Shown here one piece after another: positions 1 to 64,000 of a stretch of DNA of 64,000 bases. This DNA is from Paludibacteraceae bacterium (GTDB lineage: Bacteria > Bacteroidota > Bacteroidia > Bacteroidales > Paludibacteraceae): NCBI GenBank assembly GCA_045630805.1, contig JAZQTO010000001.1, forward strand, positions 624 through 64,623, read 5' to 3'. The notes under the pieces are model-generated. The model ran no database searches. It had not been told where the DNA came from and saw nothing but the letters and a program-made list of their open reading frames with translations. A program made the position numbers and the translations under genes. Each line of letters begins with the position of its first letter. Positions within the stretch are counted from its first letter, which is position 1.

Positions 1-22
1 ATATACGTAATTGACAAGGCAA

Positions 23-796
23 TTACAAAGCGGAATCGAGAATCATCATCAGGACAAAACCTGCAGTGAAACCGAGTGTAGGGATATTGCTATGTGGTTC
101 GGTTTGGGCTTCTGGGATCAATTCCTCCACCACCACATACATCATCGCACCCGCAGCGAAAGCCAAGAGATAGGGCAATGTAGGTGCGATGAAACCGATA
201 AGAAGTATCGTTAAAACCGCAGCAATCGGTTCAACTATACCCGAAAGAGCGCCAATTAAGAAGGCTTTGCCTTTACCCATTCCTTCTGAGTGAAGCGGCA
301 TAGATAAGATTGCCCCTTCAGGGAAATTTTGTATCGCCAAACCTATCGCTAACGCCCATGCAGCGGACATGGGTATCATACTACCTTCAGCCATGGCGCT
401 AGCAAGGATCACACCGACCGCCATACCTTCAGGGATATTGTGCAAAGTAACAGCCACAGCCAGCATAGTTGAGCGATTCCATCGGCAGTTTTGGGTCAAA
501 CCCTCGGGAGTATCCGAACCAATATGCAAGTGAGGGATAAAAGTGTCTAGCAACAACAAGAATAAGATACCTAACACAAAACCAACCGCAGCTGGCAACC
601 AACTCACACCTCCCGTTTCCGCTCCCATCTCTAGGCTAGGCAAGAGCAACGACCAAACGCTAGCCGCCACCATCACTCCCGAGGCAAACCCCAAAAGAAG
701 TTTATGCAAGGAACGAGCCATGGATCCTCGCACAAGAAAAACCATCGCCGCACCCAGAACGGTGCCTAAGAAAGGGAGGAGAAGGATTGGAGGCAT
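23..796 (-). CDS. zupT: ZIP-family divalent metal (zinc) transporter, ZupT-like
   Basis: 257-aa polytopic membrane ORF. Two HNxPEG-type motifs (LHNIPEGMAVG, IQNFPEGAIL) are characteristic of ZIP/ZupT. Confidence 0.8.
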   Translation of the reverse strand: MPPILLLPFLGTVLGAAMVFLVRGSMARSLHKLLLGFASGVMVAASVWSLLLPSLEMGAETGGVSWLPAAVGFVLGILFLLLLDTFIPHLHIGSDTPEGLTQNCRWNRSTMLAVAVTLHNIPEGMAVGVILASAMAEGSMIPMSAAWALAIGLAIQNFPEGAILSMPLHSEGMGKGKAFLIGALSGIVEPIAAVLTILLIGFIAPTLPYLLAFAAGAMMYVVVEELIPEAQTEPHSNIPTLGFTAGFVLMMILDSAL

Positions 797-830
797 TGTG
801 GTTAGTGGACGCTTCGCTACTGTTTAGTGT

Positions 831-1910
831 TTAGAGGGTTATGATTCGGTAGGCGAGATAGGCAGCATAGGTAAGCAGCAGAATGGCTCCATGCCAACGC
901 TTGATCTCGTGCTTCTTGGTGAGATACACAAAGAGCATCACCAAGATACTACCCAAAGCAGCCATCATGGCATCTATCTCCAGTCCGTGGTAGCCAGGCA
1001 ATGGCATAACGCAGGCGCTCGTACCAAGGATAAAGAAGATATTGAAGATATTGCTACCGATGACATTGCCAAGTGCAATATCGCAGTTCTTCTTAAATGC
1101 CGCCATACAGGAGGTTGCCAATTCGGGCAGAGATGTACCCAAAGCCACTACGGTCAAACCGATAATTGCATCACTTACGCCAAGCGATTGAGCGATAGAG
1201 GTGGCACTCTTGACAATCACCTCTCCACCCACGACCAAGCCTACCAAACCGCCTATAATGAGTGCAAGCGCGCGACGAGCAGACATAGGTTTGTATTCTT
1301 CGTTGCTCTCCGTTTGTGGGGCACTACCAATACCTTTGAAGTTATGCCAAAGGAAAATCAGGAAGAAGATAAGCAGAATACTACCACCTACACCCGAAAT
1401 AAATCCACCATTGCCTTGTCCCATTTGGATAGAGCCTAAGTCGCTAAGGGTTGGGTCGGCAATATTCATATTGAATATATGCTCGATTTGCAACCACGAT
1501 GGGCTATTATATATGGCAAAAAGCAATACGAGAATAGCTGCCAGAAGACTGAATGGAATGTCAAAACGGCGAGTGGATTTTTGCGATGAAATCGGGAAAA
1601 TGAGTGCAGTGAAGCCCAAAATCACGAAGATATTGATGATATTGCTGCCCAGAACATTGGTGATAGCAATCTCGGTGCTACCTTGCCCTACGGCTACCAT
1701 ATTCACCACAAACTCAGGCATACTGGTGCCGAACGCCACAACGGTAAGACCGATCACGATGTCGCTCACGCCGTATTTCTTTGCCAAAGCAGAAGCACCC
1801 TCCACGAGCCAGTCAGCACCCTTGATGAGTGCTGCACAGCCAATGATAATCAATGGGATTGCTACCCAAAAGCTGCCGTTGGCAAGCCAGTTATTTATAA
1901 AATCAAGCAT
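831..1910 (-). CDS. Ca2+/Na+ antiporter (CaCA family, YrbG-like)
   Basis: 359-aa membrane ORF with the two alpha-repeat signatures GTSMPE and GTSLPE, separated by a hydrophilic loop. Confidence 0.85.
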   Translation of the reverse strand: MLDFINNWLANGSFWVAIPLIIIGCAALIKGADWLVEGASALAKKYGVSDIVIGLTVVAFGTSMPEFVVNMVAVGQGSTEIAITNVLGSNIINIFVILGFTALIFPISSQKSTRRFDIPFSLLAAILVLLFAIYNSPSWLQIEHIFNMNIADPTLSDLGSIQMGQGNGGFISGVGGSILLIFFLIFLWHNFKGIGSAPQTESNEEYKPMSARRALALIIGGLVGLVVGGEVIVKSATSIAQSLGVSDAIIGLTVVALGTSLPELATSCMAAFKKNCDIALGNVIGSNIFNIFFILGTSACVMPLPGYHGLEIDAMMAALGSILVMLFVYLTKKHEIKRWHGAILLLTYAAYLAYRIITL

Positions 1911-1921
1911 TGTTTTTATTG

Positions 1922-2091
1922 TTTAGATCGTTCGCGTTGCTCGCTGTAGATCGTTTCACTGTAGATCACTTCGCTTCGCTCGTTGTAGATCGCTCGTTAT
2001 ACTCGCTGTAGATTATTGTAGTAGTCTACAGGCGAAGCCGATCTAAGTTCTACAGGCGCTTTGCGCCGATCTACAGCCCGCAGGGCGATCT
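1922..2091 (+). repeat. GATC-dense palindromic intergenic repeat, copy A
   Basis: The left arm carries 4 x (c)tgtagatc plus one degenerate unit (gtagatt). The right arm carries gatctaca(g)-type units. About 97% identical to 3212-3381 by eye. An inverted, diverged copy lies at 50355-50492. Confidence 0.85.
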
Positions 2092-2093
2092 GA

Positions 2094-3200
2094 TTATACG
2101 TTAAACAAGAAGTGCATGATGTCGCCGTCTTGTACGACATACTCTTTGCCCTCTATGCCGAGTTTACCTGCTTGACGGCAAGCGGACTCGCCACCGAGTG
2201 CGATATAATCATCATATTTAATCACCTCTGCACGGATAAAACCACGCTCAAAGTCAGAGTGAATCACACCAGCACATTGAGGCGCTTTACTACCTGCCTT
2301 GAAGGTCCAAGCACGTACTTCATCGCTACCTGCGGTGAGGAAAGTGCGAAGCTCAAGCAAAGCATATGCTGCCTTGATAAGGCGGCTCACACCTGACTCA
2401 GAAAGTCCGATTTCATCGAGGAACATCTGACGCTCTTCGTAAGTCTCGAGTTCGGCAATCTCGCTCTCAATCTTAGCAGCCACGATGAGCACTTGTGCAT
2501 TCTCGTCCTTGACTGCCTCGCGCACTTGCTCTACGTATTTATTGCCGTTGACAGCAGAGTTCTCGTCCACGTTGCAGACATAGAGCACAGGTTTGCTAGT
2601 GAGGAGCATTGTCTCTTTAGCCACGAGTTCTTCGTCCTTGTTGATGAGTTCTACGGTACGAGCAGACTTGCCTTGTGAGAGCGCCTCACGGTACTTGAGG
2701 AGTACATCGAGTGCCACTTTGGCTTGTTTGTCGCCACCTACACGCACTTGTTTCTCGATTTTTTGGATGCGAGATTCTACCGTCTCAAGGTCCTTGAGTT
2801 GGAGCTCTGCATCAATGATATCTTTGTCTCGGATAGGATCCACAGAGCCATCTACGTGTACTACGTTATCGTCGTCGAAGCAACGGAGTACGTGGATGAT
2901 GGCATCCGTCTCACGGATATTCGCGAGGAACTTATTTCCAAGTCCTTCGCCTTTGCTTGCGCCTTTGACCAATCCCGCAATATCTACGATTTCAACGGTA
3001 GTTGGGATCACACCGCGCTCTGGTTTGCAGAGTTCGCCAAGCTTAATAAGTCGCTCGTCTGGTACGGTGATCACACCTACGTTTGGTTCAATCGTACAGA
3101 AAGGGAAGTTCGCCGATTGTGCCTTGGCATTGCTAAGGCAATTGAAGAGGGTCGATTTGCCTACGTTAGGCAGACCCACGATTCCACATTGTAAAGCCAT
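2094..3200 (-). CDS. ychF: Ribosome-binding ATPase YchF
   Basis: P-loop GIVGLPNVGKSTLFN, TGS-like C-terminus and YchF-typical length. I prefer the start at MALQCGIVG (ATG at 3198-3200). The 16-codon upstream extension in the ORF track runs into the repeat element. Confidence 0.93.
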   Translation of the reverse strand: MALQCGIVGLPNVGKSTLFNCLSNAKAQSANFPFCTIEPNVGVITVPDERLIKLGELCKPERGVIPTTVEIVDIAGLVKGASKGEGLGNKFLANIRETDAIIHVLRCFDDDNVVHVDGSVDPIRDKDIIDAELQLKDLETVESRIQKIEKQVRVGGDKQAKVALDVLLKYREALSQGKSARTVELINKDEELVAKETMLLTSKPVLYVCNVDENSAVNGNKYVEQVREAVKDENAQVLIVAAKIESEIAELETYEERQMFLDEIGLSESGVSRLIKAAYALLELRTFLTAGSDEVRAWTFKAGSKAPQCAGVIHSDFERGFIRAEVIKYDDYIALGGESACRQAGKLGIEGKEYVVQDGDIMHFLFNV

Positions 3201-3211
3201 ATATTCTAGTT

Positions 3212-3381
3212 TTAGATCGCTCGCGTTGCTCGCTGTAGATCGTTTCACTGTAGATCACTTCGCTTCGCTCGTTGTAGATCGCTCGTTACACTCGCTGTAG
3301 ATTATTGAGGTAGTCTACAGGCGAAGCCGATCTAAGTTCTACAGGCGCTTTGCGCCGATCTACAGCCCGCAGGGCGATCTG
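3212..3381 (+). repeat. GATC-dense palindromic intergenic repeat, copy B
   Basis: Near-identical to copy A in the same orientation. It fills the ychF-gpmI spacer. Confidence 0.85.
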
Positions 3382-3386
3382 TTTTA

Positions 3387-4916
3387 TTAATTCTTAATAA
3401 GATTATGTCCTGTCATTTCTGCTGGTTGCTCTACGCCGAGGATGTGGCAGAGCGATGGAGCCACATCCGCGAGGATACCATCTTCCAATTGCGCATCGGT
3501 GTGCTCTTTGCTTACATACACGAATGGCACAGGGTTGAGTGAGTGCGCGGTGTTAGGTGAACCGTCGGCGTTAATCGCGTTGTCGCAGTTACCGTGATCC
3601 GCAATGATGATGATCTCGTAGTCATTCTTGAGAGCAGTAGTCACCACTTTATCTACGCATTCATCGATCGTTTTAACCGCTTTCTCAATAGCCGCATACA
3701 CGCCGGTGTGACCCACCATGTCGCCGTTGGCGAAGTTGAGGGTGATATAGTCGTACTTTTGTGTATCGAGTGCCTCGCAGAGTGCCTCGGTCACCTCAGG
3801 AGCAGACATCTCAGGTTGGAGATCGTAGGTAGCGACCTTGGGGGATGGAATCAAGATACGCTCCTCGCCTGCGTACTCTGCCTCGCGGCCGCCGTTGAAG
3901 AAGAAGGTCACGTGTGCGAACTTCTCGGTCTCAGCGATACGGAGTTGCTTCAATCCTGCGTTGCTAACGATTTCGCCCATGGTGTTTTGTACGTTCTCTT
4001 TGGGGAAGAGGATGTGCAAGCCTTGGAAGGAAGAATCGTATGGGGTCATACAATAGTATTGCAAGTTAGGGATGATGGTCATACCATTCTCAGGCATGTC
4101 TTGTTGGGTGAGCACGATGGTGAGCTCTTTCGCGCGGTCATTACGGTAGTTGAAGAAGATCACTACATCGCCTTCCTCGATGGTAGCCACTGGCTTGCCA
4201 TTACGAACATGTACGATTGGCTTAATGAACTCATCGGTTACGCCTTCTGCGTAGCTCTCTTCTACGGCCTTGAGCATATCTTCAGATGCTTTGCCTTCAC
4301 CCTTAACGATACAGTCGTAAGCCACTTTCACGCGCTCCCAACGTTTGTCGCGATCCATAGCGTAGAAGCGACCTTGGATAGACGCGATCTCGCCGCAGCT
4401 AGTAGCCAAGTGTTGTTGGAGTTGGTCGATGAAACCGAGACCAGACTTAGGGTCGGTATCACGACCATCCATAAAGCAGTGGATAAAGGTTTTGCCGTCT
4501 AATCCGTAAGTTTTAGCAATATCGCAGAGGTAGAACAGGTGGTCGAAAGAAGAGTGTACACCACCGTTAGAGGTCAATCCCATGAGGTGGAGTTTCTTGC
4601 CAGTCTCTTTGGCATAACCGAAAGCAGATTTGATTTCTGGGTTTTCGAGAATGCTACCGTCTTTGCAAGCACGGTTGATCTTTACGAGGTCTTGATACAC
4701 CACGCGACCAGCGCCGATGTTGAGGTGACCTACTTCGGAGTTACCCATTTGTCCATCAGGCAAACCTACATTTTCGCCACTAGCTTGGAGTTGGCTGTGT
4801 GGGTACTTCTCCAACAATGCGTCCCAATGTGGGGTTGGAGTGCAAGAGATAGCGTCGGCTTGTGATTTGTTTCCGATTCCCCAGCCGTCGAGAATCATAA
4901 GTAATGCTTTTGACAT
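3387..4916 (-). CDS. gpmI: 2,3-bisphosphoglycerate-independent phosphoglycerate mutase
   Basis: 509 aa. The N-terminus LMILDGWG...[13 protein letters not shown] and the C-terminal ADHGN motif are typical of iPGM. Confidence 0.95.
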
Positions 4917-4987
4917 AGTTGTATGTTATTTTAGTTATTTTCCGTAGTTTTCATAGCCGCCTTGTCGGCACTATAACAAAAATCATG

Positions 4988-4995
4988 CAAAGGTA
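4988..4995 (-). promoter_or_regulatory. Bacteroidota -7 promoter box (TACCTTTG) for gpmI
   Basis: The reverse complement of 'caaaggta' lies 72 nt upstream of the gpmI ATG. Confidence 0.5.
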
Positions 4996-5093
4996 CAACA
5001 AAAATTGCATATATGCAAATTTTTAAGCAAAACTATACAAAAATGGAGCACTTCATGTGAAATGCTCCATATATCAAGTTTGCAAAGTAGTGT

Positions 5094-5759
5094 TTATCGA
5101 ACGTATTTTTTGAGGATTGGTAGGATCACACCTTCCATCACGGTATAACCATCAGGATTAGGGTGAACACCATCTTTTGAGTACTTAACTGGCAAGCCAC
5201 CTTGATCATCTACGAGTGCAGAATAGTAGTCCACGTAAGGGATTTTATTCTCTTTGGCATACGCCTTGATCATCTCGTTGAGTTTAACAATATCCTGTGC
5301 AGGCTGAAGGTCAGGACGCCACTTAAAACGATTGGCAGGAAGTGTAGAGCAAACGATAGGTTTGATACGATGGAATCGGGCCAAATCGCACATTGACTTG
5401 ATGTTTTGCAAGATATGTTCGTGGGTAATAGGACCATTGTTTTCAGCAATATCATTGGTACCACAAAGGATAACAACTACCTGAGGTTTGAGATTGATTA
5501 CATCTTCTTGAAAACGAACGAGCATTTGCGAAGACACTTGACCACTAATACCACGACCCAAGAAATGATTAGCAGTGAAAAACTCGGGGTGAGCATCTGG
5601 CCAACAATCGGTAATCGAGTTACCCATAAACACTACTTTAGGTTGATAGGCGAGAGAATCGTTTTTACCCTCATAGCGATAGAACTGTGCCCAATCTTTG
5701 TTGGTAGCATAGAGTGTAGTTGCTACCATGATGAGCGAAAGAAATAATAAGCGTTTCAT
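5094..5759 (-). CDS. SGNH/GDSL-family hydrolase (secreted esterase/acylhydrolase)
   Basis: Blocks FMGNSIT (Ser nucleophile), GTND and DGVHPN. Signal peptide starts at MKRLLFLSLIMV. An alternative upstream start lies at 5798. Confidence 0.8.
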   Translation of the reverse strand: MKRLLFLSLIMVATTLYATNKDWAQFYRYEGKNDSLAYQPKVVFMGNSITDCWPDAHPEFFTANHFLGRGISGQVSSQMLVRFQEDVINLKPQVVVILCGTNDIAENNGPITHEHILQNIKSMCDLARFHRIKPIVCSTLPANRFKWRPDLQPAQDIVKLNEMIKAYAKENKIPYVDYYSALVDDQGGLPVKYSKDGVHPNPDGYTVMEGVILPILKKYVR

Positions 5760-5908
5760 TATCAGTATTTTTAAGATTTTTATACTATTTGTTTGCAAAA
5801 CGGCGCAAAATTACTATTTTTTTTTGACATATACAAGAAAACGTTTGCGTATTACGAAAAAAAGCAGTAATTTTGTCGCGTAAATTGAAATAACAAACAT
5901 CTCAATAC

Positions 5909-8900
5909 ATGAAAAAGACCTTTCTACTTCTGAGCCTGCTTTTTAGTGTGGCAGTTTCTAGTCTCTATGCGGCTAGTCCAAAAGATGAATTTCGTGCTAC
6001 ATGGTTAGCAACAGTATTTAGTATTGACTGGCCTAAAACGTCAGCGACTACTACAGCCAATCGTACTGCACAGCAAAAAGAATTGACCGATATCTTCGAC
6101 AAGATGAAGGCGGGCAACATGAATGCCGTATGCTTGCAAGTTCGTGGTCGTTCTGATGCATTCTACAAGTCCAGTTATGAGCCATGGGCTGCCGAATTGG
6201 CAGGTAGTCGTGGCAAAGACCCTGGTTATGATCCATTAGCGTTTGCCATAGAGGAAGCGCACAAGCGCGGTATGGAGTTGCACGTATGGGTGAACCCATT
6301 TCGTGTGACGAGTTCGGGCACCATCTCCACAAGTGATAAAGTGTGGCAGAACGCTGGTCAATGGATTATCAAGTATAATAATGGTACTTTTACTGGTCAA
6401 ATTATTGACCCAGGTTATCCTGAGGCACGTGAGTATGTGTTAGATGTGTTGATGGAGATCGTGGAGAACTATGATGTGGATGGTATCTTGATGGACGACT
6501 ATTTCTATCCCTATGGAGGAACAACCACAGAGGATGCTAAGTCCAAGTCCTTACATAAACCTTCCTCTGGTCTTATAGATCAAGACAAAGACGGTTCTAC
6601 CGACGATGATTGGCGCCGCAGCAATGTGGATGATATGATGAAGAAGTTGTATGACCGCATTCAAGCAACCAAACCATGGGTGCGTTTTGGTATGGGCACC
6701 TTTGGTATCTGGACCATGAAATCTGCTGTAGCAAGCGCTTATGGTATCTCGTTGCCAAGTGGTATCACAGGTTTGGATGACTACGAGGAGCAAGCTTGTA
6801 ACCCTGTAGAATGGGTGAAAGGTGGCTATGTGGACTATATCAACCCACAATTGTATTGGCCAACCACATCAACAGGTCAAAGTTACGAAAAACTCGTTAA
6901 ATGGTGGGGACAAGATGTATGTCAACATTTCTCTGATTTACTTCCAGGAAAGCAAAAAGTACACTTCTTCTCTAGCCAATCATGTAGCAGCAATACCGCT
7001 TCTTCAGAGATCATCAAGCAGATTGATCTTAATAGAAAGTACTTGTCTTCAGGCTATACCGGTTCGGTCTTCTACAATACCACAGCCTACTTGAAGATGT
7101 ATAGCGCATTGACTTCGCGCTTTGATTACAAGGCACTTCCGCCAGCTATGGATTGGAAGTCCACCGTTGCTTTAGGTGCTCCTGAGAACTTGACTTTGTC
7201 AGGTACCACCTTGATGTGGTCGCACCCAAGCGCAACACGTTTTACGGTATATGTGTATCCTAAGACTACAACTCTAGAAACTGCCAAGACTAATCCTGCG
7301 TATTTGAAAGGCATCGTGTATGGCAATAGTTATAGTGTGAGTGGAATTGACTTGAACAGTTACAATGTAGCGGTGTATAGCTATGACCGTTTTGGTGTAG
7401 AGCATGCTGCTGCGGTATATGGCGAGGGTTCGACCGATCCAGGCACCAATCCTAATCCAGATACAGGCAAAATCACATGGGAACTGAATGGTGGTGAGGT
7501 AAAGACTGTGACAGTAACTGTGCCAAGTATTTCAGATTTAGAGATGCAATTCAAGAATGATTACAATACCTATTTTGGAACATCTTTAGATGTATCACGT
7601 GATCTTACAGGTTTCTTGTATGCTGGTTGCCCAACCAATGGCGGCAGTAATCTCGTGTATAATATGATGAATGCATCTAACTATGATTGGGCATGGTTGC
7701 GCGACTATATCATAGAAAAGTCTGCAAGCAATACAACAATTCAAGCGGCTTTGCAATCTGGTACTGATGCATATTGGCGATACAGTTTGGTTGCATTCTT
7801 TAGTGCAAGCGCTGGTACTAATTCAGAATATACAGTGGATTTCTCAATCGCAGGTCAGTCTTCCGTATGGGGACCTGTATATCAGACAGCACATGGTGCC
7901 GTGTCATTGCCAACCTATGTCACCAGCACATATACCTTGCCTACCCCTACTCACCCACAAGGATATACTTTCTTAGGTTGGTATGATAATCCTGAGTTTA
8001 CAGGTAGTCCTCTAACCACAATTCCAGCGGGTTGGACAGGAACATTGTATGCAAGATGGGATACAGGTTCTACCGACCCAGTAGATCCAACTAAAGAGGT
8101 CATTTTTTGGGAACTTAACGGCGGACATGTACCCGCTGAAGTGCCTTCTAACTTGGAATTATGGGAGGCATTCAAACCTTATTACAAATCTTATTACAAC
8201 ATTGAGCGATCAGATATGCCTATAGAGAAGGTGGCTACTTTTGCCAATGAGAAGATGCAAGATATCATGACCAACAGCGCATCAGAGTATAAGTGGTTGG
8301 GTGATTATATCCTTACCATTGCTCCTGGTATCTCAGGTGAGAGTGCTTGGCGTTGGCATGTGCATGCGTTCTTCAACTGTAATGACGGAACGGTGAGCGG
8401 CAATCAATTGGTAGCAACCGCTAATTTCTCTGTGGCTGGTCAACCAAGTGAATGGGGCAACGCATATCAGAAAGTACATACTGCTGAGCTACCTAAATAT
8501 GTAACAACTACCTATATTTTACCTAATGCCCTTAAAGAGGGGTTTACTTTTGAGGGTTGGTATGATAATGCGGGGTTTACAGGCTCGGTCTTATCATCGA
8601 TTCCTGCAGGATGGGAAGGAACATTATATGCCAAGTGGGCAGAAGCAAGTACGGAACACCCACAGGTGATTTTTTGGTTCCTAAATGGCGGAACGGTCAA
8701 TGTAGAATTGCCTAAGTATGTGACAGAAGATTATACCTTACCTATACCTACGCGCGCAGGATACGTGTTTGAAGGTTGGTATAGTAATTCTAATTTCACT
8801 AGTTCGGAGATCACATTAATTACAGCAGGATGGGAAGGTTCTTTATATGCCAAATGGACAGAAGAAACACCTGAAGAAGTGATTTATTGGGTACTAAATG

Positions 8901-10846
8901 GTGGTACTGTAAGCGGTACGTTGCCATCATTCGTCACCAGTACTTACACCCTCCCCACCCCTACGCGCGAAGGATATATATTCGCAGGATGGTATGATAA
9001 TCCTAACTTTACAGGCACAGCGCTTACTTCTATTCCTGCGGGATGGGAAGGTACTTTGTACGCCAAATGGACTGCCGAGGAGAATACTGATGATATCAAG
9101 TGGGAACTAAATGGCGGTAGTTACAAAAATGGAACGCTACCAACCTCTGTTTCGAAACGATACACCTTGCCTAAATCATGGGAGCTGAATCCTCCATACA
9201 ATGGTTGTTCGTTTGAAGGTTGGTATGACAATGCTGAGTTTAGTGGTAGCAGTTTGACCCGTATTAATGCGAATTGGAAAGGCACTCTGTATGCTAAATG
9301 GGATTGCTCGGATAGTGATGCAGAAGTGATTTTCTGGTATTTGAATGGAGGAAAAGTTGAAGTGGGTTCTGTGACTATTCCATCGCAAGAGACACTATGG
9401 GAGAATTTCAAATCGGATTATAATAAATATTTCGGAACTAATCTGGATGCCACATTGTCAGGCGCAAGCAATTTCCTATACTCTGGTAGTTACTATTGGA
9501 AAAAGGAAGTAGGTACACTGATGACTGATGCTGATGCCGGTTGGAAATGGTTAGGCGACTATATTATCACTTTGGCTGGTGCTCCGGCTAACAATGACCT
9601 ATGGTGGCGTACACAATTGCACGCATTCTTCAACGCATTGTCTAAATACACATTAGGTGATTATACAGCAGCCAACTATGCTACCGCCGGTCAACCATCC
9701 GCATGGGGACCAGCATATAGTGCAGCACAACCTGTGGAACTGCCTAAGTATGTGGTAGAGACCTATATATTACCTACGCCCGTGCGCGAGGGATACACTT
9801 TCCGCGGATGGTTTGATAACGCCAACTTTGAGGGCTATGTACTGACTTCTATCCCTGCAGGTTGGGAAGGGTCATTATATGCAAAATGGAGTCAAAATGC
9901 ACCTGAGACAGTCATCTTCTGGGTACTTAATGGAGGTTATACTAGAACCACCTTACCAACCTATGTAACAGAGACCTACGTCTTGCCACCGCTTGTTCGA
10001 GATGGCTACATCTTTGCAGGATGGTATGATAATCCAGAGTTTACTGGTAGTCCTATCACAGAGATCCCTGCAGGTTGGGAAGGTACCCTATATGCTAAAT
10101 GGGAAGCAGGATCTAACGAACCAGAGACCACTGCCATCCAATGGGAACTCAATGGTGGACAAGAAAACCCATACAACTGGTCTAGCAAACAAGATATGTG
10201 GCTCAGTTTCCAAGATGACTACCGTGAGTTCTATGGCGTAGAGATCCGCAATTATGCAATAGATAGTTGCGCTAAATGGACATACGATGCATCGGGGGAT
10301 GGTAAGGCTATTACCGAGATGTTGACCTATGAAGAAAAATGGATTTGGCTACGCGAGTATATGGAGAAGGTGGCATATAATGCTAACTTCAACAATGGTC
10401 AGTTGGGTACAGCGGTATTATTGCGCTTTAGCTTGCATGCGTTCTTGAACAACTCACCTGCTAATGATAACACCTATAGCGGTAACCCAGACTACACCTT
10501 GAATGGACAACTTAGTTATTGGTATCTAGATTGGGGCTATACATGGAAAGGTCATTTGCCAACGACATTGACCTCGACATATGTCTTACCTAAACCATAT
10601 AAGGAGGGGCGTGAGTTCTTGGGATGGACCACAGATGCCCAAAGTAGAAATTATATCAATGAATTGCCTGCGGGCTTTATCGGTACGGTGTATGCTATCT
10701 GGGATGTAATGGACGATGTGACTACCTCTGTGGATGTAGTGGGTGCTGCACAACAAGGTCAGATGTATGACCTTTTGGGTCGCCCAGTTGATGAAAACTA
10801 CAAGGGTGTGGTGGTTATTAAGGGCCAAAAATACATGCTAAAATAA
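5909..10846 (+). CDS. Giant secreted multidomain protein: N-terminal GHL10/YngK-like glycoside-hydrolase-like domain, 8 Listeria-Bacteroides (Flg_new) repeats, 4 copies of an unassigned ~120-aa module, and a possible T9SS C-terminal tail
   Basis: Signal peptide MKKTFLLLSLLFSVAVSSLYA. EFRATWLATVFSIDWP matches the GHL10 N-terminus. Eight repeats of YTLPTPTR.GY.F.GWYDN..FTG..L..IPAGWEGTLYAKW. The C-terminal ...MYDLLGRPV...GVVVIKGQKYMLK resembles the distal strands of a T9SS sorting domain. Confidence 0.85.
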   Translation: MKKTFLLLSLLFSVAVSSLYAASPKDEFRATWLATVFSIDWPKTSATTTANRTAQQKELTDIFDKMKAGNMNAVCLQVRGRSDAFYKSSYEPWAAELAGSRGKDPGYDPLAFAIEEAHKRGMELHVWVNPFRVTSSGTISTSDKVWQNAGQWIIKYNNGTFTGQIIDPGYPEAREYVLDVLMEIVENYDVDGILMDDYFYPYGGTTTEDAKSKSLHKPSSGLIDQDKDGSTDDDWRRSNVDDMMKKLYDRIQATKPWVRFGMGTFGIWTMKSAVASAYGISLPSGITGLDDYEEQACNPVEWVKGGYVDYINPQLYWPTTSTGQSYEKLVKWWGQDVCQHFSDLLPGKQKVHFFSSQSCSSNTASSEIIKQIDLNRKYLSSGYTGSVFYNTTAYLKMYSALTSRFDYKALPPAMDWKSTVALGAPENLTLSGTTLMWSHPSATRFTVYVYPKTTTLETAKTNPAYLKGIVYGNSYSVSGIDLNSYNVAVYSYDRFGVEHAAAVYGEGSTDPGTNPNPDTGKITWELNGGEVKTVTVTVPSISDLEMQFKNDYNTYFGTSLDVSRDLTGFLYAGCPTNGGSNLVYNMMNASNYDWAWLRDYIIEKSASNTTIQAALQSGTDAYWRYSLVAFFSASAGTNSEYTVDFSIAGQSSVWGPVYQTAHGAVSLPTYVTSTYTLPTPTHPQGYTFLGWYDNPEFTGSPLTTIPAGWTGTLYARWDTGSTDPVDPTKEVIFWELNGGHVPAEVPSNLELWEAFKPYYKSYYNIERSDMPIEKVATFANEKMQDIMTNSASEYKWLGDYILTIAPGISGESAWRWHVHAFFNCNDGTVSGNQLVATANFSVAGQPSEWGNAYQKVHTAELPKYVTTTYILPNALKEGFTFEGWYDNAGFTGSVLSSIPAGWEGTLYAKWAEASTEHPQVIFWFLNGGTVNVELPKYVTEDYTLPIPTRAGYVFEGWYSNSNFTSSEITLITAGWEGSLYAKWTEETPEEVIYWVLNGGTVSGTLPSFVTSTYTLPTPTREGYIFAGWYDNPNFTGTALTSIPAGWEGTLYAKWTAEENTDDIKWELNGGSYKNGTLPTSVSKRYTLPKSWELNPPYNGCSFEGWYDNAEFSGSSLTRINANWKGTLYAKWDCSDSDAEVIFWYLNGGKVEVGSVTIPSQETLWENFKSDYNKYFGTNLDATLSGASNFLYSGSYYWKKEVGTLMTDADAGWKWLGDYIITLAGAPANNDLWWRTQLHAFFNALSKYTLGDYTAANYATAGQPSAWGPAYSAAQPVELPKYVVETYILPTPVREGYTFRGWFDNANFEGYVLTSIPAGWEGSLYAKWSQNAPETVIFWVLNGGYTRTTLPTYVTETYVLPPLVRDGYIFAGWYDNPEFTGSPITEIPAGWEGTLYAKWEAGSNEPETTAIQWELNGGQENPYNWSSKQDMWLSFQDDYREFYGVEIRNYAIDSCAKWTYDASGDGKAITEMLTYEEKWIWLREYMEKVAYNANFNNGQLGTAVLLRFSLHAFLNNSPANDNTYSGNPDYTLNGQLSYWYLDWGYTWKGHLPTTLTSTYVLPKPYKEGREFLGWTTDAQSRNYINELPAGFIGTVYAIWDVMDDVTTSVDVVGAAQQGQMYDLLGRPVDENYKGVVVIKGQKYMLK

Positions 10847-10886
10847 GAAAAATCAATAAAAATTTGGTCAATCCAAAAAAAAGCAG

Positions 10887-10894
10887 TAACTTTG
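10887..10894 (+). promoter_or_regulatory. Bacteroidota -7 promoter box (TAACTTTG) for the rpsF-rpsR-rplI operon
   Basis: 'gcagtaactttgcacg' lies ~100 nt upstream of rpsF. Confidence 0.45.
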
Positions 10895-10994
10895 CACGCT
10901 TTTTCGGCGCTTTGGTTATAGCCTATTGCCAATAGCCTATCGCCAAAAAGAGAAATTAACTATTAATTATTAACTATTAACTGATTAAAACATT

Positions 10995-11351
10995 ATGTTA
11001 AATCATTACGAAGCCGCTTTCGTGTTGACTCCCGTTTTGTCTGAACCACAGATGAAGGAAGCGGTAGAAAAATTCGAGAAACTTCTCGTGGAGAATGGCG
11101 GTACCATTCTTAACCGTGAGGAGTGGGGTTTGAAGAAATTGGCTTACCCTATCCAAGGCAAAACTACGGGATTCTACGCCTTGTTGCAATTTGATGTAGA
11201 ACCTGAGGTTATTGCAAAGCTCGAGACAGCTTTTCGTCGTGATGAGCGCGTATTGCGTTTCCTCACTACCCGTCTTGACAAGTACGCATTTGAGTATGCT
11301 CAAAAGCGTCGTAACGCAAATGTTAAACCAGTAGAACAAGAGGAGGCTTAA
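10995..11351 (+). CDS. rpsF: 30S ribosomal protein S6
   Basis: [16 protein letters not shown]... is the canonical S6 N-terminus. The S6-S18-L9 gene order is conserved. Confidence 0.95.
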
Positions 11352-11353
11352 TC

Positions 11354-11620
11354 ATGGCACAAAATGACGAAATCCGCTATTTGACCCCAAAAACAAACGA
11401 GGCAAAGAAGAAAAAGTACTGCCGTTTCAAAAAGAGCGGTATCAAGTACATTGACTACAAAGATCCTGAGTTCTTGAAGAAGTTCTTGAATGAGCAAGGT
11501 AAGATCCTTCCACGTCGTATCACTGGTACAAGCTTGAAGTATCAACGTAAAGTGGCTCAAGCTGTTAAGAAAGCACGCCACTTGGCTCTTCTTCCATACG
11601 TAACCGATATGATGAAATAA
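11354..11620 (+). CDS. rpsR: 30S ribosomal protein S18
   Basis: 88 aa. KKYCRF...IDYKD...L.KF....[10 protein letters not shown] is the S18 signature. Confidence 0.95.
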
Positions 11621-11657
11621 TTTGAGTCATTAACTATTTAATCAGAAAGGAAACATC

Positions 11658-12101
11658 ATGGAAGTAATTTTGATTCAAGACGTAGCTAACTTGGGCTACA
11701 AGAACGATATCGTTAAGGTTAAAGACGGTTATGGCCGCAACTACTTGATCCCAAGTCGTTTGGCTGTTATCGCTAACGAGAGCAACCGTAAGCAATTGGC
11801 TGAGAACCTCAAACAACAAGCTCACAAGATGGCTAAATTGTTGGCTGACGCTCAAGCATTGGCTGAGAAATTGGCTAACACTGTGGTTACAGTATCTGCT
11901 AAGGCTAATGAGGATGGCAAAATCTTCGGTACTGTCACTACTGCTCAAGTATCTGAGGCACTTGCTGCTCTTGGTATTGAGGTTGATAAGAAGATTATCA
12001 CTATTGACGAGGCTGTGAAGACTCTTGGCGAGGCTACTGCTACTGCTAAACTTCACCGCGAGGTTAAAGCTGAAATTAAGTTGAACGTTGTTGCTGAATA
12101 A
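11658..12101 (+). CDS. rplI: 50S ribosomal protein L9
   Basis: MEVILIQDVANLGYKNDIVKVKDGYGRNYLIP is the canonical L9 N-domain. Confidence 0.95.
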   Translation: MEVILIQDVANLGYKNDIVKVKDGYGRNYLIPSRLAVIANESNRKQLAENLKQQAHKMAKLLADAQALAEKLANTVVTVSAKANEDGKIFGTVTTAQVSEALAALGIEVDKKIITIDEAVKTLGEATATAKLHREVKAEIKLNVVAE

Positions 12102-12125
12102 GCGCTAAAGAAAGGAAACAATAGT

Positions 12126-12377
12126 ATGAAAAAAGGAATTCATCCAGAGAGCTACCGCGTTGTAGTTTTCAAAGATATGTCTGATGGTACTCAATTCTTC
12201 AGTCGCTCTACAGCTAACACGAAGGACACCATCGAGATCGACGGCACTACTTATCCACTCATCAAGTTGGAGATTTCTAACACCAGTCACCCATTCTATA
12301 CTGGTAAATCTAAACTTGTGGATACCGCAGGTCGTGTTGATAAGTTTATGTCTCGCTACGGCAACCGCCGCAAGTAA
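12126..12377 (+). CDS. rpmE: 50S ribosomal protein L31 (type B, non-zinc form)
   Basis: MKKGIHPE...HPFYTGK; the CxxC zinc motif is absent. Confidence 0.9.
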
Positions 12378-12390
12378 TCATACAACAGCG

Positions 12391-12417
12391 AAAGGCGAGC
12401 TTCGGCTCGCCTTTTTT
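12391..12417 (+). terminator. Rho-independent terminator after rpmE
   Basis: Hairpin aaaggcgagc-ttcg-gctcgccttt followed by a T-run. Confidence 0.85.
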
Positions 12418-12463
12418 ATCTCTTATGCTTTACACCATACACTCTACACCTTACACTAAACAC

Positions 12464-13225
12464 ATGAAAAAGACCCTTTGGCAAGAGTTTGCCCGCAACA
12501 CATTGATTTCCCTTGGCATCTACGCTGCCTTATTCCTTATATTATATATACTAGAGTGGTTTGTGCCTTCGCTCCGTGGCACCTTGTTGCAATGGCATGA
12601 TTTGGCATTCATTGTAGGTATTCCTGCCAGTGTAGCGGGTACAGCATATGTGCTAACCATTCAAAATCCCAAAAACTATACTGGCTTCGTGGGTGCGATC
12701 ACAATGGCTGCGCTCTTGGCATGGCAGTTTGCATTGTGGGGAAATTGGGATTTGGTGGTATTGCATTTTGCTTTGTTTATACCTTTTCAAACGACCTCGC
12801 TGCTCCGTTGGAGAAAACAAGCTTTGGAGAGCAAGGAGCAAGGAACTAGGAACCAAGATATATTGCCCTCGTGGCTCAATGCCAAGGGCGTGGTTTTCAA
12901 TATTGTATTTACCATTGTCATCGTATTGCTAGATGTGATCTTCGTGAGTTGGATGGCGGGCAATGACTTCGCAGATAATCTACTCAGCAAAGTTATGGGT
13001 GGCTTAATGATTGCTGCATCTATTCTGGCAAATTTCTGGATGATTCACAAGAAGATAGATACATGGATTTGGTGGATAGTCTATACCTTGGCTGGAATGG
13101 TGATTTATGTCTTAACTAGCAATATCTTCACGTTTGTATTGTTCCTTATTACGTTGGTACTCAATATAAAAGCTGCAATTGAGTGGATTAAAGTTGTGCA
13201 AGCCAATAAAGGTGCTGTTTGTTAA
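12464..13225 (+). CDS. pnuC: PnuC-family nicotinamide riboside (or related vitamin) transporter
   Basis: ~250-aa protein with 7-8 TM helices and Trp-rich helices (WQFALWGNWD, TWIWWIVY) as in PnuC. I prefer the ATG at 12464 (MKKTLWQEF). Confidence 0.6.
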   Translation: MKKTLWQEFARNTLISLGIYAALFLILYILEWFVPSLRGTLLQWHDLAFIVGIPASVAGTAYVLTIQNPKNYTGFVGAITMAALLAWQFALWGNWDLVVLHFALFIPFQTTSLLRWRKQALESKEQGTRNQDILPSWLNAKGVVFNIVFTIVIVLLDVIFVSWMAGNDFADNLLSKVMGGLMIAASILANFWMIHKKIDTWIWWIVYTLAGMVIYVLTSNIFTFVLFLITLVLNIKAAIEWIKVVQANKGAVC

Positions 13226-13292
13226 ATTGCTGAAGAAATTCAAAAGACAGAAAAAAAATAATTCAGTTTCACAAACTTTTCGTATTACTTTT

Positions 13293-13327
13293 GCCATTTA
13301 TGCAAAATTCGCATAAATGGCTTTTTC
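13293..13327 (+). terminator. Rho-independent terminator after pnuC
   Basis: Hairpin gccatttatgc-aaaattc-gcataaatggc followed by ttttt. Confidence 0.8.
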
Positions 13328-13442
13328 TTCTCTCTAAACACTAAACAGTAGCGCAGCGTCCACTAAACAAGACTTACCCTTAAAACTTTTAAAACTTCTA
13401 AAACTTTTTTACTCAAAATTTGCACATCCGCAAATTTTGTTG

Positions 13443-13450
13443 TATCTTTG
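13443..13450 (+). promoter_or_regulatory. Bacteroidota -7 promoter box (TATCTTTG) upstream of the CXXX-peptide operon, or of a leader or small RNA
   Basis: 'tgtatctttgcaccc' lies ~410 nt upstream of the precursor ATG. A structured region follows directly. Confidence 0.5.
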
Positions 13451-13500
13451 CACCCGCAATTCCACGCCGGGGATGTCTGCACGTCATCGGCTGGGGTAGC

Positions 13501-13522
13501 AGACATATTTAAAAGGCGTTTA
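13501..13522 (+). repeat. 22-nt direct repeat (agacatatttaaaaRgcgttta), left copy
   Basis: Matches 17901-17922 at 21 of 22 positions. The two copies are exactly 4400 bp apart and bracket the precursor-to-tatC cluster. Confidence 0.7.
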
Positions 13523-13863
13523 TTAGCGCTTTGTTCTGATGCTCTGAAATCTCGCAAATTTCAATCATCTTCGGAACTTAGCAACGATAGATGTCCTACG
13601 GGATATAGATTATCCCTCTTGTGCCTATATTGGTACGCCATTTGCGTATATGTCATATGCGCACACGCGTACCTTAACTATGTAGCACGAGAGTATATTT
13701 ATATTCGGCGTGGGCTTCGCGTTGTCGTTTCAAGATGATGGGCAATGCGAGAGCCTTAGAGCATGGAACGGCAATAGTCGGACTCCACGCTTTTTTTATA
13801 TGCCTAACGATTAACAACAATCCGCATAGTTGGGAGTCCCTGTGCAACAAAAACTTAAGTTTT

Positions 13864-14151
13864 ATGTCTAACAAAAAACAAAACGAAGAACTCCAATCGC
13901 GTAGAGAGTTTTTCAAAAAAGCTGCGAAAGCTGCGCTCCCTGTAGTAGGTGCTGTAGTTCTTTCAAGTATTCCGTTCGTAAAAGCAGAAGCAGCACCAGC
14001 AGGTTGCACATTTTCTGCATGTTCAGGTACATGTACAGGTTCATGTTCGGGTTCATGTTTGTCAGGATGTTTAGGAGGATGTAGCGGCAATGCGTGCAGA
14101 GTGAATTGCACTTACTCTTGTTCTGGAGGATGTGAAAGAGGTAATTTTTAG
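13864..14151 (+). CDS. Tat-signal CXXX-repeat precursor peptide (95 aa)
   Basis: Leader MSNKKQNEELQSRREFFKKAAKAALPVVGAVVLSSIPFVKAEAA contains SRRxFFK, an h-region and AxA. Core: PAGCTFSACSGTCTGSCSGSCLSGCLGGCSGNACRVNCTYSCSGGCERGNF, with 11 Cys mostly at i, i+4. This is the in-frame internal start of ORF 13735..14151. Confidence 0.8.
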   Translation: MSNKKQNEELQSRREFFKKAAKAALPVVGAVVLSSIPFVKAEAAPAGCTFSACSGTCTGSCSGSCLSGCLGGCSGNACRVNCTYSCSGGCERGNF

Positions 14152-14162
14152 TTCTGCAAGAA

Positions 14163-14249
14163 AATAGTATAGGTTGGTTTATCTTATACTATTTAAATGC
14201 TTTCATAACAAGGGGATATGTCAATTTCTTGGCAAATTCCTCTTGTTAT
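14163..14249 (+). promoter_or_regulatory. Two stem-loops in the precursor-maturase spacer (possible attenuator or processing site)
   Basis: Hairpin 1: aatagtatagg/cttatactatt (14163-14193). Hairpin 2: ataacaagggga/tcctcttgttat (14205-14249). Each has one mismatch. Confidence 0.4.
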
Positions 14250-14263
14250 AAACAATTGTTATT

Positions 14264-15490
14264 ATGCTACAATTAAAAATACAAAATAAAGCATGGAAAG
14301 AAGGAATGGCAAAATCCATTACCTTCATTGTAACCAAAGATTGCCAATTAGCATGTAAATATTGCTACCTTGTAGGCAAGAACGAGAAAGAGCGTATGCC
14401 TTTTGAAGTCGCAAAAACCGCTATTGATTATGTGTTAGACAGAGAAAACGATCTAAATTTTGCCTATGAATCAGTCGTGTGGGATTTTATTGGAGGTGAA
14501 CCATTCTTAGAGATAGACCTTATTGATAAGATTTGCGACTATATCAAACAAGAACTTTTCCGTCGCAATCACCATTGGTTTAACTCCTATCGTTTTAATT
14601 TCTCGACCAATGGAATCAACTATGACAGCGAGAAAGTACAACGCTTCATACAGAAGAATAAATCGCATATAAATATAGGTATAACCATTGATGGTACACG
14701 TCGTAAGCATGACCTTAACCGTATATGGAAAGGCGAAGGTCCTGAACGTGGTTCATATGATGATGTTGTTCGTAATATTCCTCTATGGACGAAGCAATTT
14801 CCTAATAGTGGCACAAAAGTAACTATCTCATCTGCTGATATTCCATATATTTGTGAATCAGTTTTGCATTTGTACGAATTAGGTATAAAGGAAGTGAATA
14901 TTAATTGTGTTTTTGAAAATGTATGGAATGAAGGAGATGATTTCCTTTTTGAAGAGCAACTCATGCAATTGGCTGACGCAATCATAGATAAAGATCTCTA
15001 CAAAGATTATGCTTGCTCATTCTTTATGGAAAATATTGGTAAACCAATGGATTGTAAGTATCAAAATCAAAACTGGTGTGGAGCTGGTAAGATGCTATCT
15101 ATTGATGCCGCTGGTAATTTCTATCCTTGTACTCGCTTTGCGCAATATTCTTTGCGCGATAAAGAAGCATGGATTATCGGTAATATACACGATGGCATAG
15201 ACAACAATAAACTGCGTCCATTTCTTACGCTGGACCGTTGTACTCAATCCTTAACCGAGTGCGTAGATTGTGAAGTGGCTGATGGTTGCGCATGGTGTCA
15301 AGGTGAAAACTTTGATGCGGCAAAAACGCATACCGTATATGAACGTGCAACAGCTATTTGCAAAATGCACAAAGCGCGCGTGCGTGCCAATAATTATTAT
15401 TGGAACAAACTCTACCGCAAATTGGAATTAGAAGGTAAACGCGAAGAGTTTGAACAGAATAAGAAACAGTCAAACGATATCATCTGCTAA
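14264..15490 (+). CDS. Radical SAM/SPASM peptide maturase (CXXX-repeat-target type)
   Basis: The rSAM cluster motif is CQLACKYC (CxxxCxxC). C-terminal SPASM cysteines: CGAGKMLSIDAAGNFYPC ... CVDCEVADGCAWC ... C. Confidence 0.9.
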   Translation: MLQLKIQNKAWKEGMAKSITFIVTKDCQLACKYCYLVGKNEKERMPFEVAKTAIDYVLDRENDLNFAYESVVWDFIGGEPFLEIDLIDKICDYIKQELFRRNHHWFNSYRFNFSTNGINYDSEKVQRFIQKNKSHINIGITIDGTRRKHDLNRIWKGEGPERGSYDDVVRNIPLWTKQFPNSGTKVTISSADIPYICESVLHLYELGIKEVNINCVFENVWNEGDDFLFEEQLMQLADAIIDKDLYKDYACSFFMENIGKPMDCKYQNQNWCGAGKMLSIDAAGNFYPCTRFAQYSLRDKEAWIIGNIHDGIDNNKLRPFLTLDRCTQSLTECVDCEVADGCAWCQGENFDAAKTHTVYERATAICKMHKARVRANNYYWNKLYRKLELEGKREEFEQNKKQSNDIIC

Positions 15491-15493
15491 GCC

Positions 15494-16447
15494 ATGAAAC
15501 CATATATGCAATATTTGGTTATCCTATTGGATGACACTAGCGTGGCTTACTGCCATGCCAATAATCCGCTCATAGAGCGAAACTTGATGCCTTTAGAAAC
15601 ATTGCGTAAAGCTATCCTCTTTGGCATGAAACAAAACTTGATGATTCAGTTTGTATATCCCAACTACGAACTCCCTTCGGAATACAACGAACTCATTGAG
15701 ACGATTGACCATGTGAAGATTGGAAGAGATGTGCAAGTGCTTGATTATGTGCCAACCACTTCGGATACCGACAATCTCGTATTGCGCTTGACTATTGCCG
15801 AATTTATCGCGAAGCAATACAACATTGCAGTTCTCTTGCCACAAACTACGCGCCTTAATATTTGCTTGACGGATATTGAATCATTTACTGATGAACAGAT
15901 TGAGGATTACAAAAAAGCATTGGCAACGCTCAATGCCGTTTTGCTCAATCTCTATAAGCAGGCAAAGAATCCACAACTCAATATCCTTACTGACCGTTTG
16001 CAACTCACCGAAATGCACAACTGCGAAGCAGGTGTTGGCAATATTACACTTGCGCCTAATGGCAAGTTCTATCTTTGCCCTGCGTTCTATTACGATGAGC
16101 AAATGGGTATTAGCAATCGCATGAATCATAAAACCAAAGATGCTTCGCGTAGTGTAGGAGATTTAGAGAGAGGGATTGACATTCCAAACAAACAACTCTT
16201 GCAACTTGACCATGCGCCACTTTGTCGTATTTGTGATGCATACCATTGCAATCGCTGTATTTGGCTTAATCAGAAACTTACTTGGGACAGCAATACCCCA
16301 TCACGCCAACAATGTATCATTTCGCACCTTGAGCGTAATGCTGCACGTGACTTGCAATTACAATTAAAAGAGGCGGGGTATCAAGTCACCAACGAGATAA
16401 AAGAAATCACATATTTAGATCCATTTGAAGTAAAGGAGGAATTTTAA
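15494..16447 (+). CDS. SPASM-domain protein lacking the radical-SAM CxxxCxxC (degenerate maturase paralogue)
   Basis: In the N-terminus LLDDTSVAYCHAN only one Cys of the triad remains. SPASM-like cysteines are retained: CEAGVGNITLAPNGKFYLCP ... CRICDAYHCNRCIW ... C. Confidence 0.8.
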   Translation: MKPYMQYLVILLDDTSVAYCHANNPLIERNLMPLETLRKAILFGMKQNLMIQFVYPNYELPSEYNELIETIDHVKIGRDVQVLDYVPTTSDTDNLVLRLTIAEFIAKQYNIAVLLPQTTRLNICLTDIESFTDEQIEDYKKALATLNAVLLNLYKQAKNPQLNILTDRLQLTEMHNCEAGVGNITLAPNGKFYLCPAFYYDEQMGISNRMNHKTKDASRSVGDLERGIDIPNKQLLQLDHAPLCRICDAYHCNRCIWLNQKLTWDSNTPSRQQCIISHLERNAARDLQLQLKEAGYQVTNEIKEITYLDPFEVKEEF

Positions 16448-16448
16448 C

Positions 16449-16742
16449 ATGAAAAAACTTGTAGGACAGGTAACTGTCGAAGAAAAGAACACCATTCAAA
16501 CGCTGTTTGAGCGTCGTAACGGATTGACCGAGTTAGCAAAAATTCTTACTGCGGACAATGTAGAATTATATGAAAAGCTCGTAAAAGACATGGGCGAAAC
16601 AGGCAGCAAGTTCCAACAATGGTGGGACGATATGGCTAAAAAATACAATTGGGAATCTTGCGAAGGCGGAAATTGGGAAATCAATTTTGACACTTGTGAG
16701 ATATACCTCAATTGTAACAATGAGTGCAACTGCAATAAATAA
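16449..16742 (+). CDS. Small (97-aa) acidic, Trp-rich protein of the CXXX-peptide system
   Basis: Starts 1 nt after the preceding stop codon. I recognise no domain. C-terminal sequence is CNNECNCNK. Confidence 0.65.
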
Positions 16743-16750
16743 CAATAACT

Positions 16751-16969
16751 ATGACACTACTAATGATTGGTGCACCTGAGATTATTTTTATAGTCATCAT
16801 CGTGCTATTGCTTTTCGGAGGCAAGAAAATTCCTGAACTAATGAAAGGAATGGGTAAAGGCGTTAAGATGTTCAAACAAGGTATGAACGAGATAGAAGAA
16901 GAGGTTAAACGCCCATCAGACGAACCACAACCTTCTACCGAAGAAGCGCCAAAGAAAGATGGAGAATAA
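16751..16969 (+). CDS. tatA: Twin-arginine translocase subunit TatA/E
   Basis: One N-terminal TM helix followed by [23 protein letters not shown], the TatA hinge and amphipathic-helix signature. Confidence 0.9.
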
Positions 16970-17756
16970 TCACGAAGAGAAAATGACCTTTTGGGAACAT
17001 GTCGAAGTGTTCCGAAAGGTTGTTTTCTGTTGCTTGGCTGTATGGCTCATTTGTGCTATTGCTGCGTTCTGCTTTAAGGATGCACTCTTTAGTGTGCTTT
17101 TTGCTCCCTCACAATCCGACTTTATTCTCTATCGCGGATTGTGTTGGTTGGCAGAGCGATTGTCTATGCCTGCGCTATGCCCAGGAGATTTTTCTATAGA
17201 CTTTATCAATACTGAACTTGCCTCGCAATTCACCACACACCTGCAAGTGGCAGTCATCATGGGTGTGCTGGTGGCATTTCCCTATTTGATCATTCAACTA
17301 TACGGATTTATTGCACCTGCGTTATACACTCAAGAAAAACGCTACTCCATCATGCTGATATTCTTCGGGGTGATATTGTTTGCAATGGGCGTATTGCTCA
17401 ACTATTTTGTGATATTCCCTTTCGCCTTTCGCTTCTTAAGTACTTATCAAGTGCAAGAGGTCGTAGTTAATCAAATCGCGCTAAAGTCGTATATATCAAC
17501 ACTCTTGGTGTTATCATTGCTTATGGGTATATTGTTCGAGATACCGATCATTGCCTATTTCTTGGCAAAATTGGGATTGATTGACAAGCCGCTATTAGTA
17601 CAATATCGCAAACATGCGATAGTCGTATTAGCCATTTTGTCAGCCGTCATTACCCCGACTGCGGATATTTTCACTTTGCTGTTAGTGACAGTACCGCTAT
17701 ACCTGCTTTATGAATTGAGTATTCATATCGTAGCACGAACAAAAGTGAAGGAATAA
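16959..17756 (+). CDS. tatC: Twin-arginine translocase subunit TatC
   Basis: 265 aa with 6 TM helices. N-terminal [12 protein letters not shown] resembles the TatC HL.ELR motif. Overlaps tatA by 11 nt. Confidence 0.88.
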
Positions 17757-17799
17757 AAATTTCTTTGAATAAATACTTGTACAATTCATAAAAAATCAT

Positions 17800-17807
17800 T
17801 ACCTTTG
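17800..17807 (+). promoter_or_regulatory. Bacteroidota -7 promoter box (TACCTTTG) downstream of tatC
   Basis: 'cattacctttgcaccta' is followed by a ~125-nt structured segment that ends in a terminator-like hairpin (17912-17940). Confidence 0.5.
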
Positions 17808-17900
17808 CACCTAAAAGCTCTGCGCCTGAATTGTGGAAGTGGGAGATGTTCCTTCTCGGAAGGTCAAACTATTTGACCAAATCCCCAGTCACGGCTTTCA

Positions 17901-17922
17901 AGACATATTTAAAAAGCGTTTA
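17901..17922 (+). repeat. 22-nt direct repeat, right copy
   Basis: agacatatttaaaaagcgttta; partner at 13501-13522. Overlaps the hairpin aaaagcgt...acgctttt followed by a T-run. Confidence 0.7.
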
Positions 17923-17996
17923 GAAGGTTCCACGCTTTTTCTATATTTATACCAACGGGGTGTTTGGAGCCAACTTCCCACAAAACATTAATAACA

Positions 17997-20402
17997 ATGA
18001 AGAAGATTATTACATTCATTTTCCTTGCTCTTGTAGCAACAACCTTACTAGCTGGCAACAACGACCTCCTGTTCAGCATTAATACTGATGAGAAACCTTA
18101 TACGGCAAAAGTAGTTTATAATGATTCTATAGATGGAGGTTATTTTGGTAAAATTGTTATACCTTCGAGTGGCCTTTTTAATATTGATGGAAAGATTGAA
18201 TCGGTAAAAATCAATTGTATTGGATCAGAGGCGTTTAAAGGATGTGAAAATCTTAAATCAATAAGAATTCCCAATGGTGTTACACACATAGGAAGTAATG
18301 CTTTTGAAGGGTGTTCGTCTCTTAAATCAATCAATATCCCCAGTAGTGTAATGTACATTGATGCGGATGCTGTGATGTTGGAATCGGATATTATGAAAAT
18401 TATAATTAAAGCCCGTAATGAAAACATTGTCCAAAATATATTGTCAAATCCTTTTACATACTGTAGTTCTTTATTTTCGATTAAAGTAGCCAAAAATAAT
18501 AACATATATGATAGTCGCGATAATTGTAATGCAATAATATTAACAACTAGAAACAAACTTATTGTTGGTTGTAAAAACACCATTATTCCCAATAGTGTAA
18601 CTGAAATAGGACAGAGTGCTTTTGAAGGCTGTTCTGCACTCAAATCCATTACTATTCCAAATAGTGTAACTGAGATAGGAGGCGAGGCCTTTAAAGGTTG
18701 TTCTTCACTCGAATCTATTACTATTCCCAATAGTGTAACTGAGATAGGAGAGTATGCTTTTGAAGGCTGTTCTTCACTTGTATCCATTGCTATTCCTAAT
18801 GGTGTAACAGAGATTGGGGGCAGTGCTTTTGAAGGTTGTTCTTCACTCGAATCTATTACTATTCCCAATAGTGTAACTGAGATAGTATACGAAACATTTA
18901 AGGGTTGTTCTTCGCTTGAATCCATTACTATTCCTAATAGTGTAACTGAGATAGGGTCCAGTGCTTTTGAAGGGTGCTCCTTAAAAAAAGTAGTTTGTGA
19001 ATCTGTAAATGTACCTAAATTATCTAACTGGGTTGAAGTGTTTGGCACTAAAGAAGAAATGTCTAACATCACCTTATACGTTCCTAGTAAATCATTGTGG
19101 AAATACAGATTATCTCGTGATTGGAATCGCTTTGGTAAAATAAGGACAATAGAAGGAGAACCTACAATGGGATTTGCTGTTATCATAGTTGGTCTATTCT
19201 CACTCATATTCTTTGTGGTTATTTTTATTCGTCATGAACTAAAAACATCAGCAGGTTATGGATATAGAATCGTGAATCATAGGGCAAAAGACATACATGG
19301 AGATCCTAGTAAAATGCAGACACTGGTAGAATATATTCAAAGTAGATTTAATTATGAAAAGTATAAAACTATTGTAAAAAAACATGCAACGAAAGGTATC
19401 AATATTAAGATATCTAAAGGAGGGTTGTTTAAAGCATTATTGGGGTTGCACACCACAATAAAACTCAGAATGAAAATAGATGAAACCAATCTTGTGGGCA
19501 TTAAAGTCAGAGGACGTTCTTTCTTATGGCTTCTTTGGTATATTTCATTGGATTTATTTTTATATGTGATGATAGAGAGAATGCAACTAATATATATATT
19601 CTTATTGATTCCCATTTGCTTAATAGCTCTCCAAATTACAGGAAAAATTAAACAAGTTCGACTAAAAAAATACGCACTTGCTATTATTGCAAACGAATTT
19701 GAAAATCCATCTAATCCAGAGCCAAAATTTAAGTCAGAGAATCACAACTCTGAAAAAACAAAAAAATCTCAAACAAAGACCTCAATAAAAGATACGGTTT
19801 CTTTTATAGATAAAATCAAGGATCTGTTTATAGCATTAAAATCTTCATACAACGAACAGTTGGAAAAATTAAAAGAAGAACGGGCACAAGAGCAACTTAG
19901 ACAGCAACAAGCACAAGCTAAACAGCATACGCAAAGTAGTGGAACCGCTCAAATAGCGGACATGAGAACGGTAGACTATTTGGCAAACGAAATTTATGTT
20001 GCCTTTACAAACGAAGGGTATGATGTAAAAATTGTGCCACGTGACACACTTCTCTCCGCCATAAAAGGTGAGAAAGGCAAGTATATCCGTATTTCCAAAG
20101 GAGGTTTCTTCGCTGCGTTATTCGGAGTACGCAAAGCGCTCTTAGTAGAAATTTTTACCAATAGTGCAGGTAAAATTTTAGCAGAAGTAGCATGTAACTA
20201 TAATGTTTGGCCATTTCTGCTTATTGTTGCAGAAGGGTTGACTGCCATCTCTATGTGTTCAATTGGCAATGACATAGGATATGGTTGGGCGATAGCTAGT
20301 GTAATAATATTTGGAAACATCTTGATACCAATACATGTTCGTACCCTATTAGAAAATATTACTGCCTACAAAAAAGCACGTACCATAATTTTTGGAAAAT
20401 GA
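17997..20402 (+). CDS. BspA-type leucine-rich-repeat (LRR_5) surface protein with a multi-TM, internally duplicated C-terminal region
   Basis: Signal peptide MKKIITFIFLALVATTLLAG. At least 6 tandem 23-aa units IPNSVTEIG..AFEGCSSL.SIT. Hydrophobic helices start at nt 19167. Duplicated motif I(K/R)ISKGG(L/F)F.AL.G. Gln-rich coiled coil. The TTG start at 17964 in the ORF track is less likely. Confidence 0.85.
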   Translation: MKKIITFIFLALVATTLLAGNNDLLFSINTDEKPYTAKVVYNDSIDGGYFGKIVIPSSGLFNIDGKIESVKINCIGSEAFKGCENLKSIRIPNGVTHIGSNAFEGCSSLKSINIPSSVMYIDADAVMLESDIMKIIIKARNENIVQNILSNPFTYCSSLFSIKVAKNNNIYDSRDNCNAIILTTRNKLIVGCKNTIIPNSVTEIGQSAFEGCSALKSITIPNSVTEIGGEAFKGCSSLESITIPNSVTEIGEYAFEGCSSLVSIAIPNGVTEIGGSAFEGCSSLESITIPNSVTEIVYETFKGCSSLESITIPNSVTEIGSSAFEGCSLKKVVCESVNVPKLSNWVEVFGTKEEMSNITLYVPSKSLWKYRLSRDWNRFGKIRTIEGEPTMGFAVIIVGLFSLIFFVVIFIRHELKTSAGYGYRIVNHRAKDIHGDPSKMQTLVEYIQSRFNYEKYKTIVKKHATKGINIKISKGGLFKALLGLHTTIKLRMKIDETNLVGIKVRGRSFLWLLWYISLDLFLYVMIERMQLIYIFLLIPICLIALQITGKIKQVRLKKYALAIIANEFENPSNPEPKFKSENHNSEKTKKSQTKTSIKDTVSFIDKIKDLFIALKSSYNEQLEKLKEERAQEQLRQQQAQAKQHTQSSGTAQIADMRTVDYLANEIYVAFTNEGYDVKIVPRDTLLSAIKGEKGKYIRISKGGFFAALFGVRKALLVEIFTNSAGKILAEVACNYNVWPFLLIVAEGLTAISMCSIGNDIGYGWAIASVIIFGNILIPIHVRTLLENITAYKKARTIIFGK

Positions 20403-20483
20403 ATGATATGTTTTACTGATTACCAAGTGCAAAATACACTAGAGCATCCTTTCATACATCCCTAAATTCCACTAGAATACATT

Positions 20484-20996
20484 ATGGAAGAAAAAATCAT
20501 CAATGGCATCAATTATCGTCTTGATAACGCTACATTGACCGCAGAGGTTATATGGAATGAAGGCGACTATTCTGGTGATGTTGTTATCCCAGATACAGTA
20601 GTTAGTGATACAGTTTCGTATAGGGTTACAAGTATTGGAGATGCGGCTTTCGCTCGTTGCACATCTTTGATTTCTATCGTTATTCCCGATAGTGTCACGA
20701 GTATTGGAGATGATGCTTTCTATGAATGCTCATCTCTGACCTCCATCACTATCCCTGAGAGTGTAACGAGTATAGGAAAGGATGCTTTTGCTCATTGCGA
20801 ATGCCTAGACTCCAACTCCACAAAAGAGCAACGTATTAGTATAGGGTGTGGTATTTTATGCTTTCTTTTTCCTGTTGTGGGATGGATTTGCACTCTCGTA
20901 TGGAAGGAAGAATTCCCAGAAAAAGCAAAAAAATGCGATAAAGTGGCAAGGTGGGGATTCTTGTTTAATTATGCTATCTATCTTTTAGCTAACTAG
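20484..20996 (+). CDS. Small BspA-type LRR protein with a C-terminal membrane anchor
   Basis: Three IPDSVTSIGDDAF..C.SL units, then the hydrophobic segment GILCFLFPVVGWICTLVW. No signal peptide is visible. Confidence 0.7.
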   Translation: MEEKIINGINYRLDNATLTAEVIWNEGDYSGDVVIPDTVVSDTVSYRVTSIGDAAFARCTSLISIVIPDSVTSIGDDAFYECSSLTSITIPESVTSIGKDAFAHCECLDSNSTKEQRISIGCGILCFLFPVVGWICTLVWKEEFPEKAKKCDKVARWGFLFNYAIYLLAN

Positions 20997-21627
20997 TAAG
21001 AAAACAATACGATAGTCTAAAAATCCAAAGAATGGGGATAAAACCAAATCTGGAATGCGGCACAACTTTCGGTACGCGAAAACTTTTTTCTACAAAATAC
21101 TACAAGTGAGAATAGGTGAAAACGACATGTGTCGGAAATGTCGGTTTTGACGGTTTCAAACCGACAAAACGACACTTCCGACATGCTATCTAATTAAGAA
21201 TTGTGCATTGATTTTCAGGGAGAAAGGTGCTGAAAATGGATTTCTGCGGACTTTTTGAGGATGTCCGAGAATGTGTTCGCAGAAAGTCCGTGGGAAAAAC
21301 GCACACGGAGTCAACTTGTTGATTTTCAATATCACCAATTTAATTTTTAAATTAGATTTTTTAGATTTTCTAGAATTTGTTTGACTTCTAAATTTTCTAA
21401 GTATTCTAAAGATTCTAACAGATTACTTATAACTTATCACTCCAACTTATTTCCCCGATACCACCCCGTTACCACTCCGAAGGGTTACCGAAAGGATACA
21501 GAAGGGATAAGCAAGGGATATGAATCACATACTAATCTCATAGTGAAGACTAGCGATTGATAGTTAATATCTTTGGGGTTTTCGTCTAAAAATGCTCGCT
21601 TCGCTTGCGTATGTGCATTTTTTGTCG

Positions 21628-21635
21628 TACCTTTG
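21628..21635 (+). promoter_or_regulatory. Bacteroidota -7 promoter box (TACCTTTG) for the pseudouridine synthase gene
   Basis: 'gtcgtacctttgcaccg' lies 23 nt upstream of the ATG at 21658. Confidence 0.55.
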
Positions 21636-21657
21636 CACCGAATTTACTGATTAAACG

Positions 21658-22584
21658 ATGAAACGCAAACAAGATACATCTTTTAGAGTGGAGGCAGCAA
21701 CCGAATTGATGCCTTTTCTACTCGCTAAACTAGGCGGAATGACCCGCACCAGCGTGAAGCAGCTACTTAGTCAACGACGAGTGACTGTGAACGCAGGCAT
21801 TCAAACCCGTCATGACACGCCGCTCAAAGCAGGCGATGTGATCAACATCCTACAAGGTCGCGGAAACGTTGAACTCCGTCACCCTAAACTGCGCGTTATC
21901 TACGAAGATAATGCCCTCATCATTGTGGAGAAGAAAAACGGACTACTCACCGTTCCTTACAACCCCAAGAGCAGCGAGATGACTGCCTACTCTATTCTCA
22001 AAGACTATGTGCGTAAGCAATCGAATCGCAATACCGTGCATGTAGTACACCGTCTTGACCGCGAGACAAGTGGTGTGTTGGTGTTTGCTAAATCTGCTGA
22101 ACTACAAGAGTATATGCGCACCTACTGGAAGCAACTAGTGACCAAACGCACCTATGTGGCTGTAGTGGAGGGACATTTGGAAAAGAAAGAAGGAACCATC
22201 ACTACATGGTTAACAGAGGATCCACATACAGGCATGGTATATTCGTCGCCCAAAGATGATGGCGGACAAAAAGCGGTCACACACTACAAGGTGATTAACG
22301 CAACAACCATAGGCGAAGGCGAGAAAGAGATGCCGATCTCGCTCGTTGAGTTGAACTTGGAGACAGGTCGCACGAACCAAATTCGTGTGCATATGCAGAG
22401 CATCGGTCATCCCGTGATGGGCGACAGAAAATATGGTCATGGCAATGAATACTCACCCATTGACCGATTGTGCTTGCACGCCCGTACACTGGAGTTTATT
22501 CACCCAATGACGGAGAAGAAAGTGCGATTTGAGGCACCGCTGCCAAAGGAGTTTTCTGTAGGCGATAAGGCAATGAGGCAATAA
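21658..22584 (+). CDS. RluA-family 23S rRNA pseudouridine synthase (RluD/RluC-like, with S4 domain)
   Basis: Catalytic HRLDRETSGVLVFAK, plus GRTNQIRVH and an N-terminal S4-like RNA-binding segment. Confidence 0.9.
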   Translation: MKRKQDTSFRVEAATELMPFLLAKLGGMTRTSVKQLLSQRRVTVNAGIQTRHDTPLKAGDVINILQGRGNVELRHPKLRVIYEDNALIIVEKKNGLLTVPYNPKSSEMTAYSILKDYVRKQSNRNTVHVVHRLDRETSGVLVFAKSAELQEYMRTYWKQLVTKRTYVAVVEGHLEKKEGTITTWLTEDPHTGMVYSSPKDDGGQKAVTHYKVINATTIGEGEKEMPISLVELNLETGRTNQIRVHMQSIGHPVMGDRKYGHGNEYSPIDRLCLHARTLEFIHPMTEKKVRFEAPLPKEFSVGDKAMRQ

Positions 22585-22674
22585 GGCGAAAGGCGAGAAC
22601 AAAAAGAAGCTAGACGGGGGTCTAGCTTCTTTTATATAGGTAAGAAATGTGTGTGTTAGAAAATGACGGATGGG

Positions 22675-24993
<2,319 letters not shown>

Positions 24994-24994
24994 A

Positions 24995-25065
24995 CTTCCT
25001 TAGCAGCATTACCTGCCCAGGTTCAAAGGGTATAATCTCAGCCGTGAGAGGCACCCCTGTAGTTA
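24995..25065 (-). promoter_or_regulatory. TPP (THI-box) riboswitch
   Basis: The minus strand reads ACAGGGGTGCCTCTCACGGCTGAGATTATACCCTTTGAACCTGGGCAGGTAATGCTGCTAAGGAAG. It contains the conserved GGGGUGC, CUGAGA and ACCCUUUGAACCUG blocks, a pyrimidine-sensor helix and a terminal AGGAAG. It ends 1-2 nt before the receptor ATG. Confidence 0.9.
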
Positions 25066-25158
25066 ATAATATAGTTAGCTAATATCCCATAAGCACTCGG
25101 CTTGTACTTAGGGTGTATTATGCCATTTATTGGTAGATGTTCGGATATCCCGATAGGA

Positions 25159-25929
25159 TTACAGTTTGTAGGAGAAGGTGCAAAGCCATCCCCATTCGTT
25201 CATCTTTTGCTTAGGCAAAACAGATGTTCGAAGAATATTGTTGAGTCCGAAGTCGTAGCCAGCTTGGAGGCGATAACGATCCCACTCCAATCCACCACCT
25301 AGTCCGAATTGGATATTGGTGCGGTACAACTCTTTGGTCACATATCTATCATGAGGGGTGGTAGGTATTCCTTGCTCTTTTAACCATTCAAGGGTGGTAG
25401 GGTCCACTTTGGTTTTGAGCATATCGTAATTCGTAAGTCCAATATTGAGTTGTGGTCCAGCATAGAAGAAAACATTTAGTTTTTTCCACACCTTAATATT
25501 ATAGTACGCGCGCACGGGGATGGTGAGTTGTAGTTGTAGAAGATTATGCTTTAGAACATTGACCTGTGCAAACTCTGGCGTGCTAATAGGCCAATGTTGG
25601 TTGTTGCGACCATACGTGAAGGTAAGCAACGCGCCTGTTTGAATACTAAAGTTACGAGGTAGCACAAAATCCACAGTAGCACCTAAGCGGACACCGTGCA
25701 TATAGACAGCGGAAGTATCCTGGGTACGATGATTGAGTTGGGCATATCCCAACTCCAATCTCCAAGGGGTAGCAAACTTATACTCCTCTTGTTGTGCTTT
25801 ACGAGTTGGATCAAAAAAACCTTGCTCTGCCGTGTAAAGATCAGGAAGGGAGTTTTTTTGCTCTTGTGCCATAGTCACGAAGGTGGCACAAAAGATAGCA
25901 AGAAACAGTGTAAAATTTCTTAAATTCAT
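25159..25929 (-). CDS. Outer-membrane beta-barrel protein (small porin/OMP_b-brl-like)
   Basis: Signal peptide MNLRNFTLFLAIFCATFVTMAQE, alternating amphipathic strands, and C-terminal ...CTFSYKL. Confidence 0.6.
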   Translation of the reverse strand: MNLRNFTLFLAIFCATFVTMAQEQKNSLPDLYTAEQGFFDPTRKAQQEEYKFATPWRLELGYAQLNHRTQDTSAVYMHGVRLGATVDFVLPRNFSIQTGALLTFTYGRNNQHWPISTPEFAQVNVLKHNLLQLQLTIPVRAYYNIKVWKKLNVFFYAGPQLNIGLTNYDMLKTKVDPTTLEWLKEQGIPTTPHDRYVTKELYRTNIQFGLGGGLEWDRYRLQAGYDFGLNNILRTSVLPKQKMNEWGWLCTFSYKL

Positions 25930-26239
25930 TGTTTAACAGTTGTTTTCGGGCTACAAAGGTACTATTTTCTGTGGAAATATGCAATTTTTTTTGAAAAAAT
26001 GTGCTTTTTCAATGAAAATATTTGCGTATTGTATGCGGGCTACGCCCTTTCATTTAGCGAAACAGCAGTATCTTCGGACGCCGCCTTGCTAAAAAATGCG
26101 GTTTGTGATGTGACCTTTAAAACCACATTTTTTAGCAATTCCCCCGAAGCTACGTCCGCTAAATGCTGCAAATACACACTTTTTTTATACAAAAATACAT
26201 TTTTTTCTAAAAATATTTGCGTATTTGCATTTTTTGTAG

Positions 26240-26247
26240 TACCTTTG
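26240..26247 (+). promoter_or_regulatory. Bacteroidota -7 promoter box (TACCTTTG) for tRNA-Glu
   Basis: 'gtagtacctttgcaccc' lies 31 nt upstream of the 5' end of the tRNA. Confidence 0.55.
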
Positions 26248-26277
26248 CACCCGATTTTCGCCCATAGTGGAGAAAAT

Positions 26278-26349
26278 GGTGCCATCGTCTATCGGTTAGG
26301 ACAAGAGATTTTCATTCTCTAAAGCGGGGTTCGATTCCCCGTGGCACTA
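26278..26349 (+). tRNA. tRNA-Glu (UUC)
   Basis: Hand-folded cloverleaf: acceptor GGTGCCA/TGGCACT (G1-U72 wobble), D arm GTC..GAC, anticodon stem AGAGA/TCTCT with loop TTTTCAT, T arm CGGGG-TTCGATT-CCCCG. CCA is not encoded. Confidence 0.85.
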
Positions 26350-26395
26350 CAAGATAACATAAGAATAGTAACATTTATTAAGATTTATTATTAAG

Positions 26396-26647
26396 ATGGC
26401 AAACCATAAATCATCTTTGAAGCGTATTCGCCAAACTGCAACTCGTAAAGCTCACAACCACTACTACGCAAAGACAGCTCGTAACGCTGTTCGCGCTTTG
26501 CGTGCAACAACCGACAAAGCTGCTGCTGAGCAATTGTTGCCAAAAGTAAGCTCATTGTTGGACAAATTGGCTAAGCGTAACATCATTCACCGCAACAAAG
26601 CAGCTAACTTGAAGTCTAGCTTGGCTTTGCACACTAACGCTCTCTAA
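26396..26647 (+). CDS. rpsT: 30S ribosomal protein S20
   Basis: [13 protein letters not shown]...HRNKAA is the S20 signature. Confidence 0.95.
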
Positions 26648-26673
26648 GCAATTATTGTAAACCACAATATAGT

Positions 26674-26699
26674 GGGGCTACCTTTCGGTAGCCCCTTTT
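26674..26699. terminator. Bidirectional intrinsic terminator between the convergent rpsT and glycosyltransferase genes
   Basis: Hairpin ggggctacc-tttc-ggtagcccc followed by tttt. Confidence 0.8.
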
Positions 26700-26704
26700 G
26701 TGCG

Positions 26705-27511
26705 TTAGAGATATTCGCGAATGGCGGTATCGTTGAAGAGTTGGCGTTCTTTGTCGCGGAACCAACCCCATTTATTGAAGTAACGGCACATATTGACCAT
26801 GTGTATCCATAACATTTTGAGCGACTTATAGGATGCTTTTTCGTGATTATGGATAATGGTGGCATGTGGGAAATAGACCGTTAGGTAGTGGCGATGAATA
26901 CGTCGTGTGAGATCCATATCCTCGGGATACATAAAAAAACGTTCATCAAAAAGTCGCACCTGTTTGACCGCCTCTGTTCTAAGTAACATGAAACATCCGC
27001 TAAGGTAAGGGATATTCATAATCTTATCATAGCCCGAAGCGCGCATCTCGTATTGATGATTGCGTTGGGCAATCCAAGCAGAAGGCAAAAAACGTCTTCC
27101 AAAAACATCCAGAGGAGTAGGAAGAAGTTTGCACAGATATTGCAACTGACCATTGGGATAAGTCACTTTGGGCATAAGAGAGCCCACCAATGGGTTTTGA
27201 GAAACAAAATCCAACATACGGTCTAACTCTTTGGTATCTAAGATAATGTCTGGATTGATTACCAAGTGGAAAGGGATATTATCATAGATAGATTCTCGAA
27301 TGGCGATATTGTGAGCAGCACCATAGCCAAGATTAGTAGAATTATGCTGATATTGAATGCGTTCTGACTGCAAAGGAAGTTGCTCCGCAGTCTGAGGCGA
27401 GTTATCAATCCAATACACTCGATTTACCCGCTGCGACCGCAAAAGTGCATGAGTCAGAGCACTAACTTGCTCCCAATCTGGACGATATAAAACAATGGAT
27501 ACGTTGAGCAT
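26705..27511 (-). CDS. Family-2 glycosyltransferase
   Basis: N-terminal VSIVLYRP...IDNSP and a GT2/rhamnosyltransferase-like layout with an acidic DxD-like region (YPEDMDL). Confidence 0.75.
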   Translation of the reverse strand: MLNVSIVLYRPDWEQVSALTHALLRSQRVNRVYWIDNSPQTAEQLPLQSERIQYQHNSTNLGYGAAHNIAIRESIYDNIPFHLVINPDIILDTKELDRMLDFVSQNPLVGSLMPKVTYPNGQLQYLCKLLPTPLDVFGRRFLPSAWIAQRNHQYEMRASGYDKIMNIPYLSGCFMLLRTEAVKQVRLFDERFFMYPEDMDLTRRIHRHYLTVYFPHATIIHNHEKASYKSLKMLWIHMVNMCRYFNKWGWFRDKERQLFNDTAIREYL

Positions 27512-27632
27512 GGATTATTCTAGCACTAAAATCTTCGCAAAGGTACGATGATTTTTTTGTTTGGCAAAATTTTTATTCATTTTTCTTGGTTTTATTCATT
27601 TTTTTGTACCTTTGCGACCCAATCATGTACAC

Positions 27633-27661
27633 AAAAAAAGGAGTCCGTGGGGACTCCTTTT
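27633..27661. terminator. Bidirectional hairpin terminator downstream of rpsP
   Basis: Hairpin ggagtcc-gtgg-ggactcc, flanked by an A-run and a T-run. Confidence 0.75.
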
Positions 27662-27683
27662 AGTTTAATCATTAAGAGGATGA

Positions 27684-28220
27684 TTACTCAGCAGCCTCTG
27701 TCTCAACAGCAGCAGCCTCTTGAGCAGCTTCTACTGCAGCAGCAGCGAGAGCGTCAATAGCCTCTTGGCGTTTCTTAGCTACCTCAGCAGCTTTCGCCTT
27801 GTTAGTCTCTACCTCTTGAGCGAGCAATGCTTTAGCAGCAGCAGCTTTCTTGTCAGCTTCTGCTTGGCTGATCTTACCATTCTTAGCATCCTTTTGTGCT
27901 TTCCAAGCGTCAAAACGCTTTTGAGCCTCTTCAGCAGAGAATGCACCCTTAGCTACACCACCGTTCAAGTGCTTCATGAGCATAACGCCCTCACCAGAGA
28001 GGATGTTGCGAACAGTGTCAGTAGGTTGAGCACCAACGTTTACCCAGTACAAAGCGCGATCGAACTTGAGATCTACCTTAGCAGGGTTGTTGTTTGGGTT
28101 GTAAGAACCGATACGCTCAATAATTTTGCCATCACGTGGCGAGCGGCTGTCAGCTACTACGATGTGGTAGTAAGCGTAGTCTTTGTGACCATGACGAGCC
28201 AAACGAATTTTTGTTGCCAT
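27684..28220 (-). CDS. rpsP: 30S ribosomal protein S16 with an Ala/Lys/Glu-rich C-terminal extension
   Basis: [31 protein letters not shown] is the canonical S16 core. About 90 aa of low-complexity tail follows. Confidence 0.93.
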
Positions 28221-28454
28221 TTGTTTGTTTTGATTTGTGGACTACAACTACACGAGTTGCGTGTCCGGGTTAATATTAATGGTATGCTTTTTTCACGAAA
28301 AAGCGTGCAAAGGTACTGCTTTTTTTTAATACTACCAAATTTTTAGCAAAAAATCTTGCCTAAGTGGTGTTTTCGTGGTAGTTAAGTGGGTTGGTTATCA
28401 TGGGAATTGGACAGCGAGAAGTCATAGTGATCTATCGGTTGTCTATCTGTAAAG

Positions 28455-28509
28455 TTCCGATGAGATTCCGATGAGATTCCGATGAGGTTCCGATGAAGTC
28501 CCTATGAAG
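28455..28509. repeat. Degenerate 11-bp tandem repeat (ttccgatgaga x5)
   Basis: Five consecutive units that diverge progressively. Intergenic, upstream of holB. Confidence 0.85.
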
Positions 28510-28645
28510 ACAGAGGGCAATAAGATGGGGAAAAGGTAGAAGAAAAAGAGGGGAAAAGATGACTAAGAAATGGCATGAGGATAGATTTCATCTATCATTT
28601 CTCAATAAAAAGCAGAAAATTCTTGCAAATGTGCTATTTTTTTTG

Positions 28646-28653
28646 TACCTTTG
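28646..28653 (+). promoter_or_regulatory. Bacteroidota -7 promoter box (TACCTTTG) for holB
   Basis: 'ttgtacctttgcagg' lies 20 nt upstream of the ATG at 28673. This supports the shorter holB start. Confidence 0.55.
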
Positions 28654-28672
28654 CAGGCTAAATTGTGTAAGT

Positions 28673-29821
28673 ATGCTATTTCGTGAAATCATAGGACATG
28701 AAGAAGTGAAGCGTCAGCTTCGCCAGGGTGTTCGCGAGGGTCGTATTGCTCATGCTCAGTTATTGACAGGCGAGAGAGGTGTGGGCAAGATGGGATTGGC
28801 TTTGGCGTATGCTCAGTACGTGAACTGTCCCAACAGGACAGATGAGGATTCGTGCGGTGTTTGTCCTACCTGTTTGCAGTATCAGAAGTTGCAGCATCCT
28901 GATTTGCATTTTGCTTTTCCTATCGTGAAAAGTGATGCGGGTGATGTGTGTGATGATTTTCTGGACAAGTGGCGCGAGATGGTATTGGAGAGCAGTTATT
29001 TTGACAGCGATGATTGGGGTGTGAAGATGGGAGCAGAGACCAAGCAAGCGATGATTTACGAGAAGGAGAGTAGTGAGATTTTGCGCAAGTTATCGTTGAA
29101 GAGTTTTGGCGATGGATACAAAGTGATGATCATTTGGCAGCCCGAGAAGATGAATGGGAGTTGTGCCAACAAGTTATTGAAACTACTGGAGGAGCCTCCT
29201 CACAAGACCTTATTCTTATTAGTTAGCGAACACCCAGACCAGTTATTGAGTACTATTTTGTCGCGTACTCAGGAGGTGCGCGTACCTCGTTTGAGTGTAG
29301 AAGTGCTAGCAAATGCGTTGTTGGAGCAAGGCGAAGTGGAAGATAGGCAGATGGGCGAAGATTTGGCGCATATAGCGAATGGTAGTTATTTGGTAGCCAA
29401 GAAATTAGCGAGCGCGACCGAGGAGCAAGAGGGATTCTTTAATGACTTTGTGGCATTGATGCGCAATGCGTGGTTGGTGGGTCAAAAGAAAGACTACGGA
29501 GCATTGTTGGAATTGCGCAAATGGAGTTTGGCGATGGCGGATGCGAAGGAAGGACGTGAGAAACAAAAAGCATTCTTGCAATATGCACAGAAACAGATTC
29601 GCGAGAACTATATCTACAATTTCCAATGCGCAGAGATGAATTATCAAACCGCAGCGGAGAGGCAGTTCTCGAGTAAGTTTGCGCCATTTATCCACGAGGG
29701 CAATGTAGAGAAGATGATGGACGAACTAGGCAAAGCAGAGGTGCAAATAGGTCAAAACGGCAATGCTAAAATCATCTTCTTCGATCTGTGCTTGCAGATG
29801 ATTGTGATGGTGAAGAGGTAG
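28673..29821 (+). CDS. holB: DNA polymerase III subunit delta'
   Basis: HAQLLTGERGVGK (degenerate P-loop), zinc module CGVCPTCLQ, and SRTQ sensor motif. The start at MLFREIIGHE follows the promoter box. Confidence 0.88.
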   Translation: MLFREIIGHEEVKRQLRQGVREGRIAHAQLLTGERGVGKMGLALAYAQYVNCPNRTDEDSCGVCPTCLQYQKLQHPDLHFAFPIVKSDAGDVCDDFLDKWREMVLESSYFDSDDWGVKMGAETKQAMIYEKESSEILRKLSLKSFGDGYKVMIIWQPEKMNGSCANKLLKLLEEPPHKTLFLLVSEHPDQLLSTILSRTQEVRVPRLSVEVLANALLEQGEVEDRQMGEDLAHIANGSYLVAKKLASATEEQEGFFNDFVALMRNAWLVGQKKDYGALLELRKWSLAMADAKEGREKQKAFLQYAQKQIRENYIYNFQCAEMNYQTAAERQFSSKFAPFIHEGNVEKMMDELGKAEVQIGQNGNAKIIFFDLCLQMIVMVKR

Positions 29822-29869
29822 TTTTGGGTTTTGGGTTTAGGGTTTAGAATTTAGTGATATAGAATATAT

Positions 29870-31045
29870 ATGAAAGAAGATTTTATGATAAATAATGGTT
29901 CGTGCCATATATCCGAGAAGTCGTGTAAGCGCAATTCGCATCACATGCTTCCTGTGATGGACTGGATGAGTGACATTCCTAGCGCTGGCGAGGAAACGGA
30001 CTTGGTAGAAGTACAATTTAAGAACACCCGCAAGGGCTACTACCATAATGTTGATCATCTTCCCTTGGAGAAGGGCGTGGTGGTGATTGTGGAAGCCAAC
30101 CCAGGATACGATATGGGCGAGGTGACTCTGACGGGAAGATTGGTACCCGTACAAATCAAGAAGAGCAATATCAATCTTGAGCGCTACGAGATACGCAATA
30201 TCACCCGTATCGCCACCGAAGAAGACAAACAACGTGCCGCCGAGGCACACGCCAAAGAGCAAGAGACGATGATTAAGTCTCGTCAGTTGGCGAAGTCACT
30301 AGGTCTGGAGATGAAGATTGGCGACGTGGAGTATCAAGGCGATGGCACCAAAGCGATATTCTACTATATTGCTGAAGGTCGTGTGGATTTTCGTCAGCTC
30401 ATCAAGGTGTATGCGGAGACCTTCCGTATTCGTATTGAGATGAAGCAGATTGGTGCTCGCCAAGAGGCAGGACGTATCGGCGGAACTGGTCCGTGTGGTA
30501 GAGAATTGTGTTGTTCCACTTGGATGACCCAATTTACATCAGTAGGAACCAACGCAGCAAGGATACAGAACTTGTCTCTCAACCCTCAGAAATTGGCGGG
30601 ACAATGTGCCAAACTGAAATGTTGTTTGAACTACGAGACTCCTGTTTATGAAGAGGCAGTCAAGAAGATGCCATCACGCAATATTCAGTTAGAGACGAAA
30701 GATGCAACCTGGTATTTGTTCTCAACCGATCCGTTGAAGGGCGAAGCGACCTACTCTACCGATGCCCATCATCCTGCTAACTTGGAATCTATACCTGCTA
30801 GTCGAGCAAGAGAAATCATCGACATGAACCGCCGAGGCGAGAAACCACTCACCTTGGGTGGCAAACAAGGAACTATGCCAGTCGTAGAGGTGGATTACCA
30901 AAATGTGGTAGGCCAAGATGATTTGACCCGTTTTGACAAGAAGAAAAACAAGAATAATCCAGGCAATCGCCAAGGACGAGGACATGATCGCAAACATCAT
31001 CACAATAGAGGCAATGAAAAGAAACATTCTGATACTAATAGTTAG
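29870..31045 (+). CDS. PSP1-domain protein (RicT/YaaT-like)
   Basis: PSP1 core (VVIVEANPGYDMGEV...GDGTKAIFYYIAEGRVDFRQL...CGRELCC) with a basic His/Arg/Asn-rich C-terminal tail. The holB-PSP1 linkage is conserved. Confidence 0.85.
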   Translation: MKEDFMINNGSCHISEKSCKRNSHHMLPVMDWMSDIPSAGEETDLVEVQFKNTRKGYYHNVDHLPLEKGVVVIVEANPGYDMGEVTLTGRLVPVQIKKSNINLERYEIRNITRIATEEDKQRAAEAHAKEQETMIKSRQLAKSLGLEMKIGDVEYQGDGTKAIFYYIAEGRVDFRQLIKVYAETFRIRIEMKQIGARQEAGRIGGTGPCGRELCCSTWMTQFTSVGTNAARIQNLSLNPQKLAGQCAKLKCCLNYETPVYEEAVKKMPSRNIQLETKDATWYLFSTDPLKGEATYSTDAHHPANLESIPASRAREIIDMNRRGEKPLTLGGKQGTMPVVEVDYQNVVGQDDLTRFDKKKNKNNPGNRQGRGHDRKHHHNRGNEKKHSDTNS

Positions 31046-31478
31046 TCTGCTGTTTGTCGGTTGTCAAGGCGATATTGTCTATACAGTCTTCAAGTCCCTG
31101 CCCAATGTGGGTTGGGAAGCAGACTCAAGTCTGTGTTATCAGCCTGTTATCACAGATAGCGTAGCCGATTATCAGATGCTGATTACGATTCGCCACACAG
31201 ATGTATATCCATATCAAAACCTTTGGCTGTTTGTGGATATTGAGCAAGATAGTCTTTTGCTCACTCGTGATACCATCGAATGTTATATGGCCAATGAGCG
31301 AGGCGAATGGTTGGGAGGAGGCTTGACAGTACACGAGTTGCCGCTACTCTATAGCGATAGTTATCAGTTTGCCAATAGCGGAGAATATCAAATATCTATC
31401 ACACAAGGAATGCGTGAGGATACATTGGTTGGAATAAAAGAAGTAGGCGTAAAAATCATACGAAATGAGCAAAAATAA
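31014..31478 (+). CDS. gldH: Lipoprotein, probable gliding-motility/T9SS-associated GldH
   Basis: Lipobox LLFVGC. About 155 aa. Positioned after holB and the PSP1 gene, as I recall for GldH in Bacteroidota. Overlaps the PSP1 gene by 32 nt. Confidence 0.5.
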   Translation: MKRNILILIVSLLFVGCQGDIVYTVFKSLPNVGWEADSSLCYQPVITDSVADYQMLITIRHTDVYPYQNLWLFVDIEQDSLLLTRDTIECYMANERGEWLGGGLTVHELPLLYSDSYQFANSGEYQISITQGMREDTLVGIKEVGVKIIRNEQK

Positions 31479-32229
31479 GTTAAAGAAATTTGCGGAAATG
31501 GAAACCTTCCACAACGTGTTTCAATGTGGAGCACAGGAGGTGGAGACAAGTGCTGTGCTAGCGATGGCAGGGCATTGGCGTGAGAATTATTTTAAGAACG
31601 ACAACCCTATCGTTTTGGAGTTGGGTTGCGGTCGTGGCGAATATACTGTGGGATTGGCTAAACGTAATCCAAATAAAAACTATATCGGTATTGACATCAA
31701 GGGTGCTCGCATGTGGGCAGGTGCCAAGCAAGCCGAGACGGAAGGCATAAGCAATGTGGCATTCCTGAGAACCAACATAGAAATGCTATGTCGATTTTTT
31801 GCACAAGATGAAGTAGATGAGATATGGATTACCTTCCCTGACCCACAAATGAAGAAGGTAACTAAACGACTGACATCTACCTATTTTATGGAGCGCTATC
31901 GCCAAGTGTTACGCCCAGATGGTATGATTCATCTCAAAACCGATAGTCCGTTCCTATACACCTATACCGAAGCGATGGTCCTAGAGAATAACTATCCAAT
32001 CGTGGTGAATACCAATAATCTCTACGAAGCAGATGCTAGCCCCAAAATAGAAGAAGCTAGATGCTTGCAAACCCATTATGAGAAACAATGGTTGGATCGT
32101 GGGTTGACCATCAAGTATATCACTTGGAAACTACCCCAAATCATCTCGCTCATAGAACCAGATATAGAAATAGAAAAAGACGATTATCGTTCATACGGAA
32201 GAAACTATGTATCCACAACAAATAATTGA
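31465..32229 (+). CDS. trmB: tRNA (guanine46-N7)-methyltransferase
   Basis: SAM motif VLELGCGRGEYTV, plus FPDPQ.KK and the TrmB family layout. Confidence 0.9.
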   Translation: MSKNKLKKFAEMETFHNVFQCGAQEVETSAVLAMAGHWRENYFKNDNPIVLELGCGRGEYTVGLAKRNPNKNYIGIDIKGARMWAGAKQAETEGISNVAFLRTNIEMLCRFFAQDEVDEIWITFPDPQMKKVTKRLTSTYFMERYRQVLRPDGMIHLKTDSPFLYTYTEAMVLENNYPIVVNTNNLYEADASPKIEEARCLQTHYEKQWLDRGLTIKYITWKLPQIISLIEPDIEIEKDDYRSYGRNYVSTTNN

Positions 32230-33250
32230 TGCACTAGAGCATGTCCGCTACCCTGGTACGGGCAAGAATCTCATAGAAAGCGGAATGCTGGAGGATGATA
32301 TCCGCATTTCGGGTATGGAAGTGTCCTTCTCCATCATCTTTGAGAAAGACAATGATCCATTTCGCAAGTCGGTGGTCAAAGCCGCCGAAACTGCCATCCA
32401 CACCTACGTAGATGAGAATGCTGCGGTACATATACATATGAAATTTGTAAAGCAGAACATGGCTCCGAAGTCGGACTCCGTGGAGAACCTACGTGCGAGT
32501 CAGGTGATTGCTATTCACTCGGGCAAAGGAGGCGTTGGCAAATCGACCATATCTGCCAATTTGGCTATTACCTTAGCAAAGATGGGGTATAAAGTGGGAT
32601 TGTTAGATGCCGATATTCATGGTCCTTCTATTCCTAAGATGTTTCATACCGAAGGTTGTCGTCCTGTATCTACTCCTGTGAACGGTCGCAACTTGATTGA
32701 ACCTATTGAGCAGTATGGTGTGAAGATGCTGTCAATCGGCTTCTTTGTGGACCCTCAGCAGGCGGTAGTGTGGCGCGGAGGTATGGCTAGCAATGCTATC
32801 AAACAGCTCATTCTGGATGCCAATTGGGGCGAGTTGGATTACTTCTTGATTGACTTGCCACCAGGCACAAGCGATATTCATTTGAGCCTCGTGCAACACC
32901 TTCAGCTCACGGGTGCCATAGTCGTGACTACTCCTCAGCCCGTAGCACTAGTAGATGCACGCAAGGGAGTGGATATGTTCCAAAACGAGAAAATCAATGT
33001 CCCTGTTCTAGGATTGGTGGAGAATATGGCATGGTTTACTCCTGCTGAATTGCCTAACAATCGCTACTATATCTTCGGAAAAGATGGTGGCAAAGAGTTG
33101 GCAGAAGAGTTGAATATCCCGTTGCTAGGTCAGGTGCCTCTCGTACAATCCATCCGCGAAGGTGGAGACGAAGGTATGCCTATCGCCATGCAAGATGGAC
33201 ACCCTGCTGCACAGATGTTCGCAGCGATCTGTAACACTTTATTAAAGTAA
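32207..33250 (+). CDS. apbC: Mrp/NBP35-family Fe-S cluster carrier ATPase (ApbC)
   Basis: N-terminal DUF59-like domain and deviant Walker A SGKGGVGKST. Confidence 0.9.
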   Translation: MYPQQIIDALEHVRYPGTGKNLIESGMLEDDIRISGMEVSFSIIFEKDNDPFRKSVVKAAETAIHTYVDENAAVHIHMKFVKQNMAPKSDSVENLRASQVIAIHSGKGGVGKSTISANLAITLAKMGYKVGLLDADIHGPSIPKMFHTEGCRPVSTPVNGRNLIEPIEQYGVKMLSIGFFVDPQQAVVWRGGMASNAIKQLILDANWGELDYFLIDLPPGTSDIHLSLVQHLQLTGAIVVTTPQPVALVDARKGVDMFQNEKINVPVLGLVENMAWFTPAELPNNRYYIFGKDGGKELAEELNIPLLGQVPLVQSIREGGDEGMPIAMQDGHPAAQMFAAICNTLLK

Positions 33251-33252
33251 TA

Positions 33253-34629
33253 ATGAATCAAAAACAAATAACCGAACTCGGCACCGCCTCTATTCGTAGT
33301 CTGCTGTTCAAGTATGCTATGCCAGGCATCATCGCCATGACTGCCATGTCGCTCTATAACATGGTGGACTCTATTTTTATAGGACATGGTGTAGGCGCAC
33401 TCGCATTATCGGGCTTAACCGTAGCCAAACCATTTATGGATATTTGTGCTGCATTTGGCACATTGGTGGGTGTAGGTGCAAGTTCGTTGGTAGCCATCAA
33501 ACTAGGAGAGAAAGATTATCGCTCCGCCAATGATATTCTAGCCAATGTAATCATTCTCAATGTCATATTAGGCGCCATCATTATGGTGGTGGGATTGTTT
33601 TGGTTAGACCCTATCCTCTATGCTTTCGGAGCAAGTGATGCGACCATTGCGTATGCCCACGAGTATATGGAAATCATCCTTTGGGGTAACATCTTAACCC
33701 ATATCTACTATGGTCTAAATAGTATGCTACGCTCGGTAGGTCATCCGCGTATTTCCATGTACGCCACCATATTAGCCGTTTCGCTCAATGTGGCATTGGA
33801 TCCTATCTTTATCTTTGTGCTTGACATGGGTGTACGAGGAGCGGCATTAGCGACAATCATCTCCCAATTGGTATCGGTCATTGTAGAATTGATTATCTTC
33901 CTCAATCCCAAAGAGGTTATTCACTTCCATCGTGGCATTTGGCGACTCAAGCGTGATATAACCATGCGTGCTTTAGGCATAGGCACAGCTCCGTTCCTTA
34001 TGCATATGGCTGCATGCTTTGTGGTAATTGTACTCAACAACCAGCTCTTGCGCTATGGTGGAGATATGGAGATTGCCACTTTTGGTATGACCAATCGGTT
34101 TATATTCTTCTTTGTGATGATTGTCATGGGTATCCAACAAGGTATGCAACCTATCGTGGGATATAACTATGGCGCACAACTCTATCATCGTATGCTTAGG
34201 GCATTTAAGTTGGCGGTCTATTGCGCTACTTGCGTGATGAGTTTTCTCTTCCTCTTTGGCGAGATATGGCCCGAAGGGTTTATTCGTCTCTTCACGCATG
34301 ATGAGGTACTCATTGCCCAATCTATCACACCAGCCCGTATCATGCTTGCCGTTATGTTTGCTATTGGTTTTCCAATGATTACAGGTAACTTCTACACCTC
34401 TATCGGCATGGCTCCTAAAGCGATTTTCCTCAGTTTAACTAGACAAGTATTATTCCTCATACCTCTTATCATAGGTCTGCCTTTGTTGTTCGAATCGCTC
34501 GGCATAGCACCCATTTGGGGCGTGTGGTGGAGCTGGCCAATAAGCGATTCGCTTTCGGTCATCATAGCCATGATCGTGTTCAATCGAGATATGAGGAAAT
34601 TCAAATTTCTAAACAACGAAACATTATGA
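33253..34629 (+). CDS. MATE-family efflux transporter
   Basis: 458 aa, 12 TM helices, with a MATE-typical N-terminus (LLFKYAMPGIIAM...NMVDSIFIG). Confidence 0.88.
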   Translation: MNQKQITELGTASIRSLLFKYAMPGIIAMTAMSLYNMVDSIFIGHGVGALALSGLTVAKPFMDICAAFGTLVGVGASSLVAIKLGEKDYRSANDILANVIILNVILGAIIMVVGLFWLDPILYAFGASDATIAYAHEYMEIILWGNILTHIYYGLNSMLRSVGHPRISMYATILAVSLNVALDPIFIFVLDMGVRGAALATIISQLVSVIVELIIFLNPKEVIHFHRGIWRLKRDITMRALGIGTAPFLMHMAACFVVIVLNNQLLRYGGDMEIATFGMTNRFIFFFVMIVMGIQQGMQPIVGYNYGAQLYHRMLRAFKLAVYCATCVMSFLFLFGEIWPEGFIRLFTHDEVLIAQSITPARIMLAVMFAIGFPMITGNFYTSIGMAPKAIFLSLTRQVLFLIPLIIGLPLLFESLGIAPIWGVWWSWPISDSLSVIIAMIVFNRDMRKFKFLNNETL

Positions 34630-35318
34630 CCATACTTTGTATAGAGACATCTACCAACTGTTGTTCTGCAGCTATAACCATAAACGGAGAAGCACAAGCT
34701 ATTAGAGCAAACCTTGCAGGTGCCAATCATGCTAGCGAACTGCCTTTGTTCGTAGAAGAACTGATGAATGAAGCTAGATCCAACAATTGGAAGATCGATG
34801 CAGTAGCGCTATCACAAGGACCTGGCAGTTATACCGGATTACGAATAGGAGCAAGCCTTGCCAAAGGATTATGCTATGGACTGAATATTCCCCTTATCCC
34901 TGTAGATACATTGCAGATACTCTGTGCAGCCGCGGTCACTCAGCATCTTCCACAAAATGCACTATTATGCCCTATGCTGGATGCTCGTCGTATGGAAGTG
35001 TACACTTCTATATATACACGCGAATGCGCGCGCACGAGGGACATTGAGGCTAAAATTATTGATGAACACGCCTTTGAAACCGAATTAAATGAACAAACAA
35101 TCTGCTTTTTCGGTAATGGAGCTAGCAAATGCAAAGACTTCATTCAATCTGACAATGCTCATTTTATAGATGGTATTCTACCACAGGCTCAATATATGGG
35201 AGCGCTCGCTGAGCAGTTGCCTCAGTTGGACATCAAACAAGTAGCATACTACGAACCATTCTACTTGAAAGAATTTATAGCGGCGCCAAGCCATATCAAA
35301 GGATTAGAAACGAAATAA
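34626..35318 (+). CDS. tsaB: tRNA t6A37 biosynthesis protein TsaB
   Basis: MTILCIETSTNCCSAAI...GPGSYTGLRIG. The ATGA overlap with the MATE stop codon supports the start at 34626. Confidence 0.9.
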   Translation: MTILCIETSTNCCSAAITINGEAQAIRANLAGANHASELPLFVEELMNEARSNNWKIDAVALSQGPGSYTGLRIGASLAKGLCYGLNIPLIPVDTLQILCAAAVTQHLPQNALLCPMLDARRMEVYTSIYTRECARTRDIEAKIIDEHAFETELNEQTICFFGNGASKCKDFIQSDNAHFIDGILPQAQYMGALAEQLPQLDIKQVAYYEPFYLKEFIAAPSHIKGLETK

Positions 35319-35327
35319 TATATCGAT

Positions 35328-38036
35328 ATGAAGTTACACAACTATGCCATATTATTAGCACTTGCGAGTTGCTTGATAGCCTGTTCTACCAAGAAGAACA
35401 CCGCTTTATCTCGTGGGTTTCATCAAATGCAAACCAAGTATAATATTTATCACAATGGCGCGATTTCATTTCTTGAAGGAGAACAAGCAATCATTGAGGC
35501 TAACAAAGATGATTTCTCCTCTATAATCAACCTCTACCCTGTTTCTAACCACGAAGCAGCACAAGCAGCTACTTCGCAAATGGATAAAACGATAGAGAAA
35601 TGTCGCAAGTGCATCAAACTGCATAGCATAAAGGCTAGACCTAAAGTTAATTACGACAAAAAACGCAACAACCCTAAATACGCGGCATGGTTGGAGCAAG
35701 AGGAATTCAATAACCAAATGGACAACGCATGGATGATGCTAGCAAAAGCAGAATTCCACAAAGGAGAGTTCCTGGGTAGCATCAGCACCTTCAACTATAT
35801 CATTCGCCATTACCCAAACGATGCGAATATAGTTGCACAATGCCAACTATGGACAGCTAGAGCATATGCTGAAATGGGCTGGCTATACGAGGCGGAAGAT
35901 GTGCTCAACAAAGTGCAAGAGGATAACCTCAGTCGCAAACATGCACCTTTGTACGCAGCTGTGAGCGCGGATATCAAACTCAAAACCAAACAATACAAAG
36001 AGGCTATTCCATTTATCAAAATCGCTCTACCCGAAGAGAAAAGAAAAATGTATCGCCCTCGTTTTCAATTTGTTTTAGGACAGTTATACCAACTCCAAGG
36101 CGATCGCAAACAAGCGAAAAGCGCATATGAAAAAGTGATCAAGATGCAACCATCCAACGAGATGGATTTCAATGCTCGCTTGCATATAGCAGAACTTAAC
36201 GACTCACCCAAAGAGGCCATCAAAATACTCAGCAAAATGGCTAAATTGGACAAAAACAAAGACCTACTTGACCAGATTTATGGCGCTATCGGTAGTGTCT
36301 ATCTCACACAAAAAGACACCACCAAAGCACTCGAATATTACACCCAGGCTATTGAAAGTAGCACACAAAACGGACTAGACAAAGCCAACGTTCTCGTTAT
36401 AGCAGGAGACATCTATTACGAACAACGAGACTATATCAAAGCTAGTCCTTACTACAAAGAGGCCACCCAAATCCTCTCTGCCGAGAGCGAGCAATATGCC
36501 CGCATTCAACGCCGTTCAGAGACTCTTGATGAATTGGTTGTCGAGTATTCCGTGGTACAATTGCAAGACTCTCTACAAGCACTATCCAAACTCACAGAAG
36601 CAGAACAACGAGTGGTCGTGGACTCTATCATCGCACGCCTTATTCGTGCTGAAGAGGAAACCAAAGAGAAAGAGGAGCAAGCCGCACGCGATGCCGCCAA
36701 TGGCGTTGGACCACGTAGTGTCAATACTTCCAATATGCTTGGTGGCGGCGCACAAAGCAGAGACTGGTATTTCTATAACCCACAACTCCTACGCTCTGGC
36801 CAACAGACCTTCCGTACACAATGGGGCAACCGCCCACTTGAAGACAACTGGCGTCGTCTGAGCAAAGCTATGAGTAGTTCGGCATTTGACGACGATACGG
36901 AAGATGAGGAGTTACCAACCGATTCTCTAGCCACAGAAGATGGCGACCAAGCGGCTGTGGAGACCGATGACCACAAACCAGAATACTATCTCCAACAGAT
37001 TCCTAAAACGGATGCGGATATCATTCAGTCCAACGAACTGATTGCTGCTGCATTATATAATATGGTATATATCTATCGCGACCGTGTAGGAGACCAAGAA
37101 CTCAGCGACGAAACATTCAGAGAATTCTGCAAACGGTTCCCTAACCATAAACTCCTAGTTGATCTCTACTATATGCAATACCTTACCGCGCTCAAAACCA
37201 ATGATATGATTGCTGCGGAACAGTATAGACAAGACATTATGCGACTATTCCCTGGTACCAACGAGGCTTATATCGTGAGTCAACCTGATTACTTTAATAA
37301 ACTCCGTCGCATGTCCGTAGAACAAGACTCGCTCTACGAACAAACCTATACTGCATATAGCCAAAATCAATTTACTGTTGTCAAAGAGAATAAGACATAC
37401 GCAGAAACCAATTATCCACTCTCTCCGCTCATGCCTCGATTCCTCTTCCTCAATGCGATTGCCGTGGCCAAGACCGATGGACAAGATGCCTTCGTTATTC
37501 AGTTGCAAGACATGGTTACTCGCTACCCTGATAGCGAACTAGCATCCATGGCCAAGGATATGCTTGCACTCATGGGACAAGGTGCAGAGAGCCAAGTGGG
37601 AGATATCTCTTCCCTACAAGCGAAACGAAACGCAGAACCTAGTCAAGAAAGCACAGATAGCGTAGAGGTAAGCTTTGATCCAACACGCAACACCCCTGCA
37701 ATGTTGCTATTGGTTATCAACCAGGATGAGCAACAACTCAACCAACTCCTTTACGATATTGCGCTCTTCAACTTCTCGCAATTCATGATCAAAGACTTTG
37801 ATCTCAAGCAAGAACTCAATTTCACAAGAGACCAAAGCGCTGTGATCGTATCTGGATTTGAAAAACTAGACGAGGCAGAATGGTATCACAACCTCCTAAC
37901 CAAAAATCCTGAGATAAGTCAAAAGATTATTACTAATAACATTCAAGTCATTAGCATCACGCAAACCAACTTCGAAATCCTCAGCCAGCATTTTACTTTG
38001 ACTGACTACCTCGAGTGGTTGAAGACAACCAAGTGA
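35328..38036 (+). CDS. TPR-repeat lipoprotein, possibly T9SS PorW/SprE
   Basis: Lipobox LASCLIAC. N-terminal FHQMQTKYNIYHNG resembles the SprE/PorW signature as I recall it. Multiple TPR-like helices. About 900 aa. Confidence 0.5.
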   Translation: MKLHNYAILLALASCLIACSTKKNTALSRGFHQMQTKYNIYHNGAISFLEGEQAIIEANKDDFSSIINLYPVSNHEAAQAATSQMDKTIEKCRKCIKLHSIKARPKVNYDKKRNNPKYAAWLEQEEFNNQMDNAWMMLAKAEFHKGEFLGSISTFNYIIRHYPNDANIVAQCQLWTARAYAEMGWLYEAEDVLNKVQEDNLSRKHAPLYAAVSADIKLKTKQYKEAIPFIKIALPEEKRKMYRPRFQFVLGQLYQLQGDRKQAKSAYEKVIKMQPSNEMDFNARLHIAELNDSPKEAIKILSKMAKLDKNKDLLDQIYGAIGSVYLTQKDTTKALEYYTQAIESSTQNGLDKANVLVIAGDIYYEQRDYIKASPYYKEATQILSAESEQYARIQRRSETLDELVVEYSVVQLQDSLQALSKLTEAEQRVVVDSIIARLIRAEEETKEKEEQAARDAANGVGPRSVNTSNMLGGGAQSRDWYFYNPQLLRSGQQTFRTQWGNRPLEDNWRRLSKAMSSSAFDDDTEDEELPTDSLATEDGDQAAVETDDHKPEYYLQQIPKTDADIIQSNELIAAALYNMVYIYRDRVGDQELSDETFREFCKRFPNHKLLVDLYYMQYLTALKTNDMIAAEQYRQDIMRLFPGTNEAYIVSQPDYFNKLRRMSVEQDSLYEQTYTAYSQNQFTVVKENKTYAETNYPLSPLMPRFLFLNAIAVAKTDGQDAFVIQLQDMVTRYPDSELASMAKDMLALMGQGAESQVGDISSLQAKRNAEPSQESTDSVEVSFDPTRNTPAMLLLVINQDEQQLNQLLYDIALFNFSQFMIKDFDLKQELNFTRDQSAVIVSGFEKLDEAEWYHNLLTKNPEISQKIITNNIQVISITQTNFEILSQHFTLTDYLEWLKTTK

Positions 38037-38044
38037 TAGATATG

Positions 38045-38075
38045 AAAAAAGGATGACCGATGGTCATCCTTTTTT
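38045..38075 (+). terminator. Intrinsic terminator after the TPR lipoprotein gene
   Basis: Hairpin ggatgacc-gat-ggtcatcc followed by tttttt. The T-run merges into attL. Confidence 0.8.
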
Positions 38076-38121
38076 GTAGCGGGACCCAGGATTGAACTGG
38101 GGACCTCATGATTATGAATCA
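38071..38121. repeat. attL: displaced 3' half of tRNA(CAU)
   Basis: Exact copy of 47321-47371. The match to the tRNA stops after the anticodon-arm sequence. Confidence 0.9.
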
Positions 38122-38569
38122 CCACAAGTTTATTAGAAAGCATTCTGTTTTGTTATTATAACATAGTGATTACATAGTATATATAAAGTCTTCTTCGATT
38201 CTGTTCGAAAACTTTCAGGAAAAATGTTGGTGGTTTTGTTGGTGGTTAGGATTTTTCTTGTACTTTTGTTTGAATTATCTAATATGATATTTTAAGATAA
38301 AAAGATAAGACAACACATGTTAGTTATAAATAACGAATATCGTTAAATTTTAAAGTAGTACAAACTAAAAATAGCACAAAGAGTGGTATAATGGGTATTC
38401 CCCCCAATATGACACGATAATTTTTCACACCTTAATTATATGTAGTTGCAAACTTGCACTATCCGCATGAACAAACAGTCTGATATTATTTTCATAGGTT
38501 ATTATGAAAAAAGCCGGTAGTATAACTACTGGCCTTTTTCTCTAAATGGAATCACCTATCTTAGTTCTA

Positions 38570-40135
38570 TTACTCCTCTATAGCAACGATAGTGCGATAA
38601 CCCACAGACTCATACCAGTCGTCGGAGTATTCAGGAAGTTGATAAATCTCTCCCCATTTGGTTTCTTTATACGCCTCTATGCTGCCAGCAGGAACATGGA
38701 GAATAAAATCTCCAACAAACTTACGATAATCCAAATCATCATAATCATTACCAACAGAAAGTGGTGGATTGACAGCATAGCAGTAAACATCTTTTAGATT
38801 ATCACATCTTTCAAACAACTTACCTTTATTCGTTTTAATTAATGACTCTCCCAACACGACTGTTTCCATAGAACGACAATCCACAAATGCATCTCCAGAG
38901 GACCACCATATTTCATCTTCATCCTCTTCCACATCAATACCTAAATATTTAATACTTGGCAATTCAATCTTTTTAAGACTTGTGCAACTATTGAATGCGT
39001 TTTTTCCTAAGACTTCCAAGTTGTCTAGTTTTACCTCCTCCAATGATGTACATTTATGAAAAGTACCACTTATTATACCCTTTCTTAGTTCTACAAACTC
39101 TATCTTTCTGAGGTTGGCACAATCAACGAAGGCATATTCGTCTAAAAACTCTAATTTATTTGCAACAACACTTATCAATGATGTACAACTATCGAATGCT
39201 TCTCGCCCTAAGAATTCCAAGTTATCCAATGTAACAGTTTCTAATGAAGTACACTTATAGAAGGCACTGGCATTGATAGTGTCTACATTATTCATATTCA
39301 ATTTTTTCAACGCAGTACACTCCATGAAAGCATTATCTCCAATAGTTTTGACATTTTCCAGATTGATATTTTCCAGTGATGTACATCCGAGAAATGCCTT
39401 GTTTCCTATTTCCGTCACTGTTTCTGGTAGATTAATGCTTTTCAGTGAAGTACAGCAAATGAAGGGACCATTAATAAAACCATCTAAAACTGCTAAGTTC
39501 TCTGGTAAAATAACCTCTTCCAATGACGAACAACATAAAAACGCTCTTTCTGGTAATTCTGTAACTGGACTTCCTTTTTCAAATTTAACTGATTGCAGGG
39601 CGGTGCAACCAGCAAAACAACCACTTGTTATTTTTTTTATGGTATTGGGAATAACTACGGACTGCAAAGTTGTATTTGGATGTGTGACATAATATTCACT
39701 CCTGTGATAGTTTTCATTTACATCTGAACCGCTGAGAGCAGAAGATTCAGAACTAAGGATAACCTCTGCCATATCATACAATTCAGTGACTAGGTATTCC
39801 TTTCCTTCCAATGTAATTTTTTCTGGGATAACCAAATGACCTTTGTATTCGTAAGGGGCATATGTCTCATATTCATCCTCACATCCATCATAGAAATAAC
39901 TCCAACATCCCATTCTAACCTCTTTGTCATTTTTAATGCCGAAATACATTCGGTTGCCATCTTTCAAAATAACTTCGTAAATAGTTCCATAATAATTTAT
40001 TTTTTTATTGACAGAAGCAATCTCTGTGCTTTCAACACTACCACCTCCTTCACTTGTTGGTTCGTTCTGACCTTCACAACCAACTAATAACCATGCTGCC
40101 AATAGCAACATCATCAAAGAAATTTTTGTTTTCAT
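38570..40135 (-). CDS. BspA-type leucine-rich-repeat lipoprotein (element cargo)
   Basis: Lipobox WLLVGC. Many ~23-25-aa units with the ..AF..C.SL..I.L pattern. Confidence 0.8.
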   Translation of the reverse strand: MKTKISLMMLLLAAWLLVGCEGQNEPTSEGGGSVESTEIASVNKKINYYGTIYEVILKDGNRMYFGIKNDKEVRMGCWSYFYDGCEDEYETYAPYEYKGHLVIPEKITLEGKEYLVTELYDMAEVILSSESSALSGSDVNENYHRSEYYVTHPNTTLQSVVIPNTIKKITSGCFAGCTALQSVKFEKGSPVTELPERAFLCCSSLEEVILPENLAVLDGFINGPFICCTSLKSINLPETVTEIGNKAFLGCTSLENINLENVKTIGDNAFMECTALKKLNMNNVDTINASAFYKCTSLETVTLDNLEFLGREAFDSCTSLISVVANKLEFLDEYAFVDCANLRKIEFVELRKGIISGTFHKCTSLEEVKLDNLEVLGKNAFNSCTSLKKIELPSIKYLGIDVEEDEDEIWWSSGDAFVDCRSMETVVLGESLIKTNKGKLFERCDNLKDVYCYAVNPPLSVGNDYDDLDYRKFVGDFILHVPAGSIEAYKETKWGEIYQLPEYSDDWYESVGYRTIVAIEE

Positions 40136-40694
40136 ACGTTTGAAATTTTAAGATTGTTAATATAAATGCACAAAAAAAGTGTGAACTTTTGCAAATATTA
40201 GTTCTTTCGGGCATCCACTCCCATACTCTCCAATATATACAGAAAGTCCACACCAAAGGTGCGAACATTCGCGATATTATAGGAAGAGTACTTTACAATG
40301 TTGTGGATGATTGAAAGAATCCCTTAATAAAGCAAATGCTTTATATGTTTATGTAGTTGTTGTTTATTTTACCATAGGCAGTTGTCGTTTGATTTGTGGT
40401 GCAAAGATACTATAAAAATCTGACATGAGCAAATAAAAATCAAAGAAAGAGAGCATTTTCCCTCTTTCCCTGATTAAATGTAATATAGAAACTTATACTA
40501 TTTCAAATTCTTTTTTATCGTTGAACCGTATTTATACTGATATGGGGTGGACTTCGCAGCGTGTAAATGGGGCAAAGTTGATGATGAAAGGAAGGAACTA
40601 TCATCAAAGGCACAAATAATCTTAATACTCTGATAGATATTTGTAATTATATCAATGGCAAAGATTAACAATAAGGAAGACATAACCGCTTTCC

Positions 40695-41984
40695 TTATTG
40701 TTTGTTTATCAATTTATTAATGTATCGATGGATAGTACTTTTACTAATTTTAATCCCTTTTTCCTTCAGTATATTTACATTCTCACGCACAGACTTTGTA
40801 ATGTCACAATGTTGTAACACTAATTGTTCCGTTAAAGACCCCTGTACCTTCTTACTTGCTGATTTCAAGTTAATTTCCCCCTTCTGTGAAGGGTCAATCT
40901 TAGTCTTTTGCTTGTTCTTGTACCCGCTAATATCTGCCTGTTGTACCCCTATAGCAATATCAACTATTTCCTGCCATAGCATTGGATTCTCCTTATCATC
41001 ATGCTCCATAGTGAATTGATATTCACATACTAAGCAAAATAAAAGATGTTCATCCGTAATAATATATCCCTCGTTTAACCATATTTTCCTTATAAGACAA
41101 CCATTCCTAAATAGTGTGTGTCTTCGATGTCCTATTTTTGTTTTTTTGATGATATGTTTACCACTTGCATCTCTTTCCCATTTACGTTGTATTGTAGCAT
41201 AGTCTTCATCCAATAGAGCAAATCTTATTCCATTTACTTCTTGATTATAGTCTACGATGGATTCCGTAATATGTTGATAATTTTCTTTATATTTATCAAT
41301 AAGTTTGTTATAATTTAGTGATTTTAAGTCATTTAAGAAGTCATTGCTAAGACTTAGAGTTACCTGTCCCATAGCATTAAAATGATTCTTCTCTTTTATA
41401 TCTTTATTTGTCTTGGGACACAAGTTCGTCTCGTCTAATTTGATTGGTGTAAACACATTGTCTGATATATAATCCTCGTAATCATCTAATTGAATGTTGC
41501 TTCCATTAAGGTACTGTACACCTGACCTGCAAGAATTATCGAACTTTATAGTAGGAAATACTTGTTGGATTTGTCTACTTCTTCTGTCGTACTCTGCTTG
41601 GTATTGTTCAAGATTCTCAATTTTCTCATTATATAAATATACAATGTGGTACTTCATCTGCTCATTAGAATGTCTGTACGAGGTATATAAGTACGATGGT
41701 CTGTCTTTTTGTGGCATTTCGAAGAAGAAATTGGAAGGTGTAATAGATTTTTCTTCATCAATATCGAATACAAGGAGGTGTGAATAAGCGAAGTTCTCCT
41801 TCTTTTTCTCCTGAAATCCTAACTCATTATTCATTGATGTAAGATTACATGAACAGATACCGTAACCATTACGAATAAGTCTTCTGAGGTCTTTGACATC
41901 TGTTATTTCACTTTTAATTAATTTAATTGTGTTGTAAGTTTTTGGTTTACTTTCATAATTTGCTTTACTAATTGTTATGTGCAT
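40695..41984 (-). CDS. Primase/replication-initiation-like protein (AEP prim-pol fold suspected)
   Basis: LLVFDIDEE fits the DxD motif I of archaeo-eukaryotic primases. KYHIVYLY fits the His-containing motif II. An extremely AT-rich 440-bp region lies upstream. The C-terminus has an HTH-like segment (KSTIHRYINKL). Confidence 0.5.
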   Translation of the reverse strand: MHITISKANYESKPKTYNTIKLIKSEITDVKDLRRLIRNGYGICSCNLTSMNNELGFQEKKKENFAYSHLLVFDIDEEKSITPSNFFFEMPQKDRPSYLYTSYRHSNEQMKYHIVYLYNEKIENLEQYQAEYDRRSRQIQQVFPTIKFDNSCRSGVQYLNGSNIQLDDYEDYISDNVFTPIKLDETNLCPKTNKDIKEKNHFNAMGQVTLSLSNDFLNDLKSLNYNKLIDKYKENYQHITESIVDYNQEVNGIRFALLDEDYATIQRKWERDASGKHIIKKTKIGHRRHTLFRNGCLIRKIWLNEGYIITDEHLLFCLVCEYQFTMEHDDKENPMLWQEIVDIAIGVQQADISGYKNKQKTKIDPSQKGEINLKSASKKVQGSLTEQLVLQHCDITKSVRENVNILKEKGIKISKSTIHRYINKLINKQ

Positions 41985-42427
41985 ATATTAGTTTTTTAAT
42001 GTTGCTCAACAATATCGCTGAGTACATCCAAATATAGCAACTTTTAAATTAAAAAAATAAAGTAAAAAAACACATTTAAAATAATTAAATAAAATATATT
42101 AAAAAAAATACACCTTCTTATATATAAATAAAAAATACAAATATTTTTCTTTATAATGTATTGATGAACAGAGGATTATATGTAATTATTCAACAATAAT
42201 TAATTTAAAACAAACATCAAATATACACGAATAAGACTGTCAGATATGTTATTTTTTTATACCTTCCTACCTCATTTCTACCGCAAAGACCGTGTGAAAC
42301 CCACCCCAAAACTTAGGGGGGGGCGGTAGTATAGATAGCATTCCCCTTGTTGGACAAAAAAATTTTTCAGAAAATTTTTATTTTTTTTAAAAGGTAAACT
42401 ATTTATATTAAACAAACTAAATAAACT

Positions 42428-42592
42428 ATGAGAGCATATAGAGAATTATCCGACTTAACGAAGCAAAAAATAAGCAATGGTATGAAGAAATATCACGCAA
42501 ATAAGACCGTAGCGGAGCAACACAGAACAAGACAAAATCAATCAATGAAAATGAAGGAGTATTGGTCGAATATTCCCTCGAAGAGCGTTTAA
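42428..42592 (+). CDS. Small (54-aa) basic protein with a NUMOD3-like motif
   Basis: The ORF is shorter than the shortest entry in the ORF track. MRAYRELSDLTKQKISNGMKKYHANK resembles the NUMOD3 DNA-binding repeat as I recall it. Confidence 0.3.
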   Translation: MRAYRELSDLTKQKISNGMKKYHANKTVAEQHRTRQNQSMKMKEYWSNIPSKSV

Positions 42593-42601
42593 AAAAAAGC
42601 A

Positions 42602-43876
42602 CTATTTAAGTGCTTTCCTTTGATGACTATTTAACATCTCAGATATGAAGTCAGTTGTTTTCTCCATTAAATTATTCGTTATGGATTTCAAGTATACCTG
42701 AGTTGTTGTTATGTTTTTGTGTCCGAGTAACATCATTAATTGTTCGGCAGGAATATTATATTCAACCGAATATGCAGCGAAGGTATGTCGAATATTATAT
42801 GTGGTAAATGGTTCAATATCCAATTCTCTACAAATTAATCTAATGCCCTTATTAATTTTTTTAAGTATATCGCTTCGTTTATATGATTTTTCTTGCTCTG
42901 TCATCTCCTGAGCATAGAATGGTAATATATACGCATTAGGTTTCTTGGGGTTAATTACACCATATTTTAATAAAAGCGTTCTAAGTTCTGTAGTAAAAGG
43001 TATACCAACATTAGTATCTACCCGTTCCGTTTTGGCTCGTACAAACGTAATTATGTCCCCTTTGATAGAACGGTTCGTTAGTGATAAAATATCTGCCATA
43101 TTCGCTCCACACATCGCGAAGGACAACCTAATAAAATCATGTGCAAATTGCGTTAATTTCTCTGTTGGCGTATATTCCAAAACCTTGCACCATACTTCAA
43201 TATCTAACGCTCGTTTGCTTCGTTCTACTTGCTTTATCCTAACTTTCATAAACGGATTTTCTTGGATTATGTTGTTCTCTACAGCATATTGAAATAACGC
43301 CTTCAACCCTCTCAAATACATACCTAAAGTATTTGGGGATATTTCTTGAAAGTGTGTTGTTCTATATTGCTTTTTAATATAATTTACCAAACTTCCTACT
43401 ATTTCAGGCGTTATATCCTGAACTGTTAGCAAAGAGTTATACTTTTTAACCCAATTAACAGCAGTAGCGTAACTTTCTATCGTGTTCGCTTTACATTGTT
43501 TTTCTGCACGATACATATCCAATAAGGATTCTACTTGAACTCGCTCTGTCGTTACAATTTTTCCGTTAACTTTTTCATCGTAAATAACCTTAAATTTGGC
43601 GAAAGAAAAATCAAGTCCAAGTTCTTCACAGATAGAATTAGCAATAGCACAATCTATTTCTGCAATTTCTAATGCCTCTCTCGTCTTCTTAAGTCTTTTA
43701 TTTTCAAATTCTTCTTTAGAAAAAATCTCTTTGCTACGGGTTGCATATATTTTGTTCTCGCGTTTGAAAGTTATTCTCAATTTGATAGAACTGTGTTGTC
43801 CTCTCTTATAAGGTTTCCATACTAAAGTTGCTTGTGCTTGAGTATACATAATATTATTTATACATTTAAATTTCAT
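42602..43876 (-). CDS. Tyrosine site-specific integrase
   Basis: C-terminal catalytic region with RHTFA, LLGH..ITTTQVY (His and Tyr nucleophile) and an R...ALD box. The N-terminus has a SAM-like DNA-binding domain. Confidence 0.9.
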   Translation of the reverse strand: MKFKCINNIMYTQAQATLVWKPYKRGQHSSIKLRITFKRENKIYATRSKEIFSKEEFENKRLKKTREALEIAEIDCAIANSICEELGLDFSFAKFKVIYDEKVNGKIVTTERVQVESLLDMYRAEKQCKANTIESYATAVNWVKKYNSLLTVQDITPEIVGSLVNYIKKQYRTTHFQEISPNTLGMYLRGLKALFQYAVENNIIQENPFMKVRIKQVERSKRALDIEVWCKVLEYTPTEKLTQFAHDFIRLSFAMCGANMADILSLTNRSIKGDIITFVRAKTERVDTNVGIPFTTELRTLLLKYGVINPKKPNAYILPFYAQEMTEQEKSYKRSDILKKINKGIRLICRELDIEPFTTYNIRHTFAAYSVEYNIPAEQLMMLLGHKNITTTQVYLKSITNNLMEKTTDFISEMLNSHQRKALK

Positions 43877-43883
43877 TCTATAT

Positions 43884-44396
43884 TTATGCTACGAGTTGCA
43901 GACTTCCATTCTTCAATCCTTGATAAACCTTTTTGGCGAATTGAACCGAAATTAAATCGTCTATATATGCTCCTTCTGTAGAGAAATCTATCGGCAATTC
44001 AACAACTTCCAAGTTGTAATCATTTATTTCATTCTCGGCAATCGGATGATGAAAACTATAATCGTGTATCTTGTAGTACAAATAATATTCATTGAACACT
44101 TCCTCTAAGCGTTCGTTCCATCTTCTTACTTTGTGTATCTCACACGGTTTCAATAATGCTAAGAAATAATCTTTATAACCATAATACTCATCTCTTTTCT
44201 CGGATGCTGAATCTATCGATTGTTGAATGTATTCCTTCTCCCACCATGAAGCATATCGCCTACGCTGCACAAGGTCTCGGATATTATCTCGAAAATTCTT
44301 CGCGCGTTTGTTAAAGGAGTAGATACATGCTCCTAACATCTCATAATTGACACAACCATTTTTTAGGTTTTTACTAAAAACACTTGGAGTTTTCAT
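43884..44396 (-). CDS. Hypothetical protein (170 aa)
   Basis: The ORF ends 8 nt upstream of the integrase start and is on the same strand. I recognise no domain. Confidence 0.55.
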   Translation of the reverse strand: MKTPSVFSKNLKNGCVNYEMLGACIYSFNKRAKNFRDNIRDLVQRRRYASWWEKEYIQQSIDSASEKRDEYYGYKDYFLALLKPCEIHKVRRWNERLEEVFNEYYLYYKIHDYSFHHPIAENEINDYNLEVVELPIDFSTEGAYIDDLISVQFAKKVYQGLKNGSLQLVA

Positions 44397-44843
44397 AGTT
44401 TAATAGTTGATTTTTTTAGTGTTAATAAACTCTGTGCTGACCTTCGCCACAGCACTTTGGCACGCGCCATTGCAAGTACTATTATTTGTTGCAATGTGAA
44501 TTATATTGGTTTTTATCATAGTCATAAATTTTTACTACTACTTTCGAAAAAGGCGAAAAAAAATACAGATAATGCCCAAAAGGCAAATCTGTACATCGTT
44601 AGACCGTAACAACACACTACGTCTTTTGCTGGTTTTATTCCGACAAAAAATATTTCCGCTTTTTCGAAAAGCAATGCAAAGGTACAAAAAAAATCGCACA
44701 TACACAAGAGTTTTTTGAAAAAAGTAGTGTATATAATTGCTTTTTTTATTAAACACAAATCCATAAACATCTGTTTATCAGCAATATATTATTAATACAT
44801 CTATAATTATGTCTACAATAAAAAATGAATAACTTAGAAGACT

Positions 44844-45476
44844 TTAATTAATAAATTTACATTTAATTTTTCGTAATGTCATAATTGATGTACCTGTTAT
44901 AGAACTTACATTCCTTAAACTTATTCCCTTCTTCAACAGACTAATATCTTTGGCGTATTGCTCCTTATAAGTCTCATCAGATTTCTTATAAGTCTCAGGT
45001 CTTCCCATTTTCTTGCCTTCTGCACGGCACTTTGCAATGTACTGATTGCGCCCACTTGTCATTCTTTCTACGATTGTTAGACGTTCCATACTTGCAATTT
45101 CAAGCAGAATTGTACAAATCAAACTTGCAACAGGGTTGATTTTGCCATTCACGATGGTCTCCAAATTGTAATTCTTGACATATAGGCAAATCCCCTCATC
45201 ATTCAACATCTGAATTACCTTCAACGCTTCAAGCGTATTGCGTCCCAAACGTGAAATTTCCAATACAACTACCTTATCTATGTCATGCGCGCGCACGTAT
45301 GTAATCATATCTTGAATTTCTGTACGTTCTTCAAGTGTCTTTGCACCACTTACTTTATTCGCAAACACCTTACAGATATTCCATCCTTGCTTATTGCTAT
45401 ACTCGGTAAGTTCGTTAATTTGACGATTATAATCTTGGTGATTGGTGCTCACCCTACATAGTAAAACCACGTTCAT
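44844..45476 (-). CDS. Serine recombinase (resolvase/invertase family)
   Basis: MNVVLLCRVSTNHQDYNRQ (catalytic Ser motif), LEISRLGRN, and a C-terminal HTH. An alternative start lies at 45518. Confidence 0.88.
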   Translation of the reverse strand: MNVVLLCRVSTNHQDYNRQINELTEYSNKQGWNICKVFANKVSGAKTLEERTEIQDMITYVRAHDIDKVVVLEISRLGRNTLEALKVIQMLNDEGICLYVKNYNLETIVNGKINPVASLICTILLEIASMERLTIVERMTSGRNQYIAKCRAEGKKMGRPETYKKSDETYKEQYAKDISLLKKGISLRNVSSITGTSIMTLRKIKCKFIN

Positions 45477-45510
45477 AATCTTATAATCTATTTTTAAGAG
45501 TTTGCATCTA

Positions 45511-45948
45511 TTACTCAACCCAATAAAGGGATTCCCAACGAAACGATTTCCATTTCATTCCATCTTCTACATCTATGAACGCACATGTAGCATAATCCTC
45601 ACGACTGACTCCGTTTCCATTAGTCTTCGCTGCGGCAATATTTTCTTGGATTGTACCCCATGCCTCACGAATAGAACCATCTTTTTTCTTGAATGCGAAG
45701 TGTGCGATACCATTCGCCATTTTGGTTTTCAAGTTCTCAATCATCATTGCCTTGCCAACCGCCATAATAGCATCTTGGGTACGGTCAAGAATAGTTGCCA
45801 TGCGAGTTGCAGTCATGTTGTTAATGGTCATCATGTTCATGCCTGTGGTGCTGATAGTTGCAAGAGTTGTCATAATTGTATGTTGTTTTTTGGTTAATAT
45901 TCTTATTGTTGAGTCATCCATGTTGGAATGTATTTTGGTTGCCCCCAA
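45511..45948 (-). CDS. Hypothetical protein, DUF2693/SH3-barrel-like C-terminus
   Basis: FAFKKKDGSIREAWGT... resembles a motif common in Bacteroidales mobile elements (from memory). The Met/Thr-rich N-terminus makes the true start uncertain. Confidence 0.4.
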   Translation of the reverse strand: MGATKIHSNMDDSTIRILTKKQHTIMTTLATISTTGMNMMTINNMTATRMATILDRTQDAIMAVGKAMMIENLKTKMANGIAHFAFKKKDGSIREAWGTIQENIAAAKTNGNGVSREDYATCAFIDVEDGMKWKSFRWESLYWVE

Positions 45949-46112
45949 CCATTCAATTGGTATATTCTACGGTACGCCTGTTCTGCGGTGTCGCAATTCT
46001 CTACTTTTCGACTACTTGAAGAACGTCCATCCTCGCTTACATATTCAACCTGCCAAATCCCCCACTTGTTATACGAGCGTCCAAAATGATATGTTCCAAC
46101 TGTTCTAATCAT
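45903..46112 (-). CDS. Hypothetical small protein (69 aa)
   Basis: ORF preceded by a minus-strand TACCTTTG box ('gcaaaggtac' at ~46168). No domain recognised. Confidence 0.4.
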   Translation of the reverse strand: MIRTVGTYHFGRSYNKWGIWQVEYVSEDGRSSSSRKVENCDTAEQAYRRIYQLNGWGQPKYIPTWMTQQ

Positions 46113-46300
46113 AATTTTTGTTTTTTGTGTAATGATAAATCACATGTTATTTTTAAATGTGATGCAAAGGTACACATTTTTTCTGACATGTGCAAATATT
46201 TTTACGAAAAAATGCAAAAATAAATCACTTTTTGTGATTTATGTTGTATATTTGAAAAAAAAGTAGTAATTTTGCCGTGATTTTTAACATCACATACAAC

Positions 46301-46657
46301 ATGAAGGAATATTATAAGAAAAATCTTACGCATGACGATTTGTGCGTAAAACAACTGTTAAAGGCAAAAGGGATGACGATAGCAGAACTTGCAGAGCGAA
46401 TTGGAATGGCACGTGAAGCATTATCAAGAGTTCTATCGGGTGGAAATCCTCAATATTCAACATTGGCAGCGGTGGCAGAGGCACTCGATGTGTCAGTTCC
46501 TGAACTATTCAAGAAACCTGAGCAAGATAAGCAAAAAGATTTGTATGGTATTCTTGTTTATAAAGGAGAACCATTTGAAATAAACTGTCAGGTAGATTTA
46601 CATAATCTACTACAGGAGATATATGATGATAATAGAAAAGTATTAGACAAAGAATAA
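46301..46657 (+). CDS. XRE-family HTH transcriptional regulator
   Basis: LLKAKGMTIAELAERIGMAREALSRVLSGGNPQYSTLAAVAEALDVSVPELF. The ATG at 46301 follows the box 'agtaattttg'. Confidence 0.85.
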   Translation: MKEYYKKNLTHDDLCVKQLLKAKGMTIAELAERIGMAREALSRVLSGGNPQYSTLAAVAEALDVSVPELFKKPEQDKQKDLYGILVYKGEPFEINCQVDLHNLLQEIYDDNRKVLDKE

Positions 46658-46658
46658 T

Positions 46659-47243
46659 ATGCAAGAGTTTTTAAAGGAGTTAATTCGGATTGAAATTAAC
46701 GATAAGGAGAAATGTTTTAATGGTTATTATTCTGCTGATGCATATACGAAATATATCAATGAATTATATTCTACAGCAGATATGACCGCACTAACTAATG
46801 AACTTTATTTGTTCGCAACAGAAAAGCAATTGGAAGATTATATGGTAATGCTAGATGCATATCTTCCTATGTATCTTGAGACGGTGCAAAATATGCAACA
46901 TGACGCAATGATTAGTCCATATCTACAAGAAGAAGCAGATTGGTATCAAACTCTATACGAAATTCGCAATGCTAAAGAATTTTACTACAATAAATTTTTA
47001 GAAATTCTAAATTATGAAAAGCAAGAAAAAAGAGAGATAGTAACTCAAGAAGATAATAATTCTCTTGGAGAATATATCAGTTATGAAGAACTTATTGCAA
47101 AATACAACTTTAAAGGAGTAAAATCTGTTAAGGATAAAAAATGGAGAGAAAAACATAATTTTTACCCATGCAAACAAGAAGGAAAAGGTTGCGCACTTCG
47201 CATAAGTGTAAGTCTATTAGAAGAGTGGTTAGAAGGAAAATAA
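46659..47243 (+). CDS. Hypothetical protein, possible excisionase-like C-terminus
   Basis: Starts 1 nt after the XRE stop codon. The C-terminal ...GCALRISVSLLEEWLEG resembles MerR/Xis-type HTH endings. This is a weak call. Confidence 0.45.
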   Translation: MQEFLKELIRIEINDKEKCFNGYYSADAYTKYINELYSTADMTALTNELYLFATEKQLEDYMVMLDAYLPMYLETVQNMQHDAMISPYLQEEADWYQTLYEIRNAKEFYYNKFLEILNYEKQEKREIVTQEDNNSLGEYISYEELIAKYNFKGVKSVKDKKWREKHNFYPCKQEGKGCALRISVSLLEEWLEGK

Positions 47244-47326
47244 GAAAAATGTTGGTGGTTTTGTTGGTGGTTGAATAAAAAAATCAGACATTCAGGGATT
47301 TACCTAAGTGTCTGATTTCTTTTTTG

Positions 47327-47400
47327 TAGCGGGACCCAGGATTGAACTGGGGACCTCATGATTATGAATCATGCGCTCTAACCAGCTGAGCTATCCCGCC
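47327..47400 (-). tRNA. tRNA with CAU anticodon (elongator Met or Ile2), integration target
   Basis: Minus strand: GGCGGGA-TA-GCTC..GAGC, anticodon stem CATGA/TCATG with loop TTCATAA, T arm CCCAG-TTCAATC-CTGGG, acceptor 3' strand TCCCGCT plus A73. The anticodon stem has fewer than 3 G-C pairs, so this is not an initiator tRNA. Confidence 0.85.
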
Positions 47401-47418
47401 ATTGCTCAAAAGCGGCTG

Positions 47419-47426
47419 CAAAGGTA
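47419..47426 (-). promoter_or_regulatory. Bacteroidota -7 promoter box (TACCTTTG) for tRNA(CAU)
   Basis: The reverse complement of 'caaaggta' lies 19 nt upstream of the tRNA 5' end. Confidence 0.55.
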
Positions 47427-47528
47427 CAACAAATATTTGAAACCACCAAAAAATACGACATTTTTTTCGCTTTTTTTCGTATTTTGTACCTAATATTCCG
47501 TTTTTTTTACCTAAAAACCATTTCAAAA

Positions 47529-49331
47529 CTACAATTTTACCCTCAACAATGCATGCACATCTGTGCGTGTATGCTTCTTGTCATGCGCCGCCGCCCATGC
47601 TCCTTGATACACCGTTTCACTTACACGCAGATATACCGCAAACGTATCATTAATCTTGTAACGTGCATTCAACCAAAACCGTCCTCCCAAACCATACACA
47701 AAGGGGATCGAGTACGCGTACAATACATCATTCTCGTACATATACACCCTATTATTCCATTCCCTAGCATCAAACGCCTGTGCCCTAAATTGCAGCACAA
47801 TAGGCACTTTTACAAAGCGATACTCCACATCTTGAAAAACAGAAAAACCATAACTCCATTTCTCTTTGGCATACACCATATTCGCATCTACTTGCGTCTT
47901 CAGTTTCCACTCTCCTAACTCCCACGCACCATTCCAACGCGCCGAATAGGTATCTATCTCGTTCTTGCTTTTAGCCCTGAGACGCATATGCATTTTATAA
48001 TCTTTTTGCGAAACAAAATCCGCTTGTGCCATGGTCTCGTATCCCTCTTTCCATACATCACCAAAGATGGACAACTGCCAGTTTCTCAGCCTATTATACT
48101 CCACTCCTAGATATCCACCATGCTCATTATAAACCCTTGTTTTTGAAGACAATGCATTAGCATATATATTCTCATATTCTGGCGAATAATACCGATAAAT
48201 CGCTAGCAGATTGAGGTCACTAATTGGATTTACTCTCACTCCCATTATCGTTCCCCATCCCCATTGCTCTGTATGCGATGCTGCCACCTCGCCCCACACA
48301 TCCACCTTGCCCCAATTATACCGCACATTCGCTCCCATCGCACCATTGCCTTTAACCTTTAACCTATCACCTTTAAACTCCTCTATTCCAGTCACACCTA
48401 CTTTCAACTTCCTCCATCTTGCCGTCGCATTCACACCCACCACATGATTCCATGCATCTTCCTTACCTTGGCGCAACGAGTAAAAAGCACTCAAATCTGC
48501 CCATTTCACTCGAGCCGTTGCGCCTACACCATGAAAATAATTATAATTGTCGCCCACAGAGCTAAATTTCTTTAGACCCTCATCCGTAGTAGCTGTGGAC
48601 TGAATATAGGCACTTTTCCCCCTTTTGAACGGACTTCCAACCACCAATCCATAACCAAAACTCGCCTGATAATTACCTACCACAACCGTTTTCATAGATC
48701 CAACATCCTTCAACTGAATATATCCACCATAGTCCCATCTCTCGCCCATTGCCAATTGCCCATCGCCAGTTGCCATCATGGCTGTCACCCCAGCCTGCAC
48801 ACGATTTTGGTAATTAAATCGATACCTCAACTTTCCATACATCGGATCACCATCAAAATCCTCCATATTTCGCGCATCCACCCTTAGCGTCATCTCATGC
48901 TTGGCATAGTGAAACACCTCCCGAAAATACATTTCCTTGCCTTTCGCCTCTTGCCTAATAGCCTCTTCGCCTCTTACTTTCACAAATGGCAACAAATTCC
49001 GTATCTCATAATCCTTCAGACAATCAATCAGTTGCAATTCGTACAACTCCTTAAAACCATGCTGATACTGATACATCAATATAGCATCTATCTGCTCGTC
49101 GCTTAGGAACATTAACCGACTTAATTCCTCGCCCGTAACCTTATTCAAATCCATCGGATTTTCGGCTATGCTCAATAGCTCTTCTTCTATGTCTTCATAC
49201 GCCAAATCGCCATCCTCCGACAACTGGTTGAAGATATCCTCCAACACATCCTCTACACGAATATCTTGACCAAGTGTAGCCATTGCTACACACAGTCCAA
49301 AAAACATAAATATTCGTCTTATCGCATTCAT
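47529..49331 (-). CDS. Secreted helix-hairpin-helix domain protein with a beta-barrel-like C-terminal region
   Basis: Signal peptide. Two ComEA-like HhH segments (DLNKVTGEELSRL.FLSDEQIDAIL). A long, aromatic-rich region of alternating strands ends in ...LLRVKL. Confidence 0.6.
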   Translation of the reverse strand: MNAIRRIFMFFGLCVAMATLGQDIRVEDVLEDIFNQLSEDGDLAYEDIEEELLSIAENPMDLNKVTGEELSRLMFLSDEQIDAILMYQYQHGFKELYELQLIDCLKDYEIRNLLPFVKVRGEEAIRQEAKGKEMYFREVFHYAKHEMTLRVDARNMEDFDGDPMYGKLRYRFNYQNRVQAGVTAMMATGDGQLAMGERWDYGGYIQLKDVGSMKTVVVGNYQASFGYGLVVGSPFKRGKSAYIQSTATTDEGLKKFSSVGDNYNYFHGVGATARVKWADLSAFYSLRQGKEDAWNHVVGVNATARWRKLKVGVTGIEEFKGDRLKVKGNGAMGANVRYNWGKVDVWGEVAASHTEQWGWGTIMGVRVNPISDLNLLAIYRYYSPEYENIYANALSSKTRVYNEHGGYLGVEYNRLRNWQLSIFGDVWKEGYETMAQADFVSQKDYKMHMRLRAKSKNEIDTYSARWNGAWELGEWKLKTQVDANMVYAKEKWSYGFSVFQDVEYRFVKVPIVLQFRAQAFDAREWNNRVYMYENDVLYAYSIPFVYGLGGRFWLNARYKINDTFAVYLRVSETVYQGAWAAAHDKKHTRTDVHALLRVKL

Positions 49332-49399
49332 TTCGCCTGCAAAAGTACGAAAAAATTACGACATACTAAAAAAAATTTGTTTAATACATATTTTTTTAT

Positions 49400-49407
49400 T
49401 ATCTTTG
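49400..49407 (+). promoter_or_regulatory. Bacteroidota -7 promoter box (TATCTTTG)
   Basis: 'attatctttgcaccc' lies 10 nt before the ATG at 49417. This implies a leaderless or short-leader mRNA. Confidence 0.5.
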
Positions 49408-49416
49408 CACCCGAAA

Positions 49417-50361
49417 ATGAAACCAAACAAACCATACCTCCGTATTTTCAATACGCTGCTCATCCTTGCGGCGTATGGTTATTTGGCATATCGTCTCGTC
49501 ATTTTTGACGATTATTCATCTTTTCTCAGCGCCTTTCGCACCAGCAATATTGGTCTGTGGCTCACTCTTATTGCCACCCTTCTGCTCATGCCTCTCAATG
49601 TCGTAGCAGAAGCGGGCAAATGGCGTCTGCTGCTTCGCAAAACCGAACCCATGACCATCTGGGGGGCTCAACGCCAAGTCTATTACGGCTATGTGGGCGC
49701 ATTCATCACGCCATACCACGCAGGTGATTATCCCGCTCGTGCTATGCTCCTCAAGGATAAGAGCAATTTCTCCGCAGCCGTTGGTCTCGGTCTTGTCGGC
49801 ACGGTGGCGCTGCTCGTTGTCGAACTCATCTTCGGCATTCCTGCCACATGGCTCTTTGTCAGCTACCATCCTGCTATCCCGATGCAGTATTTCGCGGTAG
49901 CGTTCATCGTCTTGGTGCTCTTGCTCAGTTTCTTGCCTCACCTCGTGCGCTACCTTTCTCGCCACGAGTGGCACAACACCCAAATGCGTCAACTCTCCCT
50001 TGCGCTCTCGCATATGTCCTATCCGCTCTTCATGAAGACCATCGCATGGTCTATGCTCCGCTATATCATCTGGGCACTCCAACTCGCCCTCACGCTCCAT
50101 TTCTGCGGCGTGGACATGACCCTCGTGCAATACATGATTGCCATCCCATTCTACTACATGGTGGTGGCTATCTTCCCATCCATACCTGCGGCTAATATCG
50201 CCATCCGTGGCACTTGGTCGCTCATCATCTTCGGTGTCTTCAGCCCGAACACAGCCGGCATTGCCCTTGCGGTCGCACTCATCTGGCTCATCAACACCGT
50301 TCTGCCTATGCTCATCGGCTCCATCCTTTATCGTGGTGGAAGATCGGGCAAGGCCCTGTAG
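49417..50361 (+). CDS. Polytopic membrane protein, lysyl-PG-synthase-TM/UPF0104 (flippase-like) family suspected
   Basis: About 8 TM helices. Family assignment is by general resemblance only. Confidence 0.45.
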   Translation: MKPNKPYLRIFNTLLILAAYGYLAYRLVIFDDYSSFLSAFRTSNIGLWLTLIATLLLMPLNVVAEAGKWRLLLRKTEPMTIWGAQRQVYYGYVGAFITPYHAGDYPARAMLLKDKSNFSAAVGLGLVGTVALLVVELIFGIPATWLFVSYHPAIPMQYFAVAFIVLVLLLSFLPHLVRYLSRHEWHNTQMRQLSLALSHMSYPLFMKTIAWSMLRYIIWALQLALTLHFCGVDMTLVQYMIAIPFYYMVVAIFPSIPAANIAIRGTWSLIIFGVFSPNTAGIALAVALIWLINTVLPMLIGSILYRGGRSGKAL

Positions 50362-50492
50362 ATGGTAGATCGCCTTTAGGGCTGTAGATCGGCGCAAGCG
50401 CCTGTGGACTCCCAGAAGTCTTCAAGCGAAGCGATCTACAGTGAGCAACGCGAACGATCTACAACAAAGTGATCTACAGCGAAGCGATCTAA
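50355..50492 (-). repeat. GATC-dense palindromic repeat, copy C (inverted and diverged)
   Basis: The reverse complement shares the modules ttagatcg, ctgtagatc (x4) and acaggcgcttgcgccgatctacagcc..ggcgatct with copies A and B. Confidence 0.75.
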
Positions 50493-50550
50493 TAAAACAG
50501 CAGCTAGCTGCTGCGTGAAACTTTTGAAACTTTTAAAACTTATACAACAT

Positions 50551-53157
50551 ATGACACTTCATTTCACAATCAACTACCAAGCGCAATGGGGACAACAGCT
50601 TGCTGTTCTCTATGCTGCGGATGCGGACATAACTACCGCATCGCCTGTGACGCTCCCTATGGACTGCCACGGCAACTCTGAGTGGTCAGCACAAGTCACC
50701 CTCAGCGACATCCATAAGTACATCTCTTACTGCTATGTAGTCCTCGACGAACAAGGCAATATCCTCCGCCGTGAGTCTATGCCTCACCTCCTCGAGTGCC
50801 AACCTGGCAATATCGTGCTCCGCGACCTTTGGCAAGACAAATCTCAATCGCTCTTCGCTTCTAAGGTCTTCAGCCAAGTGCTCTTCGCACACCGTGCGCC
50901 TGTAGCCGCTAAGAAAGCTACTGGCAACATCACCCTCAAGGTCTCTGTACCTCGCCTCGAGCGTCATCAGGGTGTGGCTATCATGGGTAATATCGCCGCC
51001 CTCGGCGAGTGGGATCGCACCAAAAAACTCCCTCTCACCAATAGCCAATTGCCTATCGCCAATAGCCACAACTACAACCCTGAATGGACCGTCACTTTCC
51101 ACGCCAAACTCGGCTCTGTAGTGGAGTACAAGTATGTCATCTACGACCTCAAGTCTGGCGACATCGTGGACATGGAGTGGGGCGAGAACCGCAAGATCTG
51201 GGATGTACAACGCGCTAAGCACTATGTCATCTCCGACTCTCCTTTCCGCTACACCCAAGCCAACTGGAAGGGCGCTGGCGTAGCTGTGCCTGTCTTCTCT
51301 CTCCGCTCAGAGAATGGCTTCGGTATTGGTGAGTTCCAAGACCTCAAGCTCCTCGCTGATTGGGCTGTACTCACAGGTCAAAAGATGATCCAAACCCTCC
51401 CAATCAACGACACTACCCTCCGTCACAACAACCTCGACTCATATCCTTACAACGCAGTTAGCGTCTTTGCGCTCCACCCAATCTACCTCAATATCGAGAA
51501 GATGGGCACCCTCACTCCTACCCAACTCAAGAAGTATCGCAAGACACAAGAGGAGTTCAACGCCAAGACCATTGCGGACTACCAATGCGTTTACGACGAG
51601 AAGATGAAGTACTTCAAGTCCCTCTACAAGGCCGACAAAGCTACTCTCTTCGCTTCTGATGAGTACAAGACTTTCCTCGCTGCCAACGAGGGCTGGCTCT
51701 TGCCTTACGCAGAGTTCCTCTCTAAGCGCGACAAACAACCTAAGGACTTCTACTGCTACCTCCAGTTCCATGCGGACAAACAGCTCCGCGAGGCAGTGGA
51801 CTACGCACACTCTGTAGGCGTGGCATTCAAGGGCGATATTCCTATCGGTATCTCTCCTGACTCTGTGGACGCTTCCACCGACCCACACCTCTTCAACCTC
51901 TCTGCTTCCGCAGGTGCGCCACCCGATGACTTCGACGCACGCGGTCAGAACTGGGGCTTCCCTACCTACAACTGGGATGTCATGGCTCAAGACGACTACC
52001 AATGGTGGAAGTTCCGTTTCACCAAGATGGCGGACTACTTCGACGCATATCGTGTGGACCACATCCTGGGCTTCTTCCGTATCTGGCAAATGCGCAAATC
52101 GGATGTTTGGGGCCTCTGCGGTCACTTCTCTCCTGCTATGCCTTATTCGCTCCAAGACCTCTGGAACATGGGCGTGAAGCTCGATGAGGATCGCCTCACC
52201 AAGCCATATATCCGTGCTAACTTCTTGGGCGACACCTTCGGCTACGATACCGAGTATGTGAAGAACAACTTCCTCCTTACCAACGACGGATACATCTACT
52301 TCTTCCCTGAGCATCTCGACACCCAACGCAAGGTGCAACAGTTCTTCCTCAACCCTGAGAACCGTGCTGCTCACGAGAACAACTGCAATATCGACAATGT
52401 CCTCAACGGACTCTTGTATCTCCATTGCGAGGTGCTCTTCGTGCGTGACCAGAAGAACCCATCGATGCTCCACCCACGCATCGCGCTCTACCAGTCACAC
52501 AACTACCAAGAGCTCTATGCGGACCAACGCCAACTCTTGGCTGACATCCACAACGACTACTTCTACCACCGCCACACTTCTTTCTGGCGCGAGTCTGCAC
52601 TCAAGAAGTTGCCTACACTCATCGCTTCTACCGATATGCTCTGCTGCGGCGAGGACCTCGGTATGGTGCCTACCTGTGTGCCTGATGTCATGAACCAATT
52701 GCAGATCCTCTCGCTCGAGATCCAACGCATGCCTAAGGACCCAACCGTAGCTTTCGCTCACCCAGCGGACGCTCCTTACCATAGCGTTTGTACCATCGGT
52801 ACCCACGACATGAACCCTGTTCGTGCTTGGTGGGAGGAGGACCGCCAAGTCACTCAGAAGTTCTACAACGAACAGATGGGCTGGTGGGGTGAAGCTCCAC
52901 AGGAGATGACGCCAGAAATTGCCGAATTCATCGTTAATCAGCACATGTATAGTCCAGCTATGTGGGTGATTCTCCCATTGCAAGACTGGTTTGCTATTGA
53001 TGGTGATATTCGTTTGGCTGACCAACACGCTGAGCGTATCAACTTGCCAAGTAACCCAGAGCATTTCTGGAACTACCGCATGCACCTCACCCTCGAGGAC
53101 TTGCTCAAGAAGGACGCTTTCAACGCCCACGTGAAATCCCTCACCCAAGTGCGTTAA
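50551..53157 (+). CDS. malQ: 4-alpha-glucanotransferase (amylomaltase, GH77) with an N-terminal starch-binding (CBM20-like) region
   Basis: GH77 blocks: GVAVPVFSLRS..GFGIGEF, PINDT, YRVDHILGFFR, GEDLG, IGTHD. The ATG at 50551 (MTLHFTINYQAQWGQ) is preferred over the GTG at 50515. Confidence 0.92.
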   Translation: MTLHFTINYQAQWGQQLAVLYAADADITTASPVTLPMDCHGNSEWSAQVTLSDIHKYISYCYVVLDEQGNILRRESMPHLLECQPGNIVLRDLWQDKSQSLFASKVFSQVLFAHRAPVAAKKATGNITLKVSVPRLERHQGVAIMGNIAALGEWDRTKKLPLTNSQLPIANSHNYNPEWTVTFHAKLGSVVEYKYVIYDLKSGDIVDMEWGENRKIWDVQRAKHYVISDSPFRYTQANWKGAGVAVPVFSLRSENGFGIGEFQDLKLLADWAVLTGQKMIQTLPINDTTLRHNNLDSYPYNAVSVFALHPIYLNIEKMGTLTPTQLKKYRKTQEEFNAKTIADYQCVYDEKMKYFKSLYKADKATLFASDEYKTFLAANEGWLLPYAEFLSKRDKQPKDFYCYLQFHADKQLREAVDYAHSVGVAFKGDIPIGISPDSVDASTDPHLFNLSASAGAPPDDFDARGQNWGFPTYNWDVMAQDDYQWWKFRFTKMADYFDAYRVDHILGFFRIWQMRKSDVWGLCGHFSPAMPYSLQDLWNMGVKLDEDRLTKPYIRANFLGDTFGYDTEYVKNNFLLTNDGYIYFFPEHLDTQRKVQQFFLNPENRAAHENNCNIDNVLNGLLYLHCEVLFVRDQKNPSMLHPRIALYQSHNYQELYADQRQLLADIHNDYFYHRHTSFWRESALKKLPTLIASTDMLCCGEDLGMVPTCVPDVMNQLQILSLEIQRMPKDPTVAFAHPADAPYHSVCTIGTHDMNPVRAWWEEDRQVTQKFYNEQMGWWGEAPQEMTPEIAEFIVNQHMYSPAMWVILPLQDWFAIDGDIRLADQHAERINLPSNPEHFWNYRMHLTLEDLLKKDAFNAHVKSLTQVR

Positions 53158-53180
53158 TCACGCCTCTTGCCTATAGCCTA

Positions 53181-53213
53181 AAAAGAGCATTTCGGGTGGA
53201 AATGCTCTTTTTT
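53181..53213 (+). terminator. Intrinsic terminator after malQ
   Basis: Hairpin gagcatttc-gggtg-gaaatgctc followed by tttttt. Confidence 0.85.
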
Positions 53214-53839
53214 CTTGCCTCTAATCAGGCACTTCGTGCTCTCCAATTTGCGCAATCTTAAAGTGCAACTTTAAATTTGCGCAGTTATAAAGTGGTACTT
53301 TCCAAAATGGAAATACCCACTTCAGTATCCGAGTAATCCTCGGCAACTCAGAAAAATCGGAAATCCCGATTTTTCTCCTAAATGGCATTTACTTCATACT
53401 ATTTCCTTCTTTTATATCGCTACTGCGCAGCCTTCCCTTCGCCTTTAAACATTAAACTGTAGATCTTGGGTCAGTCCACTAAAACTAAAAAAGAGTATTT
53501 CACTCTTTTTTATGTGAAAGTGTGATAAGGTGAGGTTTCTTACGGTTTGTATATTGTTTTCTTGAGTGCTAGGGAGAATTATTGTCCTCTATACCAATTC
53601 TATAGATATGCACAGGCACGCGCAAGGTGTGCCTGTTTGTGTTTTATCTCTAGCTTCTACACTCCATAATATAGCGTCCCTTAAAAGAATCTTTCATACA
53701 TAGTTTTTGGCGTATATTTATGTATTAGAGTACTGAAAGTGCACTAAAGTGCTTATTAAATAACATATTGGCATATTGATAATCAATACGTTAAACATAT
53801 TGTGTACTATAGTTCCTTGTAGATGTTTTGAATTTATAC

Positions 53840-53847
53840 TACCTTTG
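53840..53847 (+). promoter_or_regulatory. Bacteroidota -7 promoter box (TACCTTTG) for the defence-island operon
   Basis: 'tatactacctttgcaac' lies 26 nt upstream of the ATG at 53873. Confidence 0.55.
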
Positions 53848-53872
53848 CAACAAATTTTTAGAATACTTATAT

Positions 53873-54121
53873 ATGAAAACAAAAGTAAGATTGAAAAAAG
53901 ATGTCGGAATTGTTCTTCGTGGACTAAGGCATCAAAAATCAGTTGAAGCTGATGTAAAACTTACTCAAAACGACATTGCTAACGAATCAGGATTGAGTTT
54001 AAGGTATTACAACAAGCTTGAAAATGGGATGTCTATGCCTACAATAGATGCATTGTTAAAAATTGCATGCATATACGATATGACACTAAGTGAATTATGC
54101 AAATTAATAGAAGAATGTTAA
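53873..54121 (+). CDS. XRE-family HTH regulator
   Basis: LTQNDIANESGLSLRYYNKLENGMSMPTIDALLKIACIYDMTLSEL. Confidence 0.85.
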   Translation: MKTKVRLKKDVGIVLRGLRHQKSVEADVKLTQNDIANESGLSLRYYNKLENGMSMPTIDALLKIACIYDMTLSELCKLIEEC

Positions 54122-54141
54122 ACTTATAAATATACATAACT

Positions 54142-56217
54142 ATGACACAAGATGAAAAATTGTTTTTGAATGAATTCATGGAAATCGTTCAAATGTCAGC
54201 GGAAGAAAATCAAACTTCTTGCGAAACTGAACTTACAAAATCAATTATTGAATATATCGTAGCTAATGGCGAAGCTTTAGCACCTGAAATATGCGAATGT
54301 GCTAGTGATCCCGCAATTGAGAAATACTCAGGAAGATATAAGATAAACGCATTTGACTTTAGTGAGTCATCTGGCATACTTGATTTGTTCGGTACCGTAC
54401 ACTACGAGGGACAAAATCCTACACTAGCCAAAAGTACAGCCCAAAGAACCGTTAATGATCTTTTAAAATTCTTGTATGCTGCAGTAGAGGGAAACGAAGC
54501 GAAAAGAATCCGAACCACAAATCCAGATGCTGCAGACGTTATGGATATGATTAAAGAGGAATACACTAAAAAGAAATTTGATCTTGTTCGTATCTTTGTT
54601 CTCTCTAATGGTTTTTCTAATCCAAATGAAGTACTAGATATCTCCGATGGCGAAATCACACCTAAAGGACACCCTTTGACTGTAGAATACCATTTCTGGG
54701 ATATGAATGAAGTTCTAAAGGCAGAGAAAGCCAAACAAAATAATCAAGAAATGCTCATAGAGCTTGATTCTGAGTATCAGACCAAGTTAGATTGTATTGA
54801 GGTGTTAGATGAGGTTAATAATATAAAGTCATATCTAACAATTATGCCAGCTTTGACTTTAGCTAAAATATACCATAAATACAAAGTAAAACTTATTGAC
54901 AAAAACGTACGTAACTTCTTAGGAGGCAAAATCAAAGTCAACAAAAAGATGGCAGATACAATTAGTGAGGAACCAGAATTATTTTTCTCCTACAACAATG
55001 GTATTTCTAGTACAGCAGCCTCAGTAGAGGTGAAGGTCGATGAAGATAGCGGAAAAAGATATATTACAAAAATTCGCAATTGGCATATTGTAAACGGAGG
55101 ACAAACTACATCAACGATTTATAACGCGTACAGAAAATCAAAAGATAGTATCGAGAATTTATCGAAAGCATTTGTATCTGTTAAGATTTCTGAACTTCCA
55201 CCTAAATTAGAAAGTAAGCAACCTGTACTAATCGGTAATATTGCTAAATACGCTAACTCCCAAAATTCCATCAAGGAATCTGATCTTTCTGCTAATGCAC
55301 CATTTATGTTACAATTAGAAACGATGTCTCGAAAAGAATGGACTCCTGTCAAACATACTTTGTGGTATTTCGAGCGCTTGCGTGGACAATTCCTTACAGA
55401 GAAAGGCGAAGTAGGTGGTGCTGGTACTAATAAAGCAAAGAAATTTGAAGAAGAGCGCCCACAAAATCAAAGATTCAACAAGATGGATGTGGCAAAACTT
55501 GAGATGGCATGGATGGATAAGCCTTTTGAAGCTTGTAAAGGTGGTGAGGTTTGTTTTGATAAATTCTGGAAAATAATAAAAGACCAAACATTCGTTGTTG
55601 ATGAAAATTATTTCCACGAAATAATTGCTAAATCTATTATATATAAAAAGGTTGACGCATTACTTAAAATGGAAGGTAATAAAGGACATGCCTCTATTAT
55701 TGCAAACTACACATTAGCATTATTAGCTCTACGTTCTCAAAGACGTTTAGATCTTAAATACATTTGGGAAAATCAACATGTACAGAGTGATCTTGTTGAA
55801 GTTATTAAAGAATGTATAAAGGCTGTATCAGACCACATTCGTTTGATTGGTAGTGATAGTGGCAAGAACCCACAGACAGAATCTAAAAAGCCAGAATTCT
55901 GGAATAATATTCAAAACAAGACTCTTGCAATCACAATTCCTGATAGCGTACTTGTTGATGATAATGCTAATTTGCAAGTAACAGAAGAACAAAAAGAGGT
56001 TATAAATAAGAGTATTGATAGAGGTGCAGAATTCTGGAAGAAACTATCAGAATGGAATAAGACAGAAGGAAAAGGTGTTTTCTCAATTATGGAGAAAAAG
56101 AAGATAGACCATATTGCTGTAGCTATCGAACGAGGTTCTGAAATTAAATTGAAATTAGCAGAAGATTGTGAACGCATTCTTCGTTCTGCACAAGACTTAG
56201 GGTTTGGTGATAATTGA
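54142..56217 (+). CDS. AIPR-family (abortive infection phage resistance) protein
   Basis: 691 aa. The central segment NVRNFLGGKIKVNKKMADTI..EPELFFSYNNGIS matches the AIPR core as I recall it (Pfam PF10592). Confidence 0.75.
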   Translation: MTQDEKLFLNEFMEIVQMSAEENQTSCETELTKSIIEYIVANGEALAPEICECASDPAIEKYSGRYKINAFDFSESSGILDLFGTVHYEGQNPTLAKSTAQRTVNDLLKFLYAAVEGNEAKRIRTTNPDAADVMDMIKEEYTKKKFDLVRIFVLSNGFSNPNEVLDISDGEITPKGHPLTVEYHFWDMNEVLKAEKAKQNNQEMLIELDSEYQTKLDCIEVLDEVNNIKSYLTIMPALTLAKIYHKYKVKLIDKNVRNFLGGKIKVNKKMADTISEEPELFFSYNNGISSTAASVEVKVDEDSGKRYITKIRNWHIVNGGQTTSTIYNAYRKSKDSIENLSKAFVSVKISELPPKLESKQPVLIGNIAKYANSQNSIKESDLSANAPFMLQLETMSRKEWTPVKHTLWYFERLRGQFLTEKGEVGGAGTNKAKKFEEERPQNQRFNKMDVAKLEMAWMDKPFEACKGGEVCFDKFWKIIKDQTFVVDENYFHEIIAKSIIYKKVDALLKMEGNKGHASIIANYTLALLALRSQRRLDLKYIWENQHVQSDLVEVIKECIKAVSDHIRLIGSDSGKNPQTESKKPEFWNNIQNKTLAITIPDSVLVDDNANLQVTEEQKEVINKSIDRGAEFWKKLSEWNKTEGKGVFSIMEKKKIDHIAVAIERGSEIKLKLAEDCERILRSAQDLGFGDN

Positions 56218-56228
56218 TCGATATTAAA

Positions 56229-57242
56229 ATGGGTAAAAAATCAAAAAAAATAACAGTATTTGAAGCTTTTGCAGGATATGGAGGAGCATCATTTGGACTT
56301 AAGCGGTCTGGTATAAAACATAAAGTAGTTGGTTTCTCGGAAATAGATTCAAGCGCAATTCAGATTCTGGAAACGAATTTTCCAAAAATCAAAAATTATG
56401 GTGATATAAAAACCATTGCGGATGAATTAGAGAATGATAGTGCGTACTTGCCTGATTTTGATATGTTCACAGGCGGTTTTCCTTGCCAACCATTCTCCTC
56501 TGCTGGGTTACAATTAGGAGAAGAAGACAAATTAGGAAGAGGTACTTTGATATACGAAATCATACGCATTTGTAGAATAAAAAAGCCTCAATATATTTTA
56601 CTAGAGAATGTCAAAGGATTCAAATCTGCTAAATTCAAGAAAACTCGTGATGCATTAACCGCAGGATTGGGAAATGAGTATGACATAAGAATGGAAGTCT
56701 TAAATACTATGAATTATGGTATACCCCAAAATAGAGAGCGATTGTGGATTTTTGCATATAAGGGAAAACTACCTGCAGAATTCAGTTTAATACCACCTAT
56801 GGAAGAAGAGTATACCCCTCCTAGATTGCATGAATTTTTAGATCAAGAACCTCCAGCATCTGTTTATTTAACAGACGCACAAGTAAGGCGTTTTAGAGAT
56901 TCGCATGCAAAACATGGATGTCATAATTTTAGTGTTAATGAACCATTGTGTTTTGATGTATATAATCATAAAATTAAAACTAATGGTTTGTGTAATACCA
57001 TAACAGAACCTAGTCATAACATCACACGTATCATTGAACCAAGAAGGAATGGAGTATTAAGAATCCGTAAGCTATCAATAGATGAACAATTTAGGTTGAT
57101 GGGATTTAAAATGACCCCTAATAAAAAAGAGATAAAATTTCCAGAAACCTTGAACTATACTCAAATTTCTGCTCGTGCAGGAAATGGATGGGATGTTAAC
57201 CTTGTTGGTATATTAATTAAACATATATTTAAACAACTATGA
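56229..57242 (+). CDS. dcm: DNA (cytosine-5)-methyltransferase
   Basis: Motif I FAGYGG, IV GGFPCQPFS, VI ENVKGF, VIII QNRERLW, X GNGWDV. Confidence 0.93.
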   Translation: MGKKSKKITVFEAFAGYGGASFGLKRSGIKHKVVGFSEIDSSAIQILETNFPKIKNYGDIKTIADELENDSAYLPDFDMFTGGFPCQPFSSAGLQLGEEDKLGRGTLIYEIIRICRIKKPQYILLENVKGFKSAKFKKTRDALTAGLGNEYDIRMEVLNTMNYGIPQNRERLWIFAYKGKLPAEFSLIPPMEEEYTPPRLHEFLDQEPPASVYLTDAQVRRFRDSHAKHGCHNFSVNEPLCFDVYNHKIKTNGLCNTITEPSHNITRIIEPRRNGVLRIRKLSIDEQFRLMGFKMTPNKKEIKFPETLNYTQISARAGNGWDVNLVGILIKHIFKQL

Positions 57243-57820
57243 AATTAGATTTAGCATCTTTTGCTTTTGGTTTTGAACTAATCGAAGGCACTGGTACGCC
57301 TCCATGGGGTACTTCATTTGGACAAAATAGTCCAGAATATAAATTTGTGCGCGAAGGTTTTGAAGAAATCATCGTAGGTATGTTGTATAATGCTGTAGAT
57401 TTAAGGCAAGTATTTCTTCCTTTGGGTAAAGGTGGAAATATTGTTAAAGGATCAGAAACGTCCATCGTACAATTAGCTTCTGTATTTAATAACGTTTATG
57501 TAAACGGAGAAAAAATCGACTACCCTTTTACTATGGTTATCTTGAAGGAAGATTCTGATTCTCACTATGGAAGAAGGCATTTAAAGTACAGCCCTAAAAT
57601 TTCATATCGAGCGTATAGTGGTAGGGTATTCTCTAATAATGAATTTGTTTCTATGGTACGCCAGCACTTTGGGTTAGCAGAAAAAGCATGTTGGTTTATT
57701 GATGAAATAAAAATAGAAAATCAAGATACTTTGCATATGAAAGCTATTTTTGTAAATAAAGATACTTTCGAAGTTTACCAAAATAGTAAAGAGAGGAAAC
57801 AGAAGTGGTCAAATAGATAA
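57239..57820 (+). CDS. Hypothetical protein (193 aa), translationally coupled to the methyltransferase
   Basis: ATGA start/stop overlap with dcm. No domain recognised. Its position fits a cognate nuclease or another effector. Confidence 0.6.
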   Translation: MKLDLASFAFGFELIEGTGTPPWGTSFGQNSPEYKFVREGFEEIIVGMLYNAVDLRQVFLPLGKGGNIVKGSETSIVQLASVFNNVYVNGEKIDYPFTMVILKEDSDSHYGRRHLKYSPKISYRAYSGRVFSNNEFVSMVRQHFGLAEKACWFIDEIKIENQDTLHMKAIFVNKDTFEVYQNSKERKQKWSNR

Positions 57821-57841
57821 CTTAAATTCTGTAATAAGAGT

Positions 57842-59017
57842 ATGGATAAAATATATGCATATATTGATGAATATGGAGCATATGGATTTGATTACGATAA
57901 AGATAATGTATCAACCCATTTCATTATTACTGCGGCAATAGTAAATGAAAGAGAAAAAGAATATGTAATAACATCCATTGATGAAATAAGAAAAAGATAT
58001 TTTCAAAAGGGTGAAATTAAATCGTCTAGTATCGGGAAAAACCATAGTCGTCGGAAAATTATTTTATCAAAAATTTTAGAACTACCGATAAGATACATTA
58101 TTTTGGTAGTGGATAAAGAAATGATTTTTGAAAATGGAGGATTAAAGAAATCTAAATCTGTTTTTTACAAATTTCTTAATGAACATCTGTATTCTACTTT
58201 GCGAAATAGTTATAGCAAAATAGAAATCTGTGCAGATGAACTTGGAAAAAATGATTTTATTGATTCTTTTATATCATATGTAAAAAGAAAAGCCAAAGCA
58301 ACACAATTGTCTCTATTTGACGAAAGCCATTTCCATCTTGCAAATAGTAAACAAGATGTTTTGATCCAAGTCGCAGATTTAATATCTGGTTCAGTTGCAT
58401 ATGATTTTGATCGTAAGAAAATGTTACTTGCAGAAGGGAATAATTATGTGGATTTTATAAATCATAAAGTAAATATGATTAAACATTTTCCAAGAAATTT
58501 TGAGGATATGTTAGAAGATACTAAAACATTAAAATCAGGTGTATACGATCCTCAAATAATGGAAATATGTTATCGTAAAGCGATGTCTGTTTTAAATGAA
58601 TTAGAAAATAAATCGGATGATAATTGTAAAATGCAATATCTTGTTCTTAATTATTTATTATTTAGATTTAAGAGTAACTCAACAAGGTCTTATATTTCAA
58701 CAAAAGAACTGAAAAATTTTTTACTAGATAATGGTTTTGTAATAAAGACGGATCAAACTTTTAGAAACAAAATTATAGGACATTTGCGTGATAAGGGAGT
58801 TATATTAGCGAGTTCATCAAAAGGTTATCGAATACCTAAAGGCCGTGGTGATATCGAAAATTATATCAACCATGATAAAAGTGTCATATTACCAATGATT
58901 TTTCGGTTAAAAATATGTTATGATGAAGTGCTGAGTGGTTCAAATGGTGAGATTGATTTATTGAATGAAGAAAAAAATAAACATTTTAGAAATATATTAC
59001 AAGCTCCGAGCAAATAA
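57842..59017 (+). CDS. DUF3800-domain protein
   Basis: N-terminal IYAYIDEYGAYGFD resembles the DUF3800 D-E-x-G signature, with a later QVADLISG. The C-terminal ~150 aa are unassigned. Confidence 0.65.
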   Translation: MDKIYAYIDEYGAYGFDYDKDNVSTHFIITAAIVNEREKEYVITSIDEIRKRYFQKGEIKSSSIGKNHSRRKIILSKILELPIRYIILVVDKEMIFENGGLKKSKSVFYKFLNEHLYSTLRNSYSKIEICADELGKNDFIDSFISYVKRKAKATQLSLFDESHFHLANSKQDVLIQVADLISGSVAYDFDRKKMLLAEGNNYVDFINHKVNMIKHFPRNFEDMLEDTKTLKSGVYDPQIMEICYRKAMSVLNELENKSDDNCKMQYLVLNYLLFRFKSNSTRSYISTKELKNFLLDNGFVIKTDQTFRNKIIGHLRDKGVILASSSKGYRIPKGRGDIENYINHDKSVILPMIFRLKICYDEVLSGSNGEIDLLNEEKNKHFRNILQAPSK

Positions 59018-59355
59018 ATCTTAAAAACTTGCAGTAATCAAATAAAAATTGTACCTTTGCAATGAGAAAGAAAACAGCACTCGTGATTAACTACAAAAAA
59101 CCATAAAAACCAATTTATTTGCATTTTTCTTTCCTTCCTGACAAGAAATAGCAGTTTAATATACTACCTTTGCCGCGAAAAGATCGTTCAACCGAAGTGA
59201 GATAAGAAAATTGAAAATATATAATCGCTAAACAAAAGATCTTGAGTTGTATTCAAAACGTATACAACTGAAATAAAACTGAAATAAAACTAGTAAAATC
59301 AACATATTATGGAATATATAGATCTGTTTTATCAACTAATTAATAACCCTTTGTC

Positions 59356-60516
59356 ATGAGTGAATATATAATACCAACGCTGCCCTTATCCTACGATTTG
59401 GAAACTAAGGAGATTCTGCGCCAAGTAAATCGTGCTAACCGTAAGTTGGCAGAACTTAAGGGTGTTGCATTGACTATACCTAACGAGCAGATTTTAATAA
59501 GCTCGCTAACGCTTCAAGAAGCCAAAGATAGTTCCGAAGTTGAAAATATCGTCACCACACAAGATGACTTATATCGTGCTGGTATGGAAATACCATATGA
59601 TATCATCAGTGCAGCGACTAAAGAAGTTCTTCTATACAGAGAAGCTATTTCTGAAGGATTCCATCTTGTGCGAAACAAAAATATCCTTACTCTAAATGAT
59701 ATTAAACGCATTCAGCAGATATTAGAAGCAAATTCTGCGGGATTTAGAAGCACTCCTGGTACTCAACTAAAACGCAGTTCTGATGGAGTTGTAGTATACA
59801 CTCCACCTCAAGACAAAGTAGTCATCGAAAAGTATATGGCCAACTTAGAGCAATTCATCAATGATGAGCAATTGTCTTCGTTAGATCCACTTATCAAGAT
59901 GGCTATCATTCATCATCAATTTGAGAGTATCCATCCATTCTATGATGGCAATGGCAGAACAGGACGTATTATCAATATTCTATATCTAGTTATTGCAGAT
60001 TTGTTGGAGCTTCCAATATTATATCTTAGTCGATACATCACGCATAATAAACAAGAATATTATCAACTAATTCAAGCTATCAGAGATAAGAATACCGATA
60101 ATGCAAAACAGTGGGAAGAATGGATATTATTCATGTTAAAAGGTGTTGAGCAAACGGCACAAGATACAATCAATCTGATCAAGCATATAGGCACATTGAT
60201 GGATAGGTTCAAACGAACTCTAAGACCTGTCTTTGGAACTAAATATAACCATGAATTATTGAATGGTTTATTTTATCATCCGTACACCAAAATTGAACAC
60301 ATTGAGAAAAACCTACAAGTAACTCGACAGACTGCATCACGCTATTTGAATACGATAGTTGAGCTCGGATTACTGCAAAAACAAAAGAAAGGCAAGGAGA
60401 ATTACTATGTAAATGTGCTATTAGTTGACCTATTTTTATCATATAGTGAAAGTCCCAAGCATACTGAAGCAGATAGCATAGAATCTGTTCATGGTAAAAA
60501 TAACGAAAAAATGTAA
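59356..60516 (+). CDS. Fic-family protein (AMPylase type) with an N-terminal inhibitory motif and a C-terminal wHTH
   Basis: Active-site loop HPFYDGNGRTGR. SSEVEN fits the (S/T)xxxE(G/N) auto-inhibition motif. The C-terminal QVTRQTASRYLNTIVELGLL is a winged-helix-like segment. Confidence 0.9.
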   Translation: MSEYIIPTLPLSYDLETKEILRQVNRANRKLAELKGVALTIPNEQILISSLTLQEAKDSSEVENIVTTQDDLYRAGMEIPYDIISAATKEVLLYREAISEGFHLVRNKNILTLNDIKRIQQILEANSAGFRSTPGTQLKRSSDGVVVYTPPQDKVVIEKYMANLEQFINDEQLSSLDPLIKMAIIHHQFESIHPFYDGNGRTGRIINILYLVIADLLELPILYLSRYITHNKQEYYQLIQAIRDKNTDNAKQWEEWILFMLKGVEQTAQDTINLIKHIGTLMDRFKRTLRPVFGTKYNHELLNGLFYHPYTKIEHIEKNLQVTRQTASRYLNTIVELGLLQKQKKGKENYYVNVLLVDLFLSYSESPKHTEADSIESVHGKNNEKM

Positions 60517-61073
60517 CATATTTATGGGGTCATGTTAAAAAAACGCGAAAAATTTAACACGTTCTACCTGTCATGTTATAAAATGTAAGATTTTAATGCA
60601 CATACTCTTCAATGAAGCATTATGCAAAGTCCAGAGGACAGATACGGGACATTTATAGGACAGATATGGGACATATTCGGGACATTTATAGGACATTTAT
60701 GGAACAAATGTGGGACGTTTTTAGAGTTTCCAATTCTCCTATTACTCTCTAAAACCCAACTCCCCCATACCCCATAAAAACCAATTCATATCCACTTTTC
60801 TCTCCAATATGACAAGAAAAATCACCCCATCATCCAACAAAGATACAAGCCAACAACTCCGACAACTGCTGATTGATATGATATAATCCCTCCATCTCCA
60901 CACCGAGAAGCAAATTTATAATTACCTATCCCCTCCTCACATACCCACACATATCCTCACACACCTACACATACTCACACATACCTAATATACTTACACA
61001 TAGCTTGCTCCTTTTTTCTCACAAAATGAAGTGAACCCCAAAAGTTAGACAAAAAACTTTTAGGTTTTTATTT

Positions 61074-61598
61074 ATGTATAAGAAACATTCATTAGAAGAA
61101 CGGCTGCTTGCTGTTAAAAAATGTCTAGAAGGTCTTAGTCCTAGATGTGTAGGTCGTCAATTAGGAATTAATTCTAGTTACATATCAGAATGGTTGTATA
61201 AATACCAACGTGAAGGAAGTAAAGGTTTAGAAAAACGTCCTAATATACGTGCGAATTTTGAAGAAAAATGCAAAATTGTTTGCGCATATGCTGAAAAAGG
61301 TATACCTTTGCATCGTGTTAGTTCAGACTACCATGTATCTCAGTCTTCGATATGCTTATGGACACGCATCTATCGTCAGGGAGGTTATGGTGCTCTGCGC
61401 ACGATGACTAAACCAGATCTAAGTATCAAAAGTATGGGACGTCCAAAGAAACAAGAGCCACAAACTGAGTTAGAACGTTTACGTTACGAAAATGAGTGGT
61501 TACGTGCAGAGGTTGCACTATTAAAAAAAGTGAGGGCTTTAATGGACGAAAAGGAGCGCCAACTACGAGAGATTGGGCGCAAGCCATCCAAACATTAA
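61074..61598 (+). CDS. IS3 transposase OrfA (HTH plus leucine zipper)
   Basis: HTH_Tnp-like N-terminus and a C-terminal coiled coil (LERLRYENEWLRAEVALLKK). Confidence 0.88.
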   Translation: MYKKHSLEERLLAVKKCLEGLSPRCVGRQLGINSSYISEWLYKYQREGSKGLEKRPNIRANFEEKCKIVCAYAEKGIPLHRVSSDYHVSQSSICLWTRIYRQGGYGALRTMTKPDLSIKSMGRPKKQEPQTELERLRYENEWLRAEVALLKKVRALMDEKERQLREIGRKPSKH

Positions 61599-62419
61599 AG
61601 CCAGAACATAACCTTGATATATTGCTACAAGTCAAGGGGATGGCTCGTGCTACATACTATTATAGCATAAAGAATCGTAAAGATAAATATGCCCTATTGC
61701 GTAAATCAATAGCACGTATTTTTGCAGAGCATAATGGCCGTTATGGTTATCGACGTGTATATGAGCAGTTGCGCGCTGAAGGATATACTATTAATCATAA
61801 AACTATTGCCAAACTAATGGCAGAAATGGACTTATATGCTAGGCGACGAAAGGTACATTATCGCTCATATAAGGGGGATGTCGGACGAATAGCTCCCAAT
61901 CTATTGCAACGTAATTTTATGACGGATGGCCCCAATCAAAAATGGGCTACCGATATTACACAAATAGACATACAAGGTAGGAAGTGTTACTTGTCACCAA
62001 TATTAGATATGTGGAATGGTGAGATTATTAGTTATACTATATCTGACAGTCCTAACATGAAGATGGTTACTGATATGCTACAGAAAGCTTTCCGCAAACA
62101 GGTTCCTACCAAAGGTATGTTGATGCATTCTGATCAAGGGTGGCATTATCAACATATTAAATATCGAGAATTACTCCAACACTACGGCATCATACAAAGT
62201 ATGTCACGCAAAGGTAATTGTTTGGATAATGCCATGATGGAAAACTTTTTTGGCATAATGAAGAATGAGTTACTATATCCTAACAAATGGGAAGATATAG
62301 ACGAATTTAAACAAGCACTTAAGAAATATATCAAATATTACAATCATAAACGTATCAAACTAAAATTAAAAATGAGTCCAGTACTTTACCGAACTCACTT
62401 TCAAAATATAGTTAACTAA
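61496..62419 (+). CDS. IS3 transposase OrfB (DDE/rve integrase core), expressed by -1 frameshift as OrfAB
   Basis: rve-domain blocks WATDITQ (D), HSDQGWHY (D), and CLDNAMMENFFG..K.E (E). The slippery sequence AAAAAAAG lies at 61523-61530 in the overlap. Confidence 0.88.
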   Translation: MVTCRGCTIKKSEGFNGRKGAPTTRDWAQAIQTLKPEHNLDILLQVKGMARATYYYSIKNRKDKYALLRKSIARIFAEHNGRYGYRRVYEQLRAEGYTINHKTIAKLMAEMDLYARRRKVHYRSYKGDVGRIAPNLLQRNFMTDGPNQKWATDITQIDIQGRKCYLSPILDMWNGEIISYTISDSPNMKMVTDMLQKAFRKQVPTKGMLMHSDQGWHYQHIKYRELLQHYGIIQSMSRKGNCLDNAMMENFFGIMKNELLYPNKWEDIDEFKQALKKYIKYYNHKRIKLKLKMSPVLYRTHFQNIVN

Positions 62420-63126
62420 ATTTATTAATCTGTCCAACTTTTTGGGGTCATCTCAAAAAAAGCAGCAAACTCAACAAAAAGGAGCAAGTCAAAAAGCAGT
62501 TGTTCGGAAATTCCGAACAACTGCATTGGATGGCAAAACATACCAAGTAGATTCAGGTGCCTATGTACATAAACATGGCATTTCATGTACATACCTCGCA
62601 AAAAATATATATAGTAGATAATATTGAGCAACCATCCGGAATTTCCGGATAGTTCAAACTGAAGGTTCTCGCCAAGTGTCACGCGAGGGGAAGCACTATA
62701 GTCTGCGAAATAGTAATCCTGTCTCAACCTCCACGCATCAGATGACAAAAGAGGTGTAGATCGTAGGGGATAGATGCAGGTCAACCGGTGACAATTTGTC
62801 ACCAGTTACTATTCGGGAAAATGGACAAACAAAATTGGTTATAGGTTATAGGCGAAGGGTACTCGAATAATATTCGAGATAATAAACAAACAAAACAGGG
62901 AATCAGTACACACAGATGTGTGAATGTGTGAATGTGTGAATGAGACGAGAGGCGTTTTAGGCGATGAGGCGGGGAATAGAAGAGACGAGCAAGGGCTCGT
63001 CTCTTCTGGTGTAGAGTGTAAGGTGTAAAGGCGGGCGCTTGCAGCGCAGTTTAGAGGACGCGCTGAAAGCGCTACAGTTTAGGGTTTAGAGGCGAGAAAT
63101 GCTCGGCGAATTAACGCCGAGCACTT

Positions 63127-63230
63127 GACAGACGGAGGAATACAGGATACTCGGCGGACCACCGCCGAGGGCAGGACAGACGGAGGGAGCACAGGATACT
63201 CGGCGGAACACCACCGAGGGCAGGACAGAC
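63127..63230. repeat. 48/49-bp tandem repeat, 2.1 copies, each unit carrying a hairpin
   Basis: Unit 1: gacagacggaggaatacaggatactcggcggaccaccgccgagggcag. Unit 2: gacagacggagggagcacaggatactcggcggaacaccaccgagggcag. Then a partial gacagac. Each full unit has an internal ctcggcgg/ccgccgag-type stem: the stem is exact in unit 1 and weaker in unit 2 (ccaccgag). Confidence 0.9.
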
Positions 63231-63276
63231 TAGTGGGAATGAAAAAGATACACCAGAGTGGGGCGCTGGAGGCGCA

Positions 63277-63340
63277 GTGTAGAGTGTAGAGTGTAGAGTG
63301 TAGGGTGTAGAGTGTAGAGTGTAAGGGTGTAGGGTGTAGA
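63277..63340. repeat. Degenerate heptamer array (gtgtaga/gtgtagg/gtgtaag), ~9 units
   Basis: Read directly from the sequence. The same word family occurs in reverse orientation at 12425-12460 and again at 63010-63028. Confidence 0.9.
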
Positions 63341-63468
63341 AGCGAGGGCAAACTGTCAACCTATTTTAGGAAAAGACAACTCCCTACACCTCTAATCCTT
63401 ACAAACTTTATCAACAATTGTTGAAAACTTTTTTGTTTTTTTTATTTGGTAATCTCACTTTTTTATTT

Positions 63469-63476
63469 TACCTTTG
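63469..63476 (+). promoter_or_regulatory. Bacteroidota -7 promoter box (TACCTTTG)
   Basis: 'ttttacctttgcag' lies 23 nt upstream of the ATG at 63499. Confidence 0.55.
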
Positions 63477-63498
63477 CAGAAAATTTGAACCAAACACT

Positions 63499-64000
63499 AT
63501 GAACTCTCTTAGCAACATATTCCCTATTGGTTATCCCAATATCCCAACAGAGGAGGACCTCGATTTTGAGGTTCAGGATTTGTTGCGCCACTCTGATTCT
63601 CCATTTGATATCATCCACTATATCAACGATATAGAATGTCCTTACTACCGCAAAGCATTCGCTATACTCGTGCCACCTAAATGGCACACCATGGAACGCG
63701 ATGGCAAAAACCCTGCTGTGTTCGAAGATATGGATGGGTATTACATCAGTACATGGCTTAATATCGATTCCGATATCGGACGGATCATCAAAAAAGCCAA
63801 CGCTGAACAAGTTGAACTAGAACAAACCCCTAAAACTTCTGAAACCCCTAAAACCTCTAAAACATTCCCCACTATGCCACTTATCATCAAAGGAGATCCA
63901 CAAGTTATCAATCACTACGAAGGCGCACACTACGAAAACTGCACCTTCATCAATGGTACACCCATCACTAATAACCAACACATCGAGGATGTTGTACCCG
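63499..64000 (+). CDS. Hypothetical protein, 5' part only (runs off the window end)
   Basis: Not in the ORF track because there is no stop codon in the window. I translated 167 codons without a stop (MNSLSNIFPIGYPNIPTEEDLDFEV...). A promoter box lies upstream. The listed antisense ORF 63463..63810 is its shadow. Confidence 0.7.
   Translation, partial: MNSLSNIFPIGYPNIPTEEDLDFEVQDLLRHSDSPFDIIHYINDIECPYYRKAFAILVPPKWHTMERDGKNPAVFEDMDGYYISTWLNIDSDIGRIIKKANAEQVELEQTPKTSETPKTSKTFPTMPLIIKGDPQVINHYEGAHYENCTFINGTPITNNQHIEDVVP

Follow-up and report, generated by a model that had tools for sequence, protein, structure and literature searches.

The window analysed here, a 64,000-nt stretch of a Paludibacteraceae genome, carries six co-directional genes on its forward strand at positions 13864-17756. 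They encode a short cysteine-rich precursor, a radical SAM (rSAM) maturase, a second maturase, a 97-aa protein (p97), TatA and TatC (Table 1). All six reading frames lie where the first-pass annotation had placed them, with intergenic spacers of 112, 3, 1 and 8 nt and an 11-nt overlap between tatA and tatC. The families it had named for the three middle proteins were likewise borne out by HMM searches, in which TIGR04115, TIGR04119 and TIGR04116 all exceeded their curated cut-offs. Pfam matches in the operon comprise Radical_SAM, Fer4_12, TatA_B_E and TatC. Elsewhere in the 64-kb window, none of the six genes has a paralogue and no further CXXX cassette was found; another short four-cysteine C-x3-C run lies at 10693-10731. 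A survey of 160 related loci provided the comparative framework.

The transcription unit, originally taken to span only 13864-17756, is longer: it starts at a putative promoter near 13420-13451 and includes a leader RNA of ~340 nt. Its upstream boundary is the intrinsic terminator of a pnuC-like gene; the closest relative, L004, has retained this terminator sequence. The RNA alignment shows the promoter pattern TTTG...TAnnTTTGC conserved at its 5' edge, and the ~35 nt of the promoter resemble sequences just 5' of both tRNA genes and of other genes in the window. The predicted transcription start lies near 13458. The precursor-rSAM spacer (14152-14263) is predicted by RNAfold to form two hairpins at -33.7 kcal/mol. 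Other loci do not share the hairpin that probably ends the operon, whose two halves are copies of the two ends (5' and 3') of the leader RNA.

Table 1. Features of the operon and its leader region.
Feature	Position	Strand	Details
Intrinsic terminator of upstream pnuC-like gene	13293..13321	+	11-bp stem, 5 GC pairs, then T-run
Predicted Bacteroidetes-type promoter	13418..13451	+	-33 TTTG; -7 TAnnTTTG = TATCTTTG at 13444-13451
Leader RNA, new motif	~13458..13798	+	~340 nt, between promoter and precursor
Pa helix	13514-19/13526-31		
Hd helix	13532-45/13757-64		
P1 hairpin	13546-62		
P5 helix	13563-71/13733-39		
Kissing loops	13550-56 with 13746-52		P1 loop UCUCGCA with P4 loop UGCGAGA
Invariant GCAACG	13581-86		complementary to CGUUGC, 13719-24
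Variable insert of leader RNA	about 13611-13700		
P2 helix	13707-14/13784-91		
P3 helix	13725-32/13763-72		
P4 hairpin	13740-56		
U-run of leader RNA	13791-98		
Precursor	13864-14151	+	95 aa; Tat signal (SRREFFK, h-region, AEA↓A) and 52-aa core with 12 Cys at C-x3(4)-C
Predicted spacer hairpin	14162-14194	+	RNAfold; precursor-rSAM spacer
Predicted spacer hairpin, 12 bp	14207..14250	+	precursor-rSAM spacer; possible attenuator or processing site
rSAM maturase	14264-15490	+	408 aa
Second maturase	15494-16447	+	317 aa
p97	16449-16742	+	97 aa
tatA	16751-16969	+	72 aa; TIGR01411 64.3 (cut-off 53.9); PF02416
tatC	16959-17756	+	265 aa; TIGR00945 154.5 (cut-off 132.7); PF00902 195 bits
Likely operon terminator	17901..17946	+	hairpin AAAAAGCGU...ACGCUUUUU, then U-run

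The leader RNA is a previously undescribed element, without a match in Rfam 15 even at E <= 1 and without a consistent open reading frame. Its fold combines a four-way junction with a kissing loop of 7 bp and a pseudoknot, and its end resembles a terminator. Covariation is very strong: in the alignment, 95.3% of cells are paired, compared with 31-53% in slid controls, and 19 of 31 pairs have changed on both sides, compared with 11.5 +/- 1.5 in shuffles (0/500). The kissing helix is 99.3% paired with zero one-sided changes. In 38 of 40 copies the P5 duplex is supported by energy, at -8.6 kcal/mol with the cognate strand against -1.1 kcal/mol with non-cognate strands, and the MFE z-score of the RNA is -7.0. 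Matches were recovered at 50 loci by nhmmer, rising to 63 when a profile was used; with a covariance model, the RNA was identified at 41 of 59 Bacteroidales-type loci. It is missing from roughly one quarter of the Bacteroidales cassettes.

The precursor joins a twin-arginine signal to a cysteine array. It reads MSNKKQNEELQ-SRREFFK-KAAKAALPVVGAVVLSSIPFVKAEA↓APAG, followed by 12 cysteines at C-x3/4-C spacing. Its longest reading frame opens at 13735; the ATG at 13864 finds support in homologues, whose N-termini all begin 8-13 residues ahead of RR. The score against TIGR04117, a target model for a Syntrophobotulus paralogue family, is 45.7, narrowly under the cut-off of 50. The designation of the leader as a canonical Tat signal is supported by its conservation in 64 of the 68 Bacteroidales precursors detected. 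Within 1.3 Mb of related loci, 84 of 100 RR-type signal matches are precursors, the remaining 16 being the N-terminus of TatC itself or spurious reading frames. Conservation also extends beyond RRxFFK, reaching 3.6-3.7 bits at L+12/P+13 and 3.2 bits at G+16, and Rhodospirillales precursors carry a similar K-x-[LI]-P-x-L. Since this conserved stretch (RRxFFKKAAKxxLPILGA) exceeds the Tat consensus, it suggests that the maturation proteins may also read the leader, so that the Tat signal would double as a RiPP leader. The cores are hypervariable: cysteine, at 23% of residues, is the sole conserved residue, 89% of the Cys-Cys gaps equal 3, and the spacers are rich in Gly, Ser and Thr. The core in the window contains a single acidic residue.

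The 408-aa rSAM protein scores 623.7 against TIGR04115 (radical SAM peptide maturase, CXXX-repeat target family; cut-off 350). It carries CX3CX2C at C27/C31/C34 and seven SPASM cysteines, at invariant positions. Its next best named family is PapB (190.7 bits), and it also matches the CcpM, SCIFF maturase and QhpD models; the only solved structure related by sequence is CteB (5WGG, E 9e-23). The 317-aa protein (TIGR04119, "CXXX repeat peptide maturase", 211.6 against a cut-off of 150) had been described as SPASM-only but is a full-length pseudo-radical-SAM paralogue that lacks the SAM-cluster motif. An hhalign comparison with the rSAM family aligned residues 22-299 at 97.2% probability and E 2.9e-11. 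Barrel and SPASM domain are kept, together with seven invariant SPASM-type cysteines; CX3CX2C is lost, with C20 alone left. In Firmicutes and in many cluster representatives of ~700 aa, the two proteins are fused, with the second as the C-terminal part, and the Firmicutes fusion indicates that they act together. p97 (TIGR04116, "CXXX repeat peptide modification system protein", 99.3 against a cut-off of 50) has no match in Pfam or among PDB sequences. Its AF2 model (pLDDT 73.4) consists of a first strand, four helices and a beta-hairpin, and Foldseek found no known fold in the PDB (best E 2.2). p97 occurs in Tat-type and ABC-type systems alike and is a candidate small cytoplasmic partner protein; no RRE/PqqD-like domain was detected in the system.

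Placement of the tat genes within the operon is a recurrent feature in Bacteroidales. Of 54 informative loci, 39 (72%) have a tatA-tatC pair directly 3' of the cassette, across families and differing flanks, with a co-oriented tatA that begins ~0-30 nt past the end of p97. The other 15 have an RR leader but no tat gene within 1.6-6.8 kb (at least 5.3 kb in 12). Firmicutes systems such as that of Clostridium argentinense (L060) draw their rSAM enzyme, second maturase and p97 from the same families, and their cores match in composition and in C-x3-C periodicity, with 90% of gaps equal to 3. In contrast to the window, however, they have fused maturases, short non-signal leaders without RR, no tat (0/11) and no leader RNA. 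A full-length ABC exporter accompanies the cassette at 12 of 12 Firmicutes loci and at 1 of 59 Bacteroidales loci, and FtsX or ABC-2 pumps often stand alongside in Firmicutes. The export module has therefore been swapped between the two groups. Of the comparative evidence, this swap speaks most strongly for Tat as the export route of the Bacteroidales peptides.

Taken together, the operon is most likely a RiPP-like maturation-and-export unit of a gut or rumen Bacteroidales bacterium, nearest to metagenome-assembled genomes of Paludibacteraceae. In the scheme that we infer, from RNA regulation through chemistry, Tat dependence and cleavage to the role of the product, the promoter would fire and the pseudoknotted leader RNA would be transcribed first. 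Its closing helix and U-run probably gate read-through into the genes. The precursor would then be synthesised in the cytoplasm, where the rSAM enzyme, its degenerate paralogue and p97 would modify the core, with a cysteine at every fourth residue, by a series of intramolecular thioether cross-links. Thioethers are the most likely modification given the homology with PapB, CteB, SCIFF maturases and QhpD; the characterised enzymes nearest to the rSAM protein all form this linkage. PapB-type links from Cys to Asp or Glu cannot be the general chemistry, since the window core has one acidic residue. The N-terminal extension would be a Tat signal because the oxygen-sensitive SAM-dependent steps are cytoplasmic and the product is already cross-linked. 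It would leave through the co-transcribed TatA/TatC, and signal peptidase I would cut the leader at AEA↓A. Some sister loci encode lipobox variants with an acidic surface-export-like tag, and signal peptidase II would there yield tagged lipoproteins instead. This reading as a whole, an operon headed by a leader RNA, with cytoplasmic modification of the cysteine core and Tat export of the product, is put forward with moderate confidence.

The linked tat genes could alternatively be the cell's only general Tat, lying by chance beside a client operon without dedicated coupling, which is a possible but doubtful account. Of the 48 related tatC loci whose upstream DNA was long enough to judge, 24 are free of the cassette. 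Many of these, about half, lie near a different Tat substrate: 11 of the 24 have, 2-5 kb from tatC, a homologue of a ~465-aa twin-arginine lipoprotein with an aldo/keto reductase and a C-terminal Fe-S domain, and one also has a NapG-like ferredoxin close by. All seven surveyed Bacteroides genomes possess TatA and TatC (PMC6281302). Half of the related tatAC pairs are thus unlinked, many of them beside other substrates, which argues for a general machine, and together with the 15 cassettes without nearby tat they indicate that Tat is not exclusive to CXXX peptides in the order. The description of the pair as "private" is therefore not established, and part of the adjacency may come from a general tendency of tatAC in Bacteroidales to lie next to whatever substrate is present. 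Chance is nevertheless opposed by the close, co-oriented spacing, by the breadth of the linkage, and by one metagenome-assembled genome with two cassettes that each have their own tatAC. Moreover, linked and unlinked TatC form separate clades, with 99 of 100 nearest neighbours sharing status, and neither the 1.3 Mb around cassettes nor the 64-kb window showed a further protein with an RR signal. One maturase lineage (rSAM 82-83%, second maturase 77-78% identity) is paired with TatC proteins only 41-48% identical, so that two distant TatC clades are joined to it and the linkage is recurrent rather than accidental. The TatC of the window belongs to a CXXX-linked clade and is nearer to an unlinked rumen clade; the linkage therefore originated or was rearranged on more than one occasion. 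This alternative undercuts only the word "private", not Tat export of the peptides. It is quite improbable that the cysteine array instead binds a metal or Fe-S-type cofactor in the cytoplasm, loaded or protected by the SPASM proteins, with Tat required for a cofactor-bound cargo. The cores are metallothionein-like in their cysteine content and spacers, Tat classically moves cofactor-loaded proteins, the clients beside unlinked tatAC are Fe-S proteins, and the second maturase has kept its auxiliary-cluster cysteines without a SAM cluster. However, the active enzyme has an intact CX3CX2C and finds its nearest relatives among thioether-forming peptide maturases, and a strict C-x3-C period with all other residues free fits repeated enzymatic modification. 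Hypervariable cores in several paralogous copies would also be unusual for a cofactor carrier, and the ABC exporters and FtsX/ABC-2-type pumps of Firmicutes are typical of bacteriocin clusters.

The upstream element might likewise be an independent sRNA gene, or a protein-binding or processing element, rather than a cis-regulatory leader, although this is unlikely. A promoter-like sequence of its own stands before it, and its 3' end is a stem and U-run, as in a stand-alone sRNA. In some loci it lies 1-5 kb 5' of the rSAM gene. No ligand or tRNA-binding signature was identified in it, and simple alternative-terminator pairing has no covariation support. On the other hand, every clear match is single-copy, on the operon strand and 5' of the precursor, the exceptions being a marginal match 3' of tatC (L016) and a weak antisense echo (L050). 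The distant copies are separated from the rSAM gene by co-directional small ORFs or precursors, and the stretch from the U-run (13798) to the ATG (13864) shows no further box resembling a promoter. The RNA occurs in 1 of 24 unlinked tatAC loci and is absent from non-Bacteroidales cassettes; apart from that single locus, it thus appears to accompany only the CXXX cassette, which is consistent with the preferred role as an operon leader.

The CXXX-repeat maturation system has been defined solely through NCBIfam/TIGRFAMs models (TIGR04115/04119/04116, target TIGR04117; in silico work of Haft and Basu, 2011, as cited in PMC10114670). It shares with the window the three maturation proteins and an adjacent CxxxC-repeat peptide gene, but its target model is just missed. 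The Tat signal, tatAC and the structured leader RNA are additions to that system, found in the window and its Bacteroidales relatives; the family descriptions and literature searched make no mention of them with CXXX systems. PapB, which acts on the six C-X3-D/E motifs of PapA (PMC9413430), and CteB, which produces the SCIFF-derived thermocellin, resemble the rSAM protein as SPASM enzymes acting on repeated cysteine motifs of a ribosomal peptide (freyrasin in the case of PapB). The window protein nevertheless falls below both family cut-offs (190.7 < 340; 116.5 < 425). Its repeat partner is another cysteine rather than Asp, Glu or Thr, a pseudo-rSAM protein and p97 are added, and a Tat signal replaces the leader-cleaving transporter.

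QhpD is an rSAM/SPASM enzyme that forms cytoplasmic Cys thioethers on a small polypeptide functioning in the periplasm (PMC10114670). The proposed system would share this logic of cytoplasmic thioethers and a periplasmic product, though its rSAM score of 91.8 bits against the QhpD model is far under the cut-off of 453, and QhpC is a fixed-sequence enzyme subunit, unlike the hypervariable, multi-copy peptide family of the window. QhpC relies on a dedicated protease and an ABC exporter, without a Tat signal. Complex 5' leaders that use loop-loop contacts include the cobalamin riboswitch, with its kissing loop, and T-box leaders. The window RNA resembles them in its 5' position, multi-helix fold, conserved loop-loop helix and 3' stem with U-run. 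Its architecture differs: it brings two adjacent arms of a four-way junction into a kissing contact and is pseudoknotted into the P3/P2 loop.

The six open reading frames of the operon are at the positions given in the first-pass annotation; their spacers measure 112, 3, 1 and 8 nt, and tatA and tatC overlap by 11 nt. That annotation had also named three families for the radical-SAM (rSAM) enzyme, the second maturase and the 97-aa protein p97. An HMM scan proved these names right, as all three NCBIfam models score over their curated cut-offs (Table). A Pfam scan of the operon proteins returned Radical_SAM, Fer4_12, TatA_B_E and TatC. The precursor scores 45.7 bits against TIGR04117, the Cys-Xaa-Xaa-Xaa repeat rSAM target model built on a Syntrophobotulus paralogue family, under the cut-off of 50; by its sequence it is the same kind of peptide, standing outside that paralogue model. 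The operon belongs to the bioinformatically defined CXXX-repeat maturation family. Its upstream flank contains rplI, rpmE and a pnuC-like gene, and its downstream flank a gene for a BspA-like leucine-rich-repeat protein. The nearest relatives are Paludibacteraceae and other Bacteroidales MAGs, and an exact-sequence look-up of the rSAM protein found no record. In the composition profile of the window, two stretches of markedly low G+C content (38000-48000 and 54000-60000) stand at 31-36%, compared with 42-50% elsewhere.

Table. Mapped features and family assignments of the CXXX-repeat operon (window positions unless a comparison locus is named)
Feature	Position (strand)	Family model	Description
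pnuC-like gene terminator	13293-13321		clean; read from sequence
Leader RNA with promoter	13416-13798 (+)		conserved non-coding RNA of about 340 nt upstream of the precursor
Bacteroidetes promoter, TTTG...TATCTTTG	13418-13451		putative start of the leader RNA, from sequence
Terminator-like helix with U-run	13784-13798		putative end of the leader RNA, from sequence; 65 nt before the ATG
Two stable hairpins	14152-14263 (+)		fill the 112-nt precursor-rSAM spacer; together -33.7 kcal/mol
rSAM enzyme		TIGR04115	623.7 bits (cut-off 350)
Second maturase		TIGR04119	211.6 bits (cut-off 150); gene adjoins the rSAM gene
p97		TIGR04116	99.3 bits (cut-off 50); adjacent gene
TatA		TIGR01411, also PF02416	64.3 bits (cut-off 53.9)
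TatC		TIGR00945, also PF00902	154.5 bits (cut-off 132.7)
-7-box-like TTACCTTTGCA, then hairpin with U-run	17799-17946 (+); hairpin 17901-17946		3' of tatC
Aldo/keto reductase (AKR) lipoprotein	locus L091, 10416-11819		homologues in about 22 further TatC-anchored loci

Read directly, the precursor is composed of an n-region, the motif SRREFFK, the h-region KAAKAALPVVGAVVLSSIPFV, the site AEA/A and then 12 Cys residues at C-x3(4)-C spacing. Its leader had been described as a canonical twin-arginine (RR) signal, and all the elements are present: the motif is of the S/T-R-R-x-F-L-K type, the h-region is moderately hydrophobic, and an AxA cleavage site follows. The generic Tat-signal model TIGR01409 gave no match on the precursor at E <= 0.01. 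In a set of 71 distinct precursors anchored on the RR pair, the two arginines never vary, and conservation is 90-94% at F+3, F+4 and K+5. Conservation of the leader exceeds the Tat consensus, extending to RRxFFKKAAKxxLPILGA with 3.6-3.7 bits at L+12 and P+13, and the precursors of Rhodospirillales share a related K-x-[LI]-P-x-L. This excess suggests that something besides TatC reads the leader, and p97 or the pseudo-rSAM protein described below would be the candidate readers.

The Cys-rich cores that follow the leader are hypervariable and often multi-copy across the family. Cys makes up 23% of their residues, the Cys-Cys gap is exactly 3 in 89% of cases, the remainder is mostly Gly, Ser, Thr and Asn, and Pro is nearly absent. 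Only Cys is conserved in the repeat; Asp contributes 2.8% and Glu 2.1% of core residues, and the core in the window holds one acidic residue. Some precursors pair the Tat motif with a lipobox in place of AxA, and behind the Cys comes a run of acidic residues, for example ...LLTSCEIE..., ...LLASCDDDNEE... and ...LFTSCEPDDEDG... (loci L008, L010, L022, L036, L037, L039, L047, L059, L073, L075 and others). Such an acidic run resembles the surface-export tag of Bacteroidetes lipoproteins. This suggests that these variants may be Tat-exported lipoproteins displayed on the surface.

The maturase family is large, with more than 8,000 clusters of 90% identity at E <= 1e-30 among the matches listed, and p97 forms 6,824 clusters. 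At 50% clustering, many representatives are fusions of about 700 aa that join the rSAM enzyme to the second maturase. For the comparative survey, 80 maturase loci were collected from contigs at one genome per species and annotated by phmmer and pattern scans; 59 were of Bacteroidales type and 12 of Firmicutes type, with Rhodospirillales and more distant loci also represented. A total of 68 CxxxC precursors were detected in the Bacteroidales-type loci, and 64 of them carry the RR leader. As a rule tatAC forms part of the operon: tatC directly follows p97 in 39 of the 54 loci with enough downstream DNA. The other 15 have no adjoining tatC and their precursors are still of the RR kind, and the flanking genes vary from locus to locus.

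In the 12 Firmicutes-type loci, the maturases are fused, p97 is kept and the precursors are short and devoid of RR. None of the 11 informative ones contains tat genes. A full-length ABC exporter lies beside the maturase in all 12, as against 1 of the 59 Bacteroidales loci. The Rhodospirillales locus has RR leaders and no linked tat genes. Export modules are swapped cleanly, with an unchanged maturation core and an unchanged periodicity of the core peptide, which is the best available evidence that Tat would be the export route in diderm lineages. A Clostridium argentinense locus (L060, 2678-7912 and 13310-15876) combines an ABC exporter with an FtsX-type ABC system and an ABC-2 transporter. 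Systems of the latter two kinds often serve bacteriocin self-immunity, which hints at an antimicrobial role of the Firmicutes products.

The first-pass annotation had called the tatAC pair private to the peptide system, and this claim was examined by a reciprocal, TatC-anchored survey of metagenome contigs, counting loci with at least 3 kb upstream (n=48). The cassette, that is, the precursor with its maturation genes, is present in 24 of them and absent from the other 24. In 11 of the 24 loci without a cassette, an AKR homologue was found by homology search 2-5 kb from tatAC (homologue loci include L092, L106, L109, L111, L115, L128, L129, L139 and L143). This AKR is a conserved twin-arginine lipoprotein of about 465 aa with a C-terminal Cys-rich Fe-S region, and in the window no Tat substrate of this type was found. 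A NapG-like ferredoxin also lies near one unlinked tatAC (L139, 3563-4261). Bacteroidales tatAC seems to sit beside one of a few clients. TatA and TatC were reported in all seven Bacteroides genomes of one survey (PMC6281302). Together with the other clients near cassette-less tatAC, this indicates that Tat does not serve CXXX peptides exclusively in the order. An RR-signal protein other than the CXXX precursors was found neither in the 64-kb window nor in 1.3 Mb around cassettes, a small and biased sample.

For the tatAC of this operon, 'recurrently linked' is accordingly a safer description than 'private'. Linked TatC proteins, from tatAC beside a cassette, and unlinked ones form separate clades, with 99 of 100 nearest neighbours sharing the same status, and two TatC clades distant from each other both contain linked members. 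In loci L001 and L008, the maturases are close to those of the window (82-83% identity for the rSAM enzyme, 77-78% for the second maturase), with TatC only 41-48% identical; the window TatC is nearer, at about 60%, to an unlinked rumen clade. A Paraprevotella MAG (CAMWUI01) contains two complete cassettes (L040 and L044), each with its own tatA-tatC, the TatC proteins being 83% identical. If the binning is correct, this suggests that the whole six-gene module was duplicated or transferred. The clades, the mismatch in L001 and L008 and the two-cassette MAG indicate that linkage arose or was reshuffled repeatedly. Such comparisons argue for an adjacency of tatAC and cassette that would be selected rather than accidental.

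The transcription unit itself probably extends past the coordinates of the first-pass annotation. Ahead of the precursor gene, 540 nt of 'intergenic' DNA are conserved across families, and they contain a structured leader RNA. The element was detected by nhmmer in 50 of the collected loci, a number that rises to 63 when a profile is used. A covariance model built on the 3' domain matches 41 of the 59 Bacteroidales-type loci as well as the window. Each locus has one match, which lies upstream of the precursor on the strand of the operon, except for L016 (marginal, downstream of tatC) and L050 (a weak antisense echo). None was found in Firmicutes-type, Rhodospirillales or distant loci, and only one of 24 unlinked tatAC loci has a match. 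At gathering thresholds, Rfam 15 has no match across the window, and 13200-14300 gave only two chance-level ones (E 0.3 and 0.79). A conserved small ORF or leader peptide was considered for this element and rejected, as no consistent open frame runs within it. Its promoter resembles those of the tRNA genes in the window. In related loci, the stretch from the leader RNA to the precursor contains additional small ORFs in the same direction (L074, 6312-7485; L001, 6917-7249 and 7724-7993). One family of them has a Sec-type signal and a DG(L/Y)WSEW motif; in the window such small ORFs are absent.

The structure was evaluated on an alignment of 40 sequences, for five nested segments, namely helices P1, P2 (in two parts), P3 and P4, and a 7-bp loop-loop helix. 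The nested helices and the loop-loop helix are 95.3% paired, compared with 31-53% in slid controls, and 19 of 31 pairs changed on both sides, compared with 11.5 +/- 1.5 in shuffles (0 of 500). Pairing in the kissing helix reaches 99.3%, with zero one-sided changes and at least nine matched variants. Secondary and tertiary structure alike are backed by covariation. An alignment-free test showed, in addition, that the hypervariable segments beside hairpins P1 and P4 pair mutually: for duplex P5, cognate pairing reaches -8.6 kcal/mol against -1.1 for non-cognate pairing and wins in 38 of 40 copies, and for duplex Hd it wins in 28 of 40. This cognate pairing makes P1 and P4 the arms of a four-way junction with kissing loops, and the junction as a whole sits, as a pseudoknot, in the loop that P3 and P2 close. 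For the window copy, the folding energy is -134.4 kcal/mol and the z-score -7.0.

Two alternative folds by which this RNA might switch were weighed and found unsupported. 'Fold II', pairing a 5' GGAAC-like segment with the P3 5' strand, has cognate-versus-non-cognate support in 6 of 40 copies; a compact alternative terminator, pairing the 3' strands of P3 and P2, has it in 9 of 40, without covariation support. It is possible that AAAAGGCG (13511-18) competes for two CGCUUU segments. We read the leader RNA as a putative riboswitch-like attenuator of the operon, with a presumed ligand. The most conserved part of the kissing helix (13550-13556/13746-13752) is GCA:UGC, the cysteine anticodon and codon. 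The peptide encoded by the operon contains 23% Cys; the pairing may be a coincidence, and competition with tRNA-Cys is another possibility.

Further RNA elements accompany the unit. The hairpins between the precursor and rSAM genes may constitute an attenuator or mRNA-stability element setting the precursor-to-enzyme ratio, which would fit differential expression of precursor and enzymes. The hairpin after tatC resembles a leader RNA that has lost its interior: one half shares 95% identity with the 5' start of that RNA (13501-13522), the other 94% with its 3' end (13784-13801). Termination of the operon is the probable role of this hairpin. As a conserved 'mini-leader' it was dismissed, since it is absent from other loci.

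The comparative evidence largely upholds the original interpretation of this operon. A broader joint reading is tentative and, taken as a whole, rather doubtful. Under it, gut and rumen Bacteroidales, including Segatella copri, would use the Tat signal as a RiPP leader, and the exported products would form a large, hypervariable family of Cys-ladder peptides and surface lipoproteins, cross-linked by radical-SAM chemistry. A large pseudoknotted riboswitch of a new class, with a four-way junction and kissing loops, would gate their production by sensing a metabolite, a metal or tRNA-Cys, and repeated capture of tat genes would have created a self-contained make-and-export module. The maturase family occurs in dominant gut and rumen Bacteroidales. 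If the Tat signal is indeed the RiPP leader, it would represent a distinct route for cross-linked peptides over the diderm inner membrane, in which general signal peptidases cut the leader and no dedicated protease or ABC exporter is required. The leader would then offer a handle for heterologous production and for prediction of the mature terminus. That the cores are hypervariable and multi-copy points to functions among bacteria or towards the host, and the variants with lipobox and acidic tag suggest that some products are surface-displayed. The leader RNA is an orphan candidate riboswitch of unusual architecture, whose ligand would reveal the signal of the system.

The maturation proteins allow the system to be compared with characterised ones. 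In the rSAM enzyme, C27, C31 and C34 (CX3CX2C) and the SPASM residues C272, C289, C333, C336, C342, C345 and C366 are invariant. Among named families, the nearest are PapB, CcpM, the SCIFF maturase and QhpD, all well under their own cut-offs (for instance PapB 190.7 < 340; SCIFF 116.5 < 425; CcpM 128.1 < 500). The RumMC model scores 63 against a cut-off of 720, and the sole solved relative by sequence is CteB (E 9e-23). The enzyme is related to characterised thioether-forming families, yet belongs to a separate one. The second maturase had been described as 'SPASM-only', which must be corrected: in hhalign, almost the entire protein aligns to the rSAM family (97.2%, E 2.9e-11). It keeps one of three SAM-cluster Cys and seven of seven SPASM-type Cys, and is a full-length pseudo-radical-SAM paralogue; a partner role fits its fusion to the enzyme in Firmicutes. 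No PqqD-like RRE was detected, with no Pfam match on either p97 or the second maturase, and the p97 profile has no relative in the PDB. The AlphaFold model (AF2) of p97, of moderate confidence (pLDDT 73.4), comprises an N-terminal strand, four helices and a C-terminal hairpin, and Foldseek against the PDB returned nothing at E <= 2. A PqqD-like RRE or other known fold was accordingly set aside for p97 at this sensitivity.

PapB forms Cys thioethers (PMC9413430), as do QhpD and CteB (PMC10114670). Because the nearest relatives of the rSAM enzyme all make such bonds, Cys thioether formation would be the most likely modification of the core. PapB-type Cys-Asp links cannot be general, given that only Cys is conserved and the window core has a single acidic residue. 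In PapB, donor and acceptor form the motif C-X3-D/E, whereas CXXX cores lack it and conserve only Cys; SCIFF relies on Cys...Thr, and CXXX cores contain no such defined motif. No published description of a Tat-signal RiPP leader, co-encoded tatAC or structured leader RNA was found, which is weak evidence, as literature coverage was incomplete. Relative to the CXXX family, the new elements are the Tat signal as proposed RiPP leader, the co-encoded tatAC and the dedicated structured leader RNA.

Follow-up and report, generated by a model that had tools for sequence, protein, structure and literature searches.

The locus and its family

The window (the whole 64-kb stretch of DNA that was analysed) holds on its forward strand the gene of a short Cys-rich precursor peptide, followed by the genes of a radical SAM modification system and by tatA and tatC:

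13864..14151, + strand: CXXX-repeat radical SAM target peptide precursor gene, 95 aa plus stop
13864..13992, + strand: twin-arginine signal peptide and leader (aa 1-43), by direct reading; motif near-invariant in the family
13993..14148, + strand: core peptide (aa 44-95), 11 Cys, period 4
14156..14249, + strand: two strong hairpins in the precursor-rSAM spacer, MFE -35.7 kcal/mol, z=-5.8
14264..15490, + strand: radical SAM/SPASM peptide maturase, 408 aa, TIGR04115 at 623.7 bits (cut-off 350)
15494..16447, + strand: 'CXXX repeat peptide maturase', 317 aa, TIGR04119 at 211.6 bits (cut-off 150)
16449..16742, + strand: 'CXXX repeat peptide modification system protein', 97 aa, TIGR04116 at 99.3 bits (cut-off 50)
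16751..16969, + strand: tatA, 72 aa, TIGR01411 at 64.3 bits (cut-off 53.9); PF02416
16959..17756, + strand: tatC, 265 aa, TIGR00945 at 154.5 bits (cut-off 132.7); PF00902

Translation of 13864-14151(+) yields exactly the protein quoted in the earlier note, MSNKKQNEELQSRREFFKKAAKAALPVVGAVVLSSIPFVKAEAAPAGC...ERGNF*. It is the sole ORF of the 64-kb window with a periodic-Cys core and, by a simple rule-based scan, also the sole one with a Tat-like N-terminus. The maturase gene starts 112 nt past the end of the precursor gene, and the genes for the TIGR04119 and TIGR04116 proteins are the next two on the same strand: the suggestion of a RiPP-style precursor is thus supported by a radical SAM/SPASM maturase and two system-specific partners immediately 3' of it. 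The order precursor(s)-rSAM-04119-04116-tatA-tatC recurs in Paludibacteraceae, Prevotella/Xylanibacter, Muribaculaceae, Alistipes and others.

The earlier note called the use of a Tat signal as a RiPP-style leader unusual. It is not new: the family is already catalogued in databases and the combination found at this locus is a curated NCBIfam/TIGRFAM system (TIGR04115/04116/04117/04119) of the same layout, in which a tandem Cys-Xaa-Xaa-Xaa precursor sits beside its maturase as in the window. The cut-offs of TIGR04115, TIGR04119 and TIGR04116 are far exceeded here, and precursor homologues are named 'Cys-Xaa-Xaa-Xaa repeat radical SAM target protein' by NCBI and JGI. The window differs from the catalogued system in that its precursor falls under the trusted cut-off of TIGR04117 (45.7 bits, E=5e-12; cut-off 50), a 'paralog'-type model of Firmicute sequences with a Firmicute name (Syntroph_Cxxx). 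Many precursor homologues carry a precomputed PF27846 assignment; exact look-up of the window's precursor returned no record, and the 95% identical P0002 was taken instead. The CXXX-repeat system is found very commonly among Bacteroidales of the gut and the rumen (6561 homologues of TIGR04116 and 5391 of TIGR04119 were counted, and the precursors fall into 595 clusters at 50% identity). The family has been defined in silico only, and a full-text literature search turned up no paper, experimental or descriptive, on the CXXX-repeat system or on RiPPs with Tat leaders.

A twin-arginine leader and a periodic core

The leader has all the regions of a twin-arginine signal peptide: an n-region MSNKKQNEELQ; the RR motif S12-R13-R14-E15-F16-F17-K18 (13897-13917, by direct reading); an h-region of 17 uncharged residues, AALPVVGAVVLSSIPFV; and a c-region, K40-A41-E42-A43|A44, with an AxA site and a basic 'Sec-avoidance' residue. 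Searched by itself, it matches a Tat-target model and also, at E=0.0018, the N-terminal portion of TIGR04117. What classical Tat substrates share with it is the [S/T]-R-R-x-F-[L/F]-K motif, a moderately hydrophobic h-region, the basic c-region residue and the AxA site. The Tat motif and AxA site noted earlier are therefore really there, and the motif is not dropped by homologues: 145 of 146 representatives from an exhaustive HMMER search, which uses no word index, retain [S/T]RRxFFK, and the RR motif is present in 119 of 120 word-seeded homologues.

Signal peptidase I is likely to cut at A41-E42-A43|A44, judging from the c-region, and would release a 52-aa product beginning APAGC. The previously proposed cut after AEAA is the less likely one, because signal peptidase I disfavours a +1 Pro such as this cut would leave. 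Under a strict lipobox rule ([LVI][ASTVI][GAS]C directly after the h-region) the window's peptide has no lipobox; it is assigned to the signal peptidase I type because its P-A-G-C lies 36 residues past the RR motif and behind an AxA c-region. Applied to related loci, the same rule finds a true lipobox in 15 of 108 precursors. These relatives thus include a second class of long precursors, whose Tat signal ends in a lipobox, the same pairing of RR signal and lipobox that is found in Tat-dependent lipoproteins.

The core is as regular as the earlier note had it: 11 Cys in near-perfect CxxxC register, spaced 5,4,4,4,4,4,5,4,4,4 (eight of the ten spacings are 4). It ends in a short tail, ERGNF, with an aromatic last residue; 43% of family members end in F, Y or W. 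The repeat consensus of the family is C-x-G-[S/G/T], and the number of Cys repeats varies from 7 to 16, reaching about 47 in the lipoprotein forms. Spacing 4 accounts for 1104 of about 1230 Cys-Cys intervals among the 120 word-seeded homologues and for 88.8% of Cys intervals among the 146 HMMER representatives, chosen without a word index. At loci found through the enzyme instead of the peptide, RRxFF is carried by 108 of 116 periodic-Cys ORFs; the others are fragments, antisense or unrelated ORFs, plus two that may be leaderless. Whether RR motif and Cys register go together, a comparison that the earlier note proposed, is answered by their joint occurrence in 138 of the 146 unbiased representatives. 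The pattern is a property of the family rather than the product of chance. Leaders are 59% identical, cores 34% (22% once the aligned Cys are set aside); this pairing of a conserved leader with a hypervariable core is what RiPP precursors usually show.

The modification proteins

The maturase covers TIGR04115 over its full length (1-359/359) and matches Radical_SAM and Fer4_12 in Pfam. Its SAM-cluster motif, CX3CX2C, occupies residues 27-34, with C27, C31 and C34 invariant; tested against the SPASM subfamily pattern CX9-15GX4C ... CX2CX5CX3C ... C, it has an invariant set comprising C272...G...C289 followed by C333, C336, C342, C345 and C366.

The TIGR04119 protein has a SPASM-type domain of seven Cys (C177, C195, C244, C247, C252, C255 and C274, all invariant), and the CX3CX2C SAM-cluster motif is absent from it; C20-H21 is the only invariant feature of its N-terminal half. 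It aligns to residues 211-345 of the radical SAM enzyme at E=3e-5 (hhalign); its AF2 model (pLDDT 56) is too poor to add to this, so that SPASM homology alone is established. A SPASM domain lacking the SAM-cluster motif suggests that this protein is probably a degenerate radical SAM paralogue serving as an Fe-S partner.

The TIGR04116 protein is very highly conserved (mean column identity 79%), with a Cys-rich C-terminal tail in the window's clade. Its predicted fold is a beta-strand, a helical hairpin and a beta-hairpin (AF2 pLDDT 90), for which Foldseek finds no PDB neighbours at E<1 (the best match is at E=1.0), while its profile retrieves nothing below E=0.5 from PDB sequences. Identification as an RRE/PqqD domain or as a NapD/TorD-type chaperone was considered and set aside, there being no match in sequence or fold; the protein may nonetheless be regarded as a candidate leader-binding or chaperone subunit. 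Nor does the maturase itself supply an N-terminal RRE: its alignment to CteB (PDB 5wgg) opens at CteB residue 92, and its SAM motif already lies at residues 27-34. A leader-binding RRE was sought in both the radical SAM enzyme and the TIGR04116 protein, by sequence and by PDB fold, and was not found.

A translocase within the operon

In the window tatA and tatC share the strand of the system genes at gaps of 0-10 nt, and the start of tatC overlaps tatA by 11 nt. The linkage is general: tatA and tatC lie directly 3' of the TIGR04116 gene in 61 of 63 informative loci (median gap 27 nt) and are non-adjacent in the other two. They belong to the operon. A prior description of this linkage, or of lipoprotein-type precursors, was not found in the literature searched. 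The arrangement suggests that the peptide would be exported in a Tat-dependent manner by the TatAC of its own operon. It departs from classical Tat export in two respects: the translocase genes sit within a biosynthetic operon, and the cargo is not a folded cofactor enzyme but an unstructured-looking, low-complexity peptide of about 50 aa.

(A note on size: a cargo of ~50 aa is unusually small for Tat.)

Promoter, leader RNA and spacer hairpins

A promoter and a structured RNA precede the precursor gene:

13443..13450, + strand: Bacteroidetes-type -7 promoter box, TAtcTTTG, by direct reading
13482..13810, + strand: conserved structured 5' leader RNA of ~330 nt (nhmmer, covariation)
13533-13547/13756-13769, + strand: leader RNA helix P1
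13550-13556/13746-13752, + strand: leader RNA helix H3
13581-13586/13720-13725, + strand: leader RNA helix H4
13593-13596/13712-13715, + strand: leader RNA helix H5
13729-13731/13740-13742, + strand: leader RNA helix H6
13762-13767/13784-13789 (stem), T-run to about 13799, + strand: intrinsic terminator ending the leader RNA

Transcription probably begins about 7 nt past the -7 box. TAnnTTTG occurs within 130 nt upstream of a GGCGT anchor in 141 of 169 copies of the leader RNA, against 10 of 169 random windows, most commonly at a distance of 60-79 nt. The window has one copy of the RNA, as do 66 of 80 related loci (nhmmer), always upstream of the first precursor. Its helices are well supported by covariation: pairing is kept in 92.5% of cells, where slid controls give 41-50%, and 247 cells show double substitutions, against 35-64; these values were reached by none of 500 shuffles. 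The terminator stem is 78.7% paired (54% or less in controls), and its 5' arm overlaps the 3' strand of P1.

In all this the RNA resembles the leaders of riboswitches and attenuators: conserved, multi-helical and covarying, it ends in an intrinsic terminator, and the closing helix ties up the 5' arm of that terminator, so that the folds compete. It matches no Rfam family (cmscan of 13100-14400 at E<=1 gives three weak hits of chance level, none of them inside the RNA), and the genes that it precedes are very diverse, many of them unrelated surface, capsule and accessory genes of Bacteroidales. Three more familiar identities were tried and discarded. A riboswitch specific to this operon does not fit, since a CXXX precursor follows just 8 of the roughly 110 copies found in metagenomes. 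The inverted repeats of an invertible promoter, or a MITE, are unlikely, since strand-specific G-U wobbles keep up the pairing (at one pair, U-G in 37 of 50 sequences) and several nested inner helices covary as well. The ops pause elements of Bacteroides fragilis capsule leaders are of ~40 bp (PMC11685472), and differ from the RNA in size and sequence. What is left is a candidate for a new class of regulatory RNA, on which the full-text literature search found no paper; it is the most novel thing at the locus.

A further structured element follows the precursor gene, where hairpin 1 (14162-14194, within 14156-14200) and hairpin 2 (14205-14249) fill the spacer; the equivalent spacers of 40 loci have a median z of -3.6. 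From their predicted stability these hairpins are probably a partial terminator or an RNA-stabilising element that would raise the ratio of precursor to enzyme.

How the parts may work together

One can picture the following sequence of events. The operon would be transcribed from its own promoter, through the structured leader RNA and its terminator, and the hairpins past the precursor gene would favour more precursor than enzyme. The TIGR04115 radical SAM/SPASM enzyme, acting in the cytoplasm with two partners, the small TIGR04116 protein and the TIGR04119 protein with its SPASM domain only, would modify the periodic Cys, and thioether bridges formed in series, each from a Cys sulfur to the carbon of a neighbouring small residue, would build up a ladder of small rings. 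The modified peptide would then leave through the TatA/TatC of the same operon; the Tat route is proposed because Sec cannot thread a peptide with many cross-links. A signal peptidase I cut at AEA|A would set free a peptide of about 52 aa in the periplasm, while in the lipobox relatives the product would remain lipid-anchored instead. As a whole--a RiPP-like CXXX-repeat precursor, modified by a radical SAM enzyme, exported through Tat by the operon's own TatAC, and cleaved by signal peptidase I--this is the account that is favored here, with moderate confidence; the parts assigned in it to the TIGR04116 and TIGR04119 proteins, the position of the cleavage site and any biological role of the product are suggested by sequence and gene context.

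Which chemistry?

The maturase has a definite affinity to thioether-forming enzymes: it matches the PapB family (NF047865) at E=3.7e-56 and 190.7 bits (the cut-off of 340 is not reached), CcpM at E=4e-37, the SCIFF maturase (TIGR03974) at E=1e-33 and 116.5 bits (the cut-off of 425 is not reached) and the QhpD family at E=3.7e-26, and its only PDB match is CteB (5wgg; E=8.5e-25 over CteB residues 92-443). Thioether chemistry is favored because PapB and CteB are its closest relatives, and the modification probably consists of cross-links from Cys sulfur to the carbon of a neighbouring small residue; like the choice of acceptor residues, this is a guess from homology.

The comparison with known systems is instructive in both directions. 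PapB, the closest characterised enzyme family, is like the window's maturase a radical SAM/SPASM enzyme, and its substrate PapA (freyrasin) has Cys at a fixed short period and many small rings, as is proposed here. PapA, however, has no Tat signal, and its motif is C-x3-D/E, whereas here the residue at i+4 is the next Cys. D or E occurs in just 18% of 3992 CxxxC units of the family, and the single E of the window's core lies past the last Cys, so that a PapB-type linkage of Cys to Asp or Glu is not general. Either Gly, Ser or Thr serves as acceptor, then, or the chemistry is a different one. CteB has a similar radical SAM core and SPASM domain, but also an N-terminal RRE (residues 1 to about 90) that the window's maturase lacks, and SCIFF peptides are not secreted through Tat, the route proposed here. 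QhpD offers the parallel of a cytoplasmic radical SAM/SPASM enzyme that cross-links Cys in a small polypeptide, QhpC, which later becomes periplasmic. Unlike the window's peptide, QhpC has few Cys and no Cys period, is linked at Asp/Glu and becomes an enzyme subunit; its export route also differs from the Tat-type route proposed here.

Might the same enzymes modify the periodic Cys by a reaction that makes no thioethers, with Tat still exporting the product? Cys-Cys or C-C links would serve, as would an undescribed reaction or the kind of oxidation, to formylglycine or a thioaldehyde, that anaerobic sulfatase maturases perform. SPASM enzymes do perform many different reactions, D/E acceptors are rare in the core, the second, SPASM-only TIGR04119 protein is unusual and hints at non-standard chemistry, and the maturase also weakly matches cyclophane-forming families and the anaerobic sulfatase maturase. 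The last of these matches, at E=3e-13, is nonetheless far weaker than those to PapB, CcpM and SCIFF, and no structure other than that of CteB is matched in the PDB; a non-thioether reaction is accordingly judged unlikely, while being the most serious competitor of the thioether ladder.

A second competitor does without cross-links: the peptide would be a metallothionein-like or Fe-S/metal-binding Tat cargo whose free thiolates take up metal in the cytoplasm, the bound cofactor being the reason for the Tat route, and the task of the Fe-S proteins encoded next to it would be cofactor loading or assembly instead of cross-linking. That Tat classically carries cofactor-loaded proteins speaks for it, as do a core that is 22% Cys with small spacer residues, a TIGR04119 protein that has Fe-S-binding motifs only and no SAM cluster, and the Cys-rich tail of the TIGR04116 protein in the window's clade. 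It has to contend with a radical SAM enzyme of peptide-maturase type that is complete and invariably present, with a strict C-x3-C period, variable repeat number and hypervariable core that are RiPP-like and not metal-site-like, and with the lack of any Pfam match of the precursor at E<0.01, metallothionein, ferredoxin and other Fe-S families included. The metal-binding cargo is an improbable reading. Of the two products that the earlier note envisaged, then, the thioether ladder gains from the maturase's nearness to PapB and CteB, and the metallothionein or Fe-S peptide gains no positive evidence.

Finally, a spurious ORF, or a start at the in-frame ATG at 13735 (from which no stop intervenes in the window) giving a 138-aa protein with no N-terminal signal, is so improbable that it can be dismissed: 992 homologues have the RR motif at residue 12-13, as nearly all do, the 43 in-frame codons upstream of 13864 contain stops in 96 of 106 relatives (10 are stop-free), and gene callers give the near-identical copies P0001 and P0002 (95-96% identical) 95 aa. 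The upstream start, which the earlier note had raised against its own reading, is excluded also because 13735 lies in the loop of helix H6, inside a conserved, covariation-supported leader RNA and ahead of its terminator; 13864 is supported as the true start.

What it would mean

Is this, then, a new class of RiPP, defined by a Tat-signal leader, a dedicated TatAC exporter encoded in the operon, a ladder built by a trio of proteins and a leader-RNA switch? So broad a claim is tentative and, on present evidence, somewhat doubtful. If it were true, it would be the first RiPP class in which a twin-arginine signal serves as leader peptide; the TIGR04115/04119/04116 trio would cross-link every fourth residue in a ladder, by thioethers or otherwise; the resulting rigid polycyclic peptide would reach the periplasm through Tat or, in the lipobox variants, the surface of gut Bacteroidales; and a widespread, previously undescribed leader RNA would switch the operon together with many surface and accessory genes. 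Should the thioether-ladder model hold, two seldom-connected fields, RiPP maturation and the Tat export of small peptides modified beforehand, would be joined; the presence of a tatAC pair in a biosynthetic operon of some anaerobes would be accounted for; and a new scaffold would be added, that of regularly cross-linked, highly variable peptides which abundant gut bacteria display at their surface or in their periplasm. The question can be put to the test, since one carrier of the system, Xylanibacter rarus strain 109 (locus L080), is in culture.

The operon and its place among known systems

Five genes follow the precursor gene on the same strand and almost without gaps, all of them scoring above the cut-offs of their family models:

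14264-15490 (+), TIGR04115, "radical SAM peptide maturase, CXXX-repeat target family" (623.7; cut-off 350)
15494-16447 (+), TIGR04119, "CXXX repeat peptide maturase" (211.6; cut-off 150)
16449-16742 (+), TIGR04116, "CXXX repeat peptide modification system protein" (99.3; cut-off 50)
16751-16969 (+), tatA
16959-17756 (+), tatC

The precursor itself scores 45.7 bits against TIGR04117 ("Cys-Xaa-Xaa-Xaa repeat radical SAM target protein"), just below the cut-off of 50; every other defining feature of the CXXX-repeat system is present, and on this sequence evidence peptide and operon belong to that catalogued radical SAM system. Ranthipeptide and SCIFF systems work similarly, but by their own membership tests the window's system falls outside both. 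The combination of Tat motif and Cys register singled out in the earlier note is not new: curators have already defined the family in silico (TIGR04115/04116/04117/04119), and NCBI and JGI already name homologues "Cys-Xaa-Xaa-Xaa repeat radical SAM target protein". The observation is correct; what it describes is of a kind already known, though uncharacterised. No published description was found of the near-obligate tatAC linkage, the lipoprotein-type precursors or the chemistry of the system. Its significance is raised somewhat by the abundance of the system in gut bacteria, the coupling of Tat to a RiPP, and the leader RNA.

The precursor and its start codon

The peptide sequence proposed in the earlier note is the exact translation of 13864-14151 (+). 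An n-region (MSNKKQNEELQ) precedes S-R-R-E-F-F-K; a 17-residue uncharged stretch and K-A-E-A-A follow; the core has the 11 Cys described, at spacings of 5,4,4,4,4,4,5,4,4,4, with mostly Gly, Ser and Thr between them. This is the only periodic-Cys ORF in the 64-kb window and the only window ORF with a Tat-like N-terminus. An upstream in-frame start at 13735, whose use with a non-signal N-terminus the earlier note had listed as a refutation, is excluded on four grounds: 1) the RR motif lies at residue 12-13 family-wide, favouring 13864; 2) only 10 of 106 relatives lack stops in the in-frame extension; 3) gene callers assign 95 aa to P0002, a precursor 95% identical to the window's; 4) position 13735 lies inside a conserved RNA structure, 5' of that RNA's terminator.

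In precursors of the family the last Cys is followed by a short tail (median 6 aa; ERGNF in the window, 14134-14148). A C-terminal aromatic residue is a conserved feature: F, Y or W is terminal in 43% of precursors and within the last three residues in 67%, against a core background of 7%.

The family pattern

The pattern was tested in three ways, with circularity falling at each step. A word-seeded search returned 992 precursor homologues; among the 120 listed, 119 have the RR motif, Cys number is 7-16, and Cys spacing is 4 in 1104 of ~1230 intervals. Ascertainment through the radical SAM enzyme only (80 loci taken of 323 found, from Paludibacteraceae, Prevotella/Xylanibacter, Muribaculaceae, Alistipes, Rikenellaceae and others) gave 116 periodic-Cys ORFs, 108 of them with RRxFF; the remaining eight are contig-end fragments, antisense or unrelated ORFs, and two that are possibly leaderless. 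Finally, an exhaustive HMMER scan over 1.8 billion representatives found 595 clusters at E<=1e-3; among the best 146, [S/T]RRxFFK occurs in 145 and spacing 4 accounts for 88.8%. RR motif and Cys core occur together in 138 of these 146.

The two ORFs without a recognisable RR leader adjoin the maturase gene (L043:5756-6000 and L080:5538-5920, each named for its locus); they may be pseudogenes, genes called from the wrong start, or precursors that have no leader.

Repeats follow the consensus C-x-G-[S/G/T]; cores contain almost no Pro and less than 5% D+E. In pairwise comparison leaders are on average 59% identical and cores 34%, or 22% once the aligned Cys are left out. Very close relatives whose radical SAM enzymes are 91-92% identical have precursors just ~65% identical.

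Long precursors make up 15 of the 108, spread over 15 of 75 loci (median 213 aa and 36 Cys; maximum 47 Cys). In these the RR signal runs into a true lipobox with acidic residues after it, so they are probably lipoproteins exported by Tat and may be surface-exposed. As read from these signals, the lipobox class favours a product that stays with the cell, in the periplasm or at the surface, over a solely diffusible bacteriocin. Examples of ~210-250 aa with 36-47 Cys are L001:5217-5966, L002:5329-5970, L007:4184-4888, L014:4360-5070 and L062:1790, among others, and a long precursor often stands beside a short one.

The enzymes

The TIGR04115 maturase has CX3CX2C at residues 27-34 and a complete SPASM Cys set. 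Among characterised enzymes it is closest to thioether formers, namely PapB (E=3.7e-56), CcpM and the SCIFF maturase. Its sole PDB relative, CteB, aligns only from CteB residue 92 onwards, so the peptide-recognition (RRE) domain is absent from the maturase.

The TIGR04119 protein has seven invariant Cys in a SPASM arrangement and, at the place of the SAM cluster, a single further Cys (in an invariant C20-H21); it has no CX3CX2C. Its C-terminal half is homologous to the maturase SPASM region (hhalign E=3e-5). It looks like a degenerate radical SAM paralogue that has lost the SAM cluster, and would presumably supply auxiliary Fe-S clusters or substrate handling; its AF2 model is too poor to inform its role.

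The TIGR04116 protein is extraordinarily conserved (79% column identity). Its confident predicted model (pLDDT 90) comprises a beta-strand, a long helical hairpin and a beta-hairpin. PDB searches by fold and by sequence gave no neighbour, which rules out both a PqqD-type RRE and a NapD/TorD-type Tat chaperone. Since this protein and the precursor's leader are both highly conserved, a role as putative leader binder is reasonable. The window's protein has an extra Cys-rich C-terminal tail (16710-16739 (+)), limited to the window's clade and a few others; most family members are without it.

Tat linkage and a proposed mechanism

Among the 63 loci extending at least 1.4 kb beyond TIGR04116, tatA and tatC follow directly in 61 (median gap 27 nt); in the other two the operon ends after TIGR04116, and the precursors there keep RR signals. 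The 44-aa leader alone weakly matches a Tat-target model and also aligns with the N-terminal portion of TIGR04117, a Firmicute model (E=0.0018), so that the Tat-type leader is probably common to lineages beyond Bacteroidales.

The best-supported model is one in which the periodic Cys would be modified in the cytoplasm, the cross-linked peptide would be exported by the operon's own TatAC, and cleavage would follow at AEA|A. Radical SAM chemistry is confined to the cytoplasm, and Sec cannot thread a polycyclic peptide; given these established properties of both pathways, Tat would suit cross-linked cargo. The chemistry is the weakest step of the model. PapB-type Cys-Asp/Glu bridges are rejected as the general reaction, D or E being present in just 18% of repeat units; the acceptor would have to be one of Gly, Ser and Thr, unless the reaction differs.

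A structured leader RNA

Upstream, a pnuC-like gene is closed by a clean terminator (13293-13321); the operon thus has its own control region. The 640 nt preceding the precursor are more conserved between distant loci than is the peptide core, and they hold two elements:

13443-13450 (+), Bacteroidetes -7 promoter box, upstream of the leader RNA
13482-13810 (+), structured 5' leader RNA of ~330 nt, located by profile search

The window has a single copy by this profile, as does each of 66 of the 80 loci. Near CXXX operons the element is always on the operon strand and 5' of the first precursor, with 45-90 nt usually separating it from the ATG. Five nested helices, two of them long-range, are supported by an alignment of 50 non-redundant copies. 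The share of paired cells is 92.5%, compared with 41-50% in controls whose partners are slid by 1-3 columns; double-substitution cells number 247, against 35-64 in controls, and none of 500 shuffles attains the observed values. In one 7-bp helix pairing is complete (100%) and each of the seven positions shows compensatory change. Strand-specific G-U pairs favour pairing in RNA over inverted repeats in DNA. An intrinsic terminator ends the element, its 5' arm overlapping the 3' strand of the closing helix P1; the predicted layout is that of antiterminator/terminator. The -7 box lies 60-79 nt upstream of a conserved GGCGT in most copies; a box is present in 141/169 copies, against 10/169 random windows. 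Rfam 15 has no match to the element, and the ops elements of B. fragilis capsule leaders (~40 bp; PMC11685472) differ from it.

Is this RNA specific to the CXXX operon? A metagenome scan for its core matched at least 120 contigs, and most copies listed precede other genes. Among the matches listed, 102 of 121 are near full length, the ATG typically lies 110-130 nt past the core motif, and a CXXX precursor is downstream in 8 of the ~110 copies with enough 3' sequence. The other genes encode BspA-like LRR proteins, lipoproteins, UpxY/NusG-like proteins, DUF6140, small HTH proteins and sugar-modifying enzymes, among others. The element is a candidate for a new class of portable regulatory leader in Bacteroidales.

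Spacer and neighbourhood

Two strong hairpins occupy the spacer between precursor and radical SAM genes (14156-14249 (+); -35.7 kcal/mol, z=-5.8), and unusual structure is seen as well in the corresponding spacers of 40 related loci (median z=-3.6); these hairpins would fit the usual RiPP arrangement of more precursor than enzyme transcript.

The neighbourhood differs between near-identical relatives: upstream are pnuC-like (12425-13225 region) and rpsF-rpsR-rplI in the window, and thrS and nadA on L201 (1-9142), the contig that carries P0002. This suggests a cassette that is locally rearranged or mobile. A downstream LRR gene is common to both; in the window it encodes an 812-aa protein of leucine-rich BspA-like repeats (17964-20402 (+)), whose L201 homologue matches PF13306 (LRR_5). 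On the other side of the operon lies a second large repeat protein (5909-10846 (+)), secreted and of 1645 aa, with many repeats of ~70-80 aa (…GYTFxGWYDNxxFTGxxxTxIPAGWxGTLYAKW).

Follow-up and report, generated by a model that had tools for sequence, protein, structure and literature searches.

The window, by which the whole 64-kb stretch of DNA is meant, contains five co-directional genes on the + strand between positions 53873 and 59017, all of which were confirmed. An XRE/HTH_3 regulator of 82 aa (53873-54121) is followed by an AIPR protein of 691 aa (54142-56217), an m5C DNA methyltransferase (MTase) ending at 57242 that comprises 337 aa if it starts at ATG (56229) or 342 aa if it starts at TTG (56214), a 193-aa protein (57239-57820) homologous to the N-terminal domain of LlaJI/McrB-like subunits and called the stand-alone NTD below, and a DUF3800 protein of 391 aa (57842-59017). 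The genes are separated by 20 nt (XRE to AIPR), 11 nt (AIPR to MTase, replaced by a 4-nt overlap if the TTG start is used), a 4-nt ATGA overlap (MTase to NTD) and 21 nt (NTD to DUF3800). An earlier reading of the sequence alone (the sequence-only reading) had described the same five genes, spacings and domains, which agree with the Pfam matches (HTH_3, AIPR_N/AIPR, DNA_methylase, DUF3800), and had called the locus AT-rich, which it is: at ~53.2 kb the GC content drops from ~0.53 to 0.27-0.38. The neighbours of the first four genes are 4-alpha-glucanotransferase, DUF3800 and SoFic genes and an IS3-family element.

A -7 promoter element of the Bacteroidetes type (TAnnTTTG), TACCTTTG, is located at 53840-53847 on the + strand and precedes the XRE ATG by 33 nt. 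The sequence-only reading had named it as the single promoter box of the unit; the box is indeed present, but weaker matches to TAnnTTTG occur inside the unit on the + strand at 54591, 55759, 57340 and 57745, so the five genes may plausibly share a single transcript. A putative operator is conserved upstream of XRE. Across 294 kb of related loci (designated by L numbers), the palindrome GGAAYTNNNNTTCC occurs 16 times, always upstream of an XRE ATG and at distances of 61-152 nt. Its counterpart in the window is the operator-like motif ACTATAGTTCCTTG (53806-53819, + strand), which precedes the XRE start by 67 nt; the variant ACTATA(G/A)TTCCTTG is present at -67 from XRE in both the window and L031-33.

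The XRE protein matches Pfam HTH_3 (E 1.4e-11) and, weakly, the PADLOC model 'Control_protein' (E 2.4e-4), and in all AIPR loci examined its gene immediately precedes AIPR, which gives XRE-AIPR a C-R-like layout. In C-protein-controlled type II restriction-modification (R-M) systems of the PvuII, BamHI, Esp1396I and AhdI type, the C gene precedes the R gene. The cassette resembles these systems in having a small HTH_3 gene directly 5′ of a putative effector gene, a conserved palindromic (putative) operator whose distance from the promoter is fixed, and an MTase gene that is either tandem or divergent among AIPR loci; it differs in that the R position is taken by a 691-aa AIPR protein rather than by a recognisable restriction endonuclease (REase). 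By this analogy we infer a C-protein role for XRE and propose it as a controller of AIPR.

The AIPR protein matches Pfam AIPR_N and AIPR (E 1.5e-18 and 1.9e-78). It belongs to the same family as a protein of MZA (mzaABCDE), of the MORC/Z1/AIPR R-M-like systems and of single-gene AbiU, in whose neighbourhoods an m5C MTase is frequent (PMC2292703, PMC9523054, PMC5608340). In contrast to MZA and MORC/Z1/AIPR systems, the window has no MutL/MORC, Z1 or DUF4220 gene, and the AIPR protein scores 276.9 bits against the NCBIfam MzaE equivalog model (NF041935), far below the cutoff of 1050; the PADLOC AbiU model is matched (E 1.7e-21) over residues 180-416 of 691 only. These two are the only PADLOC and NCBIfam system matches for AIPR, in keeping with the earlier statement that it is not a named system, and no REase family match was found for the cassette. 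AIPR/AbiU1 proteins are described as having a ParB-superfamily nuclease domain and as linked to R-M (PMC3632139). The AF2 model (pLDDT 83.9) has no significant PDB neighbour, its top matches being non-significant ones to PD-(D/E)xK-like folds (probability 0.16-0.28). No mechanistic work on AIPR proteins was found in the searchable literature, nor was a solved relative found, and the cassette provides a concrete, testable setting for this family.

The MTase (Pfam DNA_methylase, E 7e-54; also TIGR00675 dcm) was found by inspection to possess all the canonical motifs previously credited to it, namely FAGYGG (I), FPCQ (IV), ENV (VI), QNRER (VIII) and GNGW (X); among PDB structures, M.HhaI is its top relative, with a match limited to the catalytic half. 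Linkage of AIPR to XRE and a Dcm-family MTase extends down to 42% AIPR identity. Homologues of 47% identity have the gene order Dcm-XRE-AIPR, and at 42-43% a Dcm gene on the minus strand diverges from XRE-AIPR, in both cases without the NTD; the MTases of these NTD-less loci are of the same family as that of the window (51-57% identity). Thus, XRE-AIPR accompanies one m5C MTase family in three different gene orders, which lends comparative support to the earlier suggestion that methylation protects against AIPR. AIPR is proposed to be a methylation-sensitive effector in the 'R' position of the unit. Alternatively, AIPR might be a methylation-independent abortive-infection (Abi) toxin repressed by XRE, needing no protection by the MTase and linked to R-M by clustering in islands or as a guard for R-M disabled by phage. 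The partial AbiU match would fit such a toxin, as would the mosaic relationship of the XRE-AIPR and MTase-NTD blocks, which are respectively 73-75% and 93-94% identical between the window and L031 but 96% and 76-83% identical between L010 and L013. This alternative is nevertheless considered unlikely: over the whole range of 42-100% AIPR identity, and in three gene orders, the linkage involves a single specific MTase family rather than R-M generally, and the C-R-like placement of XRE-AIPR with its conserved putative operator resembles controlled R-M systems. The identity values do indicate that the two blocks recombine, and therefore two adjacent modules fit as well as one system.

The 193-aa protein, which the sequence-only reading considered an unrecognisable orphan, has no match in Pfam, PADLOC, NCBIfam or PHROGs, but a profile search (A1) detected 334 relatives (representatives at 50% clustering) and assigns it, as a stand-alone member, to the LlaJI/McrB-like N-terminal domain family. 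Among the best 150 of these relatives, 126 are at least 400 aa long with the domain at residues 1 to ~195, fused to a McrB GTPase. The large relatives are McrB-type GTPases of 400-900 aa, AAA_5 is present in 59 of 74 relatives, and the consensus includes the McrB motifs GxPGTGKS, EINR.N and TMNxxDQ. The next gene in such loci encodes RE_LlaJI (2e-52), McrBC (1.7e-48) or DUF2357 with PDDEXK_7. In LlaJI, specificity resides in the McrB-like R1 subunit, whose N-terminal half is unique; the enzyme restricts DNA that is unmethylated and acts together with m5C MTases (PMC1459862). The N-terminal domains of McrB proteins are DNA readers that are structurally unrelated to each other (PMC7680126). The AF2 model of the stand-alone NTD (pLDDT 87.5) has no structural neighbour, the solved McrB and LlaJI N-terminal domains being unmatched; therefore, DNA binding by the NTD would follow from analogy with other McrB N-terminal domains only, and a function as DNA-site or methylation reader is proposed. 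The analysis defines a widespread family of such putative reader domains that is absent from Pfam.

In all 30 related loci, the NTD gene shares 4 nt with the 3′ end of a preceding, orthologous m5C MTase gene. This ATGA coupling might be taken to mean that the 193-aa protein is a small type II REase of novel fold, forming an ordinary type II R-M pair with the MTase while XRE-AIPR is an independent Abi gene alongside. The length of 193 aa is typical of small REases, which are notorious for escaping detection by sequence, and the invariant residues of the NTD include acidic, basic and histidine side chains (D4, H109, R112, K116, N133). Against this, which makes the idea of an REase improbable, stand the fusions to McrB followed by a dedicated PD-(D/E)xK, McrC or RE_LlaJI nuclease, the lack of a catalytic centre in the corresponding specificity subunit of LlaJI (PMC1459862), the failure to detect a nuclease fold in the NTD, and the retention of this MTase family by XRE-AIPR where the NTD is absent.

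Since the ORF ends at the domain boundary, the stand-alone NTD could also be pictured as all that remains, without function and in decay, of a LlaJI-type R1 gene after recombination brought XRE-AIPR beside the MTase; in L007, a copy shortened to 135 aa is followed by a separate AAA_5 gene. Decay is very unlikely, however, given ~100 intact NTD cluster representatives with 52-97% identity and 26 invariant columns, and given five loci in which the stand-alone NTD lies beside an intact NTD′-McrB-McrC set. The dN/dS ratio of the stand-alone NTD (0.04-0.08) equals those of AIPR and the MTase, which indicates that the NTD is under strong purifying selection and functional, and NTD, AIPR and MTase co-diverge (Mantel r 0.82-0.95). 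Because AIPR is paired with the same MTase family in loci that have no NTD, the NTD may play no part in AIPR function.

The arrangement XRE-AIPR-MTase-stand-alone NTD, without McrB or McrC, was found in 13 loci besides the window. In 17 of the 30 loci, the NTD is instead fused to, or followed by, McrB with a nuclease of the LlaJI/McrC type, and AIPR is absent. The LlaJI/BsuMI-type McrBC-like R-M systems, composed of m5C MTases, an R1 McrB-like specificity-GTPase and an R2 McrC-like nuclease, share with the window the MTase family (48-57% identity across LlaJI-type loci with RE_LlaJI/McrC partners and NTD-less AIPR loci), the homologous N-terminal domain of R1-like subunits, and translational coupling of the MTase and reader genes. 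Unlike them, the window has a reader that is a separate protein ending after the N-terminal domain, with no AAA_5/McrB GTPase domain, and XRE-AIPR in place of an R2/McrC nuclease: no McrB GTPase, McrC or Vsr was found anywhere in the 64 kb, where phmmer searches for nuclease partners with McrC, RE_LlaJI and PDDEXK_7 queries from related loci gave no match. One methylase family thus pairs with either a LlaJI/McrBC machine or XRE-AIPR, a pattern suggesting that AIPR stands in for the restriction half.

The DUF3800 protein (Pfam PF12686, E 8e-13; 49.8 bits, cutoff 21) keeps residues E10, D132, Q176 and D179 invariant among 41 homologues, with D9 at least 90% conserved. Structured RNA motifs adjoin some members of DUF3800 only (PMC5737381); none was matched by Rfam at E up to 1 in 53000-61200. 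The sequence-only reading entertained a single system of all five genes and proposed a co-occurrence check, by which DUF3800 assorts independently and the other four genes do not. An obligate five-gene system would be consistent with the 21-nt gap lacking a predicted terminator, and with recurrence of the five-gene order in a different flank (L031-33, DUF3800 94% identical). It is the least probable of the alternatives, as 10 of 12 distinct cassette lineages lack DUF3800 behind the NTD, the slot being occupied in others by TIR_2, SLFN_AlbA_2, an 8xMP membrane protein, unknown proteins, PAP2-M15 or SoFic, and as DUF3800 relatives of 42-75% identity belong to R-M operons, of types I and II, that are unrelated. 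Homologues of 71-75% identity follow a D12-MTase/RE_AlwI/N6_N4-MTase operon at a gap of 5-10 nt, those of 45-47% lie in type I operons, and an R-M gene is found within three genes of DUF3800 in 17 of 26 dereplicated metagenome clusters. This subfamily stands out as a regular companion of R-M operons of types I and II, and the gene in the window is an accessory gene that assorts independently. Abi genes are known to be embedded in R-M operons, such as PrrC in the EcoprrI hsd operon, Fic, RloC and similar. Like this comparison class (PMC3506569), the DUF3800 subfamily occupies internal or terminal positions in type I, type II and AIPR-Dcm operons, separated from its neighbours by 3-21 nt, but its predicted fold is RNase-H-like (PMC10910872), not that of a HEPN anticodon nuclease. 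We infer that it is probably a nuclease with a back-up, abortive-infection or R-M-assisting role.

By gene content, homology and co-occurrence, the locus, whose earlier designation as defence-type is supported, is a composite of DUF3800 and a conserved four-gene R-M-like cassette of gut and rumen Bacteroidales. The preferred explanation, with a probability of roughly 0.55, accordingly has two layers: the R-M-like cassette (53806-57820) and the separate DUF3800 accessory gene (57842-59017). The m5C MTase would mark host DNA, XRE would bind the palindromic operator immediately 5′ of the promoter, thereby setting the level and timing of AIPR, and AIPR, in the 'restriction' position, would act on DNA without the methyl mark. 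In LlaJI/McrB-type enzymes, the reader domain finds the target site and hands it over to the GTPase motor and McrC-type nuclease; in the cassette, which has neither, the free-standing reader may report or target unmethylated sites for AIPR. DUF3800 is carried, as the last gene or an internal one, by R-M operons of many kinds. A bolder version, possible but doubtful, holds that AIPR is a new class of methylation-sensitive restriction effector that can replace the McrBC motor-nuclease on the same methylase, that in this clade a detachable McrB-type reader of previously unseen fold finds the unmethylated sites for it, and that the genes found next to the reader (DUF3800, TIR, Schlafen-like or membrane protein) encode suicide effectors that are interchangeable and form a second line, unleashed once restriction is blocked. 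All of these elements abound in Bacteroidales of the gut and rumen, in which systems of this kind hinder genetic manipulation in practice and influence the flow of phages and plasmids.

The position of the -7 element relative to XRE varies among the related loci. No match was found upstream of XRE in L010, L012 and L013; the element is located at -24 to -36 from the XRE ATG in L001-L006, L009 and L031-33, and farther upstream in L011 (-53) and L024 (-61). In the window, a second copy of the 14-nt TATACTACCTTTGC is located at 59160, upstream of SoFic.

The unit in the window consists of five co-directional orfs on the plus strand, encoding an XRE protein (53873-54121), an AIPR protein (54142-56217), an m5C methyltransferase (56229-57242), a 193-aa protein (57239-57820) and a DUF3800 protein (57842-59017), with spacers of 20 and 11 nt, a 4-nt overlap and a spacer of 21 nt. 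These features are as described in the sequence-only reading, and its domain calls were borne out by Pfam matches to HTH_3, AIPR_N plus AIPR, DNA_methylase and DUF3800. The description of the unit as AT-rich also holds, GC content falling from ~0.53 to 0.27-0.38 at ~53.2 kb, and none of PADLOC, NCBIfam and PHROGs assigned the unit to a named defence system, nor had the sequence-only reading recognised one. AIPR scores 276.9 bits against the MzaE model of NCBIfam (cutoff 1050) and matches the AbiU model of PADLOC in part, XRE weakly matches the PADLOC model 'Control_protein', and a blastn search of PLSDB plasmids gave no match to the unit. The best-supported interpretation is a composite locus, in which a four-gene cassette resembling a restriction-modification (R-M) system, with documented homology, co-occurrence, selection and operator conservation, is followed by a separate DUF3800 accessory gene.

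The 193-aa protein had been called unrecognisable, and it has no match in Pfam, NCBIfam, PADLOC or PHROGs; to judge from its relatives, it nevertheless belongs to a recognised type of domain, here in an uncommon, stand-alone state, and is homologous to the N-terminal domain (NTD) of LlaJI/McrB-like restriction subunits. A word-indexed search found ~100 close relatives with 52-97% identity, all of ~195-220 aa and from Bacteroidales-type metagenomes, with 26 invariant columns in their alignment. The profile built from this alignment, scored against 1.84 billion representatives, found 334 proteins, and the best 150 of these are mostly McrB-type fusions: 126 have at least 400 aa with the NTD at residues 1 to ~195. 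The C-terminal parts of the fused relatives are McrB-type GTPases (AAA_5 in 59 of 74) with the consensus motifs GxPGTGKS, EINR.N and TMNxxDQ. Known N-terminal domains of McrB are structurally unrelated DNA readers (DUF3578, YTH, B3; PMC7680126), and in LlaJI, which restricts unmethylated DNA and is protected against by m5C methyltransferases, the McrB-like subunit R1 is the sole specificity determinant (PMC1459862).

The AlphaFold model of the NTD is confident (pLDDT 87.5, pTM 0.86). Foldseek found nothing at E ≤ 0.001 in the PDB or BFVD (TM ≤ 0.2), so that, within the reach of Foldseek, the NTD is not a reader of the B3, YTH, DUF3578 or SRA type; by sequence, neither the single protein nor the profile has a relative in the PDB. 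An HNH/His-Me assignment (H109, H114, N133) was dropped for want of structural support and of a conserved helix histidine (the residue is H143 in the window), and identity with Vsr was dropped because related loci possess a separate Vsr gene.

Gene contexts were compared in 30 loci, eight from metagenomes and 22 from species-representative genomes, annotated by phmmer with the window proteins. In all 30, an orthologous m5C methyltransferase gene is directly 5′ of the NTD gene and the two orfs overlap. Thirteen loci plus the window, almost all of them Bacteroidales, have the arrangement XRE-AIPR-methyltransferase-stand-alone NTD (type A) with neither McrB nor McrC, and no McrB GTPase, McrC or Vsr is encoded anywhere in the window. 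One main rival explanation makes the NTD a small restriction endonuclease in its own right. In the 17 type B loci (Bacteroidales, Firmicutes and Verrucomicrobia), the methyltransferase is followed by an NTD fused to McrB and then by a nuclease, which is RE_LlaJI (2e-52), McrBC (1.7e-48) or DUF2357+PDDEXK_7; AIPR never occurs there. Subtype B2 pairs a stand-alone NTD with another, divergent copy that is fused to McrB. A conserved cluster of ~8 genes in Prevotella and Bacteroidaceae MAGs (loci L008, L016, L018, L019 and L020; for example L019:5382-14854) combines one methylase with two reader paralogues, in the order 659-aa protein, 286-aa protein, DUF6339, m5C methyltransferase, stand-alone NTD, divergent NTD-McrB-like fusion (~630 aa) and DUF2357+PDDEXK_7, with Vsr as well in L008; the 659-aa and 286-aa proteins have no Pfam match. 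The sole relative on viral contigs (IMG/VR), L134:2875-7484, is distant (33% NTD identity) and has the fused LlaJI-type arrangement, comprising a 330-aa methyltransferase-sized orf, a 735-aa NTD-fused protein and a 485-aa orf.

A second main rival, that the stand-alone NTD is a relic, conflicts with its dN/dS of 0.04-0.08 (pairs with unsaturated dS), which equals that of AIPR and the methyltransferase and indicates that the NTD is not a relic. AIPR, methyltransferase and NTD co-diverge (Mantel r 0.82-0.95). Between the window (53873-59017) and the related locus L031 (3019-8182), identity is 73% for XRE and 75% for AIPR versus 93% for the methyltransferase, 94% for the NTD and 94% for DUF3800, a mosaic which implies that the XRE-AIPR and methyltransferase-NTD-DUF3800 blocks have recombined; dS is lower for DUF3800 (0.31 versus 0.80-0.88). 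Loci L010 and L013 share 96% identity in AIPR, 83% in the methyltransferase and 76% in the NTD.

AIPR homologues with at least 57% identity form the type A clade, and the next have at most 49%. A homologue at 47% is encoded in the order Dcm-XRE-AIPR (Dcm being the m5C methyltransferase), whereas at 42-43% Dcm is encoded on the other strand and runs divergently from XRE-AIPR; loci of both kinds lack an NTD. Their methyltransferases are 51-57% identical to those of types A and B, so that NTD-less AIPR loci, type A and type B share one methyltransferase family, and by these comparisons AIPR is tied to that family independently of the NTD. The main rival with respect to AIPR is that it acts as a methylation-independent abortive infection (Abi) protein. 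XRE is always directly 5′ of AIPR, at a distance of 3-57 nt, and the cassette resembles C-regulated type II R-M systems, in which controller and restriction genes (C-R) are accompanied by a methylase gene (M), with AIPR in the position of R. For the AIPR model (pLDDT 83.9) no significant PDB neighbour was found, a profile search of the PDB gave no match, and the non-significant fold matches include two to PD-(D/E)xK-like folds (probability 0.16-0.28). Invariant residues of AIPR include NGGQT (318-322), D72 and D81. The Rx4-6H HEPN motif described for the AIPR family (PMC3506569) was not clearly visible by eye in the N-terminal region.

The promoter box noted at 53840 is the Bacteroidetes -7 element TACCTTTG; it is not the sole candidate, as the unit has further, weaker TAnnTTTG matches within it, so transcription of the five genes as one unit is no more than plausible. 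A sigma-70 scan (34 sites versus 37.9 expected) was uninformative here, and promoter elements of Bacteroidetes differ from the sigma-70 type. In 294 kb of type A loci, 16 occurrences of the palindrome GGAAYTNNNNTTCC were counted, in one or two copies, and all of them (16/16) precede the XRE start by 61-152 nt; the window and loci L031-33 have the variant ACTATA(G/A)TTCCTTG at -67 from XRE, with the -7 box 34 nt further downstream. A 14-nt sequence of the XRE promoter, TATACTACCTTTGC (53835), is repeated upstream of a SoFic gene (59160). The ~700 nt between the 4-alpha-glucanotransferase gene and XRE (53158-53872) have no convincing orf. Two hairpins lie in this stretch, one perfect and of 14 bp (53180-53212), the other terminator-like (53612-53636), as does a palindrome of 15 bp, TATTGATAATCAATA (53774-53788), which other cassettes do not conserve.

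The biochemical roles that we infer for the cassette are that the methyltransferase would mark self DNA, AIPR would be controlled by XRE and would replace the restriction half, and the NTD, which would have come with the methyltransferase from an ancestor or sibling of LlaJI type, would be a free reader of the site. Taken singly, there are precedents for AIPR-Dcm linkage, for LlaJI-type systems and for R-M-embedded accessory genes. The literature searched yielded no report of XRE-AIPR taking the place of the McrBC motor and nuclease on one methylase family, of a conserved stand-alone reader protein, or of this reader family, for which Pfam has no entry.

The remaining main rival, and the suggestion of the sequence-only reading that all five genes may form a single system, would make DUF3800 obligate, but type A lineages differ in the gene that follows the NTD: TIR_2, SLFN_AlbA_2/HATPase_c_4, an 8xMP-like membrane protein, unknown proteins, PAP2-M15 or SoFic, with DUF3800 only in the window and L031-33; in L031-33 it is 94% identical, the flank is different and Mrr is upstream. 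Elsewhere, DUF3800 with 71-75% identity lies 5-10 nt after an operon of two D12 methyltransferases, RE_AlwI and an N6_N4 methyltransferase, with 45% identity inside HsdM-Fic-HsdS-DUF3800-DUF4268-HsdR, and with 47% beside an hsdS shufflon. When 80 metagenome loci were dereplicated to 26 informative clusters, an R-M gene was within three genes of DUF3800 in at least 17 and adjacent in at least 12, both lower bounds because R-M genes were recognised with the chosen query set alone; the largest group has the order N6_Mtase-HsdS-DUF3800-Fic. These contexts best support DUF3800 as a separate accessory that assorts independently and habitually associates with R-M operons. Its predicted fold is RNase-H-like (PMC10910872), and its acidic residues are conserved here. 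No DUF3800-associated RNA motif was found in 53000-61200, and the window and L011 (another type A locus) are too divergent for a DNA alignment to reveal an insertion boundary.

Fic-family genes recur beside these cassettes: in the window SoFic (59356-60516) is separated from DUF3800 by 338 nt, in L011 (10966-12132) it comes shortly after the NTD, a 373-aa Fic gene is directly 3′ of DUF3800 in 23 metagenome loci (range noted as L064-L083), and Fic is between hsdM and hsdS in L040-43. Proteins with SLFN_AlbA_2 and HATPase_c_4 follow the NTD in L012 (10858-12189) and L013 (10674-12434) and DUF3800 in other loci (L065:7179-8561), and appear to be a further habitual companion of R-M genes in these neighbourhoods.

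Five overlapping copies of a GGACAnnTAnn-type unit, at 11-nt spacing, lie between SoFic and an IS3-family element (60636-60712). The element (61074-62419) marks off the AT-rich island on the right; its HTH_23/HTH_Tnp_1 orf (61074-61598) overlaps its rve integrase-core orf (61496-62419), a layout usually seen with programmed frameshifting. Beyond it are short direct repeats in clusters (62753-63340), with three 45-nt repeats (63089-63230) and a GTGTAGAG-type repeat of 14-nt periodicity (63276-63340). A second strongly AT-rich stretch (38000-47400, GC 0.29-0.35), which ends near a tRNA-Met gene (47326-47400, minus strand), is possibly another acquired island.
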